Assembly: GCA_964399425.1 (NCBI GenBank)
Contig: CAYNQR010000005.1
Span: 5,883-69,882 of the forward strand
Direction: 5' to 3'
Length of the DNA stretch: 64,000 nucleotides
Origin: an uncultured Dehalococcoidales bacterium
GTDB lineage: Bacteria; Chloroflexota; Dehalococcoidia; Dehalococcoidales; UBA5627
Numbering within the stretch: position 1 is the first letter of the stretch; every line of letters starts with the position of its first letter. The position numbers and the translations under genes are program-made. Below are positions 1 through 64,000 of this stretch, piece after piece. The notes under the pieces were generated by a model, which was not told the DNA's origin, made no database searches, and saw nothing but the letters and a program-made list of their open reading frames with translations.

Positions 1-423
1 CTCTCCGACGATAGCGCCGGCTTGAAGGTTATTAAGCTGCTTGGAGATAGGTTATCCAATCCTGATATATCGTTATATGAAACCAGTTTGGCCGGTATCA
101 ATTTGCTTGATTATTTGGTGGGTATCGATAAAGCTATAATTGTGGATGCCATTAAAACACCCGATGGTAAGCCTGGGAGTATTTACCGGTTGACTCCGGA
201 GGAATTCGACACCAGTTGCCATACCACTTCCAGTCATGATATCGGGATTATTTCTGCCATAGAATTGGGTAAAAGGCTGGAATTATCCATGCCGCAGGTA
301 ATAGAAATTATCGGCATTGAGGCAGGAGATGTTGTGACGCTGAGCGAGAAATGCACTCCTGAAGTTGAAGAGGCAATTCCGGTAGCAGCAGATATGATAA
401 TGGAAGAAGTCAATGAAAACTAG
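1..423 (+). CDS. [NiFe]-hydrogenase maturation endopeptidase (HybD/HoxW/HycI family), 5' end outside window
   Basis: The frame stays open to base 1 (LSDDSAGLKV precedes tracked ORF 22..423). Family-like stretches DAIKTPDGKPG and TSSHDIG are present. A NiFe large subunit with a C-terminal extension after DPCxxCxxH lies in the same locus. Confidence 0.75.
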   Translation, partial: LSDDSAGLKVIKLLGDRLSNPDISLYETSLAGINLLDYLVGIDKAIIVDAIKTPDGKPGSIYRLTPEEFDTSCHTTSSHDIGIISAIELGKRLELSMPQVIEIIGIEAGDVVTLSEKCTPEVEEAIPVAADMIMEEVNEN

Positions 424-457
424 AGAACCATTATATCTGCTTGAATTGTTCAAATAT

Positions 458-486
458 TAGACAATGTAATGTTATGATAGTATAAT
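458..486 (+). promoter_or_regulatory. sigma-70-type promoter candidate (TAGACA-N17-TATAAT) for the sigma-54 gene
   Basis: TAGACA at 458-463, a 17-nt spacer and TATAAT at 481-486. The ATG at 496 is only 9 nt past the -10 box and has no Shine-Dalgarno, which suggests a leaderless or near-leaderless mRNA. Confidence 0.45.
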
Positions 487-495
487 AGTTATACA

Positions 496-1572
496 ATGTC
501 TGCTTTGTCACAAATCAATTCTCTTCAGATCAGCCAGAATGCAGGGCATTATCTCAGGATTGAACAGGCAAACCTGATACAGATGTCTTATGGTGATCTT
601 AACTCGTTAATCCTCGAAATCGAAAATAACGAAATATTTAACCGATTATTCAGGGAAGAAAAAATAATTCGATATAGGCGATTCGATAAGTCCGATTTGT
701 CTCGTAAGTATTTTACAATTGATGAATCGATGCTCATGGATAAGCGTTCACCTGAAATAGAGTCATTGCTGTTAAGCAAAAGACCAATTATCGAATATAT
801 TCGTAAAATCGGTATGGATAAATTCAGAAAATATTTCCTGTTGCCGGAAGATGGTTTATCCGAAAGCGAAATTGCTAATAACTGCACAATTACGATATCA
901 GTAGTCAGAGATATCAATAATCTGGTAAACGATGTGGCGGTAATGGATGAGTTTTATGCGTCATCCTCGCTTAATGCAAACGGCGTTAATTACACTAAAA
1001 TCGCCTCGATAGACAGAGATAAAAATGGTTTTAGCGTGAGTTATTTTTCAAATTCCCTGGCAAGAGGAAGATATATTATAGACTATGAAAAGTTCGAAAA
1101 CTCAGCGTTTACACAGAGTATTAATAAAAAAGAAATCAAAGCCGTCAGAGCGCTTTTAAAGAAGCTGGAAATGATCAATATTTACAAAGAGACACTGCAT
1201 CTGATTATCAGTAATGTAATCGCAAGACAGGCAACATATGTCGAATCGGGTAACGTCGGTGAATTATTGCCGCTGAGTCAGAAAGAACTGGCTCAGCAGA
1301 TGGGCATCAATGCCAGTACTTTAAGCCGTGCCATTAAATTCAGGACGATAGAGATTCCCTGTGGCAGAGAAGTTGCTTTAAAAAGCCTGTTCCCCAATCC
1401 TCGTAAGTTTAAGACACTTGTGCTAAAGAAAGTTGTGGAATCGGAAAAGGGAATAAATTCGGATGCCGGAATACAGGCTAAACTGGCAGAAAAATATGGA
1501 ATAAATATTTCAAGGCGTAGCGTGGCAAATATGAGAAAAGAACTGAAGATACCCGCCGGGAGAGCAAGGTAA
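496..1572 (+). CDS. rpoN: RNA polymerase sigma-54 factor, compact form (358 aa)
   Basis: The C terminus has an RpoN-box-like ISRRSVANMRKELKIP preceded by an HTH-like PLSQKELAQQMGINASTLSRAI. The N-terminal Leu/Gln-patterned region I (LQISQNAGHYLRIEQANLIQMS) is present. The protein is shorter than typical RpoN. Confidence 0.8.
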   Translation: MSALSQINSLQISQNAGHYLRIEQANLIQMSYGDLNSLILEIENNEIFNRLFREEKIIRYRRFDKSDLSRKYFTIDESMLMDKRSPEIESLLLSKRPIIEYIRKIGMDKFRKYFLLPEDGLSESEIANNCTITISVVRDINNLVNDVAVMDEFYASSSLNANGVNYTKIASIDRDKNGFSVSYFSNSLARGRYIIDYEKFENSAFTQSINKKEIKAVRALLKKLEMINIYKETLHLIISNVIARQATYVESGNVGELLPLSQKELAQQMGINASTLSRAIKFRTIEIPCGREVALKSLFPNPRKFKTLVLKKVVESEKGINSDAGIQAKLAEKYGINISRRSVANMRKELKIPAGRAR

Positions 1573-3522
1573 ATGAGTATTATATATACGGAAAAAGACA
1601 AATGTAAGAGTTGCTATGCCTGTATACGCAGTTGCCCGGTTAAAGCTATTAAAGTCGAGGAACGCTTGGCACAGGTGATCAGGGAACGTTGTATTGTATG
1701 CGGTAACTGCCTTGAGGTATGCGTTACGGGAGCAAAAAAAGCGGAAAGCGATACCAGTCTGGTGTGGCAGCTGCTGAGCCAGAGCGATAATTACCTGATA
1801 GCAGTAGTCTCCTCGTCTTTTCCTGCCGCTATACCTGAAGTTGCGCCGGGCAGCTTTGTTTCGGCATTGAAGAAACTAGGTTTTAATGAGGTTATGGAGG
1901 ATTCTTTCGGCGCAGAACTTATTGCCAGGGAATATGCGCGTCTCCTGAGCAATCAGGTTAGTAAACCTGTATTGTCATCGAATTGTCCTGCGGTTGTTAA
2001 CTATATAGAAAAATATTACCCGAAATTAATCGGATATATGGCTCATATCGTATCGCCGACTATTGCAACCGGGAGGCTGATTAAAAAGCATTATAATACT
2101 AAAGCAAAAGTGGTTTTTGTCGGACCTTGTGTAGCGAAAAAAGATGAGGCGCGAAATATAAGTAACCGTGGTGTCGTAGATGCGGTTTTAACATTTGCCG
2201 AAGTCAAAGAGATGTTTATGGCGAAAAATATAGTTCCCGATAAGGAACCCCAATCTGACTTTAACGGGCCGACTCCCGATATGGGAAGACTGATGTCGAT
2301 TTCAGGCGGATTGGCTAAAATTGCCGGTTTGTCGGATGATATTTTGAAAAACGAGGTTATCAGCGCCAACGGCAGGGAAGCAGTATCGAAAATATTAAAG
2401 GAATTTGCCCGCGGCGAGATTAATGCCAAATTGATTAACCTTTATTTTTGCAACGGGTGTGTCGGCGGCCCGGTTATCGATAATGAACTGAGCAGTTACA
2501 GGCGTGAAGAACTCGTTGCCCGCTATGCAATAAGAACGTCCAATCCTGAAAAAACAGAGCGTGACCTGAATAAATACAGTGATGTCGACCTGCGGAGACA
2601 GTTCACCACGCAGAATGTGGTTTTTGCATCACCGTCTGAAGAAGAAATAGAAGAAGTTATGCAAAAAATAAACAGAAGGAATCCGGAGGAGCAATTTAAT
2701 TGCGGTGCCTGCGGTTATAGTTCCTGCCGCGAACTGGCAATTGCGGTTTGCGAGGGGTTGGCAGAAATCGAAATGTGCTGGCCTTATTTACATAAACACA
2801 TGAAAGAGACGCAGGAAGGTTTGATACAGGCTGAAAAAATGACTTCTCTCGGGCAATTGGCAGCTTCCGTCGCTCACGAGATTAATAACCCGTTATCGGG
2901 TGTTCTTATCTATACACAGCTTATGGCTAAGAAATTAAAGAGTGACAATTTTGCTCCGGATGTTGCTCTTGATTACCTGTCTAAAATGGAAACGGAACTC
3001 AATCGAAGTACCAAACTGGTCAGAAGCCTGCTTGATTTTTCAAGGCAGTCGGTTCCCGAGTTTTGGGAAGTCGATGTCAATGAAATAGTCGACAGGAGTT
3101 TCGACCTGGGAATACATTCCGCTGAAATGCAAAATGTTAAGGTATTTAAAGAACTGTCTTCCGAATTACCGAAAATAACAGCTGATTTCGGACAGATTCA
3201 ACAGGTCTGCACCAATCTTATAATGAATGCCATACAGGCGATGCCCGGCGGCGGGGTTTTAAAGATCCATACTTTAATGGAAGCAAATGAGGTTCTAATC
3301 GAAGTAAGCGATACCGGCTCAGGTATATCGGCAGAGAATATGAAAAAAATATTCACCCCGTTTTTCACCACCAAAAGGGATAAAAAAGGGGTCGGATTGG
3401 GACTGGCGATATCCTATGGTATCGTACAGCGTCACCATGGAAGAATCGAAATACAGACAAAAGAAGGGGAAGGCACTACTTTCAAAGTTTACCTGCCTGT
3501 AAAGCATGAAGAAGAAGGTTAA
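1573..3522 (+). CDS. sensor histidine kinase with N-terminal ferredoxin plus [FeFe]-hydrogenase H-cluster-like domain
   Basis: Two 4Fe-4S motifs (CKSCYACIRSCP, CIVCGNCLEVC). H-cluster-like motifs SSNCP, GPCVAKKDE and FCNGCVGGP. A CGACGYSSCRELA Fe-S motif. Then H-box AHEINNPL, N-box NLIMNAIQAM, and G-boxes DTGSGI and GVGLGL. No TM segment is evident. The ATG directly follows the rpoN stop (TAAATG). Confidence 0.8.
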   Translation: MSIIYTEKDKCKSCYACIRSCPVKAIKVEERLAQVIRERCIVCGNCLEVCVTGAKKAESDTSLVWQLLSQSDNYLIAVVSSSFPAAIPEVAPGSFVSALKKLGFNEVMEDSFGAELIAREYARLLSNQVSKPVLSSNCPAVVNYIEKYYPKLIGYMAHIVSPTIATGRLIKKHYNTKAKVVFVGPCVAKKDEARNISNRGVVDAVLTFAEVKEMFMAKNIVPDKEPQSDFNGPTPDMGRLMSISGGLAKIAGLSDDILKNEVISANGREAVSKILKEFARGEINAKLINLYFCNGCVGGPVIDNELSSYRREELVARYAIRTSNPEKTERDLNKYSDVDLRRQFTTQNVVFASPSEEEIEEVMQKINRRNPEEQFNCGACGYSSCRELAIAVCEGLAEIEMCWPYLHKHMKETQEGLIQAEKMTSLGQLAASVAHEINNPLSGVLIYTQLMAKKLKSDNFAPDVALDYLSKMETELNRSTKLVRSLLDFSRQSVPEFWEVDVNEIVDRSFDLGIHSAEMQNVKVFKELSSELPKITADFGQIQQVCTNLIMNAIQAMPGGGVLKIHTLMEANEVLIEVSDTGSGISAENMKKIFTPFFTTKRDKKGVGLGLAISYGIVQRHHGRIEIQTKEGEGTTFKVYLPVKHEEEG

Positions 3523-4864
3523 AATTCTGGTAGTCGATGACGAAGGCGTAATCCGTGATTCGTTTTGCGAATGGCTGAGCGAACTCGGTTATGATGTTTT
3601 AATGGCCGAGAACGGGAACAAAGCTTTACAAATGATTAAGGAGAAGAAACCGGAGATTGCTTTTATCGACCTTGTCATGCCGGGTATGGACGGGATAGAA
3701 GTATTAAAGAGGGCCAGGGGAATATCGACTGATACCGGCTGCGTTGTCATGACGGCATATGGCAGCGTATCGACAGCTATAACCTCGATGAAAGAAGGGG
3801 CTTTCGACTATATAGAGAAACCCTTTTGTCCGGGGAAAGTCGAACTGTTAATTGAAAAACTGATTGAACATCAGAATATAAAAAAAGAGAATCTGCTATT
3901 GCAGCATAAGCTTGATGAACGTTACAGCTTCGAGAATATTATTTATAAAAGCGCCAAAATGCATGGGGTAATAGAATTGGTGAAAGCTGTCGCCAAGAGC
4001 AATGCCACTGTACTTATAACAGGAGAAAGCGGTACCGGTAAAGAACTTGTTGCGAAGGCAATACATAACTACAGCTATCGGCATAATAAACCGTTCGTGG
4101 CTATAAGCTGCGCCGCTCTGCCTGAGAATATACTTGAAAGTGAATTGTTCGGGCATGAAAAGGGTTCGTTTACCGGTGCGCACGTTCAAAGGAAAGGGAA
4201 ATTCGAATTTGCCGATAGCGGTACCCTTTTTATGGATGAAATCGGCGAAATGAGCGCCAATATACAGGTACATTTACTTAGAGTTTTAGAGGAAAAGGAA
4301 TTTATGCGCGTAGGAGGCAATGAACTTGTTAAGGTAGATGTCCGTTTAATATCTGCTACAAATAAGGATATGAAGCAGGAAGTCAAGCAGGGAAAATTCA
4401 GGGAAGACCTGTATTACAGGCTGAATGTGGTAAATATCGAACTCCCTTCATTACGCGATAGAAAAGAAGATATTCCGCTGCTTGCCGGGCATTTTTTGAA
4501 ACAGTTTGCTTTGGAAAACCAAAAAGAGATTGGCGGTTTCAAATCCGATGCAATGGATATTTTATTGAAATACGATTGGCCCGGTAATGTCAGAGAATTG
4601 GAAAATGCAGTAGAACGGGCGGTAATACTTTCAAAAAACGGCTTTATAGATAAAACAGACCTGTTAATGGAAGAAACGGGCGCTCTCCGGGGAGAAAAAT
4701 CCTTAGACAGCATAACGGAAATCGAAAAGAAACACATTGAAAATGTTTTAGATAAATGCGGCGGGAATTACAGCAAAACCGCCTGTATATTGGGGATTTC
4801 ACGGATGACTCTTTATAATAAAATTAAAGCTTACGGCATAGAAATGCACAAGATTAAAAAATAG
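3506..4864 (+). CDS. sigma-54-dependent response regulator (NtrC family: REC + AAA+ + Fis-type HTH)
   Basis: Receiver (VVDDEG, FIDLVMPGMDG, KPF), Walker A GESGTGKE, GAFTGA-type loop GSFTGA, and C-terminal HTH TACILGISRMTLYNKIK. Overlaps the kinase gene by 17 nt. Confidence 0.9.
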   Translation: MKKKVKILVVDDEGVIRDSFCEWLSELGYDVLMAENGNKALQMIKEKKPEIAFIDLVMPGMDGIEVLKRARGISTDTGCVVMTAYGSVSTAITSMKEGAFDYIEKPFCPGKVELLIEKLIEHQNIKKENLLLQHKLDERYSFENIIYKSAKMHGVIELVKAVAKSNATVLITGESGTGKELVAKAIHNYSYRHNKPFVAISCAALPENILESELFGHEKGSFTGAHVQRKGKFEFADSGTLFMDEIGEMSANIQVHLLRVLEEKEFMRVGGNELVKVDVRLISATNKDMKQEVKQGKFREDLYYRLNVVNIELPSLRDRKEDIPLLAGHFLKQFALENQKEIGGFKSDAMDILLKYDWPGNVRELENAVERAVILSKNGFIDKTDLLMEETGALRGEKSLDSITEIEKKHIENVLDKCGGNYSKTACILGISRMTLYNKIKAYGIEMHKIKK

Positions 4865-4884
4865 TTTTACTGTATTTGGTTGAT

Positions 4885-4900
4885 TGGCAAGAAAATTGCA
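4885..4900 (+). promoter_or_regulatory. sigma-54 (-24/-12) promoter
   Basis: TGGCAAGAAAATTGCA matches the consensus TGGCACG-N4-TTGCW at every fixed position except one, with correct GG-to-GC spacing. It lies 45 nt upstream of the ATG at 4945 and just downstream of the activator gene. Confidence 0.7.
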
Positions 4901-4944
4901 CTGATATTAAAATAGGGAATAATTTATAATTTTGGGAGGGAATT

Positions 4945-5355
4945 ATGAAATCAGGTGAACTTATAGCTATTAATCCAAAGGATGTGCCTGAGCATTTTAA
5001 AATCGGGCAGGATAATTATAATAATGCCAAGTATAACGACGCAATAATAGAGTTCAGTTCCATATTAAATGTGGTTCCTGATAATATCGAAGCCAGGATA
5101 TGGCTCAGGAAAGCGCAGGAATCCTTGGAAAAAGAGAAAGGTGTAACTGCTCAGAAGATTGCGAATCCAAAGATTAAGGAATTAAAGGAACGCCCCGGCG
5201 CGCAAAGGTACTGCCTGTATTGTGTAAAAGGGAATGTTTCTAACAGAGTGTGCAGCCGCCTCTTTCAGTGCAAGACCTGTGAATTCGGACAGGGGATGCA
5301 GGATATTCAAAAGGAGAAATTGTCGGCTAAAAGTAATGAATCGTTGAAGAAATAA
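4945..5355 (+). CDS. hypothetical protein, TPR-like N-terminus and Cys-rich (zinc-ribbon-like) C-terminus
   Basis: ORF with SD GGGAGGG 7 nt upstream. Cys pattern YCLYC...C...CKTC. It is the first cistron downstream of the sigma-54 promoter. Confidence 0.5.
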   Translation: MKSGELIAINPKDVPEHFKIGQDNYNNAKYNDAIIEFSSILNVVPDNIEARIWLRKAQESLEKEKGVTAQKIANPKIKELKERPGAQRYCLYCVKGNVSNRVCSRLFQCKTCEFGQGMQDIQKEKLSAKSNESLKK

Positions 5356-5432
5356 TTATCAGTTAATAATATTTAATTTGTTATTTGATATTTAACCGAA
5401 TATCGCAAATAAATAAAAAGGGGATGTGCAAT

Positions 5433-7766
5433 ATGAACGAGAGCTCAGTCCTTATCGTAGAAAGCGACCCCATTGTCAGGGATTCCCTCTGCGACTGGTT
5501 GAAGGACACCGGATTTGATGTCATTTCCGTTGAAAGCGGAGAAGAAATTATCCAGGTTGTCAGGAACCATGATTTTAACATCGTTATTATGGATGTCAGG
5601 CAGCAAGGGGAAAAACAACTGGCAACACTCAGAGAAATGAAAGCCGCAAATCCCTGGGTTAAATCAATCATTATTACCGCTTACCCGCAGGAAGAAACAG
5701 TTCTGGAAGCCAAAAAAATCGGTGTTGTAGATTATATGGTAAAGCCCCTGGATATGGACGACCTGCAAAGGATTATTCGCGGAACGGTTGAATCTATTTA
5801 CAAGGATAGTATGAATTCGGGAGAAATGGATTCAAATAGGGAATCGTATGCTGATAATATGGTATTGGAGATAAAAAAATCCTTTTCGATATCCAGGGAA
5901 AATCTCGCTTTAATGGTGGAGAACCTTATTAAAGAAATCGAAGTGGTAGGGGTAAAAGCCAGACAGGGCAAATATGTATTCGATAGAATAAACAGTTTCT
6001 ATGAACTGAGTCTCGACTATGATGTTACGGTATCTCCTCCGACCAGATATTTTTTCCCGGAAAGGGAAACACTTTTAAAATTTAAAACAGGCAGCAATCC
6101 ACAGGTTGAATCGGTTATTAATTATACTGCAAGAGTAATAATCGGGGTACATCCTTACGATATCAAGGCTATCGAGTTACTGGATGAAGTGTTTATAGTT
6201 CATAATCCCGACCCGAATTACATCGCAAAAAGAGAAAATACGGTAATAATAGGTATAGATTGCCTTCACCCGTCGCGAAAAAGTTTTGCCCCCAGCATGG
6301 GAACGAACTGGACTGAAACCGGCTTTGACCTGTTGTTAACGGATATCGGCAGCAGCTATATTGTCAAAATCGGCTCGGAAAAGGGCGTCGATATATTGAA
6401 GAAACATGCAAAATACAGAATACCCACCGGTGATGAAATCGTCAGGCAGAAAAAGGTAAGGGGTGAGGCACTGGGAAGATATAAAATTGCTCTCGACCTC
6501 CCCAAAGACCGTATCCCCAAAATCCTGGAAGAAAGTTATGACGACCCTTACTGGGAAACGAGAAGCTCTACCTGTTTAAGTTGCGGTTCCTGTGTTATGG
6601 TTTGTCCGACATGCTACTGTTTCGATGTCAGGGATGATATAGATTTGAATCTGAAAGAAGGCGAACGTTTCAGACGCTGGGACGGGTGTATGCTTGTTGA
6701 TTTTGCCAAAGTTGCTTCCGGAGAGAACTTCCGCCGCGATAAAGCCAGCCGCTTTCGTCACAGAATATTCAGAAAAGGTAAATATATACTGGAAAGATAT
6801 GGCAAGGCAGGTTGTGTCGGTTGCGGACGTTGTTCCAGCGCTTGTTTAGCAAGCATCGCAAGTCCGCTGGAAGCCTTTAATTCCATTGCGGAAAATATAC
6901 GGATGAAAGAAGCCGCTACCAGTCTGGTACAGCCTGCCAGGCAGGGGAAAGAGCTTTATGCCCCCGAGATGGCTGAAATCGTATCTGTCAGGCAGTTAAC
7001 CGAAAAGGAGAAGGTTTTCGAGTTAAGGTTGAAGAGCGGGAAAAAACTGGGTCATTCTCCCGGTCAGTTCATTACTCTATCGATACTCGGTGTAGGAGAG
7101 GCTCCCTTATCTATATCCTCGTCTCCCTTAAGAGGAAAGACCTTTCAGCTGGCAGTAAGAAATATGGGCGATTTGACTTCTGCTCTGCATTCTTTGCAGG
7201 CGGGAGCAATCGTCGGTATACGCGGACCGTTCGGACACGGTTTCCCGCTGGAGACACTGGAGGGTAAAGATTTATTGCTGATAGCGGGAGGTATCGGGAT
7301 TTTCCCGTTGCGTTCGTTAATACAATATGTCATGGATAGAAGATACGACTATGGTAAAGTCAGCTTGCTGTACGGTTGCCGCACACCTGCCGAAAGGGTA
7401 TTTACGGATGAACTCGATTACTGGCAGAATAGCGATGAAATAGATTTCCATGAAACGGTTGATAAAAAGGATGATACGTGGACCGGAAATGTAGGTGTGA
7501 TTACCAATCTAATCGATAAAGTTGAAATAGACCCCAAGAAAACAATGGTGGCAGTTGTCGGACCGCCGATAATGTATAAATTCGTCATTGAAAAATTGAA
7601 AAAAAGAGACCTTCCGGATGACCATGTCTACCTTTCTCTGGAAAGAAAGATGAAATGCGGAGTCGGGAAATGCGGTCATTGCCAGATAAATGGAGTTTAT
7701 ACCTGTCAGGAAGGGCCTGTATTTTCGTTAACTCAATTAAGAAGTCTTAGAGAGGCGGTGCTGTAA
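5433..7766 (+). CDS. receiver domain fused to sulfhydrogenase-type beta (4Fe-4S) and gamma (FAD/NAD(P), 2Fe-2S) subunits
   Basis: REC: LIVESD, IVIMDV, IITAY, VKPL. Beta-like part: CLSCGSCVMVCPTCYC and CVGCGRCSSAC. Gamma-like part: GQFITLS, IAGGIGIFPLRS and CGVGKCGHCQI..C. The tracked ORF starts at 5385, but the ATG at 5433 has the better SD (AAGGGGA). Confidence 0.8.
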   Translation: MNESSVLIVESDPIVRDSLCDWLKDTGFDVISVESGEEIIQVVRNHDFNIVIMDVRQQGEKQLATLREMKAANPWVKSIIITAYPQEETVLEAKKIGVVDYMVKPLDMDDLQRIIRGTVESIYKDSMNSGEMDSNRESYADNMVLEIKKSFSISRENLALMVENLIKEIEVVGVKARQGKYVFDRINSFYELSLDYDVTVSPPTRYFFPERETLLKFKTGSNPQVESVINYTARVIIGVHPYDIKAIELLDEVFIVHNPDPNYIAKRENTVIIGIDCLHPSRKSFAPSMGTNWTETGFDLLLTDIGSSYIVKIGSEKGVDILKKHAKYRIPTGDEIVRQKKVRGEALGRYKIALDLPKDRIPKILEESYDDPYWETRSSTCLSCGSCVMVCPTCYCFDVRDDIDLNLKEGERFRRWDGCMLVDFAKVASGENFRRDKASRFRHRIFRKGKYILERYGKAGCVGCGRCSSACLASIASPLEAFNSIAENIRMKEAATSLVQPARQGKELYAPEMAEIVSVRQLTEKEKVFELRLKSGKKLGHSPGQFITLSILGVGEAPLSISSSPLRGKTFQLAVRNMGDLTSALHSLQAGAIVGIRGPFGHGFPLETLEGKDLLLIAGGIGIFPLRSLIQYVMDRRYDYGKVSLLYGCRTPAERVFTDELDYWQNSDEIDFHETVDKKDDTWTGNVGVITNLIDKVEIDPKKTMVAVVGPPIMYKFVIEKLKKRDLPDDHVYLSLERKMKCGVGKCGHCQINGVYTCQEGPVFSLTQLRSLREAVL

Positions 7767-8506
7767 TGAAACCAAAAGTTGCCTTCTTCGATTTTACAGG
7801 ATGCGAGGGTTGCCAACTGGATGCATTAAATTTGGATGCCCAAGATTTAATCGACCTGCTGAGCGGTATTGATATCGTCAATTTCAGGGAAGTTATGACG
7901 GAAAGGGATGATAATTACGATATCGCTTTTGTCGAGGGCAGTATCACTACCGAGGGAGAAATAGCCCGAATTCAGAAAATCAGGGAACAGGCCAAGATAG
8001 TTGTTGCGCTGGGCGCCTGCGCCTGTATCGGTGGAATTAATTGCCTGAAAAACCATGTTCCAATGGAAGAAGCTCTCAGAATCGTGTACGGCAAGGATGC
8101 TGGATATTATAATACCATACCTGCCAGACCTGCCGATGCGGTTATAAAAGTCGATTACTATGTCAGGGGCTGCCCTCCGGTAACATCCGAACTGGTTAAA
8201 GTGATTAAAGCTTTGTTATTGAATAAAAAGCCCGACATTCCCAGCTATCCCGTATGCGTGGAATGCAAGATGGCTGGTAATATCTGTGTCTACGAAAAGG
8301 GACAGACATGTCTGGGTCCGGTTACCAGGGCAGGGTGCAGCGCTATATGCATTAACAGCGGTAGATACTGCTGGGGATGTCGCGGATTGGTTGATGAACC
8401 GAATATAGAATCACAAAAAGATATTTTGACAAAATACGGGCTCACAGCCGAACAGGTAATAGAAAAATTTAAAATATATGATACATGCAGTGAGGTGTTA
8501 AAATGA
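7766..8506 (+). CDS. hydD: [NiFe] hydrogenase small (delta) subunit, group 3 type
   Basis: Cys motifs FTGCEGCQ, GACACIGG and RGCPP, plus a C-terminal Cys cluster. The start overlaps the upstream stop (ATGA). The beta-gamma-delta-alpha gene order matches the Pyrococcus sulfhydrogenase operon. Confidence 0.8.
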   Translation: MKPKVAFFDFTGCEGCQLDALNLDAQDLIDLLSGIDIVNFREVMTERDDNYDIAFVEGSITTEGEIARIQKIREQAKIVVALGACACIGGINCLKNHVPMEEALRIVYGKDAGYYNTIPARPADAVIKVDYYVRGCPPVTSELVKVIKALLLNKKPDIPSYPVCVECKMAGNICVYEKGQTCLGPVTRAGCSAICINSGRYCWGCRGLVDEPNIESQKDILTKYGLTAEQVIEKFKIYDTCSEVLK

Positions 8507-9789
8507 CACAGGTTAACATAAATGTTCATCAATTAACCCGTGTCGAAGGACATGGCAACATCGTTCTCAATGTAAAAGATGGGAAAATAGAAGAACTTAA
8601 ATGGATTGTTACCGAATCCCCCCGTTTCTTTGAAGTGATGATGCGGGACAGATACTACGAAGACGTTAATCACATCGCATCGAGAATATGCGGTATCTGT
8701 TCGATATCCCATTCTACCGTATCCTTACAGGCTACTGAAAAAGCATTCGGAGTGAGACCATCCGAACAGACCATACTCTTAAGAAAACTGTTATTTAACG
8801 CCGAATTATTAGAAAGCCATATTTTACACGTGATGTTCCTGGCGGCTCCTGATTTCCTGGGAGTAGGCAGCGTTTTCCCCTTGGTCGATACTCACAAAGA
8901 TGTGGTTATCATGGCATTAAGGTTGAAACGGCTTTCTTATAATCTGGCCGAGGCACTTGCCGGCAGAAAAACGCATCCTCTTTCATGCATCGTGGGCGGA
9001 TTTGCCAAGCTGCCGCAATACAGCGAACTTGAAGCCTTGCGCAAAAGACTGGAAGATGCGCTGGTCGATCTTGCTGCAATAGTCGATATTTTTAAAACGT
9101 TGAAGATTCCCGATTTTACCAGGGAAACTGAGTATATTGCGTTAAAAGACGATAATGAATACGCCTTTATCAGCGGACAGATTGCATCTTCCGATGCCGG
9201 GCTTACTCCCGTTGAAAACTATTTAAAGGTTACCAACGAGTTTTGTGTTCCGCACTCTACGGCTAAATATACTAAAAACGCCAGGGATTCGTATATGGTA
9301 GGGGCGCTGGCGCGTTTTAATATCAACCATGACAAACTGCTGCCGAAAGCTAAAAACGCCGCGGCAGAGCTTGGGCTGTCAGCTCCCAACTTCAATCCGT
9401 TTATGATAACCGTGGCACAGCTGGTAGAAGTAGTTCATGCCGTTGAACACAGCATCCAGATAATCGACCGTCTGTTTGAAAAAGGACTCAAGGAAGAACC
9501 CAACCTGGTCACCCCGAAGAGGGGTAGGGGTATTTCAGCGGTTGAAGCTCCCAGGGGTATCCTTTTCCATGACTATTCCTATGGAGAAAGCGGCATCTTG
9601 AAAGAAGCCAACTGTGTAATACCGACAAATCAGAATCATAATAACATTCAAAAAGACTTTGAAGCGCTGGTTCCTTTAATCCTTTGTCAACCGGAAGATG
9701 AAATACGGCATACTATGGAGATGTTGGTAAGGGCATACGACCCTTGTATATCTTGTTCCACACACATGTTGAGAATTAATTTTAAGTAA
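8503..9789 (+). CDS. hydA: [NiFe] hydrogenase large (alpha) subunit, group 3b-like
   Basis: N-terminal RICGICSISH (RxCGxC) and C-terminal DPCISCSTH followed by the 7-residue tail MLRINFK, a protease substrate. At 428 aa, the size is typical of sulfhydrogenase alpha. Confidence 0.85.
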   Translation: MTQVNINVHQLTRVEGHGNIVLNVKDGKIEELKWIVTESPRFFEVMMRDRYYEDVNHIASRICGICSISHSTVSLQATEKAFGVRPSEQTILLRKLLFNAELLESHILHVMFLAAPDFLGVGSVFPLVDTHKDVVIMALRLKRLSYNLAEALAGRKTHPLSCIVGGFAKLPQYSELEALRKRLEDALVDLAAIVDIFKTLKIPDFTRETEYIALKDDNEYAFISGQIASSDAGLTPVENYLKVTNEFCVPHSTAKYTKNARDSYMVGALARFNINHDKLLPKAKNAAAELGLSAPNFNPFMITVAQLVEVVHAVEHSIQIIDRLFEKGLKEEPNLVTPKRGRGISAVEAPRGILFHDYSYGESGILKEANCVIPTNQNHNNIQKDFEALVPLILCQPEDEIRHTMEMLVRAYDPCISCSTHMLRINFK

Positions 9790-9803
9790 TCAATCAAAAA
9801 CAG

Positions 9804-9855
9804 ACGGATGCAGTTGCAGGTTAATGTCTGAGAGTGACTGCATCCGTTTATTATT
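9804..9855 (+). terminator. intrinsic terminator after the hydrogenase operon
   Basis: ACGGATGCAGT (9804-9814) pairs with ACTGCATCCGT (9837-9847) and is followed by TTATTATTT. The loop is rather large (22 nt). Confidence 0.55.
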
Positions 9856-9975
9856 TACTATAACTGTCATATTATTATATCTGATAGCTTCACTTGATAT
9901 GTTCCGATGATTTGTCATTCCGGTCTAGATATATTGTGCCTTGATTATTTCAAACGATTGATTATGTCAATGTTC

Positions 9976-10004
9976 TTGACACAATTATTTGTGCCATTTA
10001 AAAT
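9976..10004 (+). promoter_or_regulatory. sigma-70-type promoter candidate (TTGACA-N17-TAAAAT)
   Basis: TTGACA at 9976-9981, a 17-nt spacer and TAAAAT at 9999-10004, about 19 nt upstream of the ATG at 10023. Confidence 0.5.
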
Positions 10005-10022
10005 GAATAACGAGGTAGAACT

Positions 10023-10436
10023 ATGATTTGTCCTGTTTGCAAAATGGATATGATTGATGTAGAGCATGACCAAATAGAATTGGACTATTGCGTTAAGTGC
10101 AAGGGTGTATGGTTCGATTCCAACGAACTCGAATTGTTGTTTGAAAAAATGAACTTTAAAAATTGTAGTCTATCAATTTTAGACTTAATAAATAAAATCG
10201 ATGATGAGATTTCCGAGAAAAAACACAAATGTCCTATGTGTAAAAAGACAATGGGAAAAGTGAAAATCGGAGATTCTTCGCAGACGGTTATAGATATATG
10301 TCTTAACGGCGATGGTTTATGGTTCGATGGGGGAGAAGTTATTCAGTTAATAAAAAATACTTCACATAATAATCGGCCGCAAGCCTGTGCCGAACAACAG
10401 GTAATAAACTTCCTCGGAGAGGTTTTCCATATATAG
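10023..10436 (+). CDS. double zinc-ribbon protein (TFIIB-type zf domain x2)
   Basis: Two copies of CPxC...C(V/L)xC.G(V/L)WFD (CPVCKMD..CVKCKGVWFDSNELE and CPMCKKT...GDGLWFDGGE). Confidence 0.6.
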   Translation: MICPVCKMDMIDVEHDQIELDYCVKCKGVWFDSNELELLFEKMNFKNCSLSILDLINKIDDEISEKKHKCPMCKKTMGKVKIGDSSQTVIDICLNGDGLWFDGGEVIQLIKNTSHNNRPQACAEQQVINFLGEVFHI

Positions 10437-10485
10437 GGAAGTTTAATAGCACCCCGGAAAAGGGGGCTATATCAGGAGGTGTTTT

Positions 10486-11052
10486 TTGGAAATCGTACTT
10501 TGGGTTTTACTGGGTGTTGTAGTATTGTTGCTGCTTTTTTATGTCTTCACCTACAATGGATTGGTCCGCTTACGCAACCAGGTTAAGAACGCCTGGGCTC
10601 AGATAGATGTACAGTTAAAGAGAAGATATGACCTTATACCCAACCTTATGGAAACGGTTAAGGGTTATATGAAACATGAAAGAGAAACTTTGGAAGCCGT
10701 AACCAATGCCAGAAATCTGGCTCAGAAAATATCCGACGGCGGCGCTGCAGCCCGTTCCAAAGCTGAGGGCGAGTTGAGTACCGCATTGGGAAGATTACTG
10801 GCTGTTGCGGAAAATTATCCCGATTTAAAGGCTAACCAGAACTTCCTTGCTTTGCAGGAAGAACTGGCTTCAACTGAAAATAAAATCAGCTTTTCACGCC
10901 AGTTTTATAATGATTCCGTTTTAAATTATAACAATAAAATACAGATGTTCCCGTCGAATATCGTTGCCGGGATGAGCGGATTTAAGATCGGTGAATTCTT
11001 TGAAGTTACAGCCGCAAACGAGAGAGAGGCTCCCAAAGTCAGTTTCAATTAA
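10486..11052 (+). CDS. lemA: LemA family membrane protein
   Basis: N-terminal TM, then [38 protein letters not shown] and FYND, all characteristic of LemA. TTG start with GGAGG SD. Confidence 0.85.
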
Positions 11053-11068
11053 AGGAAAGTAACGCAAT

Positions 11069-12268
11069 ATGTGGGAACAGATAAGATCCAACCAGATAAG
11101 GTCGGCGATTCTGGTCATTGGCATGGGTGCTTTGCTATTCGTAATCGGCTATTTCCTGGGCTTGTACTTCTTCGATAGCGGAATAGGCGGGCTGGTAATT
11201 GCAATAGCATTATGGCTTATAATGACGCTAATCGGCTATTTTCAGGGCGATAGCATCCTTTTAGCTTCTGCCGGCGCCAAAAAAATCAGCCATGACGACC
11301 ATCCGCGCCTCTATAATATTGTAGAAGAGATGCGTATCGCTTCCGGATTGCCGAAGACACCCGATATCTACATAATCGATGACCCTTCGCTGAATGCCTT
11401 TGCCACGGGGCGTGACCCGAATAAGGCTGCTGTAGCCATTACTTCCGGTTTACTGCAACAGTTGAACCGCGATGAGTTACAGGGTGTTATGGCGCATGAA
11501 ATATCCCACATAAAAAACAGGGATGTTTTACTGATGGCTATGACCAGCGTCCTATTGGGCACAATAGTGATGTTGTCATGGTACGGGTCGCGCATTATGA
11601 TTTTCGGGGGCGGCGGTTCGAGGCGCGATTCATCGTCCGGAGGCGGGGCACAGGCGATCATAATGATTATTGCCCTGGTATTAATGATATTGGCGCCGAT
11701 ATTCGCACAGTTAATATATTTTGCCATATCGAGGAAACGTGAATATTTAGCCGATGCCTCAGCAGCTATGTACACCAGGTATCCGGAAGGATTGGCTTCG
11801 GCACTGGAAAAACTGGGGGCATCGACCGGTCAATTGAAGTCCGCTAACCAGGCAACCGCTCCGATGTATATTGTTAATCCGTTTCGTAAAAAGGGGAGAG
11901 CGGCGACCGATTTGAGCAGTACCCATCCGCCGATATCGGAAAGGATTCGTATACTGCGTTCGATGGGCGGCGGAGCCAACTATATCGATTATGAAAAAGC
12001 CTATAAAGAGGTGCATAAGGGCAGGGGTAGTGTTATACCGGCTTCTGCGATGTCGCTGGCCGGCGCTTCGTCCCGAGCGGTATCCCCCGCTTCGGCAAGC
12101 GATGACCCCGGCAGGCTTGAAAGAACGCGCGAGACTTCGGATGTAATGTGGAAGTTAAGTAATTACAAGACTATAGATTGCCCTTGCGGAACTAAATTAA
12201 GAATTCCTCCGCACTTTAGTGAAAAGAGAATACAGTGTCCGCACTGCGGGAGAAACCATACAGTATAA
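11069..12268 (+). CDS. htpX: M48-family zinc metalloprotease (HtpX-like) with C-terminal zinc ribbon
   Basis: HEISH zinc motif, multiple TM segments, a Gly/Ser-rich loop, and a C-terminal CPCG...CPHCG. It pairs with LemA, a common arrangement. Confidence 0.8.
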   Translation: MWEQIRSNQIRSAILVIGMGALLFVIGYFLGLYFFDSGIGGLVIAIALWLIMTLIGYFQGDSILLASAGAKKISHDDHPRLYNIVEEMRIASGLPKTPDIYIIDDPSLNAFATGRDPNKAAVAITSGLLQQLNRDELQGVMAHEISHIKNRDVLLMAMTSVLLGTIVMLSWYGSRIMIFGGGGSRRDSSSGGGAQAIIMIIALVLMILAPIFAQLIYFAISRKREYLADASAAMYTRYPEGLASALEKLGASTGQLKSANQATAPMYIVNPFRKKGRAATDLSSTHPPISERIRILRSMGGGANYIDYEKAYKEVHKGRGSVIPASAMSLAGASSRAVSPASASDDPGRLERTRETSDVMWKLSNYKTIDCPCGTKLRIPPHFSEKRIQCPHCGRNHTV

Positions 12269-12296
12269 TAGATATATAACATCAGGCAGATAATTA

Positions 12297-12331
12297 ACAG
12301 GGGAGATATATGTTTGTCTCCCCTGTTTGTT
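12297..12331 (+). terminator. intrinsic terminator after htpX
   Basis: ACAGGGGAGA (12297-12306) pairs with TCTCCCCTGT (12317-12326) and is followed by TTGTT. Confidence 0.6.
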
Positions 12332-12453
12332 ACAGAAACAATAGCGGAAAAATGAGTTAGTCCGAAGTCTGCCTTGAGCTATCGTTTATACAATGATAAA
12401 ATGCTTTAGGATAATAATACTCAATTTAAAGAGCGTGTAACATCGATGTCTCC

Positions 12454-12538
12454 GGGGGAGTGTCGGAACTGGCAGACGAGCAAGACTTAGGATCTTGTGC
12501 CGCAAGGCGTGGGGGTTCAAATCCCCCCTTCCCCACCA
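12454..12538 (+). tRNA. tRNA-Leu (anticodon TAG), CCA encoded
   Basis: Hand-folded cloverleaf. Acceptor GGGGGAG/CTTCCCC (one G-U pair), anticodon stem CAAGA/TCTTG with loop CTTAGGA, long variable arm TGCCGCAAGGCGT, T arm GGGGG-TTCAAAT-CCCCC, then A-CCA. Confidence 0.85.
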
Positions 12539-12756
12539 ATAATAGCCCCGGTGGGAGAGCTAACCTCCCCTTTTTGTGTAAAAATTCCGGATATCAGGCA
12601 TAAAATATATTGACTTTGCCAGTTTTTCAGTGTAATCTGATTGTCAGAGGTATTTTAAATACCATAATATGTTGTGTCAGCCTTTGAAGATGACTAACTC
12701 CTTTATTACGAGGAGTGTTATAAATATATGTTGTTTTATAGTTAAAGGAGGCACGC

Positions 12757-14514
12757 ATGCAAGGTGATGAACTAAAAAATAAAGCAAATCCACCCCAGGA
12801 ACTTCCCCCACCCCCCAAAATTCTTACAAAACCGCTTCCTGCTATTCTGGATGATATGGAAGCCAATATCAGGGCTGCCGTTGAAGCTGCCAAGAGAGCT
12901 GAAGACGCTTCGAAGAAAGCCAATGAGGCTGCAGTATTGGCTACACAAGCATCAGGAGAAGCGGAAAAAAGAGCGGAAGATGCCCGTAAGGCAGGGGAGA
13001 CCGCTGCACAGAAAGCTACTGCGGCAGCCGCTGAGGCGGCGGCTAAAGCTGAACGGATAGCTCAAATTGCCATTGCCGATGCCGAGAAAGCAGAGAAGAA
13101 AGCGAAAGAGGCAGCGGATGCCGCCAGCAGAGCGGCAGAAGAAGCGGCAAACAGAGCGGAAGAAGCAGCTCTTCGTGCTGAAGAAATAGCCCGGGCAGCT
13201 CAATATGCTGCCGAGGAAGCTACCGCAAAATCCAACGAAGTTGCACAGGCGGCTAAGGAAGTGGCTGCCGCTGCATTGAAAGCGGCAGAGGAAGCAGCTA
13301 TAAGGGCTGAAGATGCGGCAATTCTTGCCAGAGAAGCTGTAGAACGCTCTATCGAGGCGGCAAATGCGGCAGCGAAGCAGGCGGAAAATTCGGCAAAACT
13401 AGCGAAGTCGGCAACGGCAGAGGCGAACAAAAATCTGAATGCCGAGTCTGCCAAGAAAGCTGACGAAGCCGGTAGAGACTCCAAAAAAGCGGCAGCTGTT
13501 GCCTTCCGTTTGGCCGATGAAACTGCCAGAAAAGGCGAATTGGCTGACATTGCCGGAGACGCGGCTATACTGGCGGCTAGCAGAATATCCGGAATGCTGG
13601 CTGAAAGAATTGATGAATCGGGCAAGGATGCCAAAGAAGCTGCTTCGAAAGCATCCCGTATTGTAGATGAGACTGCCAGGAAAGCAGAATTAGCAGATGC
13701 CGCCGGTGATGAAGCGATGGCGGCAGCTATAAATGCCCTTGCCGAACAGGCTGCAAAGAGAGCACGGGAAGCAGCTATCGCAGCTAAAGAATCAGCTTTA
13801 AGTTCGATAGAAGCTGCAAAAGCGGCATCAAAGATATCCGATGAAAAACTGGAATTGGCTAAAGCGGCAGCGGCAGAAGCAGCGGCAAAGAGTACTGTAG
13901 AATCCGCCGGAAAGGCTGATGAGGCAGGCAGAGAAGCCAAGAAGGCTGCATTGGCTGCAACGCGCTTAGCTCAGGAAGTAGCCAGGAAAGGGGAACTGGC
14001 GGGAATTGCAGGCAGAGAAGCAACGGAAGCTGCGACAAAAGTATCCGGTGAATCTGCTATAAGTACTGCGCAGGCAGGCAAAGAAGCCAGTGAAGCATCG
14101 ATTGCGGCTGCAAAACTGGCTGAAGAGGTAGCGAAAAAAGCAGAGCAGGCAGATATAGCGGCAGATAAGGCTCTGGCAGCGGCTATTTCGTCAGCCGTAG
14201 CTCAGGCATTTGCCAAAGCGGAAGAAGCTCAAAGGGCTTCGCAGACAGCCAGCGCCAGAGCTGCCGATATTGCAAGAATGAGGGCTGAGGAAACCGATAA
14301 AGCAGCGAGGGAAGCGGTTGCCCGTGCTGAGGAAATAGCCAGGGCAGCGCAGAAAGCCGCTGACGAAGCCTTGGCAAAAGCGGAAGAAGCGCTTGTCAAG
14401 AAGATAGTCAGAAAACTCACGCAATCGGAGTGGGTGATATACATGATAATTATCATTCTGGCGATTGTTATGGGTTCCGTTTTCCTGGCTGTTGCTTTGA
14501 CTACCGGATTATAA
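12757..14514 (+). CDS. alanine/glutamate/lysine-rich coiled-coil protein, C-terminal transmembrane anchor
   Basis: 585-aa ORF with SD AAAGGAGG. A Pro-rich N-terminus (PPQELPPPPK) and about 520 aa of A/E/K-rich sequence with four recurring units of the type AG(R/K)(D/E)(A/S)K.AA...RL..E.A(R/K)K.ELA.(I/A)AG. One terminal TM (WVIYMIIIILAIVMGSVFLAVALT). No signal peptide. Confidence 0.7.
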   Translation: MQGDELKNKANPPQELPPPPKILTKPLPAILDDMEANIRAAVEAAKRAEDASKKANEAAVLATQASGEAEKRAEDARKAGETAAQKATAAAAEAAAKAERIAQIAIADAEKAEKKAKEAADAASRAAEEAANRAEEAALRAEEIARAAQYAAEEATAKSNEVAQAAKEVAAAALKAAEEAAIRAEDAAILAREAVERSIEAANAAAKQAENSAKLAKSATAEANKNLNAESAKKADEAGRDSKKAAAVAFRLADETARKGELADIAGDAAILAASRISGMLAERIDESGKDAKEAASKASRIVDETARKAELADAAGDEAMAAAINALAEQAAKRAREAAIAAKESALSSIEAAKAASKISDEKLELAKAAAAEAAAKSTVESAGKADEAGREAKKAALAATRLAQEVARKGELAGIAGREATEAATKVSGESAISTAQAGKEASEASIAAAKLAEEVAKKAEQADIAADKALAAAISSAVAQAFAKAEEAQRASQTASARAADIARMRAEETDKAAREAVARAEEIARAAQKAADEALAKAEEALVKKIVRKLTQSEWVIYMIIIILAIVMGSVFLAVALTTGL

Positions 14515-14575
14515 ACGAATAATTTAATAGTAAACAAATACAATGTTATACCGGCCATCGGCAATCGGGAAATAA

Positions 14576-14604
14576 TTGATTTTATAGCTGATGGCTGGTA
14601 TAAT
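14576..14604 (+). promoter_or_regulatory. sigma-70-type promoter candidate (TTGATT-N17-TATAAT) upstream of thrS
   Basis: TTGATT at 14576-14581, a 17-nt spacer and TATAAT at 14599-14604. Confidence 0.5.
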
Positions 14605-14629
14605 AAGTTTTCATGGGTGAATATAAAAA

Positions 14630-14665
14630 CCTCTCTACTTCAATTTGAGTGAGGGGTTTTTATTT
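14630..14665 (+). terminator. intrinsic terminator / possible thrS leader attenuator
   Basis: CCTCTCTACT (14630-14639) pairs with AGTGAGGGG (14648-14656) with one bulge and is followed by TTTTTATTT. It lies between the candidate promoter and the thrS start. Confidence 0.6.
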
Positions 14666-14694
14666 AATGAATTGTTTTGTACGGATATTCAATT

Positions 14695-16464
14695 ATGAAT
14701 GATGAAATCAATATAGAGCCAAGCGAACAAAACCTCGAAATGGAAAAAATGCGCCATTCAGCGGCGCATGTTATGGCTGAGGCCGTTTTAGCGTTATTTC
14801 CCGATGCGAAATTCGCTATAGGGCCGAGTATCGCAAACGGTTTTTATTACGATTTCGATTTACCGAGACCTTTAACGCCGGATGATTTATCCGTGATAAC
14901 CGACAAGATGAATTGTATTATTTCACAAAACATGCCTTTTCAGCATGACGAAATAACAAAGGATCAAGCACGCAGCCTTTTCGCTGCTCAACCTTATAAA
15001 ATCGAGCTCATTAACGATATCGAGGATGAGAAAGTCAGTATTTACCGGCAGGGAAATTTTACCGATTTGTGCCGTGGCCCTCATGTGGATTCCACCGGTA
15101 AAATCAAGGCATTTAAACTGGTGAACATTGCCGGCGCCTACTGGCGCGGTGACGAGAAGAATCCGATGCTTCAACGCATTTATGGAATGGCTTTCAATAC
15201 ACAAAAGGAATTGGATGAGCATCTCTTGCAATTGGAAGAGGCTAAAAAACGTGATCATCGCAAGCTTGGTAAAGAATTGGAAATCTTTACCTTTGATGAT
15301 GAAATTGGACAGGGATTACCTCTTTGGCTGCCCAACGGCGCAGTAATGATAGAGGAAATCGAAAAACTGGCGATAGAAACAGAATTTCGTCATGGTTATG
15401 TGCGTGTGAGGACTCCTCACATATCGAAAGAAGACCTTTTCAAGCATAGCGGGCATTTACCCTATTATGCAGAATCAATGTATCCGCCGATGGAACTCGA
15501 GGGTGTACGCTATTACGTGAAACCGATGAATTGCCCGATGCATCATAAAATCTTTGCCAGCAAACCACGCAGCTATCGCGATTTACCTCTACGTCTGGCG
15601 GAATATGGCACCTGCTATCGCTATGAAAAATCCGGTGAGTTGTTTGGATTAATGCGCGTGCGTTCAATGCAAATGAACGATGCTCATATATATTGTTCGG
15701 AGAGTCAGTTTGAGCAGGAATTCACCGATGTAATAGAAATGTATCTGGAATATTTTAAATTGTTCAATATAACGGAATATACAATGCGTTTAAGCACGCA
15801 TGATGTCAGCGGTCTTGGTAAAAAATATGTCAACAATCCCGTGCTTTGGCTGAAAACCGAGGATATGGTTCGTAAAGCGATGGAGCATAATAATATTCCA
15901 TACTATGAAGTTGCAAACGAAGCTGCCTTCTACGGCCCTAAGATAGATGTACAGGTTAAAAGTGTTATCGGCAAAGAATTTACATTGGCAACTAATCAGG
16001 TTGATTTTGCTCAATCCGAGCGTTTTGATCTGGAATTTACAAACGAAAAAGGGGAGAAGGAACGTCCTTTAATAATTCATCGTGCTCCTTTATCCACTCA
16101 TGAACGTCTTATCGGTTTTTTGCTGGAGCAGTATGCCGGGGCATTTCCTGTTTGGCTATCGCCGCTTCAAGTAGCGATATTACCGATTGCAGACCGTCAT
16201 CAGGATTATGCCAAAAAACTGGAATGCGAATTAAAAGGCAAAAATGTGAGGGCGGAAACCGATTATCAGCAGGGTACCGTTAACAATAAAATCAGGCAGG
16301 CGCAAACCAAAAAAATACCTTATATGCTTATTATCGGAGATAAGGAAGTCGATAACGGTACTGTTTCGGTGCGTTTCAGAAACGGCGAACAAAGGAACGG
16401 TATTCCTTTCAATGATTTTATGAATATAGCTCTTAAAGCGGTAACGGAAAAAACTGAAAATTAA
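14695..16464 (+). CDS. thrS: threonine--tRNA ligase (short form without N-terminal TGS domain)
   Basis: HSAAH editing-domain motif near the N-terminus and class II core motifs (RVRSMQMNDAHIY, HRAPLSTHERLIG). The tracked ORF starts at TTG 14677, so the ATG at 14695 is an alternative start. Conserved thrS-infC-rpmI-rplT order. Confidence 0.9.
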   Translation: MNDEINIEPSEQNLEMEKMRHSAAHVMAEAVLALFPDAKFAIGPSIANGFYYDFDLPRPLTPDDLSVITDKMNCIISQNMPFQHDEITKDQARSLFAAQPYKIELINDIEDEKVSIYRQGNFTDLCRGPHVDSTGKIKAFKLVNIAGAYWRGDEKNPMLQRIYGMAFNTQKELDEHLLQLEEAKKRDHRKLGKELEIFTFDDEIGQGLPLWLPNGAVMIEEIEKLAIETEFRHGYVRVRTPHISKEDLFKHSGHLPYYAESMYPPMELEGVRYYVKPMNCPMHHKIFASKPRSYRDLPLRLAEYGTCYRYEKSGELFGLMRVRSMQMNDAHIYCSESQFEQEFTDVIEMYLEYFKLFNITEYTMRLSTHDVSGLGKKYVNNPVLWLKTEDMVRKAMEHNNIPYYEVANEAAFYGPKIDVQVKSVIGKEFTLATNQVDFAQSERFDLEFTNEKGEKERPLIIHRAPLSTHERLIGFLLEQYAGAFPVWLSPLQVAILPIADRHQDYAKKLECELKGKNVRAETDYQQGTVNNKIRQAQTKKIPYMLIIGDKEVDNGTVSVRFRNGEQRNGIPFNDFMNIALKAVTEKTEN

Positions 16465-16544
16465 AAATACTTGATAAGAATAGCTTTACTATGCTATAGT
16501 CCTTTTATGAAAGTCAGAGAATAGGGGAGGGATATAAAGACATA

Positions 16545-17108
16545 ATTAAAGAGTTACGTGTAAACGAAAAAATTAAGTGCAAAGAAGTACGTCTCGTCGG
16601 CGAAAAGGGTGAGCAGTTAGGTATAATGCCTTTGTATCAGGCACGCGAACTCGCTAAGAAACAGGGTTTCGATCTCGTAGAAGTTGCACCGATGGCTGTT
16701 CCGCCTGTTTGCCGTCTTATGGATTATGGGAAATTTAAGTATCAACAGACAAGAAAAGAACGAGAGACAAAAAAGACACAGAGACTTTCGTTACTAAGAG
16801 AAGTAAGGCTTCGTCCCAAAATTGGCGACCACGATTTCGATGCCAAGGCCAGGGCAGCGAAAAGGCTTTTGGAGGGTGGAGATAAAGTTAAATTAACCAT
16901 AATGTTTCGCGGACGTGAAAATGCTCATCCTGAATTGGGTTTACGCTTACTGGAAAAAATGTCTGATTCCCTGAAAGAAATCGCTTCTGTTGAAAAGCAA
17001 CCGATTAAAGAAGGAGCGAGATTACATATCATATTAGTGCCGCAACAATCGGCTTTGAAAACTAAAGTAAAGGAAGAAGTAAAACAGGAAGAAGATGCCA
17101 AAACTTAA
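16545..17108 (+). CDS. infC: translation initiation factor IF-3, non-AUG start
   Basis: IF-3 homology (IKELRVNEKIKCKEVRLVGEKGEQLG) extends upstream of the tracked ATG at 16626. In-frame ATA 16542 / ATT 16545 follow GGGGAGG (16524-16530). An AUU start is the known autoregulatory feature of infC. Confidence 0.85.
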   Translation: MKELRVNEKIKCKEVRLVGEKGEQLGIMPLYQARELAKKQGFDLVEVAPMAVPPVCRLMDYGKFKYQQTRKERETKKTQRLSLLREVRLRPKIGDHDFDAKARAAKRLLEGGDKVKLTIMFRGRENAHPELGLRLLEKMSDSLKEIASVEKQPIKEGARLHIILVPQQSALKTKVKEEVKQEEDAKT

Positions 17109-17295
17109 AACACACAAAGGTGCAAAAACCAGATTCCATATCACCGGCAGCGGGAAGATTTTGCGTACCAAGGGTATGAAAAGTCATTTACGCCGCAATA
17201 AATCCCGCCGGGTGAAGATGCAGTTCGATGAAACTATCCCGCTGCATTCGGCTGACGAAAAAAGAATAAAAAGGCTTATCCCGAACGGGGTATAG
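17095..17295 (+). CDS. rpmI: 50S ribosomal protein L35
   Basis: MPKLKTHKGAKTRF...KSHLRR, typical of L35. Overlaps the infC 3' end. Confidence 0.9.
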   Translation: MPKLKTHKGAKTRFHITGSGKILRTKGMKSHLRRNKSRRVKMQFDETIPLHSADEKRIKRLIPNGV

Positions 17296-17313
17296 TTAGG
17301 TAGGAGTAATAAT

Positions 17314-17664
17314 TTGCCAAGAGTAAAAAAGGGTGTAACCGCACATAGACGACATAAAAAAGTGCTCGCAATTACCAAGGGGCACAGGGCAAGCAATCAT
17401 TCGCTTTATAAGCGTGCACATGAATCTATGATGCATTCGTTAAGATATGCATATATTCATCGCAGAGACCGCAAGGGGGATATGAGAAAGCTCTGGATTA
17501 CCCGTATCAATGCGGCAAGCAGAGCATATGGTGTAACTTACAGCCAGTTGATGAACGGGTTAAAAGCTTCGGGAATTGATATTAACCGCAAGATGCTGGC
17601 TGATATGGCTGTTAACGAACCGGATTCGTTTGCCAAACTGGTAAAACTGGGACAGGCATCTTAA
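17314..17664 (+). CDS. rplT: 50S ribosomal protein L20
   Basis: [18 protein letters not shown]...YIHRRDRKG, typical of L20. TTG start. Confidence 0.9.
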
Positions 17665-17687
17665 AACAGCATCGCTTACATTGCAAT

Positions 17688-17726
17688 AAAAAAACCCACG
17701 CTATTCAGCGAGGGTTTTTCGTTTTT
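17688..17726. terminator. bidirectional intrinsic terminator between convergent rplT and the Pat-like gene
   Basis: A-run, then CCCACGC / GCGAGGG stem (one internal mismatch), then a T-run. It sits between two convergent stop codons. Confidence 0.55.
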
Positions 17727-17747
17727 CTGTCTTTTTAACGGATTGGA

Positions 17748-20432
17748 TTATAAATCCATCACCGCTTTCAATTCGTTATCGGATACATTTTCCAGGCGGA
17801 AACCAAGGTTGCGGACAAGATTTATCATCTTGATATTATCCTTGAGGATAATTCCGTATAAACCTTTAAGATTCTTTTCCCTTGCAATGCCGATCAGCAT
17901 ATCCGTCAATTTATGCCCCAGCCAGATATCCTGAAACTCATCGGCGATAACGGTGGCAAATTCCCCGAATTCCTTTCCGGATTCTATAATCAAGCGGCTC
18001 ACGCCTACCAGCCGCTTCTTGCCGGTTCCGTTATATTCAGCTACGATTGCTATCTCTCTATCGTAATCTATATTGCAAAAACGGCTCAGCATATCATGAG
18101 TAAATTCATTTATCGGATGGAAAAACCTGAAACTCTTGGATTGCGGAGATAATGAATCCAAAAGCGCATGTTCCAGCGGTTCGTCTTCCGGGCGAATAGG
18201 ACGCAGCAATACCTGTTTCCCGTCGTGACATGTCCATGTTTGGATATAGCGGGTCGGATAGGGAGAAATAATCAGGTGGGAAGATTCTGCCACTCCCTTC
18301 TTGATAACGTCCAAATCCAACACGATACGGGCATCCAGAGCTATTACCTTCCCTTCACTGATAACGAGCGGATTAATATCCAGTTCAGCAATTTCAGGGA
18401 AATCGACAATCATATTCGACACCCTTATCAGCGTTTCATCTATTAGGTGAAGGTCGACAGGCGGTTTGCTTCTGAAACCCTTGGATAATGCCGAGTATAT
18501 TTTGGTTCCCTCGACCAATCTTCTTGCCAGCACCTGGTTCAGGGGAGGCAGCCCGATTGAAATGTCTTTGTGATATTCCGCCTCGATGCCGCCCTGCCCG
18601 AATATTATTACCGGACCCAACGTCACATCTTTTTTACTGCCGATAATAAGCTCATAGTCATATTTACCGACCATTTTCTGTATAGTAACGCCGTCAATCT
18701 TAGCTTTAGGTGCGTTTTGTTTAACAGTTTCCATCATATTTGCATATGCCTGTTGAAGCTGCTGCGGGTTTTTAATATTTAAGGCAACGCCGCCGACATC
18801 GGATTTATGAGAAATGTCCGGGGATTGTATTTTCATAACTATCGGATAACCGACGGAATCCGCAGTGGCAATCGCCAGGTCGACATCCTTGGCAAAAAAC
18901 GGATAGCTCACCCCGATACGGTATGTATTGAGGAATTTCTTCGAATCCTCTTCGTTTAATAATGTTTCCCCTTTGTTTACGGCGTTATTTATAATCGTCT
19001 TCAAATGGTTTTTGGCAATACCGACGTCGAATGGAATGTCTTCAGGTATCTGATACAGACTTTCCAGGTTCTTAGCATATTTATACATATAAAGATAGGC
19101 TTCCATTGCTTCTTCGGGGAATTCATATGTCGGCACTTTATTGGCATAGAAAAGTTGTCTTGCTCCGGCGACGTCCTTGCTTCCCATCATTGTGGTAAGA
19201 ATAGGCTTGGTACTCTTTTTGGATATCTTTACAATACCTTTTGCCACGTCGGTAGCATTTGCTGCACCCTGCGGAGTATAAATAACGACGATACCGTTGA
19301 TACCCGGGTCCTTAAGTGCGACTTCTATGGCTTTGGTATAACGTTCGGCATCGGCATCCCCGAGTATATCTATCGGATTTGCCTTGCTCCAGAAAGGCGG
19401 TAAAACTTCATTCAGGGCATTAATTGTTTCCGGTGATAAAACGCTGAGTTTTCCGTCTTTAGCGATCAGGGCATCCGTTGCAAGAACGGAAGGCCCTCCT
19501 GCGTTGGTAATAATGGCAACATTTTGCTCTTTGGGAAGATGCGTGGAATCGAGTATCGACGCACAATTGAAAAGGTCGGCAACTTCATCTACGCGTACGA
19601 CGCCGGCACGATTGAAGACAGCATCGTAATATGCGTCGTCACCGACAAGTGCGCCGGTGTGGGATTTTGCCGCCTGAATACTCTCCTGGAATTTACCCGG
19701 TTTGATAACGATAATCGGTTTACTGCGGGCAAAACCGCGCGCAGCGCTCATAAAATTCTTGACGCTTGCCAAAGTATTGCCTATTGTTTCCATGTAAATA
19801 ATGATGCTCTTGGTTTCCGGGTCATCTCCGAAATAGTCTATAAGGTCTCCGAAATCGACGTCCATCATGCTTCCTATGGAAACGAAGGCGCTGAAACCGA
19901 TATCCCTGTTGATTGCCCAGTCGAGAACTGCAGCGCCCAGAGCTCCGCTCTGAGAAAGGAATGCTATATTCCCTGACTTTGTAATCTTGCGGGCAAAAGA
20001 ACCGCTGAAATCGGCACAGGGGCGCATAGAACCCAGACAGTTCGGCCCCATGAGGCGGATATTGTTTTTGCGACATATTTCCATTACCTTTTCAAGGCGT
20101 TCATTTCCAGCTTTTCCGGCTTCTTTAAATCCGGCGGAAATAATGGTAATCGCTTTGGTTCCGATTTCAGCGCAGCTTTCGACTATAGCAGGCACATTTT
20201 CCGCGGCAATGGTAATAATTACGAGTTCGGGGACTTCGGGGAGGCTGGCAAGGTTTGGATAACACTTTAAATCGAGCAGGGTTTCATATTTGGGATTGAT
20301 TGGATATACCTTGCGTTTGTCTTTGCCGATGATAAGGTTTTCCAACACAATATTTCCGATTGCTCCCGGCCGATTGGAAGCTCCTACCAGTGCAACGCTC
20401 TGCGGGTCGAAAAATGAATTGATTTTGTTCAT
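17748..20432 (-). CDS. NDP-forming acyl-CoA synthetase (fused alpha/beta) with C-terminal GNAT acetyltransferase domain (Pat-like architecture)
   Basis: N-terminal CoA-binding region PQSVALVGASNRPG, a SHTGAL His loop, an ATP-grasp region, and a C-terminal roughly 190-aa GNAT-like domain (IAIVAEY...GHKLTDMLIGIAREKNLKG). At 894 aa it is similar in size to Pat/YfiQ-type proteins. Confidence 0.75.
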   Translation of the reverse strand: MNKINSFFDPQSVALVGASNRPGAIGNIVLENLIIGKDKRKVYPINPKYETLLDLKCYPNLASLPEVPELVIITIAAENVPAIVESCAEIGTKAITIISAGFKEAGKAGNERLEKVMEICRKNNIRLMGPNCLGSMRPCADFSGSFARKITKSGNIAFLSQSGALGAAVLDWAINRDIGFSAFVSIGSMMDVDFGDLIDYFGDDPETKSIIIYMETIGNTLASVKNFMSAARGFARSKPIIVIKPGKFQESIQAAKSHTGALVGDDAYYDAVFNRAGVVRVDEVADLFNCASILDSTHLPKEQNVAIITNAGGPSVLATDALIAKDGKLSVLSPETINALNEVLPPFWSKANPIDILGDADAERYTKAIEVALKDPGINGIVVIYTPQGAANATDVAKGIVKISKKSTKPILTTMMGSKDVAGARQLFYANKVPTYEFPEEAMEAYLYMYKYAKNLESLYQIPEDIPFDVGIAKNHLKTIINNAVNKGETLLNEEDSKKFLNTYRIGVSYPFFAKDVDLAIATADSVGYPIVMKIQSPDISHKSDVGGVALNIKNPQQLQQAYANMMETVKQNAPKAKIDGVTIQKMVGKYDYELIIGSKKDVTLGPVIIFGQGGIEAEYHKDISIGLPPLNQVLARRLVEGTKIYSALSKGFRSKPPVDLHLIDETLIRVSNMIVDFPEIAELDINPLVISEGKVIALDARIVLDLDVIKKGVAESSHLIISPYPTRYIQTWTCHDGKQVLLRPIRPEDEPLEHALLDSLSPQSKSFRFFHPINEFTHDMLSRFCNIDYDREIAIVAEYNGTGKKRLVGVSRLIIESGKEFGEFATVIADEFQDIWLGHKLTDMLIGIAREKNLKGLYGIILKDNIKMINLVRNLGFRLENVSDNELKAVMDL

Positions 20433-20838
20433 AATTGCTGCCGTTGTTCTCCCCCTTTTTAATGATTTTAATCAATCTTTCAAAAAATATAGGTATATTT
20501 TTAAAGAAAAACCCCTATTGTCTAATATAATAATATAAATAGTAAAATTCTTCAATTTAAAGAATTAACAAATCTTTAAATTTTTTACATTAAACGGGAA
20601 ATATTCCCGTTAACAAAGCGACTTTTAAAAAAACATATAGAACAGCCTGGGAAGGGGGAGTGCAATATTTATATATTGAATAATATACATTACATAATGT
20701 TTTATTATATTAATCGGTGATTGTTATAGCAGCAGGAAAATTAATTCAACTATATCTATCTACTAAAATAGATGTCATAAATAGTCTATAATATTAATGA
20801 ATATGATTCTTTATATATAGGATTGAATTGAATGGAGG

Positions 20839-21654
20839 TTGGAATTGCCGAAGGCCGATATTAACGGAATCAATATAGATTATAAAATTGAGGGCAGCGG
20901 AGAACCTCTTGTTATGATAATGGGAGTAGCTTCAACTAGAAAAGCCTGGTTATTTCAAACGTCAGCTTTTAAAAAACACTTTCAGGTAGTTACTTTCGAT
21001 AACCGAGGATGCGGAGAATCCGACAAACCATCCGAACCTTATTCTATAAGGGATATGGCAGACGATACGGCAGGTTTGATGAACCATCTGGAGATTGATA
21101 GAGCGCATGTGCTCGGGGTATCTATGGGCGGGATGATAGCTCAGGAACTGGCGATTAAATATCCGGAAAAAATAAACAAACTGATACTGGGCTGCACTTT
21201 TGCCAAAAAAGCTGAACCCGGCGGTATTTCTACTGAACTGGCAAAAAAACTGGGTTATGAAGGCGATTACTCTTACAGCGATTTATTAAGCTTACCTGTC
21301 AAAGATATTATACTGGCGCTGGCGGAACTGGCTTTCAACAGAAAAATCAACAGGTTTTTTCTGTTACCGGTAATGAAATTCTGGATAAATAAAATGGATA
21401 TTTCAGGGATATCGAATCAGATAGAGGCAATATGGCAGCACGATACGCTGGAAAGATTGAAATTTATTAAATCTCATGTGCTTGTGATAACCGGCAGCGA
21501 TGACAGGGTAATCAATCCGCTATCTTCAGAAGTTATAGCCGAACAGATACCGGCTTCCAGGTTGGTGAAATACGCTGGAGGTTCACATGCATTCTTTGTT
21601 GAAATGAGGAAACGTTTTAACAAAGAAGTAATCGCTTTTTTTAAAAACGAATAG
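20839..21654 (+). CDS. alpha/beta-fold hydrolase
   Basis: GVSMGG nucleophile elbow and a typical N-terminal strand pattern (PLVMIMG, FDNRGCGES). The true start may be TTG 20845, which is better spaced from GGAGG. Confidence 0.75.
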   Translation: MELPKADINGINIDYKIEGSGEPLVMIMGVASTRKAWLFQTSAFKKHFQVVTFDNRGCGESDKPSEPYSIRDMADDTAGLMNHLEIDRAHVLGVSMGGMIAQELAIKYPEKINKLILGCTFAKKAEPGGISTELAKKLGYEGDYSYSDLLSLPVKDIILALAELAFNRKINRFFLLPVMKFWINKMDISGISNQIEAIWQHDTLERLKFIKSHVLVITGSDDRVINPLSSEVIAEQIPASRLVKYAGGSHAFFVEMRKRFNKEVIAFFKNE

Positions 21655-21690
21655 CGAAATAGAACAGGTGTTACCGTTTACCGGGTTTTA

Positions 21691-22272
21691 CTATTTCAGT
21701 AAAGGACATTTACACCTGATACAATAATCTTCTTTAATATCATTAAAGTGTCTACAGGCTACGCATAAAATCTCAGAATCCCGGCTTTTATCGTATTTTT
21801 CATAATAAAACAAACCTTTGTGATGCCGCACACGGTCGCCAATTTCGTAATAATTAAATATATGCGGGTAGTCCGTCCATTTGATGGTTTTTATAATTCC
21901 CGAATCCTTTTCTATTTTCATAACATACTGCGTCCGGTATTCATTACCGGAATGTTTGTTATAGAAATGTTTATCGATTACTACTCCATCCCAGGTTTTA
22001 TCCATTTTTCTTTTTATGGTTTGCAGTGCTGCAATTGTAATAAACATGCCACCTATTCCCATGCCGTAAAAAAGAGACTCAGGCCAATCCAGTTCGCCTG
22101 TAGAATGACCGTAAATCGGAAAGCTGATAACGGCTATAATGAACAGAATAAAAGAAAAAAGGAATGACCAGGCTATGGAATCCTTTTTGTATTTGGAATA
22201 GGAGGAGTCGGATATCTTTCGTGAAAAACTCATAAATTTAACCTTAGTTAACCGGTGGAGTAATTCTACCAT
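21691..22272 (-). CDS. hypothetical membrane protein with C-terminal zinc ribbon
   Basis: Two hydrophobic segments followed by a soluble domain ending in CVACRHF...CIRCKC. No family recognised. Confidence 0.5.
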   Translation of the reverse strand: MVELLHRLTKVKFMSFSRKISDSSYSKYKKDSIAWSFLFSFILFIIAVISFPIYGHSTGELDWPESLFYGMGIGGMFITIAALQTIKRKMDKTWDGVVIDKHFYNKHSGNEYRTQYVMKIEKDSGIIKTIKWTDYPHIFNYYEIGDRVRHHKGLFYYEKYDKSRDSEILCVACRHFNDIKEDYCIRCKCPLLK

Positions 22273-22720
22273 ATAAATGCGATTATAAAAATGGAACTGC
22301 TACCAAATACCTATTTTGTAGCAGTTCTGCGGAAAGGGGCTGAATCAGGTTATTGCTTTATGGATAACCTGTTTATGATGGGAGTTCAGCAAAGCCGGTA
22401 GATTGCGATTGATGATTTCGTCAGCATATTTTATGAAGAGCTCTAGGCTATTCTGGTCAGAAGTATTCACTTACAGCCTCTCCTAACCATTTCATTACTT
22501 TGGCGTCTTCCTTTTCAGCCGTTGCCGACCTTCAATTTATCAGAATCAGATTTATAGTCGCGTAGTATACTAAAAATCCGAAGGGCAGAGTTTAACAAAC
22601 CGAGCCCGTTGATTAATAAATAGCAGTAATATGGTACGGCATGGATATGAAAACGTGATTGTCCGGATCTGGAGTCTGTCGAATTGAGAAAGACATACAG
22701 GTTGAGCATATACACCTGTT

Positions 22721-22736
22721 GATGGGATATCCCATC
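22721..22736. promoter_or_regulatory. perfect 16-bp palindrome (operator-like)
   Basis: GATGGGATATCCCATC is its own reverse complement. It lies in a gene-poor stretch. Confidence 0.2.
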
Positions 22737-22967
22737 CCAAACAGGGCAGTAGGTGATATAAAATATGAAAGGGTGATAAAGCGGTACATTACGAGTAAGA
22801 CAAGAGAAAGGTTTATTGGAAAGAGGCAGCGCATTGTTTATCGGCTTTGCTTATTGTTATCGATGCAAGTTTTCTTTTTAAGAAAAAAATTAGTTGCAGT
22901 TAATGACACATAAGGTTTATTAAGAACAAATAAGAGGCATTAATTTTCCACTAATGAATATTAATAA

Positions 22968-23037
22968 CCGATAAGGGCTTTTTAGATGCCGATAAGAAAT
23001 TTTATGAAACATCAATTGGCGGCTAAGTACAGATAAG
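22968..23037 (+). repeat. phased GATAAG direct repeats upstream of a small RHH-like ORF
   Basis: CCGATAAG at 22968-22975 and 22989-22996 (21-nt spacing). A third GATAAG at 23032-23037 is about 41 nt further on. The repeats end about 40-50 nt before the ORF at 23076. Confidence 0.3.
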
Positions 23038-23075
23038 CGACATACCAAAGCTATTCCACAACTGTCCACAAGTTT

Positions 23076-23375
23076 TTGAGGGAAATTATGAGCATATTAA
23101 ACCGGTTATTTAGGCGGTTCAATAAAAAATCATCCCCGTCTGCCCCAGAAGGGATGTATAAACACTTCCGAAGGCCTAGAGGCTCAGTAAAAAGGAACCA
23201 TTATTTCAAGGGTTCAAAAGAAATACATACTGCCTTAAAAAAATTCGCTGAGAATCGAAGAATGTCTATCTCTGATGCTACCGAATATCTAATAAGGCTG
23301 GAAACGAAATGTCATTACAAAAATCATCAAGCATTGTTAAAAAAATACAACAATATTCGGAGAATTAAATTCTAA
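23076..23375 (+). CDS. small basic protein, possible ribbon-helix-helix DNA-binding protein
   Basis: The C-terminal half has a strand-helix-helix pattern (RNHYFKGSKEIHTALKKFAENRRMSISDATEYLIRL). Coding status is uncertain. The start could be the ATG at 23088. Confidence 0.3.
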   Translation: MREIMSILNRLFRRFNKKSSPSAPEGMYKHFRRPRGSVKRNHYFKGSKEIHTALKKFAENRRMSISDATEYLIRLETKCHYKNHQALLKKYNNIRRIKF

Positions 23376-23656
23376 TACAGTTATTTACCGTTTAAATAGT
23401 CTTGGCAGCAACTATAAAGCTTTCAAACATTAAGCTGAAGTGCAACGGGATAACATTCTGACGGAAAGTGCAAAACACTGAGAATTGATGCCCATAATAT
23501 AAAGTGTAGTTCACGACACGCCGTTTAGTATCTCCGATATCGAGCAATATTATCGGGTATATCCCTGAGTTGTATAAGATGATATCCCTTCTTCCATGTA
23601 TAATACAACTGTTCGCCTAAGGCATGGAGTTTATAGCTAAAATATTGTTTAACCTG

Positions 23657-24355
23657 CTAACATTCAACAACCCCCCCTATCACAACACTGCAGCTTGCAA
23701 CTTTATCATCGTGATGTGGTTTGAATTTAAATTGATATGTTCTGATAGATTGGGGATCAATTCCCTCTATCAAAGCTACATTAGTACCGATTATTTCTTT
23801 TCTATAATCGTAAAATGTAGCTACAATTGCCGTATCTGTCTTGATATCGCTTATATTTTTAACAGATCCGGTTACTTCCTCTTCTCCGAACTCGTTAGTT
23901 TTCGTGAAGTTTCTTCTGAATTGAACCCTTTCAATGTCCGCCGTAATTACCCGTAATACTTTAATTGCGTAACTTTTTACCATATCGTGTAAACTTGCAT
24001 TTGAAGCACGTATAACAACACCACGGCTTACACCCGGTTTTAACTCAACTTCTATATGTTCAACTTTATCCAGAATGTTGCCTTCCTCGTCATAAAATGT
24101 AGCCTCAAGTAATACAGTGGCAATTGTTGAATCCGTAATATTTCTTATAGCAGTATCAATACTAGGTGGTTTCCCCGAATCTTTCGCTAACGGAGAGAAT
24201 TCAATAAGACTGTGTTTTAGAATAATAACCTGATCAGAATCAGTGATACACGGAACATTAGTTTCCATTCCAACAATCCCACCGGCATCCCCCGGTTTTT
24301 CTTCCAACTCGCTCTTATTTACATTTAGCAGCTTTTTATCTTCTTTTGTGGACAA
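23657..24355 (-). CDS. hypothetical protein with two tandem FxLYD-like beta-sandwich repeats
   Basis: Two internal repeats: IRNITDSTIATVLLEATFYDEEGNIL... and VKNISDIKTDTAIVATFYDYRKEIIG... No signal peptide or TM. Confidence 0.55.
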   Translation of the reverse strand: MSTKEDKKLLNVNKSELEEKPGDAGGIVGMETNVPCITDSDQVIILKHSLIEFSPLAKDSGKPPSIDTAIRNITDSTIATVLLEATFYDEEGNILDKVEHIEVELKPGVSRGVVIRASNASLHDMVKSYAIKVLRVITADIERVQFRRNFTKTNEFGEEEVTGSVKNISDIKTDTAIVATFYDYRKEIIGTNVALIEGIDPQSIRTYQFKFKPHHDDKVASCSVVIGGVVEC

Positions 24356-24457
24356 TTAAATTACCTCCTGTTTATTTTTAATATTGCCTGGTAAAAGTTG
24401 GCCGTTCCGAACAAATGTTAATTGATGACTGAAACGGTTTTCGGTTTTTGCTACTTT

Positions 24458-25096
24458 TTATCCTTGCCTTCCCGATTTTCGAACTTCTCTGGGCTGACTT
24501 TTACCCAGGGTCATATTTACGATCCAGCGCCAGTGCTGGATAACATGTATTATAATTATTGCCAGCATTAATATAGCTACCCAGGCATGAATGTCCAGCC
24601 ACTCGTTCCTCTGCAACCCCCAGAAAGTGCGGCCGATTCCGGATACCATATTATTGTAGTCCAACATCCCCCTCGGTAAAACAAGCCAGATAACACAGCC
24701 TGACAACACCTGAAAAGCAGTCATGATGAACAATACAAAGTTAGTAATATAGCGTTCCAGTATTGCTTTTTGACGTGTTGCAAAGTAGTCTTTAACCTTT
24801 ATAGCAGTCTCAACAATCCACCGCCAGTTAGTTGCCATATGCAAGAAAACAATAAATATAGCCGCAACTGATAACCATGAGTGAATATCAACCCACATAT
24901 ATCGTGGTAATTGAAATATCCTCAAGTAGTTACCTGCCTGTCCTAAACCCAATTGTAGACAATGATAACCTCCATGTTCGCCAACACCCCTTGGTATAAC
25001 AAACCAAAGTATATAACTTGATATGATGACAGCTATAAATATGCATATCAGAAGCAAGACAATTGCATAATTACCATAATTTCTATACTTCACCAT
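24458..25096 (-). CDS. DUF4405-like integral membrane protein (internally duplicated, conserved His pairs)
   Basis: Two homologous halves, each with (V/L)(I/L)PRG, W(V/L)DIH(S/A)W and H..(T/Q)(N/H)WRWIV. Four or more TM segments. The start lies 3 nt after the stop of the upstream radical SAM gene. Confidence 0.65.
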   Translation of the reverse strand: MVKYRNYGNYAIVLLLICIFIAVIISSYILWFVIPRGVGEHGGYHCLQLGLGQAGNYLRIFQLPRYMWVDIHSWLSVAAIFIVFLHMATNWRWIVETAIKVKDYFATRQKAILERYITNFVLFIMTAFQVLSGCVIWLVLPRGMLDYNNMVSGIGRTFWGLQRNEWLDIHAWVAILMLAIIIIHVIQHWRWIVNMTLGKSQPREVRKSGRQG

Positions 25097-25099
25097 TCA

Positions 25100-26788
25100 T
25101 CAACCGAATGCCAGCTTCTGTCTTATGTTTTTATAATATCCATATTCATCAAAACATTCTTCAGAAGATTGCATTAGAGATTCAATGGCTGTGATCAGAG
25201 ACGACAATCTGGCATTCCTTTCAGTTTCATCAGCTATATCCATGATATTATCCACTTCATCAGCAGCTATCCTTTCAAGCTTGGTTTGAATCCGGTCAGC
25301 GATTGCCAGGCTATCATGATAATATATCCTGTATTTCTCTGATTCATTGATAGAATAATGCAAAGATTCAAATATAAGCTCTATCAGCCCCTTTTTATCA
25401 AGCAAATCCGTTTCATGGTTGAGCCACTGATGCCATGATGGTTTGGACAAGGCATTTATATACTCCTCAAGATCCCTGAAGAGAAGTTTATAACCATGCT
25501 TTTCAGGTTGATCAAAAGCCAAGGATCCGGGGTCTATAATTATCGGGCCGACAATTGGAGTAGGGACATAGTGCTCAATATACTTGAAACTCTTTTTTTG
25601 AATAGCAACATGGTCAAGCATACAAAGCTCATCCCAGAGTTCCCATGTTTTTTTAATAGTAGTTGAGTCTTCACCAGCCAACCCTACTGAAAAGAAAACT
25701 GTTACCGGAATATGGTATTTATGACAAAGTTTGACTGTATCCAGCAGTTCTTCGGTTGTATAATTTCTTCCTTGCCTTTTTCGTACAGAACAAGAACCTG
25801 AATCCGGACAGATATATAGAAGCACCTTTCGGCCAATAGCCGCTACTTCTTTGATAAAGCTCTCGCCGGCGGGTGCAAGGAGATCAATTGACAATTGAAC
25901 ATCCTCTGGTATTTCCCGGTGAAGTATGGCCATTAATTCCCTCCAGTAACTTTCACCGCCCATGCGCGGGTCTTGGTAAAGCCCAATAAATTTAATGCCC
26001 TGTTGACGGAGTTGCCGTATGTCATCAGCAATTTTAACAGGGCTTCTAAAAGAAGGCCTGAGCATCCCCATGTATTTTTTGTAACTGTAGGACGATGCTC
26101 CACAGGTAGTACAGTTATAAATACAACCTCGACAGACAACCAGACTTCCATGCGGCTCCTTATCCTCAGTAAATATGGAGGTTTTAGGTTCTAATAAATC
26201 GAAACGGGTGAAGTTAAACTCATCGAGATCGCAAGATGTTTCCATAAGAGGAGTTACCTTTATTTCTCCACTCTGCAAACGATAAGTTAGATTAGGAGTA
26301 TTTCCAATCCTGTTGTTTCTTTTTAAATCTTTAATGAAATGCAGTAGCGGTTTTTCCGCTTCTCCTCTGATCACTGCATCCACAAAGTTATATTTAGCTA
26401 TTATTTCCTGGTGGAAATAGGTAGCCGTAAGCCCTCCTAATATAATCAGTGAATCAGGATGCAACTCTTTACATAGTCTCGCAACTTCAATAGCACCCTG
26501 AGCATGGTGATGCCAATGCAGATCAATACCAAATATCTTGGCCGAGAGATTTTTCAGATGTTTTTTGACGTCAAATTCGGCATCGGCAGTCATCCGGTCG
26601 GCCAGATTATCGATTATGACCTTGTAACCAAAAGAATCGAGATAATTAGCAATGCTAATCATACCTATCGGAACTTTAACAAACTGGATACGTTCCACTG
26701 TAGAACCGAGAGGACCCGGAAACAGAGGTTTTTTGCGAAAATCAAAGATTGCCGGAGGATGAATTAGTATAATATCGTAATCTGTCAT
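25100..26788 (-). CDS. B12-binding-domain radical SAM protein (class B type), paralogue 2
   Basis: N-terminal Rossmann-like YDIILIHPPA...PIGMISIANYL, a radical SAM motif C-IYN-C-TT-C with an extra upstream Cys, and a long C-terminal domain. Aligns over most of its length with the ORF at 26930..28489. Confidence 0.75.
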   Translation of the reverse strand: MTDYDIILIHPPAIFDFRKKPLFPGPLGSTVERIQFVKVPIGMISIANYLDSFGYKVIIDNLADRMTADAEFDVKKHLKNLSAKIFGIDLHWHHHAQGAIEVARLCKELHPDSLIILGGLTATYFHQEIIAKYNFVDAVIRGEAEKPLLHFIKDLKRNNRIGNTPNLTYRLQSGEIKVTPLMETSCDLDEFNFTRFDLLEPKTSIFTEDKEPHGSLVVCRGCIYNCTTCGASSYSYKKYMGMLRPSFRSPVKIADDIRQLRQQGIKFIGLYQDPRMGGESYWRELMAILHREIPEDVQLSIDLLAPAGESFIKEVAAIGRKVLLYICPDSGSCSVRKRQGRNYTTEELLDTVKLCHKYHIPVTVFFSVGLAGEDSTTIKKTWELWDELCMLDHVAIQKKSFKYIEHYVPTPIVGPIIIDPGSLAFDQPEKHGYKLLFRDLEEYINALSKPSWHQWLNHETDLLDKKGLIELIFESLHYSINESEKYRIYYHDSLAIADRIQTKLERIAADEVDNIMDIADETERNARLSSLITAIESLMQSSEECFDEYGYYKNIRQKLAFG

Positions 26789-26929
26789 GGTCGGGTTTCA
26801 GTCTCTCTTCACATTTAAATTTATTAAGATGAAATTGCTGTATCAGTCATATACAGCTTCATTCTATGCCTGTAATAAGTGAGTATTTATCATGTGCAGA
26901 ATGATGAAGATGGAGAAACCTTAATTTTA

Positions 26930-28489
26930 TCACCTTTTATCAGGATCAACCTCACTCATTACACGTTTAACCACATCTATTGCTTCCCTGTTGCCCTTTA
27001 TGTACCGGTTGAGAGCATCATCAACTTCGGCTCTGGTGTATATACCATATTTACCCCTCAGATTAATAGAAAATTCTATTGAGTCGATAAATAGCTCGGC
27101 ATTCGAATATTTGTCTAAAAAACGCGTTTCATACGATATCCATTGAGGCCACACCAATTGCGACATGCCATGGACATAGTCTTCAAGGTTTTTAAATATC
27201 AAACGATATCCGTGTTTATCTGGAAAATCAAATGAGGGTGAACCCGGGTCAAGCAGTATCATTGGCCCGAAAGCATAACTAAAAGGCGCTTTATTATCAC
27301 TCCTGGAATTTGTTAGGCAAATAAGCTCCCAGAATTTCCAGGTTTTTTTAATAGTATCAGGGGTATCATTTGCCAGTGAAATCATTGTATGAATTCCTAA
27401 AGGAATATCATATTTCTTGCACAGCTTCGCAAAGTTTAAGATCTCATCATTTGTATAATCACGCCCATGGATTTTTCTTATGCTGTCTACTCCTGACTCA
27501 GGCGAGATGGTAATAACGATTGGTAAACCGCTTTTGGATAGTTTTTTCAAAAAATCTTCGCCTGCAGGGCGAAAAACTTCAATTGTTATTTCTTCCGGCT
27601 TAACTTTCAGGTTTTTTAAAGCAGTAATAAGCTTGCTTACATATTCATTGCCTCCCATATTGGGGTCTTGCGCAAGAAATACCATTCCGACTCCTTGACT
27701 GACAAGTTTTTCTATATCTTCAGCTATTTTAGCCGGACTTCGAAAAGCAGGTTTGTGCCTGCCCAGGTATTTCTTATAGCTGTAGGCTGACCCACCACAT
27801 GAGACGCAATTATGCAAACACCCACGGCAAACAGGTATAGTCCAATGAGGCGCCCAACCCGGTCCGAAGATGGCTCCTTTAGGTTCGATCAAATCAAAAC
27901 GTGTATATTCGAATTCGTCTAAATCTTTGACCGGTTCCATCAAAGGATTAATATTTGTTTTACCTGTAGTATGGCGAAAAGTAAGATTAGGGACATCTTC
28001 CAGGGTTTGATTGCCTTCGAGTGTTTTCATCAATTTTAAAAAAGGTTTTTCAGCTTCTCCGCGAATCACAATATCTACAAACTCACTTTTATGTATAATT
28101 TCCTCGTGGAAAACGGTAGCAGTCAATCCTCCCATAATAACAATGGCTTCCGGATGCAACTTCTTACATAGCCGCGCCAACTCAATAGCTCCCTGGCAAT
28201 GCACACACCAATTAAGACCAATGGCAAATATTTTGGCTGAGAGCCTGCTAATGTGTGCTTCAACATCAAAATCCAAGTCCTTTATCATCCGCTCGCCTAT
28301 ATTGTCGACAATAACTCTGTATCCGTTTTTGTCAAGATAATCGGCAATACTGAGCATACCAATCGGTGGGATTATAAATTGTTCGGTGCTTTCACATACC
28401 GTATGACCTATCGGACCGGGAAAAATCGGCTTCTTACGGAAATCATAAATTGCCGGCGGGTGTATTAATATAACATCATAATTATTCAT
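26930..28489 (-). CDS. B12-binding-domain radical SAM protein (class B type), paralogue 1
   Basis: YDVILIHPPA...PIGMLSIADYL and a radical SAM motif C-LHN-C-VS-C. Same architecture as the neighbouring paralogue. Confidence 0.75.
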   Translation of the reverse strand: MNNYDVILIHPPAIYDFRKKPIFPGPIGHTVCESTEQFIIPPIGMLSIADYLDKNGYRVIVDNIGERMIKDLDFDVEAHISRLSAKIFAIGLNWCVHCQGAIELARLCKKLHPEAIVIMGGLTATVFHEEIIHKSEFVDIVIRGEAEKPFLKLMKTLEGNQTLEDVPNLTFRHTTGKTNINPLMEPVKDLDEFEYTRFDLIEPKGAIFGPGWAPHWTIPVCRGCLHNCVSCGGSAYSYKKYLGRHKPAFRSPAKIAEDIEKLVSQGVGMVFLAQDPNMGGNEYVSKLITALKNLKVKPEEITIEVFRPAGEDFLKKLSKSGLPIVITISPESGVDSIRKIHGRDYTNDEILNFAKLCKKYDIPLGIHTMISLANDTPDTIKKTWKFWELICLTNSRSDNKAPFSYAFGPMILLDPGSPSFDFPDKHGYRLIFKNLEDYVHGMSQLVWPQWISYETRFLDKYSNAELFIDSIEFSINLRGKYGIYTRAEVDDALNRYIKGNREAIDVVKRVMSEVDPDKR

Positions 28490-28620
28490 AATTTTATTAC
28501 TCAGCTTTAATAGATACTTAAATAATTTATATAATAATATTAATACCAGCCTTAAGCAACACGAATAAGCTGAATTCAGCCAAATTATGGATTTGTACGC
28601 CTGTTCACTTCAAGAGTTTC

Positions 28621-28662
28621 AATGAGCCTCCGTCACCATTAGAACGGTGACGGAGGCTCATT
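28621..28662 (-). terminator. 17-bp perfect GC-rich hairpin downstream of the Mo-enzyme operon (no U-tract)
   Basis: AATGAGCCTCCGTCACC (28621-28637) pairs with GGTGACGGAGGCTCATT (28646-28662). It lies 18 nt past the stop of the 28680..29276 gene. No clear T-run follows on either strand. Confidence 0.4.
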
Positions 28663-28679
28663 TAGACAATTTCGTTTCT

Positions 28680-29276
28680 TTAGCGATCCTTGCCCACAAT
28701 CAAATTGCGAACTAAAGCAAGAACCAGAAGCAAAGCCCCAGCTGCACAAGCCAACCAGTATCCTATTAAAATATCCGATTGGCCACCGCTGGCCATTCCG
28801 CCTCCCAGATCAAGATAGAAGAAGCCCCGGAAAGGAGTATCAAAAAGTGCTGCCGTTTTTGTCGATATCATATATACAGCTGCCAGAGCAACGACAATAT
28901 ATGAAAAGCCTACAATTCCTATAATTAAATTAGGTACTCCGATTCTAAGCTTTCCTATTGTAAACCCTTTACTTTTAATAAACAGTCCAACTAGAATTGC
29001 CGCAACAGCTATTCCAAAATATACCCACATCACTGAAGTAAACCAAGCCGGCATATTCTGGGCTTCAACCTGGTTCGTAAAAATACCTATGGCTGCCGGA
29101 TCGTACCAAAGTCCATAGGGATAGACCTCAGCCACTACTTTCCTGAGCTCATAAATCTCGGTAAACCACCAGGGTTGAAGAAAACTGTACACCATTAAGC
29201 CCCCGGCCAGCAAAACCAGTACACGAAATATCCAGGATCTTACACCTCCTCCCAGGGAAAACCAATTACCTATCAT
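28680..29276 (-). CDS. integral membrane protein, putative anchor subunit of the Mo enzyme (no His residues)
   Basis: About 5 hydrophobic segments. No histidine in 198 aa, so heme b ligation is unlikely. It follows the FeS subunit gene after a 27-nt gap on the same strand. Confidence 0.55.
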   Translation of the reverse strand: MIGNWFSLGGGVRSWIFRVLVLLAGGLMVYSFLQPWWFTEIYELRKVVAEVYPYGLWYDPAAIGIFTNQVEAQNMPAWFTSVMWVYFGIAVAAILVGLFIKSKGFTIGKLRIGVPNLIIGIVGFSYIVVALAAVYMISTKTAALFDTPFRGFFYLDLGGGMASGGQSDILIGYWLACAAGALLLVLALVRNLIVGKDR

Positions 29277-29303
29277 ATATCACTCCTTTTCCAGAAAACA
29301 TAA

Positions 29304-30113
29304 CTAAGATAATGCTATCTCCCCGAGCCCGATATCCTTTTCAACCGTGCTTACTGACATCGTCTTGGTTTTGCCGTCTTTGCTGATTGTCAATGTGAAT
29401 TCAGCAGCCGGTAGATCATGGAACCAGAAATCACCGAAGTTATCGGTAGTGGCATTATAAGTGCTGCCTCCACCGGTAAGAGTGCAATTGGCCCCTATGA
29501 CAACTTCTTTTGCTCCGGGATCATAGACCAATCCGGCAACGAATCTTTTAGGTAAGCCCATGTAGTACACACGGGTATTGGGGGTGTCGCCGAAATCAGG
29601 CTTTAACCTTTCTGCGCTGGAAATAAGCCCACTGAGTTCAGACTGCTCACCAAATTTAATATTTTCGTGCGGACAGAAATCAGCACACCTCGGCTCTTTC
29701 CATTTATTATCCAGCAGATGTGCGCAGCCGGTGCATTTCTGCGCCAGGTGAAGAGCTGCGTTGTAGTAAATACTACCATAGGGACAGGTATTCAAACAGT
29801 TCTGGCATCCGGTGCATTTTGCCGGATCTATTATGACCAAGCCGTCACTTCGCTCATATATGGCACCATCTACTGGGCAAGCTGCTTTACAAGGAGCATT
29901 TTCGCAATGCTGGCAGGGCACAAACACATGGGATATCCTGACTTGAGGGATTTGCCCCCTCTCATAATAATTCAGTTTACCCCAAAACTGTCCTGTGTCC
30001 GGCTGCGGTTTAGCATAGGGCGACCAGTCATTGCCGCAATGCTCATCTTTGCAGGATATTTGGCAACCATAGCAACCACTACAGTGTGCGACATCTATAA
30101 CAAAAGCTTTCAT
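29304..30113 (-). CDS. 4Fe-4S ferredoxin-type beta subunit with C-terminal Ig/carboxypeptidase-regulatory-like domain
   Basis: Cys groups CSGCYGCQISC, CQHCENAPCKAACP, CTGCQNCLNTCP and CTGC...CADFCP. The C-terminal beta-rich domain (VVIGANCTLTGGGSTYNATTDNFGDFWFHDLPAAEFTLTISKDG) has the architecture known for the pyrogallol transhydroxylase small subunit. Confidence 0.75.
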   Translation of the reverse strand: MKAFVIDVAHCSGCYGCQISCKDEHCGNDWSPYAKPQPDTGQFWGKLNYYERGQIPQVRISHVFVPCQHCENAPCKAACPVDGAIYERSDGLVIIDPAKCTGCQNCLNTCPYGSIYYNAALHLAQKCTGCAHLLDNKWKEPRCADFCPHENIKFGEQSELSGLISSAERLKPDFGDTPNTRVYYMGLPKRFVAGLVYDPGAKEVVIGANCTLTGGGSTYNATTDNFGDFWFHDLPAAEFTLTISKDGKTKTMSVSTVEKDIGLGEIALS

Positions 30114-30117
30114 TTAA

Positions 30118-33072
30118 CTACTTACCTCCTTCAAGCCAGGCTTCCACAGTAAGACCGGCACCAGAATCATAACTCCTAGAGAACTCTTCGGGATATTTGC
30201 GTCGCATTTCCTCATATTCGTTTCCGCTCAGTTTTTCGACCGCAACCAAAAAACCGCTTGAGACCATACCGGTGCAATTCTTGGATAATCCGTTCTCCGG
30301 ACAAATAACGTTATTATCTCCTCCACGGTTTACCCATTTATGTTCTCTTTCCGCAAAATCATCATCATCGAATCCCAACATATCCAATCTTGCGCCATGA
30401 TCCTGATACACGGAACCTGGAATTATCCTCTCGGTCACATGTGCAGCGCCCCAGGTCGTTCCTCTTTCGTTGTGCATCTTGCAGATGTCCCCTGCCTGTA
30501 TTCCTCTTGCAGCAGCATCCGATGGATGTAGCCAGATCGGTTCATATAAATACCCGTCAGGACCTTTAACTTTGCAGGTCGGTATTTCTCTGAACCAGGT
30601 CACATCATCATACTGGTTGTGTACACGCCATCTGGGATGGTTAGATACTATTACCAATGGATACTTCCCGGCTCTTTCACTGACCTTGTAGTTCTCGTTA
30701 TGCCACCAACCTTCTTCAGGGGGACCACCCACAACATGATGCGGGAAGGGAGCTCTTTCACGATCATCCGGGAAGTGCTCAGCAAGCCTGGCTGAATAGA
30801 ACTCCAGCTTGCCGGAAGGTGTTTGCAGTGGATTCTTGCCGGGATCTTCATAGAACGGGCGCATCATGCGTGCTCTGGCAGGCCAGTCCTGGTTAATAGG
30901 AGCAGGTACATATTTCTTCTGCTTCAGATTATTAAAGCTGATATAATCACCGGCTCCAGACCTTTCAAAGCCGAACTCGAGCCATTCATCTACTGTTTTG
31001 CCTCCGGTAACGGCTTCTACCGAACCGGCATATCTTCCGCCATGTTCCTCCAGCTTCTTGGCAATCTCGATAGCTGCCTCATAATCACTCTTTGATTCAC
31101 CTATTGGTTCACAGCATTTATCCCACATAACTAACCCGGGTATTTCCGCACCTGCAGTAAGAATATCCGGTGTTTCTGCGGCAGTAGTAATCGGTAAAAG
31201 AATGTCAGCACAGGTTGCTTCATTCTCCATCCAGATTGCTTGTATGGCATAGCATTCGATCTTAGGATCTCTGATGGCATGCAGGAACTTGTAGCCATCA
31301 TTCCAACAAACACACATGCAGGCATAGTCTTGATAAATCATGTGGAATTGTCCGCCACCCTGCTCCGCAGGCCAGGGATACTCATATTTTACAAATTGTT
31401 CTGCAGTTGGACGTGCACGGGATGTAGAGCCCCACTGTTCGGTCTTCCCTTCCAGTATGGCTTTATGGATTAGCATCTTAGAAAAAAGCTGGAACGGCTT
31501 GTCTGCCATACCGTATCCGCCGCCTCTTTGTGCAGCCCCGGGAGAGAAACCTGGTCTTGCCGGAGGTCCTCCTGGAGTATCCATTTGTTGCCGGCCCGGT
31601 GCTCCCAGTCCCTGCATTCCCATAACAACACACATCCACCTTGACCATTCATGGGTATACGGTCCCCTGATAGCGGGGCCACCATTCCCAAGCGCCCAGC
31701 TGGTTCTCTTGGAAGCCCATTCCCTCGCCAATGCCTTAATCGTCCATTCCGATATTCCACACCATTCAGAAGCCCAGGCCGGACTCTTTACGACTCCGTC
31801 TGTTTCTCCCATTACGTATGGCTTGATATAGTCATCAAAACCTATTGAATGAGAGGCAATATAATCCTTATCGTATGAATCTTCTGTTATCCAGGTATGA
31901 ATGATGGCCATTGCCAGTGTCTCATCCTGGCAAGACATAATAGGAATCCATTTATCCGGATGTGCAGCATTCTGATAGTTCAAATCCGGTGCTATATGTA
32001 CGAATTTGATTCCAATATCCTGAAGCCACCGGCAATACTTGGTCGAAAAGTTTCCATTGGACTGCGATGTAGTTAACCAGTCTCCACCGGTTATTACCAG
32101 CATCTCGCAGTGCTCCGCTATTTCGATTTCTTTGTTTGAGTTGGGTTGGATTTTACCGTCCCCGGCATCGGAACCCCAGACATGTTTTGCACCCCAGTAG
32201 TGGCCTTCCCAGCTATCTGCATTTCTCTGTGAGATGGTATAACCTATCCTGTCCATGAACGGCGTGTGCATACCGCCGCCCCAGTTCTTGTGAATAGTTC
32301 CCATCTCCCGGTGAGCCGAATCTGATTTATTCAGTATTGCCATATCGCCATATTTTTCCCAGATTCTTACCATCTCGCCGGCAATTATATCTGTGGCTTC
32401 ATCCCAGGAAATCCTTTTGTACTTACTTATGCCGCGATTCTGAGGATTGATTTTTGCAGAGTCACCACCGGGTTCCCAGTCTACCCGTTTCATCGGATAG
32501 CGAACCCTGTTGGGAGAATAGATGCGTTTCTTGTAACCGAGTTGAAAGTAACTCTGCAAGGTTTTTTTGGGACACTCCAGTGTTTTGCCATGTGCTTCAT
32601 ACTTCCACTGGCTCACAGCCAGATCGGCTTCGGAATATTGTTCGGTATAGTGATATGGTCTGATCCTGACAATTTTACCGTTTTTACTGTCTACTGCAGT
32701 TATATATCGGTGATTCCCGGCAAGCGGTAATACATTGGTAGTAACCGGTTCCTGCCATGGCTCGACTCCACCACTGCCTGGCTGTGTCACTGTTTTAGTT
32801 TCGGTTACTGTAGCTCCACTGCCACCAACCGTCGTAGTCTCGGTAATGGTAACGGCTCCACTGCCGCCAACCGTAGTTGTAACCGTCTTTTCAACCGTCT
32901 TGGTAGTCGTAACAGTCTTAGTTTCGCCGCCGCTACAACTGGAAAGCAATCCTGCACCGACAGCTCCGCCGACAACTACTGTACCCGCACCGACAAGGAA
33001 ATCACGTCTGGATACGTCGCCAGATTGCTTTCCCTCTTCCGTTAAAGTTAATTTCTCTTTTTCTTTTTTCAA
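30118..33072 (-). CDS. molybdopterin oxidoreductase (DMSO reductase family), Tat-lipoprotein, pyrogallol transhydroxylase/resorcinol hydroxylase-like large subunit
   Basis: Twin-arginine SRRDFLVGAG followed by lipobox LLSSC, then a Thr-rich linker. No N-terminal CxxCxxxC FS0 motif. Blocks such as YPMKRVDWEPGG, RISWDEATDII, NADSWEGHYWG and TWITEDSYDKDYI recall transhydroxylase-type large subunits. The likely start is TTG 33072 (SD AGGAGA); the tracked ORF extends to 33114. Confidence 0.75.
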   Translation of the reverse strand: MKKEKEKLTLTEEGKQSGDVSRRDFLVGAGTVVVGGAVGAGLLSSCSGGETKTVTTTKTVEKTVTTTVGGSGAVTITETTTVGGSGATVTETKTVTQPGSGGVEPWQEPVTTNVLPLAGNHRYITAVDSKNGKIVRIRPYHYTEQYSEADLAVSQWKYEAHGKTLECPKKTLQSYFQLGYKKRIYSPNRVRYPMKRVDWEPGGDSAKINPQNRGISKYKRISWDEATDIIAGEMVRIWEKYGDMAILNKSDSAHREMGTIHKNWGGGMHTPFMDRIGYTISQRNADSWEGHYWGAKHVWGSDAGDGKIQPNSNKEIEIAEHCEMLVITGGDWLTTSQSNGNFSTKYCRWLQDIGIKFVHIAPDLNYQNAAHPDKWIPIMSCQDETLAMAIIHTWITEDSYDKDYIASHSIGFDDYIKPYVMGETDGVVKSPAWASEWCGISEWTIKALAREWASKRTSWALGNGGPAIRGPYTHEWSRWMCVVMGMQGLGAPGRQQMDTPGGPPARPGFSPGAAQRGGGYGMADKPFQLFSKMLIHKAILEGKTEQWGSTSRARPTAEQFVKYEYPWPAEQGGGQFHMIYQDYACMCVCWNDGYKFLHAIRDPKIECYAIQAIWMENEATCADILLPITTAAETPDILTAGAEIPGLVMWDKCCEPIGESKSDYEAAIEIAKKLEEHGGRYAGSVEAVTGGKTVDEWLEFGFERSGAGDYISFNNLKQKKYVPAPINQDWPARARMMRPFYEDPGKNPLQTPSGKLEFYSARLAEHFPDDRERAPFPHHVVGGPPEEGWWHNENYKVSERAGKYPLVIVSNHPRWRVHNQYDDVTWFREIPTCKVKGPDGYLYEPIWLHPSDAAARGIQAGDICKMHNERGTTWGAAHVTERIIPGSVYQDHGARLDMLGFDDDDFAEREHKWVNRGGDNNVICPENGLSKNCTGMVSSGFLVAVEKLSGNEYEEMRRKYPEEFSRSYDSGAGLTVEAWLEGGK

Positions 33073-33189
33073 TTTTTTATTTCTCCTTTCATAGATTCTA
33101 ATTAAATAACACAAGTTGTTTAATAGGCATCCCCTCCTTTTTGACTGCTGACATTGATATAAATATAATTTAACGATTAACCTCAGAAT

Positions 33190-33576
33190 TTAGTCATTAT
33201 TCGATTGGCTTTCCCATTTACTTCGTCTTATAATTGCCCTTAATCTTGCTGCAAATATATTTTTATTGAAAGGTTTTATAATAAAACTATTTGCGCCGGA
33301 ATCCAGAGCTCTTTCGAGTAACTGGATATCTCTGTCATGGGAAACAAATATTATTGGAATGTCGTTATCCTCCCTAATTTGCTTAACCAATTCACAACCT
33401 GACATATCAGATAATTTTAAGCCTATAATTATTGCTTCATGCACTTCATTACTTCTTATATCATTAAGACATTTTTTACCTGAAGAATAAATTTCTACTT
33501 TACAATCGTATTGAAATATTTCAATAGCCTGTTTTATATCATCGATAGCATTGGCGTCGGTATCCGCAATTATCAT
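33190..33576 (-). CDS. single-domain response regulator (CheY-like receiver)
   Basis: Receiver hallmarks: LSDMSG (phospho-Asp), FVSHD and IIKPF. No output domain. Confidence 0.75.
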   Translation of the reverse strand: MIIADTDANAIDDIKQAIEIFQYDCKVEIYSSGKKCLNDIRSNEVHEAIIIGLKLSDMSGCELVKQIREDNDIPIIFVSHDRDIQLLERALDSGANSFIIKPFNKNIFAARLRAIIRRSKWESQSNND

Positions 33577-33905
33577 AACAATCTATCCTTAAATTCATTT
33601 GCGTAATCTATCTATTTTTATATATAAACCTGATATATTCATCGTAATATAAATAAGATTTTTAAAAGCCGCAGATGTCTCTTTCAGGAAGGTTGAGAAG
33701 ACTAATTAATTGCTTGCTATACTATAATTCAATATAACAAATGTATATTAATAAACCTGTAAATATAGCCAGTTATTAATAACAATATAGAAATATATAT
33801 TAATATAATTGAAATAATTTGCAGGGAAATTTGAGATTCAAGCTGAATGGGAGAGGAATTGTTACAATGACTTATTTTATATTCTGAAATTAGTATTTTA
33901 AATTA

Positions 33906-34592
33906 TCAACTTTGTCCATTGGTATTAAAGTAATAACCGATACCGGATTTAGTAATAATCACGTTTTTGTTACCTGTGCGAGATTCTATTTTATTACGAA
34001 TACGTTGAATGTGCACCCTAAGTGCATTTTCCTCCCCGGGGTAATAGTTGCCCCAAATGTTGTTATATAGATTATTATAGGCGACCACATTCCCCTTGTT
34101 AATTAAAAGTAGATAAAGAATTTGGGATTCAATATTTGTCAGATATATTATTTTCTCTTCATATATTAATTGTCTCTTGGATAAACTGAAATTATATAGC
34201 CCGATTTTTAGATATTCCTGTTCATACAGGTTTGTTTTCTTCATAACATTGTTAACACGGGCGAGAAACTCAAGATGGCGGAATGGTTTGGAAATATAAT
34301 CATTTGCTCCTAATTCAAGTGCTTTAACAATATCACGTTCTTCTCCTCTAACTGTCAATACAATAACTGGTACATTAGAAAATAAACGCAACCTTCTTAA
34401 GACTTCAAATCCATCGATATCAGGTAATCCCAAATCAAGAATAACGAGGTCCGGATTTTCTTTTTCAGCAGTATCTAGCCCCTCTTCACCAAATTTAGAT
34501 GATAATAATAATATGTCTGGTCGGCTGACCTTAAATATCAAAGTAACAATCTCAATGGATCCGAGATCATCTTCAATTATTAAGACTTTCAT
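33906..34592 (-). CDS. OmpR/PhoB-family response regulator (pair 1)
   Basis: REC (IIEDD, ILDLGLPDIDG, SKPF) plus a winged-helix C-terminus (ALRVHIQRIRNKIE). Adjacent to the kinase gene, with a 1-nt gap. Confidence 0.85.
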   Translation of the reverse strand: MKVLIIEDDLGSIEIVTLIFKVSRPDILLLSSKFGEEGLDTAEKENPDLVILDLGLPDIDGFEVLRRLRLFSNVPVIVLTVRGEERDIVKALELGANDYISKPFRHLEFLARVNNVMKKTNLYEQEYLKIGLYNFSLSKRQLIYEEKIIYLTNIESQILYLLLINKGNVVAYNNLYNNIWGNYYPGEENALRVHIQRIRNKIESRTGNKNVIITKSGIGYYFNTNGQS

Positions 34593-34593
34593 T

Positions 34594-37500
34594 TTACTGC
34601 TCCTGTGTTCTATCTAAAACGTCCGGACGCTTTATAGGTATGTAAAAACTAAAAACACTGCCCTTGCCCTTTTGGCTTTTAAACCATATTCTACCTTTAT
34701 GAAGTTCTATTGTCTGTTTAACTAGTGATAGACCGATTCCCAATCCACTGAGTCTGCTTCTTTCACTGTTCAATCGACTATATGGTTTAAATATATACTT
34801 TTTCTCATCATCGTCTATGCCACAACCGGTATCAATTACACTAATAATAATATTTTGAGTTTTTTTAGCTTTAATTACAACAGTTCCATTTCTGGGAGTA
34901 TATTTAAAAGCATTATTTAAAAGATTTAATATCGCTTGTTTTATACGTTCTTCGTCACATTGAATAACAGGCAAATCCGGGTCAATTTCCAGTAACAAAT
35001 TTAACTCGTTTTTCTCAGCCTCGATTTTGGTATTTTTATATATTTCCAATAACAAACCTTGAATATCTACGGAACTATATTCCAATTGTAGAATGCCGAC
35101 TTCCATGCGAGCAATGTCCAGAAGTATATCAATCTTATCTGAGAGATTTATAGCGCTGGTGTTAATACTTCTAGCAAAACTTAATAATGGCTCCTCTCGG
35201 ATACTTGAAACCAGATAATCGCTTGCAGCCACCAAAGGGTTGAGAGGGGTTTTCAATTCATGAACTAACGCTCTGGTATATTTTATTCGGTTATCTATCT
35301 CATCTGCCAGTTTCTGTTCTGTTTTTTCAAGTAAGTGAATCTCTTTTTGTAATTCTAATGTTTTATTATCTAGTTCGGCAGTACGTTGGGAGACCTGCAT
35401 TTCGAGTATTTGTGCATGCCTAAATAAAGACCTTGTTCTGAACTTAATAAACGCTGCTACTGTTAGTAATGCTACAGCGATTAAGAAAAGTATAAACCAC
35501 CACTCCTGCCAAAACGGGGGTGTAATTATTATGATGAGCGATGCTCCTTCTTCATTCCAAATACCGTCCTTGTTACTAGCTATAACTCTAAAAATATATT
35601 CTCCACCAGGTATATTAGTATATTTAGCGATACGCTGATTTGCCCCGCTATATTGCCAATCCGAATCAAAACCATCCAATTTATAAGCATACATATTGTT
35701 ATACTGAGAGGAATAGTCCAAAGCGATAAAATTAATTATAAAAGAGTTATCAGAATAAGCTAAAGTAACCTCTTTTACTTCTTCGATAGGTTTGTCCAAT
35801 GACACCGGATTACCGTCAACAAGGTGAAAATCCTTTATATAGACTGGGGGGATATAAGTATCGATTTCAATTTTATCGGGGTAAAATGAAAATATTCCAT
35901 TAGTAGTACCGATAAAAATAGCTCCCTCTTCATTTTTGGCTATGGAGTTACGATAATTGATATACCCTCTAAGTCCATGGTCAAATCTATAGCTATTAAT
36001 GACATTAGAATCTGGAGAAATGCTATTAATTGTATTTTTTGTAGTTACCCATATTTTACCAGAATTATCTTCAATGATTCCTAAAATATGATTATCCGAA
36101 AGACCCTCTCTAATTGTATATGATGTGAAATTCCCCTCTTCTCTATTATATTTAAATAATCCGTCAATAGTACCTATCCATAAATTGTTGCTGCTATCTT
36201 CATATATGCTTTCTACCTGGCAACCAATAAACTCCACAAAACTTTGTGGTTCTTTAAAATAATGAATAAATTCTCCGTTTTCTGTATCATATCTATCCAA
36301 TCCATTGTTGGTACCCAACCACAGTTCATTATTACTGGTACCATATATTATATTAATTATATCGCCGATTATACTTGTTGAATCATCAGGGTTATGATTA
36401 TATCGAGTGAAAATATTGTTTTCATAGTCAAAATTGCAAAGCCCATCGTTTGTACCTATCCATAACAGATCAGTAACAGGGCATTGATACATTGTTCGAA
36501 CAGTACCATTTGAAATACTGTTGGGATTAAGTGGTTCATAATTATATATTGAATAATCAAATGTCTCCATGTCTATTCTTAGTAAACCTAATTGGCTTGT
36601 TCCTACCCACAAAAACCCTCTTTTGTCCATGTAAATACAATAAACTATAGCTGCGTCGATTTCTCCTGTTAACGATTTAAAGTCAATTAACTCTTCTATA
36701 GCTCTTCCATTACAGGCGAAATTCATAATGCTATTTAATCCGCCTAATAGCAATGTATTCTCAAAATTGTATATTGATCTAATCTCGTTATTTTTGATAG
36801 GGATATCATAGCGATAGTTGAAATGCTGCTTATCTGGATCGATGAAATACACCCCTTCCCTTGTCCCAATCCATAGTATGCCTTGTTCGTCTTCATAAAT
36901 AGCAAGTATACTGTTATTACCGATACTGCTGAGATTATCAGAGTCATAAAAATAACTGGTAAATACTCCGGTTTCCCGATCAAACGAGTTAAATCCATTT
37001 TCTGTACCAATCCATAATTTCCCGAATCTGTCTTCATATATCGCAGTAATATAGTTATCACTGATACTACCGGGATCATCGGGGTCATGAAAATAACCGG
37101 TAAATACTCCGGTTTCCCGATCAAACGAGTTAAGTCCATTTTCTGTTCCAAGCCACAATATTCCCCGACTGTCTACATAAACGCTTCGAATCCTATTATT
37201 ACTAATACTATCGGGATTATCCGGATTAAAAAAATAACTGGTAAATACTCCGGTTTCCCGATCAAACGAGTTAAGTCCATTTGCAGTTCCCAACCATAAT
37301 ATTCCCTGCCTATCTTCACAAATGCTTCTAATTCTATTATTACTAATACTATCGGGGTTATCCGGATCAAAATAATATCCGGTAAAAATACCGGTTTCTC
37401 GGTCAAACAAGTTTAGTCCATTTGAAGTACCAACCCATAGATTTTGATAGCTATCCTGATAAATAGACCTTATATGGTTGTCACTTACAGTTGTCAAATC

Positions 37501-37941
37501 GAAATACTCATTGAATAATCCCTTAAAGCCTTTAGATTTATCATCATAATAAAATAAACCATTCATGGTTCCAATCCAAAGAGTCTTATAACTATCCATG
37601 TAAATAGACCAAACATTGTTAAAAACATGATTATCCAAAGTACTTATTTCTTCAACATCACTACTATCATATTTAAATAAATAGCCATTTCCTCCGAACC
37701 ACAAATAACCGTAATGATCTTGTTCTATAGAATAAACAGGATTATCTGATAATACTTTATCTTTATCAAGTTTACTGAATACAACATTATTCTCAGACAA
37801 TATGGAATTAGCTTCTAATGAAATAATAGGGAAAGCACATAATGAAGCTAATAAACAAAATAGTGAAAATATAAATACAATTGTCACTGATTTTATTTTT
37901 ATCTTTCTTGAATTAATATTCATCTGTATAACACAAGACAT
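34594..37941 (-). CDS. sensor histidine kinase with extracytoplasmic double beta-propeller (Reg_prop repeats) and Y_Y_Y domain (pair 1)
   Basis: N-terminal TM, many roughly 47-aa repeats (LW(I/L)GT.NGL..FD...G.F), a YYY-type domain (YAYKLDGFDSDWQY...GEYIFRVIASNKDG), a second TM, H-box VHELKTPL and HATPase G-boxes. Confidence 0.85.
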   Translation of the reverse strand: MSCVIQMNINSRKIKIKSVTIVFIFSLFCLLASLCAFPIISLEANSILSENNVVFSKLDKDKVLSDNPVYSIEQDHYGYLWFGGNGYLFKYDSSDVEEISTLDNHVFNNVWSIYMDSYKTLWIGTMNGLFYYDDKSKGFKGLFNEYFDLTTVSDNHIRSIYQDSYQNLWVGTSNGLNLFDRETGIFTGYYFDPDNPDSISNNRIRSICEDRQGILWLGTANGLNSFDRETGVFTSYFFNPDNPDSISNNRIRSVYVDSRGILWLGTENGLNSFDRETGVFTGYFHDPDDPGSISDNYITAIYEDRFGKLWIGTENGFNSFDRETGVFTSYFYDSDNLSSIGNNSILAIYEDEQGILWIGTREGVYFIDPDKQHFNYRYDIPIKNNEIRSIYNFENTLLLGGLNSIMNFACNGRAIEELIDFKSLTGEIDAAIVYCIYMDKRGFLWVGTSQLGLLRIDMETFDYSIYNYEPLNPNSISNGTVRTMYQCPVTDLLWIGTNDGLCNFDYENNIFTRYNHNPDDSTSIIGDIINIIYGTSNNELWLGTNNGLDRYDTENGEFIHYFKEPQSFVEFIGCQVESIYEDSSNNLWIGTIDGLFKYNREEGNFTSYTIREGLSDNHILGIIEDNSGKIWVTTKNTINSISPDSNVINSYRFDHGLRGYINYRNSIAKNEEGAIFIGTTNGIFSFYPDKIEIDTYIPPVYIKDFHLVDGNPVSLDKPIEEVKEVTLAYSDNSFIINFIALDYSSQYNNMYAYKLDGFDSDWQYSGANQRIAKYTNIPGGEYIFRVIASNKDGIWNEEGASLIIIITPPFWQEWWFILFLIAVALLTVAAFIKFRTRSLFRHAQILEMQVSQRTAELDNKTLELQKEIHLLEKTEQKLADEIDNRIKYTRALVHELKTPLNPLVAASDYLVSSIREEPLLSFARSINTSAINLSDKIDILLDIARMEVGILQLEYSSVDIQGLLLEIYKNTKIEAEKNELNLLLEIDPDLPVIQCDEERIKQAILNLLNNAFKYTPRNGTVVIKAKKTQNIIISVIDTGCGIDDDEKKYIFKPYSRLNSERSRLSGLGIGLSLVKQTIELHKGRIWFKSQKGKGSVFSFYIPIKRPDVLDRTQEQ
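36859..37422. repeat. four tandem 141-bp units (47-aa propeller blades) inside the kinase gene
   Basis: The 42-nt block GGTAAATACTCCGGTTTCCCGATCAAACGAGTTAAGTCCATT is identical at 37099-37140 and 37240-37281. A copy at 36958-36999 has one mismatch, and a diverged copy sits at 37381-37422. Spacing is exactly 141 nt. Confidence 0.85.
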
Positions 37942-38358
37942 AATCCAGTATTCGCCCCGAAATAGTAGTTGCTATTATGAGTTTTTTATTTTCTAGAAAT
38001 GATCATACAGTAACAGAAATGATTGTGAAATGGCTATGAAATTTAAGGTAATGGTATACTAATTTTAAACAGAGGTCAATAGCAGATTCCTGAACTTTTG
38101 CATTGTACATTCTTCTCTTTAATTGTTCAATGAATCCATTAATCCATATTTATGAGATGATTACTTATAAGACATTTTTAGACATAACTATAAAATTTAT
38201 ACGGGATTTTCTCTTCATCCAGAATGTCCTGAAATTCACTAAAAGCTGACTGATGTTTATAATATCTTAGTTTAGGGATACCAATGGTTCCATTTTCTCA
38301 AATAAAGGTTGAGTGATGTCAGATTAAGTCAAGACTACTACATCTATATATTTATATA

Positions 38359-39042
38359 TCATGACGGTATAGATAATATATATCCTTGAGAAACCATAGT
38401 AAAGATATATTTAGGATTGGCAGGGTCTTCTTCTATTTTATTGCGAAGTCGTTTCATATATACTCTTATGGCTTCTTCGGAACCGGGATATTCCCTACCC
38501 CACAGAGCTTGAGCAAGTCTGTAATAAGTTACAACGGAATTGGCATTATTCATTAATTCGGCAAAGATTACGCATTCACTTCTTGTAAGAGAAATGTGTT
38601 TTTCGTTATATAATAATTCATGTTTGTAGGCATTTAACTGAAATTTTCCCTTTGTAAGAGAGGCTTTTTCAGCTAATATATCCAGTTTGTGTGTATTAGC
38701 TTTTATTCTGGCAATCAATTCCATCTGTCTAAAGGGTTTTACGATATAATCATTTGCTCCCAATCCTAATCCGGTAACTACATCCGCTTCTTCGCCACGG
38801 ATTGTTAAAATAATTACCGGCACATTTGAATATTGTCGTATTTGTTTTAGCACATCGAATCCATTAATATCAGGTAATCCAAGGTCAAGGATAACAATAT
38901 CCGGAGAAACTTCGTCCACCAATTGAATTCCTTCTTCTCCTAAACGTGTGGGTATAAACTCCGCCTCAGGCCAACATAACTTGAAGGTCATGGCTAATGA
39001 TTCCAGAATACGTTTGTCGTCATCAACAACAAGTATTTTCAT
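38359..39042 (-). CDS. OmpR/PhoB-family response regulator (pair 2)
   Basis: Paralogue of 33906..34592 (VVDDD, ILDLGLPDING, VKPF, AIRVYMKRLRNKIE). Confidence 0.85.
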   Translation of the reverse strand: MKILVVDDDKRILESLAMTFKLCWPEAEFIPTRLGEEGIQLVDEVSPDIVILDLGLPDINGFDVLKQIRQYSNVPVIILTIRGEEADVVTGLGLGANDYIVKPFRQMELIARIKANTHKLDILAEKASLTKGKFQLNAYKHELLYNEKHISLTRSECVIFAELMNNANSVVTYYRLAQALWGREYPGSEEAIRVYMKRLRNKIEEDPANPKYIFTMVSQGYILSIPS

Positions 39043-39083
39043 TTTAATATCTCCTCCTGTTGACTACTGAGATATAAATGTTC

Positions 39084-42000
39084 TCAGTTATTTACGGGAA
39101 TGGAAAAACCGAATGTACTTCCTTTATCTAGTTCGCTATCAACCCAGATATGTCCTCCATGCAATTCAACCAGTAATTTTGATAATGACAATCCCAATCC
39201 AAATCCGCCGAGATGTTTATCTCCTTCTGTTTGATGGTGAGAATCTTCAAATATATTATGTATTTTTTCCTTGCTTATACCACTTCCGTTATCTGCTACT
39301 TGAACTATCAGATTGTTATTAATTACATCTACTAAAATAACGATGCTTCCATTTCTAAAAGTATGTTTCAATGCATTATCGACAAGGTTATAAATAACCT
39401 GTACAATACGTTCTTTATCCATAATGACCAAAGGTAATTCTTCCGGAATAGAAAATTCCAAGGTTTTGCCTTCCGCCTCTATCAATAGGATTAAATCTTT
39501 CTTTAATAATGCAAAGAACTTGTTCAGGTGTACTTCCCGCCTTTTTAATTTCAGCAGTCCGATTTCACCTCTTGAAATATCAAGTAATTCTTCAATCCTA
39601 TGACTTAAACTGATAATGTCTTTATTAATACCCTCAGCAAGATCGATAAATGGATGAGATCGAGCTTGTGCCATCAGCATATCGTTAGTTAATTGAAGTG
39701 AAGTCAAAGGAGTTTTTAATTCGTGAACTAAAAATCTGCTGAATTCAGCTCGTTTATTCAGCTCTTTTTCAAGTTGGTCGGATTTACCTTTTAATAAATT
39801 CGTTCTTTTTTCGACCTGGTATTCAAGTTCCAGTGCCCGTCTGTGTAAAGTATGAGTTCTATACTTGATAACTAAATAAATCAGCCCAAATCCGATAATT
39901 ACCAAAGTTAATATAAACCACCATTGCTTCCAAAACGGTGTCTGAATAATGATTTTTAAAGAAATGCCTTCCTCGTTCCAGATCCCGTCATTATTAGAAG
40001 CGATAACCTTGAAAGTATACTCCCCATTTGGAATATTTGTATATGTTGCAAAACTCCTATCCGCATCGCAATAATGCCAATCATTATCGAATCCTTCCAA
40101 CATATAGGCATACTTATTATCCAGCGTCGAAGCATAATCCAAAGCGGCAAAATCAATTATGAATGTGTTATTGCTATAGGATAAAGTGATTTCGTCTGTA
40201 TCTTCAATCGGTTTACTTGTACTTAATCTATCTCCATTTACCCAAAAATCTGTAATTACAATAATCGGAATATTGGTATTTGTTTCGATTTCTGACGGGT
40301 TGAATGAAGTCAGACCGCTTAATCCGCCGAAAAACATCTTACCATCTTCGTTTTTATAACATGACCCCTGATTAAATTCATCTCCCTGAATGCCGTCATT
40401 TTTACTGTAATTTATAAATAATTCCGTATCAGGATTGAATTTCGATAATCCTCCATACGTGCCTAACCATAAATTTCCATCGTCGTCCTCGAGTATTCCG
40501 TTAATACGGTTATTTCTCAGCCCGTTTTTTATCGTATAATGGATGAAGTTGTTCGTATTTCTATCATATTTGTTAAGTCCGTATGTTGTACCTACCCAGA
40601 GGTTTTGCATGCTGTCTTCATATAAATATGTTATAGCATTACTGCTGATACTGTTGGAATTATTGTTATCAAAAAAGTAATGTGTAAATATTCCGGTTGC
40701 TTGATCATATTTGTTTAACCCATTGTTAGTACCGACCCATAAAACACCATAGCTGTCCTCTAAAATTGTCTCAATTACACTGCTGCTAATGCCGTACTTA
40801 TTATTCGGATCATAGAAAAAGTTTATAAATGTCTCGGTAAGAGGGTCAAATTTATCCAACCCGTAATCCGTTCCCAGCCATAGGTAACCGTAGCTATCTT
40901 GATAAATGAATCTAACCAGGTTGTCGCTGAGGCTATTTGAATCATTTGCATCATGCAAATAGAGAACAGATGAACCAGTATATAAATTATATTTCACAAG
41001 ACCATGTGAAGTTCCTATCCATAGACTCTCGTTACAATCCTCACATAGCGAAAATACAACACTAACTCTGACAAGAGTGTATTCCCGGGTTTCATAATCG
41101 TATTTATTCAACCCGTTATCTGTACCTATCCATAAATTGCCGAGGCTGTCCTCTAAAACAGACAATACCATATTATTAGACAGGCTATTGGTATTATATA
41201 ATTGTCTTTGATAATGTATAAAGGCATCACTGCGATGGTTGTATTTGTTTACGCCTCCGCTTAGAGTACCAAACCAGAGATTGTTTCCGTCATCTTGACA
41301 AATTGACCATATGGAGCGGTCACTGATGCTGTTAGAGATATCAGGATTGTCTATATAGCTATCGAATGTTCCGGTTTCGCTGTTGAATCTGTTCAGCCCA
41401 TTGTTAGTACCAATCCATAAGTAACGTTCTGTATCTTCCAACAATGTGTATATAATATTACTGCTGATACTCGCAGGGTTATTGGGGTCATAAGAATAAA
41501 GAGTAAATACCCCTGTTTGGTAATCAAATTTATTTAGACCGCTCGTCGTTCCAATCCAGAGTATTCCATTACTATCCTCGCAAATCGCCCTGATATTGTT
41601 ACTGCTAAGGCTGTCTGTATTGCCTGTTTGATTAAAATAGTGTCCGAAGGTCTCCGTTTCTCTATCGAATACATTCAGACCATTATTGGTGCCTATCCAC
41701 AGTTTATTATGGCTGTCTTCATATATTGCCCTGATATTATTATTGCTGATGCTGCCCGAATCATCTTTCCGATTCAGATAACAACTGAATATCCCCGTTT
41801 CTCTATCTAAAATATTTAAACCTTTATCGGTACCAATCCATAGAGTGTGGTTGCTGTCTTCATAGATGGAGAGAACTGTGTTGCTGCTAAGGCTACTTGA
41901 ATTATCAGGATTGTTTAAATAGCGGGTAAAAGTATCTGTTGTTCTATTATATCTGTTCAGCCCATTGATAGTTCCGACCCATAGAACACCGTCGCTGTCC

Positions 42001-42341
42001 TCATATAATGTTTTTATGTAACTGTCGGATAGCGATGTTTCATCATATGGATTATATCTGTAAATAGTGAATTTGGTGCCATCATACTTATTCAAACCGT
42101 CTTTCGTGCCGAACCACATATATCCGTATTTATCCTGTACGATTGCATAAACGGAATTTTGAGAAAGCCCGTTGTCGGTTGTGATGCTTTCGAACTTCAA
42201 CGGATAGCCGGAGGTTGCAGATATTCCCATTTCAGGAGTGAGAATAAATATACTTAAAATCAATATGGCTACAAAAATATAAATATATTTATTACCTAAC
42301 TTCACAGTATTCTCATTCCTCCCTTCCAAATAATATACCAC
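39084..42341 (-). CDS. sensor histidine kinase with double beta-propeller and Y_Y_Y domain (pair 2)
   Basis: Same architecture as 34594..37941: propeller repeats, YAYMLEGFDNDWHY...GEYTFKVIASNNDG, a TM, H-box VHELKTPL and HATPase motifs. Confidence 0.85.
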   Translation of the reverse strand: MVYYLEGRNENTVKLGNKYIYIFVAILILSIFILTPEMGISATSGYPLKFESITTDNGLSQNSVYAIVQDKYGYMWFGTKDGLNKYDGTKFTIYRYNPYDETSLSDSYIKTLYEDSDGVLWVGTINGLNRYNRTTDTFTRYLNNPDNSSSLSSNTVLSIYEDSNHTLWIGTDKGLNILDRETGIFSCYLNRKDDSGSISNNNIRAIYEDSHNKLWIGTNNGLNVFDRETETFGHYFNQTGNTDSLSSNNIRAICEDSNGILWIGTTSGLNKFDYQTGVFTLYSYDPNNPASISSNIIYTLLEDTERYLWIGTNNGLNRFNSETGTFDSYIDNPDISNSISDRSIWSICQDDGNNLWFGTLSGGVNKYNHRSDAFIHYQRQLYNTNSLSNNMVLSVLEDSLGNLWIGTDNGLNKYDYETREYTLVRVSVVFSLCEDCNESLWIGTSHGLVKYNLYTGSSVLYLHDANDSNSLSDNLVRFIYQDSYGYLWLGTDYGLDKFDPLTETFINFFYDPNNKYGISSSVIETILEDSYGVLWVGTNNGLNKYDQATGIFTHYFFDNNNSNSISSNAITYLYEDSMQNLWVGTTYGLNKYDRNTNNFIHYTIKNGLRNNRINGILEDDDGNLWLGTYGGLSKFNPDTELFINYSKNDGIQGDEFNQGSCYKNEDGKMFFGGLSGLTSFNPSEIETNTNIPIIVITDFWVNGDRLSTSKPIEDTDEITLSYSNNTFIIDFAALDYASTLDNKYAYMLEGFDNDWHYCDADRSFATYTNIPNGEYTFKVIASNNDGIWNEEGISLKIIIQTPFWKQWWFILTLVIIGFGLIYLVIKYRTHTLHRRALELEYQVEKRTNLLKGKSDQLEKELNKRAEFSRFLVHELKTPLTSLQLTNDMLMAQARSHPFIDLAEGINKDIISLSHRIEELLDISRGEIGLLKLKRREVHLNKFFALLKKDLILLIEAEGKTLEFSIPEELPLVIMDKERIVQVIYNLVDNALKHTFRNGSIVILVDVINNNLIVQVADNGSGISKEKIHNIFEDSHHQTEGDKHLGGFGLGLSLSKLLVELHGGHIWVDSELDKGSTFGFSIPVNN

Positions 42342-42723
42342 TCTTTTGAAGCTATTTTAATAGATATTACTACTTTGTAACACGCAAATATCGATTGTTA
42401 TGGCTATGTTATAGCTCAAATATTACCATATAAGTTGTTTAAAAATTCTATAGAGAAATTTTTTGAGGACGATAGAAGCTGGTATTTTCATTATTCTCGT
42501 AATATGTCTGTTGCCGGAACAAATATTAAAAATATATTAATCAGAATAATCTGAAATACGGTTGTTGAAGACAAGTTAATTGATTTGATAACTCACATAT
42601 ATTTATTATTTGTTTTCTTCTTTCATTCTATAACATATAGCAAATAAATTAACAAATGGAGGTGATGCCTATTCAGCATCTTTTTTAAAAATATCTGTAA
42701 TTTTTTAATAAGGAGTAAATAGC

Positions 42724-44505
42724 TTGAAAGAAAACAAGAATAAAACAACTGAAAAAGTTGAAAAAAAGCCAACTGAGGAAGTATCCAGACGGAACTTCCT
42801 GTTGGGTGCGGGGACTGTAGTTGCCGGCGGAATTATCGGCGGTGGCTTACTCGCGAGTTGTAAAGGTGAAACCACAGTTACAAAAACCGTTGAAATTCCT
42901 ACCACCAAAACGATTTCTACTACCGTACAGGTTCCGACAACTGTTATTTCGACAGTACAAGGTTCAGCATCTACGATAACTTCAACTAAGACAACTACTA
43001 TAACTGCCGAAGCTGATAAATTTTGGTTGCCTGCAAAGTGGGATTATGAGTATGACATTGTATGCATCGGTGGTGGCGGCGCAAGCGCGTCATGTGCAAT
43101 AACTGCTACTGATTTGGGTGCTAAATGTTTGATGTTGGAAAAGGCTCCCGAAATCTACCAGGGTGGAAATACCAGCGTATCCGGTGGTGAGGTGTATTCT
43201 CACCAGAATGTCGAGGATTTTGTAAAATATCTGACAGGTCTCAATGGCGCATATGTAATGGATCCGGCTTACGTCAGAAAAATGGCAGAGATGATGGCAG
43301 ACAACGGCAACTATATGAACACCACCCTCGATTGTTTGAATCTGACAGGTCTCGAAGTAACCTGGCGTCCATGGGAGGAATTTCCCGAATTAGAGGGCGT
43401 TGAGAATTCCGGTTGCTGGATTGTCGGCCCTAAAGGTGCAGACAGCGGTTACGGTAAACAGTTATGGGATCTCTATAAAGCTAACTTAGACAAAAGAAAT
43501 ATCGAAATATGGTTCGAATCACCGGCAAAGCACCTGATTCAAAATCCGCAAACAAAAGAAATCATTGGGGTAATTGCGGAGAAACAGGGAACCATTGTCT
43601 ATATTAAAGCCAAGAAGGCTGTGTTACTGGCCTGCGGAGGTTTTAATAATAATCAGGATATGCACAAGGATTTTCTGCACAGGATATCCGGTTATCCTAA
43701 GGGAACTCCGTATTCGACAGGCGACGGTATCAAAATGGGGCTTGAGGTTGGCGCAGACCTTTGGCATTGCGGCAACTCTGCCGGTCCCCTTCTTGAGTTT
43801 GTAGATACGGAAACCGGTATCAGGATGGCAGGCAGCCCCGGTTCAAATACAAATTGTATTCATGTCGGTGCCGACGGAACCAGATTTGTAAACGAGGCAG
43901 AAAGTCAGAGACATGGAAAAGTTATGCGCCACGGACAATGGGAAGCATATCCGACTCCATTACCTATCCATGCGATTTTTGACCATACGGCATTTAGTGC
44001 CAGAGCGTTTGGAGATACCACACAAAGGACATCCGGATTGGGGTGGAATCCTATTAAGGGTGTTTATCAGTGGAGTGCCGATAACAGTGCCGAAGTAGCA
44101 AAAGGCTGGATTAAGAAGGCCAATACAATCAGAGAGCTGGCAGTTCTTATCGGTAAAGACCCGGATATCCTTGAAGCAACAGTGAATAAATGGAATCAAT
44201 CCTGCGCGAACGGTGTCGATGAAGAATTCGGCAGGCCCGCAAACAGGTTGTTCCCCGTAGAAACCGCGCCGTATTATGCAATGGAATTATTCCCGACTTA
44301 CTACAATACACAGGGCGGACCTCGACGCAATGTAAAAACTGAGATTCTGGATCCGTTTGGAAATCCGATACCCAGATTATATGGTGGCGGCGAATGTGGT
44401 TCCCCATTCGCGCACCAATATAACGGCGGTATGAACAATGGCGATGCTATGGCTTTTGGACGTATTACAGCTCAGGAAGCCGTTGCATTGCAACCCTGGG
44501 GTTAA
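42724..44505 (+). CDS. FAD-dependent oxidoreductase, fumarate reductase/flavocytochrome-c flavoprotein-like (FAD_binding_2 type), Tat-lipoprotein
   Basis: SRRNFLLGAG followed by lipobox LLASC and a Thr-rich linker. Dinucleotide fold YDIVCIGGGGASASCA..E and a C-terminal NTQGGPRRN...IPRLYGGGECG. TTG start with AAGGAG SD. Confidence 0.8.
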   Translation: MKENKNKTTEKVEKKPTEEVSRRNFLLGAGTVVAGGIIGGGLLASCKGETTVTKTVEIPTTKTISTTVQVPTTVISTVQGSASTITSTKTTTITAEADKFWLPAKWDYEYDIVCIGGGGASASCAITATDLGAKCLMLEKAPEIYQGGNTSVSGGEVYSHQNVEDFVKYLTGLNGAYVMDPAYVRKMAEMMADNGNYMNTTLDCLNLTGLEVTWRPWEEFPELEGVENSGCWIVGPKGADSGYGKQLWDLYKANLDKRNIEIWFESPAKHLIQNPQTKEIIGVIAEKQGTIVYIKAKKAVLLACGGFNNNQDMHKDFLHRISGYPKGTPYSTGDGIKMGLEVGADLWHCGNSAGPLLEFVDTETGIRMAGSPGSNTNCIHVGADGTRFVNEAESQRHGKVMRHGQWEAYPTPLPIHAIFDHTAFSARAFGDTTQRTSGLGWNPIKGVYQWSADNSAEVAKGWIKKANTIRELAVLIGKDPDILEATVNKWNQSCANGVDEEFGRPANRLFPVETAPYYAMELFPTYYNTQGGPRRNVKTEILDPFGNPIPRLYGGGECGSPFAHQYNGGMNNGDAMAFGRITAQEAVALQPWG

Positions 44506-44594
44506 AACCTCTTAAAAAATCTATAAATTTATAGGGTTGAAAACTGCTGGTGAGGGTCTGAAATTTCAGATTCTCACCAGTATATATCTTGTAG

Positions 44595-45242
44595 ATGGGA
44601 AGGAAGGTGTTTATTATTTTGAAATTTCAAAAACAGAAAATAATATCTGCATCACTATCCGGTTTAATACTAATAGTCCTCGTCCTGTATGCTTTCTTGG
44701 TTGGTGGCGCTTCGATGAAAAAAGCGTCTGCAGGGGAGGAAGAAACTTTTACTTATGATATCGACAATTTAATGTCTTTTTATGTCGATTCACGTAATGA
44801 CGACGGCACATTATTATACGGTCATTATAGTACAAATGAAGGAAATTCAGAGGATATAACCTGTATTAGTTGTCATGATCTGGACACATTACGTAAATTG
44901 TATTTACTTTGCGATTCCGATGCACTGGAGCAGGCAAATGTAGAGATGTCTTCCTCAAACGAATTCTGTCTTGTATGCCATGGGTCATACGAAGAGTTGT
45001 CTGAGTTGACAGCCGATTACAGGGAGTTCATTGATTTAGAAAATAATATTGCAAATCCGCATGAATTCGGTGGGGGATTGACTGCAGAACATAAAGTTTC
45101 GTTATGCAGTTCTTGTCATACTTCGATACATCGCACTTCAAATGCTCTTTCCTCTGCTTATATTTTTTGCTGGGATTGCCACCATGCTGGGGTTTTTGAA
45201 TGTTACACTTGTCATGAGTTGGAAGAACATCAGTTGAAATAA
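44595..45242 (+). CDS. membrane-anchored pentaheme c-type cytochrome
   Basis: Five CxxCH motifs (CISCH, CLVCH, CSSCH, CWDCH, CYTCH) after one N-terminal TM. The start may be TTG 44619, which is better spaced from the SD. Confidence 0.8.
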   Translation: MGRKVFIILKFQKQKIISASLSGLILIVLVLYAFLVGGASMKKASAGEEETFTYDIDNLMSFYVDSRNDDGTLLYGHYSTNEGNSEDITCISCHDLDTLRKLYLLCDSDALEQANVEMSSSNEFCLVCHGSYEELSELTADYREFIDLENNIANPHEFGGGLTAEHKVSLCSSCHTSIHRTSNALSSAYIFCWDCHHAGVFECYTCHELEEHQLK

Positions 45243-45477
45243 GCCAGAATTTAACGTTTTATGGTAATTTAGCCGCGTTTTCTAAGAAAAAATAGCTGAA
45301 TTTAAACCATATTTAATTTTAGTTATGAATAATGTTAGCAGAAAATATAATGGTTGTTAAGATATATTTGATCTCTAAGCTAGAGGACAACAGGCAAGTA
45401 TATCCACAATTTTGTTGATAAGTTATAAGCAAGTTAATTGAGTAAAATCGATTATAACAAAGGGTAAATAATTAGAT

Positions 45478-46485
45478 ATGTTTTGGAAAGCTATCAAACA
45501 AATATATCGAATACTAGTCTCCATGAAATTTGCGCTGGTAATACTGGTAGTGCTGGCAATATTCATGATAGCGGGGTCGTTTTTATCGAGCGACCTGTTT
45601 ACGAGTTCATATCTGTTTGCTGTTTTATGCATACTGCTTCTGTTATCGTTGTTTTCGTGCTGCATAAAGCGAATAATCGGTGTCTTTCACATTATAAAAA
45701 ATACCGATAAGAAGAGTATCCGTGCATGGGTAAGCTATTGCGGCTCGCCTGTGATGCACATAGGGATACTGCTGATAATTGTCGGGATGTTTATGAGTCC
45801 GTTCACCGGTTTTAGCGATACGGCAAAACTGACTGCCGGACAAACGTATGTAGAAGACAATGCCGGGTTCGAAGTAAGGCTTGCCTCCTTTGAAATTGTC
45901 TATGGTGAAAACCATCAAATCAGCGACTATATCAGTACTGTAATAGTAACAAATGATGGAAAAGAGGTATTAACCAGGGAAATAACGGTAAACAGTCCTC
46001 TTATATACAAAGGGGTGAAGTTTTATCAATCGACATATGGCTGGGCGGCAAAAGTAAAGATAGCAGAAACGGAATCTTCGGAAGTGCTTCTGGACAGTGT
46101 ACTGAAGATGCCGGTGTTCTCCAGCGGCATCGGGGATGTTTCATATTCGATATACGACAAGGAAACCGGAACAACCATTACCCAGCGTTTTATGGTAATT
46201 CCCGACCAGGTGTCGAAAGGCACGGTGAACAATCTGAGTCCTTTGCCGAACAATCCGGCGCTCTTTTTCATACTGTACTCTGATTCAGAGATAGCGATTA
46301 TAAAAGATGTAGCTCTGGGAGAAAGCGAAGATGTCGGCGGGCTGATCGTCTCGTTCGAAGGTCTGGAATATTATACCGGGCTGGAGGTCGGCAGCAAACC
46401 TGAACTGCCGGTAGTTTTTGCGGGGTCACTAATATTCATTGTCGGTTTGATAATAGTGTTTTATGTACGTAAATCGACCTGGTAA
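45478..46485 (+). CDS. ccsB: cytochrome c biogenesis protein CcsB/ResB (System II)
   Basis: ResB-like N-terminus (FWKAIKQIYRILVSMKFALVILVVLA), a large extracytoplasmic loop and a C-terminal TM. Adjacent to ccsA. Confidence 0.7.
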   Translation: MFWKAIKQIYRILVSMKFALVILVVLAIFMIAGSFLSSDLFTSSYLFAVLCILLLLSLFSCCIKRIIGVFHIIKNTDKKSIRAWVSYCGSPVMHIGILLIIVGMFMSPFTGFSDTAKLTAGQTYVEDNAGFEVRLASFEIVYGENHQISDYISTVIVTNDGKEVLTREITVNSPLIYKGVKFYQSTYGWAAKVKIAETESSEVLLDSVLKMPVFSSGIGDVSYSIYDKETGTTITQRFMVIPDQVSKGTVNNLSPLPNNPALFFILYSDSEIAIIKDVALGESEDVGGLIVSFEGLEYYTGLEVGSKPELPVVFAGSLIFIVGLIIVFYVRKSTW

Positions 46486-46503
46486 TATTTTGGAGGTTAC
46501 AGA

Positions 46504-47316
46504 TTGAGTGTTGAGTTTATCTTGTTTTTTATAGCGCTGGCGCTATACCTGTTGAGTTTGGTTGCCTTTGTGAGCGCATTCATTTTCACAAAGAGCAAAG
46601 GTACAAAGGCGGGAGTCTGGTTAACTCTTGGAGCGGTGCTGATAAACGGAACGTCCCTGGTTTGCCGCTGGATAACTTCGGGATATCCGCCGCTAAGCGG
46701 TACCTATACGACATTATCGCTTTTCTCGTTCTTCATGGGGTTGTTATTGTTATTCTTTATTGTTAAACGCTGGGGAAAGACAGAGATACTGGGCACCGGT
46801 ATTATATCGGTGATTTTGATAGCAATGCTGGTTGCTTTTATCAATTACAGTGAAGCGGGCTCTCTCCCGGTAGCACTCAGGAGTTACTGGTTATTCATTC
46901 ATGTCCCGACCGCTATATTCTCATATGCTCTATTTGGAGTAGCGGCGGTATGCGGGGCGCTTTATCTGCTGAAAAGCAAAAAACAGGGTGAGGAATCGAG
47001 CGAGGAAAAGGCTCGCGATCTCGATGTTGTAGATAATATGGTATACCGCTCTGCAGCCGGCGGGTTTATTCTGCTTACGATCGCGATTGTGACCGGTGCG
47101 GTATGGGCGGAGAGCGCCTGGGGAAGCTACTGGAGTTGGGATCCGAAAGAGACATGGAGCCTGATTACATGGTTTGTATACGCCATATTCCTGCATACCA
47201 GGTTGGTAAAGGGATGGAGGGGTAGGAAGGCAGCCATAGTAGCGATAATAGGATTTGTAGCCGTGATATTCACCTATTTTGGAGTCAACCTGATAGGCGG
47301 ACTGCATTCATATTAA
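46504..47316 (+). CDS. ccsA: cytochrome c biogenesis protein CcsA/ResC (System II heme handling)
   Basis: Trp-rich heme-handling motif WGSYWSWDPKETWS and a polytopic membrane protein. TTG start with GGAGG SD. Confidence 0.85.
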   Translation: MSVEFILFFIALALYLLSLVAFVSAFIFTKSKGTKAGVWLTLGAVLINGTSLVCRWITSGYPPLSGTYTTLSLFSFFMGLLLLFFIVKRWGKTEILGTGIISVILIAMLVAFINYSEAGSLPVALRSYWLFIHVPTAIFSYALFGVAAVCGALYLLKSKKQGEESSEEKARDLDVVDNMVYRSAAGGFILLTIAIVTGAVWAESAWGSYWSWDPKETWSLITWFVYAIFLHTRLVKGWRGRKAAIVAIIGFVAVIFTYFGVNLIGGLHSY

Positions 47317-47331
47317 TAATGGAGAGGGAAA

Positions 47332-47922
47332 ATGCAAATTGAGGAAGAATTGTCGCAGGTATTGCCGCAGAAAGAAACGCTGTTGACGATAGGCACGTTC
47401 GATGGAGTTCACATAGGGCACAAGTACCTGATAGCTCAACTGAGAGCACATGCCGGGAGTCAAAACCTGCAAAGCGTAGTGATAACCTTCCGTCAGCCTC
47501 CGCGAACGGTATTGTCATCTCATGCCAATCTGACGATATTGACCGCTATCGATAAAAAGATAGAACTCATAAAGAAAGAAGGAGTAGATATAGTAATACC
47601 ATTGTCATTTACTCCTGAGGTAGCAGAAATGAGCGCGCGGGAATTTGTCGGTTTGCTGAAAAGGCATCTAAGGATGAGAGGACTGGTAGTCGGATATGAC
47701 TTTGCTCTTGGAAGGAACAAGGAAGGCGATTATGAAGAGCTTTGTAAAATAGGCAAAGAGCTTGATTTTAACGTAATCGAAGCTTATTGCAGAAGGATAC
47801 GCGGAGAAATTGTAAGCAGTACGGCTATCAGGAAAGCGTTGACCAGCGGGGACAAAGAAAGAGCTTTCGACATGTTAGGCTGGGGACGGGAACTGGAAAT
47901 ATCACGGAGTTGTACTTGTTGA
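47332..47922 (+). CDS. FMN adenylyltransferase (FAD synthetase) domain only; RibF homologue lacking the riboflavin kinase domain
   Basis: IGTFDGVHIGHKYLI nucleotidyltransferase motif and ISSTAIRKAL. The ORF ends at 196 aa, where the riboflavin kinase domain of bifunctional RibF would begin. The 63-nt downstream spacer has no kinase coding. Confidence 0.7.
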   Translation: MQIEEELSQVLPQKETLLTIGTFDGVHIGHKYLIAQLRAHAGSQNLQSVVITFRQPPRTVLSSHANLTILTAIDKKIELIKKEGVDIVIPLSFTPEVAEMSAREFVGLLKRHLRMRGLVVGYDFALGRNKEGDYEELCKIGKELDFNVIEAYCRRIRGEIVSSTAIRKALTSGDKERAFDMLGWGRELEISRSCTC

Positions 47923-47985
47923 GAGAGCAATAATCGACATGAAATAAACATGTCAAGAATTAAGAAATGTTTTATTGGAGGTTAA

Positions 47986-48897
47986 ATGAACATAGTACTA
48001 CAAACTAACTGGGGCTGGGAAATAGCGGTTTACCTGTTTTTAGGAGGTTTATCGGCCGGGATTCTCTGTGTCTCAGCTATAATTAACCTTGTTACTAAAG
48101 ACAAATTTAAAGATACGATAAGATTTGGGTCGTGGGCTGGGGTAGTTCTTTTAACTATAGGTGTCTTTTTGTTATTACTGGATGTAGGGCTGCCAATGCG
48201 TGCCATCATATTATGGCAAAGTTTCATACATCTGGACTCATGGATGGCTTTTGGAGCCTGGTTCTTGTTTGTCGGCATAATCATTTACGGCATTTATGCT
48301 CTTTCTAATACAACGTTGGTAACAAGTAGATTTAAATTTTTGTTGAAATTTAGAACGGCATTGGCTGTAATAATAATACCGTTATCGTTAGGCATAGCTA
48401 TCTATACAGGATTGTTATTAGGTGTTTTATATCCTCATCCGTTATGGAATACATGGTGGTTACCGGTACTATTTACGGTATCAGCGCTCGATACGGGTGT
48501 GGTATTTGTTATCGGTTATGCGGTTTTAGGCGAACCAAGCATGAAGGACGGATTAATCCGCCTGAAAAGAGTATTGGAAGTATCAACGGTTGTGTTGATA
48601 CTTTTAGAAGGGGTAATACTGACGCTCTATCTGACAACGGTAGCATCATCGGGAGGAGTAGCTGCTGCATCGGTCGAGATATTGACGTCAGGTATACTCA
48701 GCCAACTGTTTTGGATTCTCCTGATTGGATGCGGTTTAGCTTTACCACTAATAATCAGCGTTCTTTTACTTATACGCCATGATTTAGCCGAAAAGACATG
48801 GTATTTTCTACCGATGCTGGGAGTATCGTTGTGCCTGGTCGGAGGTTTTACTTTAAGGTATATAGTACTCATGGCGGGGCTGCCGATACATGTATAA
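47986..48897 (+). CDS. NrfD/PsrC-like polytopic membrane subunit (putative quinol-interacting)
   Basis: About 8 TM segments over 303 aa, immediately upstream of and overlapping a Tat-targeted 4x[4Fe-4S] protein. The assignment rests on context and topology rather than on a recognised motif. Confidence 0.6.
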   Translation: MNIVLQTNWGWEIAVYLFLGGLSAGILCVSAIINLVTKDKFKDTIRFGSWAGVVLLTIGVFLLLLDVGLPMRAIILWQSFIHLDSWMAFGAWFLFVGIIIYGIYALSNTTLVTSRFKFLLKFRTALAVIIIPLSLGIAIYTGLLLGVLYPHPLWNTWWLPVLFTVSALDTGVVFVIGYAVLGEPSMKDGLIRLKRVLEVSTVVLILLEGVILTLYLTTVASSGGVAAASVEILTSGILSQLFWILLIGCGLALPLIISVLLLIRHDLAEKTWYFLPMLGVSLCLVGGFTLRYIVLMAGLPIHV

Positions 48898-48913
48898 TGG
48901 AGGAATGAATAAC

Positions 48914-49930
48914 ATGAAAGAAAAAGATATTTCCAAGGAAAATTCACAAGCAGTGATGACCCGCAGGGAATTCGTAGGGGCGGTTGGAGCTGGAATCGGC
49001 GCCATATGTATACTGGGAGCGCCGGGTATTGTGGCTGCTGCAAAAGAATCCGATACTCGTATAAGATCCATTTTGTACGATTCGACAAAGTGTATCGGGT
49101 GTCATACCTGCGAGAAAGCCTGTAAAATAGTTAACAATCTGCCGGGAAGTGTCGGAACTGTTAATAATACAACCGGTACGACAGTTGAAACAACTTCCAC
49201 AACAACATCACAAACAACAACTGATACTATTGTTGTCGCTGAGTCAACTCCGGCTCCGACAGTGACTGTTGGCGGGGGACTTGATGCAGATACATGGTTG
49301 AAAGTGACTGTTGAAGAGAAAACACTGTCAGGCGAGGGGCAAGGTTATTTATGTGCCCGTCTTGCCTGTATGCACTGCGGTTCATGCGCCCAGGTGTGTC
49401 CATCAAAGGCTTTGGTGCAGAGGGAAGACGGAATAGTAACAATGGACCCCGCGAAATGTATCGGATGTCGCTATTGTTACGGGGCATGTCCCTTTGATAT
49501 TCCCAGGTACAGCGAAGACGGATCTATGAGGAAATGCATTATGTGCTATGGGCTGGTAGATGAAGGCAAAAAGCCTGCTTGTGTGGAAGCCTGTCCGACC
49601 AATGCATTAACGTTTAGGTATAGAGACGAGCTTGTAAGGGATGGGAAGGAACGTGTTTCCGAACTTGTAGAGGAGGGTTATAGCGATGCCTATTTATATG
49701 GAGAGAAGGAGCTTGGCGGAACTCCCTTGATGTATGTTCTGCCGCACTCATACGGCCTATACGGTTTGCCGAAGCTGCCGTTGGAAGCGCAGAAACCGGT
49801 AACATGGAAGGATTTTACAATACCTGTTGGTATAGTTGCCGGTTTGGCTGCCCTGGCTTTTGGAGGAATCACTTATATCAAGAACAGGGGAGAAAAGGTA
49901 GTTAAAGAGGGAACTTCAAAAGACAAATAA
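48914..49930 (+). CDS. Tat-exported 4x[4Fe-4S] ferredoxin-type subunit (NrfC/HybA/DmsB-like) with Thr-rich insertion and C-terminal TM anchor
   Basis: TRREFVGAVGAG Tat motif with an AAA cleavage-like site. Cys groups CIGCHTCEKAC, CMHCGSCAQVCP, CIGCRYCYGACP and CIMC...CVEACP. C-terminal TM IPVGIVAGLAALAFGGITYI. The tracked ORF starts at 48890, but the ATG at 48914 is better spaced from GGAGG. Confidence 0.8.
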   Translation: MKEKDISKENSQAVMTRREFVGAVGAGIGAICILGAPGIVAAAKESDTRIRSILYDSTKCIGCHTCEKACKIVNNLPGSVGTVNNTTGTTVETTSTTTSQTTTDTIVVAESTPAPTVTVGGGLDADTWLKVTVEEKTLSGEGQGYLCARLACMHCGSCAQVCPSKALVQREDGIVTMDPAKCIGCRYCYGACPFDIPRYSEDGSMRKCIMCYGLVDEGKKPACVEACPTNALTFRYRDELVRDGKERVSELVEEGYSDAYLYGEKELGGTPLMYVLPHSYGLYGLPKLPLEAQKPVTWKDFTIPVGIVAGLAALAFGGITYIKNRGEKVVKEGTSKDK

Positions 49931-49964
49931 ACGACGCAGTATAATCAATCGTATATCAATAGAT

Positions 49965-49995
49965 AAAAAGGGAAATGCAAGATATTTCCCTTTTT
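49965..49995 (+). terminator. intrinsic terminator after the flavin/cytochrome operon
   Basis: AAAAAGGGAAAT...ATTTCCCTTTTT: a 7-bp GC core extended by an A/T run, located 35 nt after the stop. Confidence 0.7.
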
Positions 49996-50026
49996 AGTTA
50001 ATATTGAGTCATAAAAAGAGGTAAAG

Positions 50027-51223
50027 ATGGTCTTATCGAGTATAGAAGAAGCAATCAAGGATATAAAAGAGGGCAAGTTCGTTATCATAGTCGATGACGA
50101 AGACCGCGAAAACGAGGGCGACCTGGCGATAGCCGCTGAAAAGGTATCCACCGAAGCTGTCAACTTCATGGTGAAGCACGCTCGCGGATTGGTATGTTTA
50201 CCCATAAAAGGTGAACGGCTGGATGAACTGGCAATCCCGATGATGGTATCGCATAACACATCGAAGTTTACCACTGCATTCACGGTATCGATAGAAGCCA
50301 AGCATGGAGTCACCACTGGTATATCGGCGAAGGACAGGGCAGAGACGATAAAGGCGGTCATAAATCCGGAAACCAAACCGTCTGACATAGCTCGTCCCGG
50401 GCATATATTTCCGTTAAGAGCCAGGGAGGGCGGGGTACTTGTCAGGGCAGGGCATACCGAAGCGGTAGTGGATTTGGCGAAGATGGCGGGGTTGTATCCG
50501 GCCGGCGTCATTTGTGAAATCATGAGTGAAGACGGCTCGATGGCAAAGCTGCCGGAACTGAAAGAAATCGCCGACAAATTCGGTATAAAAATAGTCAGCA
50601 TAGCCGACCTGATAACCTACAGGCGCCGGCATGAAAAGCTGGTAAAGCGTGTAGCTGAAGCGAAGTTGCCGACCCGCTACGGTGAATTCAGGATAATCGC
50701 TTATAAGAGCGACATGGATGCCGACCGGCATGTGGCGCTGGTGATGGGTGATATAGAAAACGATGAGCCTGTGCTGGTGAGGGTGCACAGCGAATGTCTT
50801 ACGGGAGATGTCTTCGGCAGTATGCGCTGCGACTGCGGGGAGCAAATAGACATAGCTTTACAGATGATAGCCAGGGAGAAACGAGGGGTGCTTTTATATA
50901 TGCGTCAGGAGGGGAGAGGTATCGGTCTTCATAACAAGATATGCGCATATGAATTGCAGGATAACGGACTGGATACAGTTGAAGCCAACCTCTCGCTGGG
51001 GTTTCCGCCGGATTTAAGGGATTACGGCATCGGGGCGCAGATACTTAACGATTTGAAGCTGAATAAAATAAGAATGCTTACCAATAACCCGAAGAAGGTC
51101 ATCGGGCTTGAGGGGTACGGACTGGAAGTGGTTGAAACGGTACCGATAATCATCAAGCCTAATCAATACAACAAGCGGTATCTGGAAACGAAGAAAGAAA
51201 AGATGGGGCATATACTGGAATAG
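50027..51223 (+). CDS. ribBA: bifunctional 3,4-dihydroxy-2-butanone-4-phosphate synthase / GTP cyclohydrolase II
   Basis: DHBP synthase N-half ([18 protein letters not shown]) and GCH II C-half ([27 protein letters not shown]). Confidence 0.9.
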
Positions 51224-51253
51224 CAAATAACACTATCTATAGCGGAGGGAATC

Positions 51254-51316
51254 ATGAACAAGAGTATTGAAGGAATGCTGGTCGGAAAAGGATTAAAGTT
51301 TGGTACTATTCGTTAA
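51254..51316 (+). pseudogene. ribH: ribH (lumazine synthase) 5' remnant, 20 codons then stop
   Basis: MNKSIEGMLVGKGLKFG matches the conserved RibH N-terminus (compare Bacillus MNIIQGNLVGTGLKIGIV). The similarity ends at about 51305 and a stop follows at 51314. An IS110-type element lies immediately downstream. Confidence 0.7.
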
Positions 51317-52749
<1,433 letters not shown>

Positions 52750-52862
52750 AGGCTCGATACAACTTTGTGCTACATTCCGTAAAAAAACACCAGAAAACGG
52801 TAAAGCAGTGGGTGTCCGGGGTGGTTTCGGGGTAGGGGAGTGGGGCGTTTTGTGGCTAAAAG

Positions 52863-52936
<74 letters not shown>

Positions 52937-52999
52937 AAGCAGAAATAACATCAATATTTTATAATAATTGGCAACAAGAGTAAAATATTTGCGCTGACT

Positions 53000-53596
53000 T
53001 CAATTATTTTGTTTTTTATTGCCGGTTTTATGAAATCCGTATATAACTAATCCTAAAAGGGCAATACCCGCGATAATAGCGCCAATCCAGCCGAGCAGCG
53101 TCAAACAAGTTACTATGATGCCTGCAATAATCACTCCGGCAAAAATGGAAAAGAAAGCCTGTTTGAATCCGATTCCAAGAAATACCGCTACCAGCGAACC
53201 GGTCCATGCTCCGGTAACCGGTAACGGAATGGCAACCAATAATATTAATCCTAAACTTTTATATTTATGTATCAAACCGCTTCTATTTCTGGCTCTCTCG
53301 AACAACCAGTCGAAAAACCTTTTCATTACAGCAATACGGCTTAACAATTTAGCAGCCGATTCTAAGAATAATAAAATGAATGGAACGGGGAGCATGTTTC
53401 CGATTATGGCTAAAAGGAAAGCGTAAGGCCAAGGAAGTTCCAGAATTTGAATAGCTACAGGAATCGATGCCCTTAACTCAAATATAGGTAAGGCTGAAAT
53501 TAAAATGACTATTAATTCTTTGGCAAGATTTAAATCGAGAATAGAATCTAACAAAAAATTATCCTGTAATATATTAAAACTAAAGCAGTCTAACAA
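53000..53596 (-). CDS. small multidrug-export-like membrane protein (COG2426-type)
   Basis: ALPIFELRASIPVAI...GNMLPVPFILLFLE and four or more TM segments. The assignment is from recalled family features. Confidence 0.5.
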   Translation of the reverse strand: MLDCFSFNILQDNFLLDSILDLNLAKELIVILISALPIFELRASIPVAIQILELPWPYAFLLAIIGNMLPVPFILLFLESAAKLLSRIAVMKRFFDWLFERARNRSGLIHKYKSLGLILLVAIPLPVTGAWTGSLVAVFLGIGFKQAFFSIFAGVIIAGIIVTCLTLLGWIGAIIAGIALLGLVIYGFHKTGNKKQNN

Positions 53597-53719
53597 ACTG
53601 TACGTTAAAAGGTCAAGTCAGTTGTAGGAATTGCTTGACAACCTTTTAACTTCATTGCTAGTATAAGAGTTGTCTTCTATTTATATATATTTTGTATTTG
53701 CGGATTAATGTTTTATTGA

Positions 53720-55606
53720 GTGTTTAAAATGTCAGAATTATTAGATTACATAAATTGCCCCGCGGACTTGAAAAACCTTACAATCAAGCAACTCGAGCAA
53801 CTGGCCGACGAAATAAGGCAGGAACTCGTGTCTGTCGTGACGGTTAACGGCGGACACCTGGCATCCAGCTTGGGAGTCGTTGAACTGACAATTGCTTTGC
53901 ACAGGGTATTTAACAGCCCGGAAGACAAAATAATTTGGGATGTCGGTCACCAGTCTTATACTCATAAGCTGCTGACCGGAAGAAAAGACAAATTCAATAC
54001 GTTGCGTCAATACGGCGGGTTATCGGGATTTACATCGCGCGATGAAAGCCCGCATGACCCTTTCGGAACCGGACATGCCAGCACGTCTGTTTCTGCTGCT
54101 ATGGGGATGGCTAAAGCAAGAGATCTCGCTGGAAAAGACTATCATGTAATCGCCGTAATAGGCGACGGTGCGGCGACCGGAGGCATGGCGCTGGAAGCTT
54201 TTAACAATCTTCCTTATCTCGGTTCGAAATTGATCGTTATTCTCAACGATAATGGTATGTCGATATCTCCGACAGTGGGGGCGTTATCGAAAATTTTCAG
54301 CAAGATACGCTTCGACAAGCGTTATTATCGTGCCAGTGAAAGAAGTAAAAGAATCCTCGATTTTTTACCTCTCGGGAAAAAGTTGTGGGAATTCGGTGAT
54401 AAAATTAAAAGCAGTATCAAGGGCTTTGTTATGCCTACAACGATTTGGGAAGAGTTCGGAATGGCATATATGGGGCCGATCGACGGGCATAATCTGAAAG
54501 ACCTTGAAACAGCCCTGATACAGGCGAGGGATTACAGCCATAAGCCGACATTAATTCATGTATCGACAATAAAAGGTAAAGGGTATACACCTGCCGAAGG
54601 GAATGCGGTTTATTTCCATGGGGTTTCCCCAAAATGCAAGCCCCAGGCGAAAACGGTTCCGACGTACAGCGAGGTATTTGCCCAGACGGTATTGGAGCTT
54701 GCCAGACAGGAACCGAAACTGGTGGTTATTACGCCGGCGATGCCGGAAGGCAATTGTCTAAGCATGGTCCAGAGTGAATTTCCCGATAGAGTTTTCGATG
54801 TCGGTATATGCGAGCAGCATGCCGTAACTTTTGCAGCCGGATTAGCTACGCAGGGTTACATTCCTGTGGTTGCCATATATTCTACTTTCCTGCAGCGTTC
54901 TTTCGACCAGATTATCCACGATGTCTGCCTGCAGGATTTACAGGTCATTTTCGCTATCGACCGCGGCGGGATTGTCGGCGATGACGGTAAGACACACCAG
55001 GGTATTTTCGACTTATCTTATCTATCGCTGATACCGAATTTAATCATATCAGCCCCTAAGGACGAAAATGAGTTGCAGCATTTACTTTATACCGCGACTC
55101 AAACCAAACATCCGATGGCTATCAGGTATCCCCGCAGCGCCGGAACCGGTGCAGTTATGGACAATTCTTTTAAGATAATTCCAATCGGTACGTCGGAGAT
55201 ATTGAAATACGGCAATGATGTTGCCATAATGGCTGCCGGTGCATCAGTGCCTTATGCAGTGCAGGCAGCCGGGGAGTTGTCGTTGAAAGGGATAGAAGCG
55301 ACGGTTATAAACAGCCGTTTTATAAAACCGCTTGATGCCGGTATTATACTGGATACGGCCAGACGGATAAAGCAGATTGTAACCGTAGAGGAAAATGTGC
55401 TTAGCGGCGGTTTCGGCAGCAATGTATTGTCGTTGTTACAGGAAGCCGGCTTATCCGGTATAAGAGTTAAAACGATAGCTATTCCCGACAAGTATGTGGA
55501 ACACGGTACACCATCGATATTGAGGCAAAAGTATGGATTGGATTCCGACGGAATAGCCAGGGAAACAATTGCGCTGTTACCCGAAGTGAAACGGATTCAC
55601 TGTTAA
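53720..55606 (+). CDS. dxs: 1-deoxy-D-xylulose-5-phosphate synthase
   Basis: GGHLASSLGVVELT, WDVGHQSY.HK and GDGA.TGGMA.EA TPP-binding motifs. The likely start is the ATG at 53729. Confidence 0.9.
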   Translation: MFKMSELLDYINCPADLKNLTIKQLEQLADEIRQELVSVVTVNGGHLASSLGVVELTIALHRVFNSPEDKIIWDVGHQSYTHKLLTGRKDKFNTLRQYGGLSGFTSRDESPHDPFGTGHASTSVSAAMGMAKARDLAGKDYHVIAVIGDGAATGGMALEAFNNLPYLGSKLIVILNDNGMSISPTVGALSKIFSKIRFDKRYYRASERSKRILDFLPLGKKLWEFGDKIKSSIKGFVMPTTIWEEFGMAYMGPIDGHNLKDLETALIQARDYSHKPTLIHVSTIKGKGYTPAEGNAVYFHGVSPKCKPQAKTVPTYSEVFAQTVLELARQEPKLVVITPAMPEGNCLSMVQSEFPDRVFDVGICEQHAVTFAAGLATQGYIPVVAIYSTFLQRSFDQIIHDVCLQDLQVIFAIDRGGIVGDDGKTHQGIFDLSYLSLIPNLIISAPKDENELQHLLYTATQTKHPMAIRYPRSAGTGAVMDNSFKIIPIGTSEILKYGNDVAIMAAGASVPYAVQAAGELSLKGIEATVINSRFIKPLDAGIILDTARRIKQIVTVEENVLSGGFGSNVLSLLQEAGLSGIRVKTIAIPDKYVEHGTPSILRQKYGLDSDGIARETIALLPEVKRIHC

Positions 55607-55694
55607 GAGATAATGATATATAATTATACCCGTAACCGTAATATCAGGTATCATAGTTACCTGATTTATTTATTCTTATAATAAAAGGGCGCAG

Positions 55695-56894
55695 ATGAAT
55701 AAATTAACAATCAGAGATATCGATGTCAGCGGTAAAAAGGTGCTTGTAAGGGTAGACTTTAATGTCCCGTTGAATTACAAAACAGGAGCGATTACCGATG
55801 ACAGCCGCATCAGGGCTTCACTACCTACTATAGATTATCTAATTGAACAAGGGGCAAAAATCATTCTGTGTTCGCATCTCGGACGCCCTGCAGGAAAACC
55901 GTCTGCCGAGTTCAGTCTGTCTATCGTTGCTCAACATCTTTCACAGATTTTACGACAACCCGTAGATTTTGTTAACGATTGTATAGGTTCTGAAGTAGAT
56001 AACGCTATTTCAGGTATGAAAAACGGCGATATTCTGCTGCTGGAAAACCTGAGGTTTTATGAAGAGGAAGAAAAAGGCGATGATTCTTTTGCGCGGGCTC
56101 TTTCAAAACACGGCGATATTTTTGTAAACGATGCTTTCGGTACGGCACACAGGAAACACGCATCGATTGTGGGTGTTACCAAATATATGCCTGCCGTGGC
56201 AGGCATGTTGCTGGAAAAAGAAATCAATGCGCTGGGCAAGGTATTGACGGAACCGCCGCATCCTTTCGGAGTGCTGCTGGGCGGCGCCAAGGTGAGCGAC
56301 AAGGTATCCATGTTGAATAATATTATGGGTAAAGTCGATACTATAGTTATCGGCGGGGGAATGGCGGCCACTTTTTTGAAAGCTCAATCATATGAAGTAG
56401 GGGCTTCCTTAATTGATGATTCCTTCGATACCGCAGCTGAGATAATAGAAAAAACGAAATTAAACGGGGTTAAACTGGTTCTCCCTGATGACATGCTGGT
56501 GGCAGATGTGGTTAATGATAAAGCCGTAACCGAAAATGTCGATATTGCGCATATACCGGCGGATAAACATATTGTGGATATCGGAACATTAACGATTAGC
56601 AAATTTACGAAAGCCCTTGAAAAATGCCGCACTGTATTCTGGAACGGGCCGATGGGGATATATGAAATACCCCAGTTCAGTGAGGGCACGAAAATCATGG
56701 CTAGAATTATTGCCAGCCTGCACGGTACTACCATTATCGGCGGCGGTTCGACATCTGAAATAGTAACAGAAATGAAACTGGGTGATAAAATGACTTTTGT
56801 ATCCACCGGCGGCGGTGCATCTTTAAAATTCTTAAGCGGGGAAACGCTTCCCGGAGTTGAAGCGTTGCTTGATAAAGGTACGAAATCGAATTGA
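55695..56894 (+). CDS. pgk: phosphoglycerate kinase
   Basis: VLVRVDFNVP, SHLGRP, FGTAHR and STGGGAS motifs. Confidence 0.9.
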   Translation: MNKLTIRDIDVSGKKVLVRVDFNVPLNYKTGAITDDSRIRASLPTIDYLIEQGAKIILCSHLGRPAGKPSAEFSLSIVAQHLSQILRQPVDFVNDCIGSEVDNAISGMKNGDILLLENLRFYEEEEKGDDSFARALSKHGDIFVNDAFGTAHRKHASIVGVTKYMPAVAGMLLEKEINALGKVLTEPPHPFGVLLGGAKVSDKVSMLNNIMGKVDTIVIGGGMAATFLKAQSYEVGASLIDDSFDTAAEIIEKTKLNGVKLVLPDDMLVADVVNDKAVTENVDIAHIPADKHIVDIGTLTISKFTKALEKCRTVFWNGPMGIYEIPQFSEGTKIMARIIASLHGTTIIGGGSTSEIVTEMKLGDKMTFVSTGGGASLKFLSGETLPGVEALLDKGTKSN

Positions 56895-56915
56895 CCGATA
56901 ATGGAGTGAGATATT

Positions 56916-58127
56916 TTGGGTAATATTAATCTCGAATTTATTAAGGAAATATCAAAAACGTCACCGTCAAAAATTGTATTACTGGTTATCGATGGCATAG
57001 GCGGGCTTCCTGACTGCCAAAGCGGTAAAACAGAGCTTGAGACGGCTTTTACTCCCAACCTGGATTCCCTTGCCGCTAAAAGCATCTGCGGATTATCCGA
57101 CCCGGTAAGTCCCGGAATAACTTCAGGCAGCGCTCCGGGGCATCTGGCATTATTCGGTTATGACCCCGTTACCTATCGTATCGGGCGCGGAGCTCTGGAA
57201 GCTATGGGAATAGATTATCCGTTGGAGCCGGGAGATATAGCAGCTCGCGGTAATTTTTGTACCCTTGATAATGAAGGCCTGATTACCGACAGGCGCGCCG
57301 GACGGGTTTCTACCGAACAAAGCAGCAGATTATGCCAGCTTCTGAATAACATGACAATTGACGGTGTCAGTCTCTTGGCACTGCCGGTCAAAGACCATCG
57401 TATGGCGCTGGTGCTGCGAGGTGATGGTCTCAATCCAGATATATCCGATTCCGACCCGCAGCAAACCGGGATGGCTCCGTTAAAGGTCAAGGCTAACAGC
57501 GCTGTGGCACAGAGAACAGCGGATATTGTAAATGAATTTCTCGATAAATCGAAAGATATTCTTGCCGGGTACAGTCCGGCTAATATGCTGCTGTTACGCG
57601 GATTCGATGAAAAACCGCAGTTTCCTTCCATGCCTGAAATATATAAACTTAAACCGGCGGCAATTGCCAGTTATCCGATGTACCGGGGTTTAGCCAGGGC
57701 GGTCGGAATGGAGATATTAAAAACCGGCCCTGCCATGGAAGATGAAATGGAAACCCTTAAGCAGAACTATAATGATTACGACTATTTCTTTATTCATATA
57801 AAAGAAACCGATGCGCGTGGTGAAGACGGCGACTTTGCAGCAAAGGTAAGAGCATTGGAGCACGTCGATAAGATTATACCGGAGATTACCGGCTTAAAGC
57901 CCGATGTAATCGTTATTGCCGGCGACCATTCTACTCCGGCCATGATTAAAGGGCACAGCTGGCATGCGGTGCCGGTATTGATTCATTCTGAATGGTGCCG
58001 TCCCGATAATGTTAAACAATTCTCGGAATCAGCCTGCATCTGCGGCGGATTGGGAAGAATCCCGGCGACGGATATCATGCCGCTGGCGATGGCAAATGCC
58101 TTGAAACTCAATAAATACGGAGCTTAA
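56916..58127 (+). CDS. apgM: 2,3-bisphosphoglycerate-independent phosphoglycerate mutase, archaeal type
   Basis: VIDGIGG, HIKETDARGEDGDF and AGDHSTP motifs of the ApgM family. TTG start. Located between pgk and tpiA. Confidence 0.8.
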   Translation: MGNINLEFIKEISKTSPSKIVLLVIDGIGGLPDCQSGKTELETAFTPNLDSLAAKSICGLSDPVSPGITSGSAPGHLALFGYDPVTYRIGRGALEAMGIDYPLEPGDIAARGNFCTLDNEGLITDRRAGRVSTEQSSRLCQLLNNMTIDGVSLLALPVKDHRMALVLRGDGLNPDISDSDPQQTGMAPLKVKANSAVAQRTADIVNEFLDKSKDILAGYSPANMLLLRGFDEKPQFPSMPEIYKLKPAAIASYPMYRGLARAVGMEILKTGPAMEDEMETLKQNYNDYDYFFIHIKETDARGEDGDFAAKVRALEHVDKIIPEITGLKPDVIVIAGDHSTPAMIKGHSWHAVPVLIHSEWCRPDNVKQFSESACICGGLGRIPATDIMPLAMANALKLNKYGA

Positions 58128-58137
58128 ATAAAAGGAT

Positions 58138-58905
58138 ATGAGAACTCCCCTGATTGCCGGCAACTGGAAAATGAATACCACAGTTGAAGAAGCGGTAGCG
58201 CTTGTCAGCAATATGCTGACAGCGTTGGATGCAATCGGCAACGTTGAAAAACTGGTCTGCCCGCCGTTTGTTTCTCTGAAGGCGGTTTCTGAATTACTCG
58301 CAAAGAGCTCCATAGAAATCGGAGCGCAGAATATGCATTATGAGGATAAGGGAGCTTATACAGGTGAAGTATCGCCTTTGATGATAAAAGATATTTGCCA
58401 CTATGTGATTATCGGGCATTCGGAGCGCAGGCAATATTTCAACGACGACCTTTATATCAATAACAAGGTTAAAGCTGCTATTAAATACGGAATTACTCCG
58501 CTTCTGTGTATCGGAGAGAAACTGGAAGAAAATCAGTCCGGTTTGACAATCGATGTTCTTGAAAGACAGTTGGAGCAGGCTTTAGCAGGTATCGAGGATA
58601 TCGGCAGACTTGTAATTGCTTATGAACCGATTTGGGCAATCGGCACAGGTAAGTCTGCCAGCGGTGAACAGGCGAATAAGACTATCGGGGCAATCAGGCA
58701 AAAGGTGGCTTCTCTATACGATAAAGATATTGCATCCACTATTCGCATCCTTTACGGAGGAAGCGCCAATGCGGAAAACATCGCTGAATTTGCCGCACAA
58801 CCTGAGATAGACGGCGCCCTGGTTGGCGGAGCCAGCCTTAAACCGGAGCAATTCGTAAGCATGGTTAAACAGACCTCTGCAATATATAATGATTCTAAAA
58901 AGTAG
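58138..58905 (+). CDS. tpiA: triose-phosphate isomerase
   Basis: IAGNWKMN, GHSERR, YEPIWAIGTG and YGGS motifs. Confidence 0.9.
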   Translation: MRTPLIAGNWKMNTTVEEAVALVSNMLTALDAIGNVEKLVCPPFVSLKAVSELLAKSSIEIGAQNMHYEDKGAYTGEVSPLMIKDICHYVIIGHSERRQYFNDDLYINNKVKAAIKYGITPLLCIGEKLEENQSGLTIDVLERQLEQALAGIEDIGRLVIAYEPIWAIGTGKSASGEQANKTIGAIRQKVASLYDKDIASTIRILYGGSANAENIAEFAAQPEIDGALVGGASLKPEQFVSMVKQTSAIYNDSKK

Positions 58906-58979
58906 GGGATAGTTTACATAACAATATAGCCATTCTTTCCCTTATTTACATTCCAAGTAATTAGTTACCTGTACCGCAT

Positions 58980-59894
58980 ATGAAAAAAATAATTGCTATT
59001 GTAGGCCCCACCGGTATCGGAAAAAGTAATCTGGCTGTCGGCATTTGTCAAAAAATTGATGCTGAGATAGTCAGCGCCGACAGCCGGCAGGTTTACAGGT
59101 TTATGGATATCGGGACGGCAAAACCCGGTAAAAATGAACAGTCTATGGTTCGACATCATTTAATTGACATAATTAATCCCGATGAGGCTTTCAGCCTGGC
59201 AGAGTACCAGTCTCATTGTAAGGATGCAATCGATGATATCTATAGCAGAAAAAAGCTGTCGTTGCTGGCCGGTGGCAGCGGGCAGTATGTATGGGCTGTC
59301 GCAGAAGGTTGGGATATTCCAAAGGTAATGCCGGATTTGGAATACCGGGAGATGCTTGAGAAAAAAGCTGCCGAAAACGGGGCAGAAGAATTGTATCGCG
59401 AACTGCAATCTGTTGACACGGAAGCTGCCGCCAGAATAGATGCATCGAATGTCCGCCGCGTAATCAGGGCATTGGAAATAGCAAACGCTAATGATAATAA
59501 ATTGCGGCAAAGGAATAAAAAACCCGTATACGATGCGCTTATCATCGGATTGACGACTTGCCGTGATGAGTTGTATCGCAGAATAGATGCCAGAGTGGAT
59601 TCGATGGTCGAAAAAGGTTTGGTCGATGAAGTGCAGGGGCTGTTCGATAAAGGCTATAATCCGGATTTACCGTCGATGTCGGGTATCGGCTACAAGCAAG
59701 TCGGTATGTTTTTAAATGGCGAAATATCTCTTGAATCGGCTATCCAGCAGATAAAGTACGAGACGCATCGCTATGTCCGCAGTCAGTATAACTGGTTTAA
59801 GCTGAAAGATGATAGAATAAAGTGGTTCGATGTACAAAACGATATTGAATCTGACATAATGAAAGCCATCGATAGTTTTATCTATCAGGATTAG
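58980..59894 (+). CDS. miaA: tRNA dimethylallyltransferase
   Basis: P-loop GPTGIGKS, SADSRQVYR.MDIGTAKP and HHLID. Confidence 0.9.
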   Translation: MKKIIAIVGPTGIGKSNLAVGICQKIDAEIVSADSRQVYRFMDIGTAKPGKNEQSMVRHHLIDIINPDEAFSLAEYQSHCKDAIDDIYSRKKLSLLAGGSGQYVWAVAEGWDIPKVMPDLEYREMLEKKAAENGAEELYRELQSVDTEAAARIDASNVRRVIRALEIANANDNKLRQRNKKPVYDALIIGLTTCRDELYRRIDARVDSMVEKGLVDEVQGLFDKGYNPDLPSMSGIGYKQVGMFLNGEISLESAIQQIKYETHRYVRSQYNWFKLKDDRIKWFDVQNDIESDIMKAIDSFIYQD

Positions 59895-59902
59895 GAGAGA
59901 AT

Positions 59903-60763
59903 ATGTTTTTTACCAAGCTGCAAAGCGTCGGCAATGATTTCGTACTAATAGAAACTGCTGATTTAACCTATGATTGGAACGGCTTATCGAAAGCTATGTG
60001 CGACCGTAAATTCGGTATCGGCGCCGATGGCTTGCTGCTGCTGGTTCCTTCGTTGAAAGCCGACTTCGCTATGCGCATGTTCAATCCGGACGGCTCTGAG
60101 GCTGAGGCCTGCGGTAACGGATTGAGGTGCCTTATCAAGTACTGTGCCGATGTAAAATTAGCCGACAGCAATGTGGATAAATTGACTATCGATACCATAG
60201 CAGGCTTGAGAAAAGCTACATTTGTGCGCAAAAACGCTAAAGCCGATAGAATTCAAGCCGGTATGGGTTCTCCTGAGTTCAGTACTGACAAGATTCCCGT
60301 ATCGGCAGATAAAAATAAAGGCAGGTTAGTCGCGTCTAAACTGACGGCAGAGTATCCTTTAACGATAGGTCATACGGATTTGTTATTAAACTTCGTATCG
60401 ATGGGGAATCCGCATGCCGTTTATTTCCAGGCTGAACCGGTAAATGAGTTTCCTTTAATACAGGTGGGTGTCGATGTCGAAAAGCATATTATATTCCCGA
60501 AACGCGTCAATTTCGAGGTTGCCAGGGTAATAAATCGGCGGCAGATAGACGTTCGTGTTTGGGAGAGAGGCGCCGGTGAAACACTGGGATGCGGTACCGG
60601 TGCCTGCGCTGTAGCTGTAGCCGCAATTCTTCTCGGTTATACGGATAATACTGTCGATATCAAATTACCCGGCGGCACACTACAGGTTGAATGGGATGGA
60701 GAGGGCGAAGTGCTGCTGAGCGGTGTCGCCGAAACGCTTTTTACCGGTGATTGGAAAAAATAA
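59903..60763 (+). CDS. dapF: diaminopimelate epimerase
   Basis: GNDF near the N-terminus, MRMFNPDGSEAEACGNG and ERGAGETLGCGTGACA, with the two catalytic Cys. Confidence 0.9.
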   Translation: MFFTKLQSVGNDFVLIETADLTYDWNGLSKAMCDRKFGIGADGLLLLVPSLKADFAMRMFNPDGSEAEACGNGLRCLIKYCADVKLADSNVDKLTIDTIAGLRKATFVRKNAKADRIQAGMGSPEFSTDKIPVSADKNKGRLVASKLTAEYPLTIGHTDLLLNFVSMGNPHAVYFQAEPVNEFPLIQVGVDVEKHIIFPKRVNFEVARVINRRQIDVRVWERGAGETLGCGTGACAVAVAAILLGYTDNTVDIKLPGGTLQVEWDGEGEVLLSGVAETLFTGDWKK

Positions 60764-60781
60764 ATTTCTATATTTGAGGTT

Positions 60782-61984
60782 ATGAATTATATGAAAACTT
60801 CGCGACGGATGGACAATTTAGCGCCGTATCTTTTTGTAGAGATAAACAAGAAAATTGCGGCAAAAAAAGCCCTCGGAGAAGATGTTATAAATTTCAGCAT
60901 CGGCGACCCGGATATACCTACGCCGGACAATGTTATAAGTAAAATTTGCCAGACAGCCGCTGATGCGGTTAATCACCGCTATCCGGAAACATTCGGACTG
61001 CCCGAATTAAGACAGGCAATAGCAGATTGGTATAAAAAGCGTTTTAATGTAATCCTTGACCCGGCCAGTGAAATATTGCCATTGCAGGGTTCCAAGGAAG
61101 GCATTGCGCATATGGCATTATGCTACATAGACCCCGGTGATATTGCACTGGTTCCCGACCCCAGCTATCCGGTTTATACCGGTGGAACGGTTCTGGCGGG
61201 CGGGGATGTCTACTATATGCCGCTGTTGCAGAAAAACAGGTTTTTGCCTGATTTGGGGGCTATTCCTGAAGATATCTTAAAGAAAGCAAAAATACTGTGG
61301 ATTAATTATCCCAATAATCCGACCGGCGCCATTGCCGAAATCGATTTTTTTAACCGTGTGGTCGATTTTACTAAAAAATATGATCTTCTGGTTTGCCATG
61401 ACGGGCCTTATTCCGAAGTGGCTTTCGATGGTTATAAACCGGTTAGTTTTTTACAGGCCGAAGGGGCTAAAGATGTCGGAGTTGAGTTTCATTCGCTTTC
61501 CAAGAGCTACAATATGACCGGTTGGCGTGTGGGGATGGTTGTCGGAAACGCAAAAGCGGTACAGGCGTTGAATACGGTAAAATCAAACCTGGATTCGGGT
61601 ATTCCGCAGGCGATTCAATATGCCGCTATCGAAGCGTTGAATAATTCGCAGGATGCGATTGATAAGCATAATGCGATTTACCAGAGACGGCGGGATTTGG
61701 TTATAGAAGTATTGAATGATATCGGTGTGGAAGCGAAGCCTCCCAAGGCCGGTTTATATATATGGGCTAAGGTTCCGGAAGGGTATACTTCTATCGAATT
61801 TACCAATGACCTGCTCGATAACCTGGGAATTGTCGTCACGCCGGGAACAGGGTATGGCGCTCATGGCGAAGGATATGTACGACTGTCGCTCACCATTCCG
61901 GATGCCAACCTGGTAAAAGGATTATCACGATTATCGGCATGGAAAAATAACAAGGACAAGTTTAAAGCTAAAATCAGGAAATAA
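60782..61984 (+). CDS. dapL: class I aminotransferase, LL-diaminopimelate aminotransferase (DapL)-like
   Basis: PYLF.EI, GDPD.PTP and the PLP-lysine block [12 protein letters not shown]. Adjacency to dapF supports the DapL call, but substrate specificity cannot be read from the sequence. Confidence 0.65.
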
Positions 61985-62046
61985 CTTTACATAATAGGTG
62001 CAATATTAATAAATCTATAAACACTTCGTCCAATAAAGAAAGAGCC

Positions 62047-63192
62047 TTGCTGGTGGCAGTGGCTGTCGATAACATTAAAGATAACTGGTCGCTGGAACAA
62101 TCTCTAGATGAGTTGTCTCAATTGGCAAATACCGCCGGGGCTGTTGTAATAGGGAAACTTACGCAAAAACTGCATCAGCCGTCGAAAAACCTGTATATCG
62201 GCAAAGGCAAACTGGACGAACTGATTGAACTGAAGGACACCTTAGAAGCTGATGTAATCATCTTCGACGATGAATTATCTCCGTTGCAGCAGAGAAATCT
62301 GGAAGAGGCTTTAAAAGTAAAAATTATAGACCGCGTTGCCTTGATACTGGATATCTTTGCCCGTCATGCCCAAACGCATGAAGGTAAATTGCAGGTCGAA
62401 CTGGCGCAGCATGAATACCTGTTGCCGCGTTTGGCAGGACAATGGAGCCATCTTGAGAGGCTTGGCGGTGGCATCGGAACCAGGGGGCCGGGCGAATCAC
62501 AGCTTGAAACCGACCGCAGGTTGATCAATAAAAAAATACAACGATTAAAAAAACAACTCGATGACGTTAAAAAGCATCGCATGCTTTACCGGCAGCAGCG
62601 CCGCAAAAGCGGTATTCCGATTGTTGCCCTGGTCGGATATACCAACTCAGGAAAGAGTACTTTACTGAATGCTCTAAGTAAAGCCGGTGTGCTGGCTGAA
62701 GACAAGCTCTTTGCCACGCTGGACCCGACGACAAGAAGAATCAACCTCCCGGACAAAACGGCAGTGCTTTTGAGCGATACCGTCGGTTTTATCAGGAAGC
62801 TGCCTCCGTCGGTGGTATCGGCTTTCAGGGCAACCCTTGAGGAATTGACGGAAGCCACAGTACTTTTACATGTCGTTGATTTTTCTTCTGGTACTGCTGC
62901 CGAACAGTGCGAGGTTGTAGAAGGTGTTTTAAAAGACCTGGATATTTCTGATAAACCGGTTATTACCGTTTTAAATAAAATGGATGCATTACTGGACTCC
63001 GGGAAAAAATGGACGGAAGGAGAAGCCCTGGCTTTTTTTGAAAATCAGGAAATAAAAAACCAGGAAAATGCGGTACTTATTTCAGCGGTAAAAGGCTGGG
63101 GGCTAAAAAATCTCCTGGAAAAGATAAATAACGTCGTAAAAGTTGTAAGACCGGTTGTAAACGATTTTAAGTCAAAAAATGACGCCCTGTAA
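62047..63192 (+). CDS. hflX: GTPase HflX
   Basis: HflX N-domain ([40 protein letters not shown]) and G-domain motifs [14 protein letters not shown] and NKMD. The frame is open back to 61972, so the true start may lie upstream of TTG 62047, though only non-canonical codons are available there. Confidence 0.85.
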
Positions 63193-63850
63193 TCAAAATC
63201 TAGCCATTTAATGGCCTTGGTTAATATAAATCCTTGTATAATTAGACGATAAGGATTCTGTGCGGTGCTCAATCGTGAGAAATTCCGTAAAATCCCTTTA
63301 AAGAAGTAAAGATGATAAAAAACGGGTAATTTCCACGGTTTTTTATAAATATAATGCGACTTTATTGTTTTGCCAAGGTTTTTTAGTTTTCTTATATTTT
63401 TATTTTGGGAAAATAGTTAACATAAAACTCTTAATTATTTTTACTAAGTGAAAGTCCGGTGGCAGTCCAATAATAAAAGAGGGATTATAAAAATCAATTC
63501 CTCCCATTAATGCTTTTATCTATTTTTCTCATACAATATTATTAACAGATATCATGTCATTGTAGAGGTATATAAGCGACAATGGTTTGGGTTAACCGGT
63601 TTTTATTATACGGGCAATATTGAAATATTCTGTATTATTAATTGTAATTGCTTTCTGAGAGGTCTTCTATTTCGAGATTGTTGCCATATATTATGTAAAC
63701 ATAGCATATTATACGTGCCAATAATATTTCGCACTATATATGTTATGTAATATCTATACTAAAAACACAAATAAACAAAAACCGGACATAAGTAATATAG
63801 TCAGCAATACAAACCCGCCCGGTAAGTAAAATTATATACAGGAAAAACTT

Positions 63851-64000
63851 TTATAAATAATTATTTACTTTAGTAATCATCGTCGACAGGGATTCGGCGA
63901 AAACTCTTCTGAGAGTTTCGATGGCGAATATATCAGGTGTCATATCCCTGTTCATATAGAGTTTTTGATTTGTTTCCTGCAGGATGGCAGGAACGCGTGC
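63851..64000 (-). CDS. 3' end of an unidentified gene running off the window
   Basis: The reverse-strand frame is open from base 64000 to the stop at 63851-63853 (...QKLYMNRDMTPDIFAIETLRRVFAESLSTMITKVNNYL). Only 49 codons are visible and no family was recognised. Confidence 0.3.
   Translation of the reverse strand, partial: ARVPAILQETNQKLYMNRDMTPDIFAIETLRRVFAESLSTMITKVNNYL

Follow-up and report, generated by a model that had tools for sequence, protein, structure and literature searches.

A putative exported, electron-wired molybdoenzyme of the AthL/RhL branch in a Dehalococcoidales bacterium

Three adjacent genes on the reverse strand of a 64,000-nucleotide stretch of DNA from an uncultured Dehalococcoidales bacterium (the window) encode the alpha, beta and gamma subunits of a putative molybdoenzyme. 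The cluster is best explained as an inducible, electron-wired extracytoplasmic (de)hydroxylase with an external, probably phenolic, substrate, an account in which, taken as a whole, we place about even confidence. The alpha subunit is a member of a large, uncharacterised family in sediment Chloroflexota, and the gene clusters of this family look like inducible respiratory enzyme clusters. In an initial annotation of this DNA, the enzyme was read as exported and acting on an external, possibly phenolic, compound, either in a redox-neutral manner or with a connection to the membrane. The former part of that interpretation is retained: because the equivalents of AthL His144, Asp174, Ser175 and Trp176 at the Mo site are conserved, an external substrate and (de)hydroxylation are still the best guess. 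The redox-neutral option finds no support, given the full four-cluster beta subunit, the absence of the AthL pocket residues and the presence of a membrane redox protein in most exported operons.

The catalytic body of alpha (30118..32763, reverse strand) is assigned as an AthL-like Mo-bisPGD subunit from domain, sequence and structure comparisons. Both PF00384 (Molybdopterin, 68 bits) and PF01568 (Molydop_binding, 48 bits) score over cutoff. Among solved relatives, AthL is the best match (E 1.9e-101, 344 bits), as compared with DorA at 193 bits (E 4e-56) and acetylene hydratase at E 1.5e-6. The AF2 model (catalytic body pLDDT 81) returns 4v4c_A as its top Foldseek match (E 1.3e-64, TM 0.85) in a list of bis-PGD enzymes throughout, with type III DMSO reductases as the second-best structures (E ~1e-52). 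The AthL-like first domain, PF21423, reaches 25.8 bits against a cutoff of 27 and is recorded for many close homologues. The best NCBIfam models, bisC_fam, dmsA_ynfE and TorA, all score far under their cutoffs (e.g. 287 vs 1017 bits). The sequence comparisons thus support membership of alpha in the AthL/RhL branch, as initially proposed, and a placement in a well-characterised tetrathionate, polysulfide or DMSO reductase clade, which had been named as evidence to the contrary, was not found; by sequence and fold, no characterised DMSO, TMAO, Psr, Ttr or Nar enzyme comes closer than AthL. An NJ tree of the best 120 homologues together with AthL and DorA places Pelobacter acidigallici AthL outside the whole group of 120; it is star-like with Tat and non-Tat forms interleaved, and so cannot say whether export arose once.

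The active site retains the metal-proximal features of AthL and not the residues of its substrate pocket. The N-terminal Cys motif for an FS0 [4Fe-4S] cluster is absent from alpha, as had been noted, with C167 the sole Cys between C46 and residue 322. The sequence blocks that the initial annotation had recognised are truly common to alpha and AthL (YPMKR, RISWDEATD, DSWEG and EDSYDK). We take the Ser of the D-S-W-E motif to be the Mo ligand of AthL and His144 to be part of its active site. Alpha His254 (codon 32311..32313) corresponds to AthL H144, Asp286-Ser287-Trp288 (32209..32217) to D174-S175-W176, and E289 to E177. In a 30-sequence alignment H254, D286, S287 and E289 are invariant and W288 nearly so, and equivalents of all five are kept in nearly all of the best 120 homologues. 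AthL R153, W354, Y404 and Y560 presumably line the substrate and co-substrate sites. Pairwise alignment replaces R153, W354 and Y560 with Gly, Gly and Glu and puts Y404 opposite either Ala or a gap, according to the alignment used; in the multiple alignment, all four sit in AthL-specific insertions. DorA (DMSO reductase) Y114 and W116 align pairwise with Asp and His. Judged from its sequence, the enzyme does not qualify as a pyrogallol transhydroxylase proper (EC 1.97.1.2), an assignment set aside on the missing pocket residues, the four-cluster beta and the Tat signal and lipobox. Assignment to the DMSO/TMAO reductase family was also rejected, with models far under cutoffs and the Tyr114/Trp116 equivalents replaced, as was membership among the catechol dehydroxylases, a clade separate from transhydroxylase (acetylene hydratase only E 1.5e-6 vs 1.9e-101 for AthL).

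The N-terminus of alpha carries an export and anchoring module. The ORF spans 33114..30118 (reverse strand) and likely starts at a TTG at 33072, 8 nt downstream of a GAAAGGAG ribosome-binding site; from this codon, the product is the 984-aa NCBI protein P0001 at 100% identity. Residues 1-46 (32935..33072) comprise a long charged n-region, a twin-arginine motif (SRRDFLVGAG, with RR at residues 22-23, codons 33004..33009), an h-region and a lipobox, LLSS-C46 (Cys46 codon 32935..32937). TIGR01409 scores 17.6 bits, above its cutoff of 16.7. A Thr/Val/Gly-rich linker of ~57 residues (47 to ~103; 32764..32934), with 20 Thr, 10 Val and 11 Gly counted over a stretch of 64 residues, joins the lipid anchor to the catalytic domain and agrees with the ~55 aa first estimated. 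AF2 pLDDT is <50 across residues 1-103, and the linker is kept in kind across homologues. All elements of the exported, lipid-anchored alpha initially described are thus present, suggesting display on the outer face of the cytoplasmic membrane. The module is not a chance feature, because Tat signal, lipobox and T/V linker occur together in 60 of the best 120 homologues, and a further 16 have the Tat signal without the lipobox Cys. The same Tat/lipobox/linker arrangement begins a neighbouring FAD_binding_2 flavoprotein.

The beta subunit (29304..30113, reverse strand) combines four complete Cys groups (4 x [4Fe-4S]) with a C-terminal Ig-like beta-sandwich (CarboxypepD_reg, PF13620, 41 bits), just as the initial annotation had it. 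Its best solved relative is AthS (E 1.2e-50, aligned over residues 4-267); Fer4_11 matches at 76 bits and DMSO_dmsB at 102 bits, the latter under its equivalog cutoff. All 16 Cys of the four clusters are present in beta and in seven homologues, whereas AthS is without four of them, i.e. has lost one cluster. Four Cys groups are also found in the cytoplasmic beta subunits of locus L010 and Geobacter, which makes AthS the exception and means that a full four-cluster wire is not specific to exported forms; it was rejected as a mark of them. Beta has no signal peptide of its own and is therefore presumably co-exported with alpha.

Gamma (198 aa; 28680..29276, reverse strand) is, as reported initially, a polytopic membrane protein without His. 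It has one Cys, four TM helices in an N-in/C-in topology and an extracytoplasmic beta-sheet. No Pfam or NCBIfam model matches it. Word-based searching recovered just eight homologues, so that a profile search was needed to define the family, which has 190 representatives. The AF2 model is of moderate confidence (pLDDT 72), and its Foldseek matches to claudin, TARP and DUOXA1 are weak (E ~1e-4, TM 0.4-0.5). An NrfD/DmsC-like quinol site or haem anchor was considered for gamma and rejected on the lack of a family match, the lack of His and the claudin fold match. On this model, gamma is likely to be a non-redox anchor or docking subunit. A promoter and terminator scan found nothing over shuffled background.

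A more plausible wire is encoded further downstream. The DUF4405 protein (24458..25096, reverse strand; PF14358, 76.9 bits in two stretches) has four TM helices with an internal repeat that places His pairs in TM2 (His72/His86) and TM4 (His170/His184), making it a candidate di-haem b transmembrane electron wire. Members of this family have been shown experimentally to bind haem b (PMC10979944), and the cluster thus probably does include a haem-linked partner of the molybdoenzyme, contrary to the initial statement that no quinone- or heme-linked partner was obvious. Of the two wiring routes first entertained, an unconventional gamma and the DUF4405-like protein, the latter is favoured, since gamma has been modelled with moderate confidence and shows no obvious ligands for a cofactor.

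Three further genes accompany this protein. Two B12-binding radical SAM proteins (PF02310, PF04055) are encoded on the reverse strand at 26930..28489 (519-aa subtype, with orthologues in L003 and L012) and at 25100..26788 (562-aa subtype, separated from the DUF4405 gene by 3 nt). Orthologues of the latter follow alpha-beta in L001, L005, L013, L014 and Geobacter sp. AOG1. TIGR04190 scores 375 and 376 bits on the two proteins, under its cutoff of 500, so that by sequence both are related to that family and not members of it. These cytoplasmic enzymes may alter the alpha or beta subunit ahead of export, or may work on the compound that the molybdoenzyme uses. The third gene encodes an FxLYD-domain protein (23657..24355, reverse strand; NF038353) with an uncertain start codon and no obvious signal peptide. 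It has tblastn matches in L001, L003, L004, L007, L009, L012, L013 and L014, whereas the cytoplasmic loci gave none, and by this distribution it is a conserved accessory gene of the exported operons. PDB searches gave no useful relative of the FxLYD protein or of the 562-aa radical-SAM protein (best 9ccb_A, E 7.6e-5), and literature searches on TIGR04190, Ta0216 and FxLYD returned nothing. The B12-radical-SAM partner, the FxLYD-like gene and the tandem paralogue arrays described below were absent from the initial annotation.

Comparison of ten exported operons with four cytoplasmic loci separates the components of the exported system from those of the wider family. Gamma is present in all ten exported operons and in none of the four cytoplasmic loci. 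A membrane redox gene occurs in eight of the ten exported operon tails, with an upstream L007 fragment counted as a separate tail: DUF4405 in one, FMN_bind with SGATxSS in six and an FdnI-like cytochrome b in one. The slot occupied here by DUF4405 is thus filled elsewhere by an RnfG-like FMN_bind protein, with SGATISS or TGATxSS motifs in L003, L005, L008 and L012, or by the FdnI-like cytochrome. Within the sequence examined, the main L007 operon and L009 have no such gene. One or two radical-SAM genes separate the redox tail gene from gamma. Most exported loci, like cytoplasmic Geobacter, have a B12-radical-SAM gene alongside alpha-beta. Paralogous operons stand in tandem, each with its own two-component system (sensor kinase). 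The CheY-like single-domain receiver directly upstream of alpha (33190..33576, reverse strand; Response_reg, 66.7 bits), already recognised as preceding the operon, keeps this position in six related loci (L003, L004, L007, L008, L013 and L014). Beyond it, 33906..42341 (reverse strand) encodes two pairs of sensor kinase and OmpR-type regulator, the kinases having an extracytoplasmic Reg_prop propeller and Y_Y_Y domains; the same kinase type adjoins alpha in L003, L004, L007, L013 and L014. By their domains, these pairs are presumed to be substrate-sensing regulators. Signal-bearing PF00384 and PF00890 enzymes encoded beside regulators typify respiratory reductase arsenals (10.1101/2022.12.26.521950).

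Conserved synteny suggests how these parts would work together. The alpha-beta pair would dock on gamma as a cofactor-free anchor with four TM helices, and the distal Fe-S cluster of beta would exchange electrons with a separate small membrane redox protein, here the DUF4405 di-haem b cytochrome and in sister operons an RnfG-like flavinylated protein or an FdnI-like cytochrome b. Active-site conservation and analogy further suggest an inducible respiratory-type oxidoreductase. Its substrate, which the neighbouring propeller-type histidine kinases would sense, would be external and probably phenolic, and would gain or lose a hydroxyl group. A role as terminal reductase appears somewhat more likely than use in the oxidative direction.

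The oxidative alternative would be a hydroxylase of the RhLS or 3,5-dihydroxybenzoate hydroxylase type, in which water hydroxylates the external aromatic as a first catabolic step and electrons flow inward from beta to the cytochrome b or flavoprotein and on into the membrane chain. EBDH-type hydroxylases are periplasmic as well, which counts in its favour. The characterised redox-active members of the branch are hydroxylases (PMC10100899), and the Geobacter sp. AOG1 homologue, from an organism with oxidative metabolism, lies behind an IclR regulator and near an Amidohydro_2 gene. We nonetheless consider this reading unlikely: the exported operons share neither a transporter gene nor genes for later catabolic steps, the setting of the host is anaerobic with no high-potential acceptor system in the window, and the layout of tandem paralogues with sensor kinases resembles reductase arsenals. 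Should the enzyme instead be a redox-neutral extracytoplasmic transhydroxylase like P. acidigallici AthLS, its Fe-S clusters would be structural relics and gamma an anchor only. AthL and AthS are indeed the closest solved relatives, and gamma has no cofactor ligands; yet AthL R153, W354 and Y560 have become Gly, Gly and Glu and Y404 Ala or a gap, beta keeps the cluster lost in AthS, and haem or flavin membrane proteins have been acquired specifically by exported operons. Since the exported operons mostly carry a small membrane redox protein, this explanation is very improbable and a haem-linked partner probable.

We also find it improbable that the enzyme is an S-oxide/N-oxide (DMSO/TMAO-type) or other oxo-transfer reductase. 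The JGI automatic name, 'trimethylamine-N-oxide reductase (cytochrome c)', points that way, as do the best NCBIfam models (bisC_fam, dmsA_ynfE, TorA) and the second Foldseek rank of type III DMSO reductases, but the models are far under their cutoffs (e.g. 287 vs 1017 bits), AthL outscores DorA by ~150 bits with DorA Tyr114/Trp116 changed to Asp/His, and AthS is the one solved structure in which a beta subunit has an Ig-like domain. A last alternative concerns the wiring and not the chemistry. The tail redox gene abuts a radical-SAM gene and not gamma, and could for that reason serve the radical-SAM enzyme instead; the radical-SAM, DUF4405 and FxLYD genes would then form a separate unit, and alpha-beta-gamma would be fed by modules encoded elsewhere. 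Candidates lie ~15 kb away in the window: an NrfD (47986..48897), an Fe-S protein resembling HybA/HmcB that has a Tat signal and a C-terminal TM helix (48890..49930) and a penta-haem cytochrome c. This arrangement is quite unlikely, because only exported alpha-beta pairs are accompanied by the tail redox gene, which the cytoplasmic alpha-beta-rSAM cluster of Geobacter lacks, and because in L008 the FMN_bind gene directly follows gamma with no radical-SAM gene between them.

The favoured electron-wired (de)hydroxylase bears some resemblance to several known systems. The characterised transhydroxylase is cytoplasmic and net redox-neutral. AthL/AthS (PgtL/PgtS) of P. acidigallici (PDB 4v4c) provides the best sequence and fold match for alpha and beta, and shares with them an alpha without FS0, the Ser Mo ligand in PDSWEG, the His144/Asp174 equivalents, the C-terminal beta-sandwich of beta and possibly the AthL-like N-terminal domain. 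It differs in its sequence (33-36% identity), its cytoplasmic location as opposed to lipid-anchored export, its three beta clusters instead of four and its R153, W354, Y404 and Y560, equivalents of which are absent here; the window enzyme, unlike AthLS, also has an extra gamma, a membrane redox partner and a radical-SAM partner. RhLS (Azoarcus anaerobius) and DbhLS (Thauera aromatica AR-1), likened here by description, are fellow members of the RhL/PgtL branch of Ser-coordinated MopB enzymes and are reported to be cytoplasmic (PMC10100899). Their net redox reaction needs an electron outlet, and the four-cluster beta suggests similar behaviour here. We know of no lipobox, linker or gamma subunit in either.

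The closest functional analogy is provided by the catechol dehydroxylases of gut actinobacteria, namely Dadh, Hcdh and Cadh of Eggerthella lenta. These Mo-bisPGD enzymes are exported by the Tat route, have a 4Fe-4S subunit and a membrane anchor, are paralogue-rich and substrate-induced, and remove aromatic hydroxyls in a respiratory-type reaction (PMC7028382). These enzymes are of a different clade from alpha (acetylene hydratase, E 1.5e-6), clustering with acetylene hydratase and away from transhydroxylase (PMC7028382). Complex iron-sulfur molybdoenzymes such as DmsABC and PsrABC have the same alpha-beta-gamma layout, Tat export of alpha-beta and four-cluster beta, whereas the window alpha is without FS0 and its gamma is neither NrfD/DmsC-like nor a cytochrome b. 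The placement of DUF4405 or membrane-anchored SGATxSS FMN_bind proteins beside an exported terminal oxidoreductase also recalls flavinylation-associated extracytosolic electron transfer (PMC10979944, PMC8238504). Those systems (FMN_bind; DUF4405, MsrQ-like and PepSY-like cytochromes) differ from the present one in that the window ORFs that were scanned with Pfam include no ApbE flavin transferase. In the literature searched, we found no mention of an AthL-type molybdoenzyme, or of a B12-radical-SAM gene, paired with DUF4405 or FMN_bind carriers.

Since 2013, the AthLS homologues of Chloroflexota from sediments and aquifers have been interpreted as enzymes of cytoplasmic pyrogallol fermentation (PMC3971608, PMC4959651). 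The present comparison indicates that a substantial fraction of these homologues are of another kind: exported, lipid-anchored and electron-wired, expanded in paralogue arrays and with a different pocket. Should these enzymes act on external phenolics as respiratory (de)hydroxylases, models of energy metabolism in abundant subsurface Chloroflexota would change, and an anaerobic route for the transformation of polyphenols and humic matter would be added. The pairing of alpha-beta with a B12-radical-SAM gene across phyla hints at an unrecognised step, either in maturation or in a pathway. The radical-SAM enzyme might modify alpha or beta post-translationally ahead of Tat export, which, if true, would be new for the DMSO reductase superfamily. 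These questions are open to experiment because the family has clear limits and is represented, in its cytoplasmic version, in a cultured Geobacter isolate. In the broadest reading, possible but doubtful as a joint claim, subsurface Chloroflexota (Dehalococcoidia-like) would possess an unrecognised respiratory system made up of islands of AthL-derived molybdoenzymes displayed at the cell surface. Each enzyme would come with an extracellular sensor kinase, a claudin-like anchor, an electron feeder carrying flavin or haem and a dedicated B12-radical-SAM partner, and would have as its electron acceptor a different hydroxylated aromatic moiety of organic matter, dissolved or polymeric (polyphenols, tannins, humics). 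Such islands would be the hydroxyl-group counterpart of the reductive-dehalogenase islands of Dehalococcoides.

The molybdoenzyme genes of the window form a minus-strand cluster headed by a single-domain receiver (33576..33190), followed by alpha, the AthL-like Mo-bisPGD subunit (ORF 33114..30118), beta, the AthS-like Fe-S subunit (30113..29304), gamma, the membrane subunit (29276..28680), two B12-binding radical-SAM genes (28489..26930 and 26788..25100), a DUF4405 gene (25096..24458) and an FxLYD-domain gene (24355..23657). Upstream lie two pairs of a sensor kinase and an OmpR regulator (42341..33906), the kinases bearing Reg_prop propeller and Y_Y_Y domains. In a search of all PDB sequences, the best match to alpha is AthL, the large subunit of pyrogallol-phloroglucinol transhydroxylase (4v4c_A; E 1.9e-101, 344 bits), with type III DMSO/TMAO reductases next (154-194 bits) and lower matches to polysulfide/thiosulfate reductase (60 bits) and acetylene hydratase (E 1.5e-6). 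Modelled with AF2 (pLDDT 81, pTM 0.82), alpha has the same top structural match (E 1.3e-64, TM 0.85), followed by MtsZ, DorA and TorA (E about 1e-52), and beta aligns with AthS over its full length, including the C-terminal beta-sandwich (E 1.2e-50). With AthL closest and all NCBIfam equivalogs far below their cutoffs, alpha does not fall into a well-characterised clade, and the transhydroxylase-like assignment of the initial annotation stands. Catechol dehydroxylases form a separate clade, related to acetylene hydratase (PMC7028382).

Translation of alpha likely starts at a TTG at 33072, behind the site GAAAGGAG, giving a 984-aa protein with 100% identity to the NCBI protein P0001. Residues 1-46, MKKEKEKLTLTEEGKQSGDVSRRDFLVGAGTVVVGGAVGAGLLSSC (32935..33072, minus strand), run from the Tat n-region to the lipobox and hold a twin-arginine motif (TIGR01409 above cutoff) and a canonical lipobox, L-S-S-C. 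The linker behind the lipobox contains 20 Thr, 10 Val and 11 Gly per 64 residues, residues 1-103 are unstructured in the AlphaFold model (pLDDT <50), and no N-terminal Cys cluster was found in alpha. TIGR01409, residue composition and the Cys check bear out the Tat motif, lipobox, Thr/Val/Gly linker and missing FS0 cluster of the initial annotation, and alignment confirms that the four sequence blocks listed there are common to alpha and AthL; its other sequence observations hold as well. The Tat n-region is charged, of unusual length and conserved throughout the family (MKKEQEKLPENEEKKQSGEVSRRDFLVGAG; window alpha and homologues P0002-P0065), and a dedicated chaperone may recognise it.

Among the candidates scored, 3,659 alpha homologues match at E 1e-10 or better; their source names, where given, are mostly Chloroflexota. 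Signal types were split in the best 120 of these (45-54% identity, P0001 aside): 60 have a Tat signal, lipobox and T/V linker, 16 a Tat signal without the Cys, and 44 no signal. The 16 carry GAGITYPLV in place of the lipobox Cys, probably forming an uncleaved signal anchor.

For active-site mapping, AthL residues 20-873 were rebuilt from the HMMER alignment; the residues mapped are those of the AthL active site, with Ser175 as the Mo ligand. AthL His144, Asp174, Ser175, Trp176 and Glu177 correspond to H254, D286, S287, W288 and E289 of alpha, which nearly all of the 120 homologues retain. The first-shell chemistry looks AthL-like: a Mo ligated by Ser, with His and Asp beside it, carries the oxygen of a hydroxyl or phenolate. 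The pocket differs, notably at the presumed co-substrate site. In alpha, Gly, Gly and Glu take the places of AthL Arg153, Trp354 and Tyr560, and Ala or a gap that of Tyr404; all four AthL residues lie inside AthL-specific insertions in the multiple alignment. Second-shell positions (AthL 145, 147 and 179) differ among paralogues. Identity as a pyrogallol transhydroxylase was rejected, since equivalents of these four residues are absent.

All four Cys groups are kept in window beta and seven homologues; in AthS, group II is missing its fourth Cys and group III its first three. In DmsB, C102 of group III is part of FS4, which adjoins the quinol site of DmsC; on this basis the cluster lost by AthS would be the distal one, facing the membrane partner. 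Four-cluster betas also occur in cytoplasmic members (L010 and Geobacter), so that four clusters are the family norm and AthS the outlier; as a specific mark of exported forms, the four-cluster beta was rejected on the same ground. The norm argues that the family as a whole moves electrons.

Gamma, described in the initial annotation as a polytopic membrane protein devoid of His, proves to have four TM helices, no His and one Cys. A profile search of 1.84 billion proteins returned only 190 representatives, all free-standing and about 185-205 aa long. The AF2 model (pLDDT 72, pTM 0.71) comprises four helices and a two-loop extracytoplasmic beta-sheet, and its best PDB matches by Foldseek are claudins, TARPs and DUOXA1 (E about 1e-4, TM 0.4-0.5), a consistent though weak similarity of predicted fold. 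The conserved motifs PWW, PWGL, MPxWF and GYWLAC are aromatic, not cofactor ligands. We read gamma as a putative docking or anchor subunit, not an electron entry point.

Ten exported operons (the window; L001, a Chloroflexi MAG; L003/L004, L005/L006, L007, L008, L009, L012, L013 and L014) were compared with four cytoplasmic loci (L002, Nitrososphaeria archaeon; L010, Moorellaceae; L011; L015/L016, Geobacter sp. AOG1). Gamma is present in 10/10 of the former and 0/4 of the latter, which carry MFS transporters, SDRs or IclR regulators instead. FxLYD-like proteins, too, occur in exported operons only; those of the window, L001, L003, L007, L009, L012, L013 and L014 contain between one and three repeats and lack an obvious signal peptide, and a search of the literature and PDB found nothing on them. 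Most exported operons end with a small membrane redox protein: DUF4405 in the window, an RnfG-like, N-terminally anchored FMN_bind protein with a flavinylation motif in L003, L005, L008, L012, L013 and L014, and an FdnI-like cytochrome b closing the operon tail situated upstream in L007. That three different redox proteins fill this slot across paralogues, and that it is empty in the cytoplasmic alpha-beta-radical-SAM cluster of Geobacter, is the strongest argument, one from synteny, that the slot would serve to connect the exported enzyme to the cell's electron pool. The DUF4405 family has been shown to bind haem b and is a proposed transmembrane electron carrier in extracytosolic systems (PMC10979944). 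The window protein has an internal repeat, with His72/His86 in TM2 and His170/His184 in TM4, a pattern that a transmembrane stack of two bis-His haems would be expected to show. Membrane wiring through DUF4405, initially a remote option, is now favoured on the basis of family haem binding and slot synteny.

The two window B12-radical-SAM proteins represent two subtypes (45-50% mutual identity), both related to TIGR04190 below its cutoff; their homologues bear Dehalococcoidales names. One or both subtypes stand behind alpha-beta-gamma in most exported operons. The cultured isolate Geobacter sp. AOG1 (GCA_019972315.1) encodes, with an IclR regulator (L015 5440..10635), a cytoplasmic AthL-like alpha (870 aa, 44% identity to window alpha) and a four-cluster beta, directly followed by a 55%-identical orthologue of the window's 562-aa radical-SAM protein. 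Since this orthologue accompanies a cytoplasmic pair, the cross-phylum alpha-beta-radical-SAM triad predates export and does not depend on it. A radical-SAM enzyme modifying alpha or beta before Tat export would fit both settings; alternatively, it may act on the same small molecule as alpha-beta. Weighed for both roles was that this enzyme is cytoplasmic and exported alpha-beta works outside.

At least two operon copies occur in one assembly. On one 1.5-Mb contig (ENA ERZ21831104 ctg97406l), at least four paralogous alpha-beta-gamma operons, L013, L007 and L014 among them, stand in tandem within about 70 kb (about 1.264-1.335 Mb), with transposases interspersed. In three of them a Y_Y_Y propeller kinase and a regulator lie immediately upstream, and each of the four examined has its own single receiver. 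The array also encodes a U32-peptidase-like protein, a CxxCxxCC protein, an ArsA-like ATPase and a small T-linker lipoprotein.

Elsewhere in the window, plus-strand genes at 496..9789 may form a hydrogen-sensing regulatory circuit. They encode first a sigma-54-like protein and a histidine kinase with a fused [FeFe]-hydrogenase large-subunit-like domain (1573..3522), then a response regulator of the sigma-54 activator type, an Fe-S/FAD/NAD subunit with a fused receiver, and finally the small and large subunits of a NiFe hydrogenase. A 585-aa Ala/Glu/Lys-rich, coiled-coil-like protein with a C-terminal TM helix (12757..14514, plus) has no Pfam match, and an IS110-family transposase (51497..52444, plus) adjoins a tRNA-Arg (52862..52936, minus).

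AthLS homologues of Chloroflexi are already on record in the literature, where they were read as enzymes of pyrogallol fermentation (PMC3971608, PMC4959651). The literature searched yielded no description of the exported AthL-like lipoprotein form, of the gamma family, of the flavin/haem tail gene, of its operons' pairing with radical SAM or of their tandem arrays.

Divergently transcribed from the cluster, a FAD_binding_2 flavoprotein (42724..44505; flavocytochrome-c/KstD-like, lipobox LLASC) shares with alpha an N-terminus made up of Tat motif, lipobox and T/V linker. Its plus-strand region (42724..51223) continues with a membrane-anchored five-haem cytochrome c (44595..45242), ResB/CcsA, a RibF-like protein, NrfD (47986..48897), a four-cluster Fe-S protein (48890..49930) and RibBA; the Fe-S protein is exported by Tat, anchored by a C-terminal TM helix and has a T-rich insert. 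The region appears to encode another extracytoplasmic reductase, equipped with a quinol-type module of its own. That module (NrfD, Fe-S protein and cytochrome c) could also serve alpha-beta-gamma in trans, and the DUF4405 gene abuts a radical-SAM gene, not gamma; tail-slot synteny points to DUF4405.

A redox-neutral enzyme would be in keeping with AthL and AthS as the closest solved relatives, but is unlikely given the electron transfer for which the four-cluster beta argues. An S/N-oxide reductase is suggested by the second-ranking DMSO/TMAO reductase matches and is also unlikely; alpha has Asp and His at the positions aligned with DMSO reductase Tyr114 and Trp116. An RhLS-like hydroxylase, akin to resorcinol hydroxylase, is a serious rival, set against a reductive direction that we consider somewhat more likely than an oxidative one. 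Signal-bearing PF00384 and PF00890 enzymes beside sensors are a signature of respiratory reductase arsenals (10.1101/2022.12.26.521950). Because of this signature, the tandem operons with kinases and receivers, and the N-terminus shared with the flavoprotein, we favour the reading that the window complex would be an inducible enzyme of respiratory type whose substrate is external and probably phenolic.

Follow-up and report, generated by a model that had tools for sequence, protein, structure and literature searches.

An exported flavoprotein, an NrfB-like cytochrome and genes for haem and flavin maturation in one chromosomal locus of an uncultivated Dehalococcoidales bacterium

Introduction

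In the formate-dependent Nrf nitrite reductase system of Escherichia coli a periplasmic catalytic subunit, the pentahaem NrfA, is fed by the pentahaem cytochrome NrfB, a Tat-exported four-cluster FeS protein and the 8-TM protein NrfD, and the cytochrome c maturation genes, which provide a System I accessory lyase, stand in the same gene string, nrfABCDEFG (for the role of NrfBCD and the embedded maturation genes see PMC12285233). Synthase genes also lie in or beside the operon of a periplasmic reductase in E. coli napFDAGHBC-ccm and in Wolinella nrfHAIJ, whose CcsBA-type NrfI is an isoenzyme dedicated to a CxxCK site. In Eggerthella lenta, a bacterium of a phylum other than that of the present host, a FAD_binding_2 reductase with a Tat signal, Cgr2, which requires [4Fe-4S] cluster(s), is encoded beside the membrane-anchored multihaem cytochrome Cgr1, which has been likened to NapC/NirT. 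A transcriptional regulator lies next to Cgr loci, and paralogous flavoproteins are numerous; ccs, FMN adenylyltransferase (FMNAT) and NrfD/FeS genes are not described in the cgr cluster.

FccA (flavocytochrome c3) and UrdA of Shewanella are periplasmic respiratory reductases, fed by the NapC/NirT-type CymA and not by an NrfBCD-type module. Four-cluster Tat FeS proteins with a C-terminal TM segment are represented by HybA, FdnH and HmcB, whose modules serve hydrogenase, formate dehydrogenase or cytochrome c3 networks and mostly work towards quinone reduction. Hyb and Hmc pair such a protein with a haem-free membrane subunit of the NrfD family (HybB, HmcC), and Hmc adds a periplasmic multihaem cytochrome linked to the pair. 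Lastly, Dehalococcoides mccartyi, which belongs to the same order as the present host, carries out organohalide respiration with the outward-facing, Tat-dependent protein chain HupSLX-OmeAB-RdhAB. HupX, with one TM segment, carries four FeS clusters, OmeB is the integral membrane partner, and the exchangeable catalytic subunits on this common chassis are corrinoid dehalogenases and not flavoproteins. The chain has no cytochromes and is quinone-independent, and cultured Dehalococcoides lack both quinones and cytochromes (PMC10772276).

Results and discussion

In this work we have analysed a 64 kb stretch of DNA (the window) of an uncultivated Dehalococcoidales bacterium; its PGK is 92% identical to proteins labelled 'MAG: Dehalococcoidales bacterium', in support of this assignment. 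The region of interest contains the following features:

38359..39042, - strand: OmpR/PhoB-type response regulator (RR; Response_reg and Trans_reg_C)
39084..42341, - strand: sensor histidine kinase (HK) of 1085 aa, divergent from the cluster (Pfam: Reg_prop beta-propellers, Y_Y_Y)
42342..42723, no strand: divergent control region, 382 bp, AT-rich
42724..44505, + strand: Tat-exported, lipid-anchored FAD flavoprotein, 593 aa (Pfam FAD_binding_2, 1.1e-35)
44545..44582, + strand: hairpin with a 17-bp stem immediately 3' of the flavoprotein gene (-27 to -31 kcal/mol, z -6.2)
44595..45242, + strand: pentahaem c-type cytochrome with an N-terminal membrane anchor, 215 aa (5 CxxCH, TM residues 16-34)
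45243..45477, no strand: AT-rich gap of 235 bp before resB, with space enough for an internal promoter
45478..46485, + strand: ResB/CcsB-like subunit of a System II cytochrome c synthase, short form, 335 aa (PF05140, 1.1e-28)
46504..47316, + strand: CcsA (ResC-type), haem-handling subunit of System II (TIGR03144, 238 bits against a cutoff of 187.6)
47332..47922, + strand: monofunctional FMNAT, RibF N-terminal domain only, 196 aa (FAD_syn, 1.7e-42)
47986..48897, + strand: NrfD-family integral membrane protein, 303 aa, 8 TM (PF03916, 8.1e-33; eight hydrophobic segments)
48890..49930, + strand: Tat-exported 4x[4Fe-4S] ferredoxin-type subunit of the HybA/FdnH/HmcB type (16 Cys in four motifs)
49964..49996, + strand: terminator-like hairpin past the last gene, A/U-flanked and bidirectional in form (-20.5 kcal/mol, z -4.4)
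50027..51223, + strand: RibBA of riboflavin synthesis, a syntenic neighbour (Pfam, NCBIfam)

All seven + strand ORFs reported by the first-pass annotation at 42724-49930 are present at these coordinates, and their domain content is as it had described. An IS110 transposase, an integrase-like fragment and a tRNA-Arg gene lie 1.5-3 kb downstream of the cluster; these mobile-element remnants are found past ribBA and do not surround the cluster.

The locus is a novel combination of already known parts and not a system of a new kind. The explanation that best accounts for it as a whole, to which we give a probability of roughly 0.55, is that of a chromosomal respiratory locus in two layers, with an electron path that ends at the exported flavoprotein. 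The substrate-specific head would be formed by the Tat-exported, lipid-anchored FAD enzyme, which the neighbouring sensor kinase and response regulator probably control, and the membrane-anchored NrfB-type cytochrome, a pair resembling Cgr2/Cgr1. The backbone would comprise the NrfD-family protein, the outward-facing HybA/FdnH-type FeS protein, ResB/CcsA and FMNAT. According to this model, ResB/CcsA matures the cytochrome, while FMNAT would supply FAD so that the flavoprotein is loaded in the cytoplasm, before Tat export. Electrons would pass from a membrane donor, perhaps menaquinol if the organism has any, through the NrfD-like protein to the four FeS clusters, then to the five haems and to FAD, and from there to an external organic acceptor which would be neither fumarate nor urocanate. 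An exported FAD enzyme would thus be wired to the membrane much like the nitrite reductase of E. coli, with haem and flavin maturation genes alongside. That electrons flow in this direction, that quinol is the donor and that the proteins form a physical complex are our inferences; since cultured Dehalococcoides have no quinones, quinol is an uncertain donor in Dehalococcoidales.

By its sequence the flavoprotein is a member of the fumarate reductase/KstD superfamily and the predicted catalytic subunit. It has a twin-arginine motif (SRRNFL at residue 21), a lipobox (LAS|C46) and a Thr/Ser-rich linker, and the extracytoplasmic location proposed for it is supported by the twin-arginine motif in 72/95 members of its family. 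FccA and UrdA are its best PDB sequence and profile matches, in agreement with the suggestion that it shares the fold of Shewanella flavocytochrome c, but it has neither a fused haem domain nor an FMN_bind domain. Inspection of the active site also revealed differences: Gly, Asn528 and the almost invariant Tyr566 stand where Fcc3 has the substrate-binding residues His365, His504 and Arg545, and an (R/K)-His-Gly motif occupies the Arg402 site. Because the carboxylate-binding His and Arg of Fcc3 and UrdA are missing, we leave the substrate unassigned. With TIGR01813 it scores 144 bits, where the cutoff is 285.

Could the exported flavoprotein instead oxidize an external substrate, as a dehydrogenase or desaturase of the kind of KstD, AcmB and cyclohexanone dehydrogenase (CDH)? 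In that case the module would be an electron input, and electrons would reach the quinone pool by way of the cytochrome, the HybA/FdnH-like FeS protein and the NrfD-like protein, as in HybOABC, FdnGHI and Hmc. The fold itself, which counts against our preferred explanation, fits KstD-type dehydrogenases as well as reductases: in a Foldseek search the AF2 model (pLDDT 87.9) matched UrdA, KstD, AcmB, CDH and Fcc3 about equally. The best NCBIfam match is a 3-ketosteroid-delta-1-dehydrogenase (PRK12844, 7.7e-50), and KstD enzymes use catalytic tyrosines, which draws attention to Tyr566. However, the KstD matches are far under their cutoff (170 against 789 bits), and the family profile scores higher with Fcc3 (309 bits) and UrdA (297 bits) than with KstD (292 and 222 bits). 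Moreover, the characterised Tat-exported members of the superfamily named in the literature that we covered are reductases, and members of the host order are strict anaerobes that respire through external reductases. We therefore consider an input module an unlikely alternative.

The FeS subunit also bears on this question. It carries a twin-arginine motif (TRREFV), an internal Thr-rich insert and a C-terminal TM segment, and is closest to FdnH (1kqf_B, 1.8e-37), HybA and HmcB, which belong to quinone-reducing, donor-side complexes and share this C-terminal segment; this too counts against a respiratory output. Its identity to HybA is 31% over 339 aa, compared with 29% over 273 aa for NrfC. 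The best NCBIfam matches, HmcB, FdhB and HybA, are all under cutoff (178 against 420 for HmcB, 148 against 263 for HybA), and no match to NrfC, NrfD, HmcB or HybA reaches its equivalog cutoff. The architecture described for HupX is also that of the FeS subunit. The membrane subunit, on the other hand, is nearer to NrfD (25% identity to E. coli NrfD over 317 aa, E 7e-9) than to HybB (E 0.43), which argues against an input module. We presume from its sequence that it is a quinol-interacting or anchoring subunit; no relative with a solved structure was detectable by sequence.

The output path also draws on the cytochrome. Its five motifs, at residues 90, 125, 171, 192 and 203, are all canonical CxxCH. 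Gene callers begin the protein at Met41 (175 aa), which removes the TM segment, but N-terminal hydrophobic segments in the relatives support the long form. PDB profile matches are to NrfA, MtrA and NrfB. Aligned with E. coli NrfB the family profile gave an hhalign probability of 97.2% over 125 columns, and the five haem motifs of NrfB are all matched in the same order; on this profile evidence the cytochrome is an NrfB homologue. The window protein differs from NrfB in being membrane-anchored, in having lost the haem-1 motif, the first of its family, and in having gained a C-terminal haem. Assignment to the NapC/NirT type was rejected (hhalign against NapC 69.5%, 16 columns only); here the protein departs from Cgr1, although it belongs to PF14537, the Pfam family of Cgr1, and the likeness to Cgr1/Cgr2 noted earlier is to that extent supported. 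The chain from the NrfD-like protein through the FeS protein and the cytochrome to FAD, which the first-pass annotation had put forward, is plausible and is strengthened by the NrfB homology and by NrfD being closest to the membrane subunit. Compared with E. coli nrfABCD-EFG, a Cgr2-like flavoprotein would replace NrfA, a HybA/FdnH-like protein with a C-terminal TM segment takes the place of NrfC, System II replaces NrfEFG and an FAD synthetase gene is added.

Maturation genes within the cluster had been regarded as exceptional. This is weakened by the precedents of nrfABCDEFG, nap-ccm and nrfHAIJ, although the full combination is still new. ResB has a conserved His94 in a TM segment and is 69-70% identical in the related contigs L003 and L009. 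CcsA carries the WWD motif WGSYWSWDPKETW and three invariant His residues (133, 231 and 268). Since every haem motif of the cytochrome is a canonical CxxCH, in contrast to the site served by NrfI, ResB/CcsA seems to be a general synthase and may be the only one. No flavokinase domain was found in FMNAT with Pfam or NCBIfam; the protein has the same length in L009 and L091, with 73-87% identity. It may be the cell's general FAD synthetase, encoded near rib genes.

Are the seven genes one unit at all? The order HK/RR-flavoprotein-cytochrome-resB-ccsA-fmnat-nrfD-FeS-ribBA is kept in three related contigs, L003 and L091 among them, and L009 keeps the order up to its contig end, which bears out the expected conservation of the neighbourhood. 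The flavoprotein in these contigs is 76% or 34% identical, or degraded. In L009 identity is 69-73% for the backbone but only 34% for the flavoprotein, and we conclude from this and from the diverged HK that the head is exchangeable, a feature reminiscent of the dehalogenases of D. mccartyi. The same observations permit an explanation which we consider somewhat more doubtful than an electron input, namely that separate units are merely juxtaposed and the seven-gene set is a by-product of gene order in a compact genome. These would be an inducible flavoprotein cassette, with or without the cytochrome, the cell's general System II genes, a flavin-biosynthesis neighbourhood of FMNAT, ribBA and, in relatives, ribH, and an NrfD/FeS pair for some other periplasmic enzyme. 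A flavoprotein swapped or degraded while the remaining genes are retained fits this explanation, as do two loci with close flavoprotein homologues but no backbone, one with only a 175-aa neighbour (P0005) and one with the flavoprotein alone (P0006). The general ccm operon of E. coli likewise only abuts nap. The ribBA gene, 93-94% identical in L003 and L091, marks a fixed chromosomal position of the cluster, which in L003 is flanked by ribBA and ribH; as ribBA is equally syntenic, adjacency alone is no proof of shared function.

Transcription may also be divided. The hairpin at 49964-49996 is real and its sequence is kept in L003, as expected of the strong terminator that had been placed at the end of the cluster, but the strongest hairpin is the internal one at 44545-44582, a candidate attenuator, terminator or mRNA-stabilising element. 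Together with the 235-bp gap before resB it makes two or three transcription units possible. L003 has a hairpin of unrelated sequence at the equivalent position, which fits separate control of the head, and none was found 3' of the flavoprotein gene in L009. The gap, in which no significant structure was seen (z -0.6 to -1.7), measures 51-76 bp in the relatives.

Against juxtaposition stand the short distances between the genes from resB to that of the FeS protein (18, 15, 63 and -8 bp), the position of the window's sole CxxCH protein next to the ccs genes, and the NrfB homology, which provides the exact partner expected for an NrfCD-type pair. A second, independent lineage (L005/L006 and L093) has related flavoproteins, 44-70% identical, linked to multihaem cytochromes, full RibF and TatA, and L005/L006 also carry cytochrome b and CcmEFAB (System I). 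The same functional categories thus recur with non-homologous parts, which backs a functional tie between reductase and maturation genes and, with it, the two-layer respiratory locus.

The first-pass annotation had also regarded the cluster as a self-contained, portable island bringing cytochrome c maturation and FAD synthesis to a host otherwise without them, and the nearby mobile-element remnants, the window's single CxxCH protein, the lack of cytochromes in cultured Dehalococcoides and a small, isolated CcsA clade (about 17 members of at least 52% identity, falling outside it to 44-46% in Desulfobacterota and Firmicutes) might suggest this, but it is very improbable: the composition is native (GC 0.38-0.47 and GC3 0.34-0.53, both within the range of the flanking housekeeping genes), the position beside ribBA is the same in the three related contigs, the remnants lie beyond that gene, in 80 other ccsA loci neither FMNAT nor NrfD genes adjoin ccsA, and a flavoprotein match, at 28% identity, occurs in L052 alone, and no CcdA/ResA-type thiol reductase, Tat component, riboflavin kinase or haem synthesis gene was detected in the window, so that in a naive host the cluster would be unable to function by itself.

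Upstream of the cluster, promoter-like matches in the divergent control region were no more numerous than expected from shuffled sequence. Within this region, at 42396-42416, is a direct repeat with an 11-bp spacing, TGTTATGGCT/TGTTATAGCT, which may be a chance match. The response regulator likely controls the flavoprotein gene, and the HK/RR pair adjoins this gene in L003, L009 and L091. The sensor kinase of L003 is 66% identical; that of L009, a contig which also has a different paralogue of the flavoprotein, reaches no more than 36-43%.

Organization of the gene cluster and its transcription units

The string of seven + strand ORFs at 42724-49930 described by the first-pass annotation was borne out, and each assignment is confirmed by Pfam and NCBIfam. 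The genes, in their order, and the regulators beside them are:

Divergent, upstream of the cluster: 1085-aa Reg_prop/Y_Y_Y sensor kinase and OmpR-type regulator
42724-49930, + strand, first gene: flavoprotein, 593 aa, FAD_binding_2 (Pfam, NCBIfam)
Second gene: cytochrome, 215 aa, five CxxCH, N-terminal TM
Third gene: ResB-like/CcsB protein, 335 aa, which is short; PF05140 100.8 bits, above the 24.6 cutoff
Fourth gene: CcsA, TIGR03144 238.3 bits, above the 187.6 cutoff; motif WGSYWSWDPKETW present
Fifth gene: FMN adenylyltransferase (FMNAT), 196 aa, FAD_syn only (residues 13-165), without a C-terminal flavokinase domain
Sixth gene: NrfD-family protein, PF03916 114.8 bits, above the 25.8 cutoff; eight hydrophobic segments
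Seventh gene: FeS protein, 346 aa, four Cys-cluster motifs, TRREFV, an internal Thr-rich insert and a C-terminal TM

The strong terminator proposed for the end of the string is real as a hairpin (49964-49996; -20.5 kcal/mol, z -4.4; sequence kept in one relative), but the strongest structure sits inside the cluster, directly 3' of the flavoprotein gene (44545-44582; 17-bp stem, -27 to -31 kcal/mol, z -6.2). In L003, a related 497-kb ENA contig with the same locus, a hairpin about as strong and of unrelated sequence stands at this position. The cytochrome gene is followed by a 235-bp AT-rich gap before resB, and the spacings from resB through the FeS gene are 18, 15, 63 and -8 bp. Because of the internal hairpin and this gap, one seven-gene transcript is not established, and the flavoprotein gene looks separately tunable. 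A sigma-70 promoter scan gave no more matches than expected from shuffled sequence. Between the sensor kinase and flavoprotein genes, at 42396-42416, we found the direct repeat TGTTATGGCT / TGTTATAGCT with an 11-bp start-to-start distance; its geometry fits a putative OmpR/PhoB-type binding site, although a two-copy 10-mer may be chance.

The cytochrome and the membrane module

Among ORFs of at least 80 aa in the 64-kb window, the cytochrome alone carries more than one CxxCH. A full-library HMMER search returned 426 cluster representatives (E up to 0.001); the homologues are mostly about 200 aa long, many have a lipobox, and they usually contain six haem motifs, the first of which is lost in the window's clade. 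Pfam Cytochrom_c3_2 (PF14537) matches 91 of 92 family members, the window protein itself reaching 23.5 bits where the cutoff is 25. Against the PDB, the family profile matched NrfA, MtrA (6r2q) and NrfB (2ozy at 2.6e-8), and hhalign paired it with E. coli NrfB at 97.2% probability (E 4.5e-11, 125 columns), all five NrfB haem motifs being in register; the Pfam NrfB-like model matches just 7/92 members. Unlike NrfB, which is soluble and periplasmic, the window cytochrome is anchored by an N-terminal TM; it has no haem-1 motif and carries an additional haem at the C-terminus. Could it be a quinol dehydrogenase of the NapC/NirT type? Pfam Cytochrom_NNT has no match in the window cytochrome and matches 3/92 members of the family, and the hhalign comparison with E. 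coli NapC gave 69.5% over 16 columns only, which rules this role out; NrfH (2j7a_C) aligned with the family profile at 9e-4 over about 34 profile positions. Judged from these alignments, the protein is a predicted membrane-tethered electron wire of the NrfB type and not a NapC/NirT quinol dehydrogenase. An alternative complex III was likewise ruled out, by the weak scores of ActA chains against the family profile (3e-3 and 0.025) and by an FeS protein that is not fused to a molybdopterin-like domain as in ActB.

The NrfD-like protein and E. coli NrfD share 25% identity across 317 residues (E 7e-9), HybB scoring E 0.43, and no solved relative was found in the PDB with either a single sequence or a two-sequence profile. 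Neither of the NrfD/NrfC equivalog cutoffs is reached by the window proteins (TIGR03148, 67.1 of 347.6 bits; TIGR03149, 109.6 of 377.6). The FeS protein is closest to HybA (31% over 339 aa, E 9e-38) and FdnH (1kqf_B, 1.8e-37), both of which share its C-terminal TM, and is farther from NrfC (29% over 273 aa, E 9e-24). Its architecture also fits what is described for Dehalococcoides HupX, namely four FeS clusters and one TM.

The flavoprotein

The N-terminus of the flavoprotein has SRRNFL, a hydrophobic stretch, a lipobox (LAS followed by C46) and then a linker of about 60 residues that is 41% Thr/Ser. Since 72 of the 95 family members have an N-terminal twin-arginine motif (about one third also have a lipobox-like site), the family is taken to be extracytoplasmic, and the possibility that the protein is a cytoplasmic KstD-like enzyme fails on location. 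Both exported redox proteins have Thr/Ser-rich stretches: in the flavoprotein, residues 47-105 (42862-43038; 41% T+S) form a tether after the lipobox, and in the FeS protein, residues 85-130 (49142-49279; 46% T+S) are inserted between the first and second FeS-cluster motifs. They may serve as spacers, glycosylated to suit the cell envelope of Dehalococcoidia.

The first-pass annotation had also called for inspection of the active site. Fcc3, the Shewanella fumarate reductase, has His365, His504 and Arg545 where the flavoprotein has Gly, Asn528 and Tyr566, and across the family Asn stands at the 528 position in 80/95 and Tyr at the 566 position in 87/95. At the Fcc3 Arg402 site the alignment is ambiguous (R396-H397), and the family conserves (R/K)396-His397-Gly398. 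The score against TIGR01813 (flavocytochrome c fumarate reductase) is 144.3 bits, the cutoff being 285.45, and CxxCH, the mark of a fused tetrahaem domain, occurs neither in the 593-aa protein nor in any of the 95 family members. As for the Shewanella urocanate reductase UrdA, its FMN_bind domain has no Pfam match in the flavoprotein, and its substrate-site motifs HHT-MGG and NRLGG are replaced by YNTQGG and QYNGG. A fumarate or urocanate reductase identity is thus ruled out by active-site residues and HMM cutoffs, and on its sequence the flavoprotein is predicted to be neither. All NCBIfam equivalog cutoffs are missed widely. Eleven Cys residues lie at scattered positions; Cgr2 of Eggerthella lenta is a [4Fe-4S] flavoprotein.

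Haem and flavin cofactor genes

His133, His231 and His268 of CcsA are invariant within its clade, as is the TM histidine His94 of ResB in three orthologues, and by their HMMs, WWD domain and conserved His the two proteins have the features of a System II cytochrome c synthase. RibF equivalogs match FMNAT over the N-terminal half only and all below cutoff, so that its product is predicted to be a monofunctional FMNAT, not a bifunctional RibF. The cluster had been called self-contained, which was not supported: no CcdA or ResA/CcsX thiol-reduction partners were detected among the scanned window proteins, nor were Tat, riboflavin kinase or haem synthesis genes detected in the window. Partners of the CcdA/ResA type may lie elsewhere in the genome or may be dispensable in a strict anaerobe. 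No FMN riboswitch or other Rfam element was found at gathering threshold in the cluster or upstream of ribBA.

An alignment search of genome contigs with CcsA gave a best match, among those listed, of 44% identity (Lachnospiraceae); the matches listed include neither the source genome nor the window's CcsA clade. Among them, none of 80 other ccsA genome loci has an FMNAT or NrfD gene beside ccsA, and just one (L052, 28% identity) has a flavoprotein match. One further locus, L092, encodes a CcsA 52% identical to the window's, without FMNAT or NrfD neighbours. The ResB search of metagenome contigs gave one distant match (21% identity).

Conservation of the locus in relatives

The neighbourhood is conserved. 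The order sensor kinase and regulator, flavoprotein, cytochrome, resB, ccsA, fmnat, nrfD, FeS gene, ribBA recurs in three related contigs, L003, L091 and L009, in the last as far as the contig runs. Identities are 93-94% for ribBA, 47-87% for the backbone (the ResB, CcsA, FMNAT, NrfD-like and FeS proteins) and only 36-44% for the cytochrome. The flavoprotein is 76% identical in L003 and only 34% in L009, where the sensor kinase is 36-43% identical to the window's; since the backbone is kept there, it can carry different flavoprotein heads with their sensors, and it sits at a fixed chromosomal site. Close homologues of the flavoprotein were also found without the backbone. Exact matches to the cluster proteins came from only one NCBI contig and the Logan assemblies of SRR10178537/8.

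Several genes in these relatives are broken. In L091 (2400-5151) numerous short ORFs take the place of an intact flavoprotein gene, and both resB and nrfD are split; in L003 (14456-17073) the FMNAT and FeS genes are each in two pieces. This could be real decay of head genes or indel errors of long-read assembly.

The proposal of a portable, transferable unit was not supported by the comparison. The window is chromosomal, carrying ThrRS, IF3, DXS, PGK, PGM, TIM, MiaA and DapF; its PGK shares 92% identity with proteins assigned to Dehalococcoidales MAGs. The housekeeping genes span a range of GC and GC3 that takes in the seven genes (GC 0.38-0.47, GC3 0.34-0.53), and there is no compositional evidence of recent transfer; the cluster is syntenic with ribBA in relatives, and remnants of mobile elements lie beyond ribBA. 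Directly after that gene, at 51497-52936, are an IS110-family transposase, an integrase-like ORF fragment without a Pfam match and tRNA-Arg(tct). Synteny breaks there: ribH follows ribBA in L003 and is absent from the window, which has lost it.

A possible electron path and its alternatives

The most economical reading of the cluster is an Nrf-like chain, in which electrons would pass from the NrfD-like protein through four [4Fe-4S] clusters and five haems to FAD and on to an external acceptor. ResB and CcsA would attach haem to the cytochrome, FMNAT would supply FAD for insertion as cofactor before Tat export, and the two-component system would induce the flavoprotein. Complex formation, the use of quinol, the direction of flow and the role of FMNAT are all what we infer from these parts. 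The closest described architecture is the E. coli nrfABCDEFG operon, and the closest described head is the Cgr1/Cgr2 pair. Cgr1 is a membrane-anchored cytochrome of the reported family Cytochrom_c3_2 (PMC5953540), and in the window, too, a Tat-signal FAD_binding_2 protein adjoins a membrane-anchored PF14537 cytochrome.

Could the same parts work in reverse? In the main rival to the Nrf-like chain, an exported KstD-like dehydrogenase would pass electrons through a HybA/FdnH-type module to the quinone pool. The AlphaFold model of the flavoprotein (pLDDT 87.9 overall; blocks from residue 111 onward average 84-99) resembled UrdA, KstD/AcmB, cyclohexanone dehydrogenase and Fcc3 to much the same degree, so in the predicted structure the likeness to the KstD fold appears real but no better than that to UrdA or Fcc3. 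With the family profile, Fcc3 (309 bits) and UrdA (297) come slightly ahead of KstD (292 and 222), and the KstD equivalogs score far below their cutoffs (PRK12844, 169.7 of 789 bits; PRK07843, 141 of 788). The catalytic direction of the flavoprotein does not appear to be fixed by its sequence.

A second rival sees only juxtaposed units in the cluster, and the hairpin after the flavoprotein gene, the gap before resB and the nearby rib genes favour it. Against it stands a second lineage, L005/L006 (10001-21710) and L093 (2716-8972), with flavoproteins 44-70% identical to the window's. These are linked to an 11-haem cytochrome, a full-length bifunctional RibF and TatA, and in L005/L006 additionally to a tetrahaem cytochrome, cytochrome b and CcmE/F/A/B (System I). 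The second lineage thus repeats the categories of flavoprotein, cytochromes, membrane redox module, maturation and FAD synthetase with non-homologous parts, and this recurrence speaks most strongly for the maturation and cofactor genes being organized with the reductase system and not there by accident. A second, distant flavoprotein paralogue of 564 aa is also encoded in L005.

An extension of the Nrf-like chain, which we consider unlikely when all its parts are taken jointly, would make the backbone, with the cytochrome, a cytochrome-containing counterpart of the quinone-independent organohalide-respiration chassis of Dehalococcoides. The NrfB-like cytochrome, the HupX/HybA-like FeS protein and the NrfD/OmeB-like membrane protein would form an outward-facing wire. 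Electrons would reach it from a donor enzyme in the periplasm, or by way of the membrane subunit with no free quinol involved, and would leave it for flavin reductases that are exchangeable for one another, each under its own regulation, and encoded both here and at other sites in the genome. The System II synthase of the locus would be the cell's only cytochrome c maturation system, and FMNAT would serve solely to load FAD ahead of Tat export. If this were so, it would be a new respiratory mode in Dehalococcoidales, with organic C=C acceptors replacing organohalides.

Cultured Dehalococcoidales are obligate organohalide respirers with no quinones or cytochromes (PMC10772276), and the interest of the locus lies mainly in the non-organohalide respiration that it implies and in the membrane partner of Cgr1-type systems. 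It suggests that uncultivated relatives respire non-halogenated organic acceptors with exported flavin reductases connected through a c-type cytochrome. It also offers a concrete candidate for the membrane module that would feed Cgr1-type cytochromes, a missing piece in how gut Eggerthellaceae and others supply their secreted flavin reductases. Pairs of a secreted flavin reductase and a cytochrome are well known (PMC5953540), as are maturation genes inside or abutting respiratory operons, such as nrfEFG, NrfI in nrfHAIJ, and nap-ccm (PMC12285233; E. coli loci). Co-localized reductase, cytochrome, maturation and FAD-synthetase genes in two lineages are comparative evidence that cofactor maturation is organized with reductases. 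The variable head on its conserved backbone, with co-diverging sensor kinases, provides a way of pairing substrates with enzymes. The first-pass annotation knew of no description of the full combination, and our searches for Dehalococcoidia flavin-reductase, NrfD or ccs loci, in a literature that is thin on subscription journals, likewise gave no description of a Dehalococcoidales locus joining an NrfB/NrfD/HybA-type module and a flavoprotein to System II and a monofunctional FMNAT.

Neighbouring loci in the window

A second respiratory-type locus lies on the - strand at 23657-37941. Its products are a molybdopterin oxidoreductase of 998 aa whose first domain is AhtL-like, an FeS beta subunit with four clusters and a CarboxypepD_reg domain, a protein of 198 aa that matches nothing in Pfam, a DUF4405/cytochrome b561-like membrane protein and two B12-binding radical SAM proteins. 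Its own regulators are a Reg_prop/Y_Y_Y kinase, an OmpR-type regulator and a single-domain receiver, and because it is so equipped with a sensor, the region from about 24 to 50 kb holds a pair of sensor-controlled reductase loci.

Near the start of the window, a [FeFe]-hydrogenase large-subunit domain fused to HisKA/HATPase_c (1573-3522) has a Sigma54_DBD protein (496-1572) on one side and a sigma-54 activator (3506-4864) on the other. A [NiFe] hydrogenase follows at 7766-9789, and its 793-aa FeS/NAD-binding subunit (5385-7766) has an N-terminal response-regulator receiver domain. Judged by domain content, the region 496-9789 holds a hydrogenase preceded by a putative regulatory set for sensing H2. 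Further on, 12757-14514 encodes a repetitive protein of 585 aa that is rich in Ala, Glu and Lys and probably forms a coiled coil; it has one TM, at the C-terminus, lacks any Pfam match and accounts for the anomaly in GC (0.53) and AT skew at 12-14 kb.
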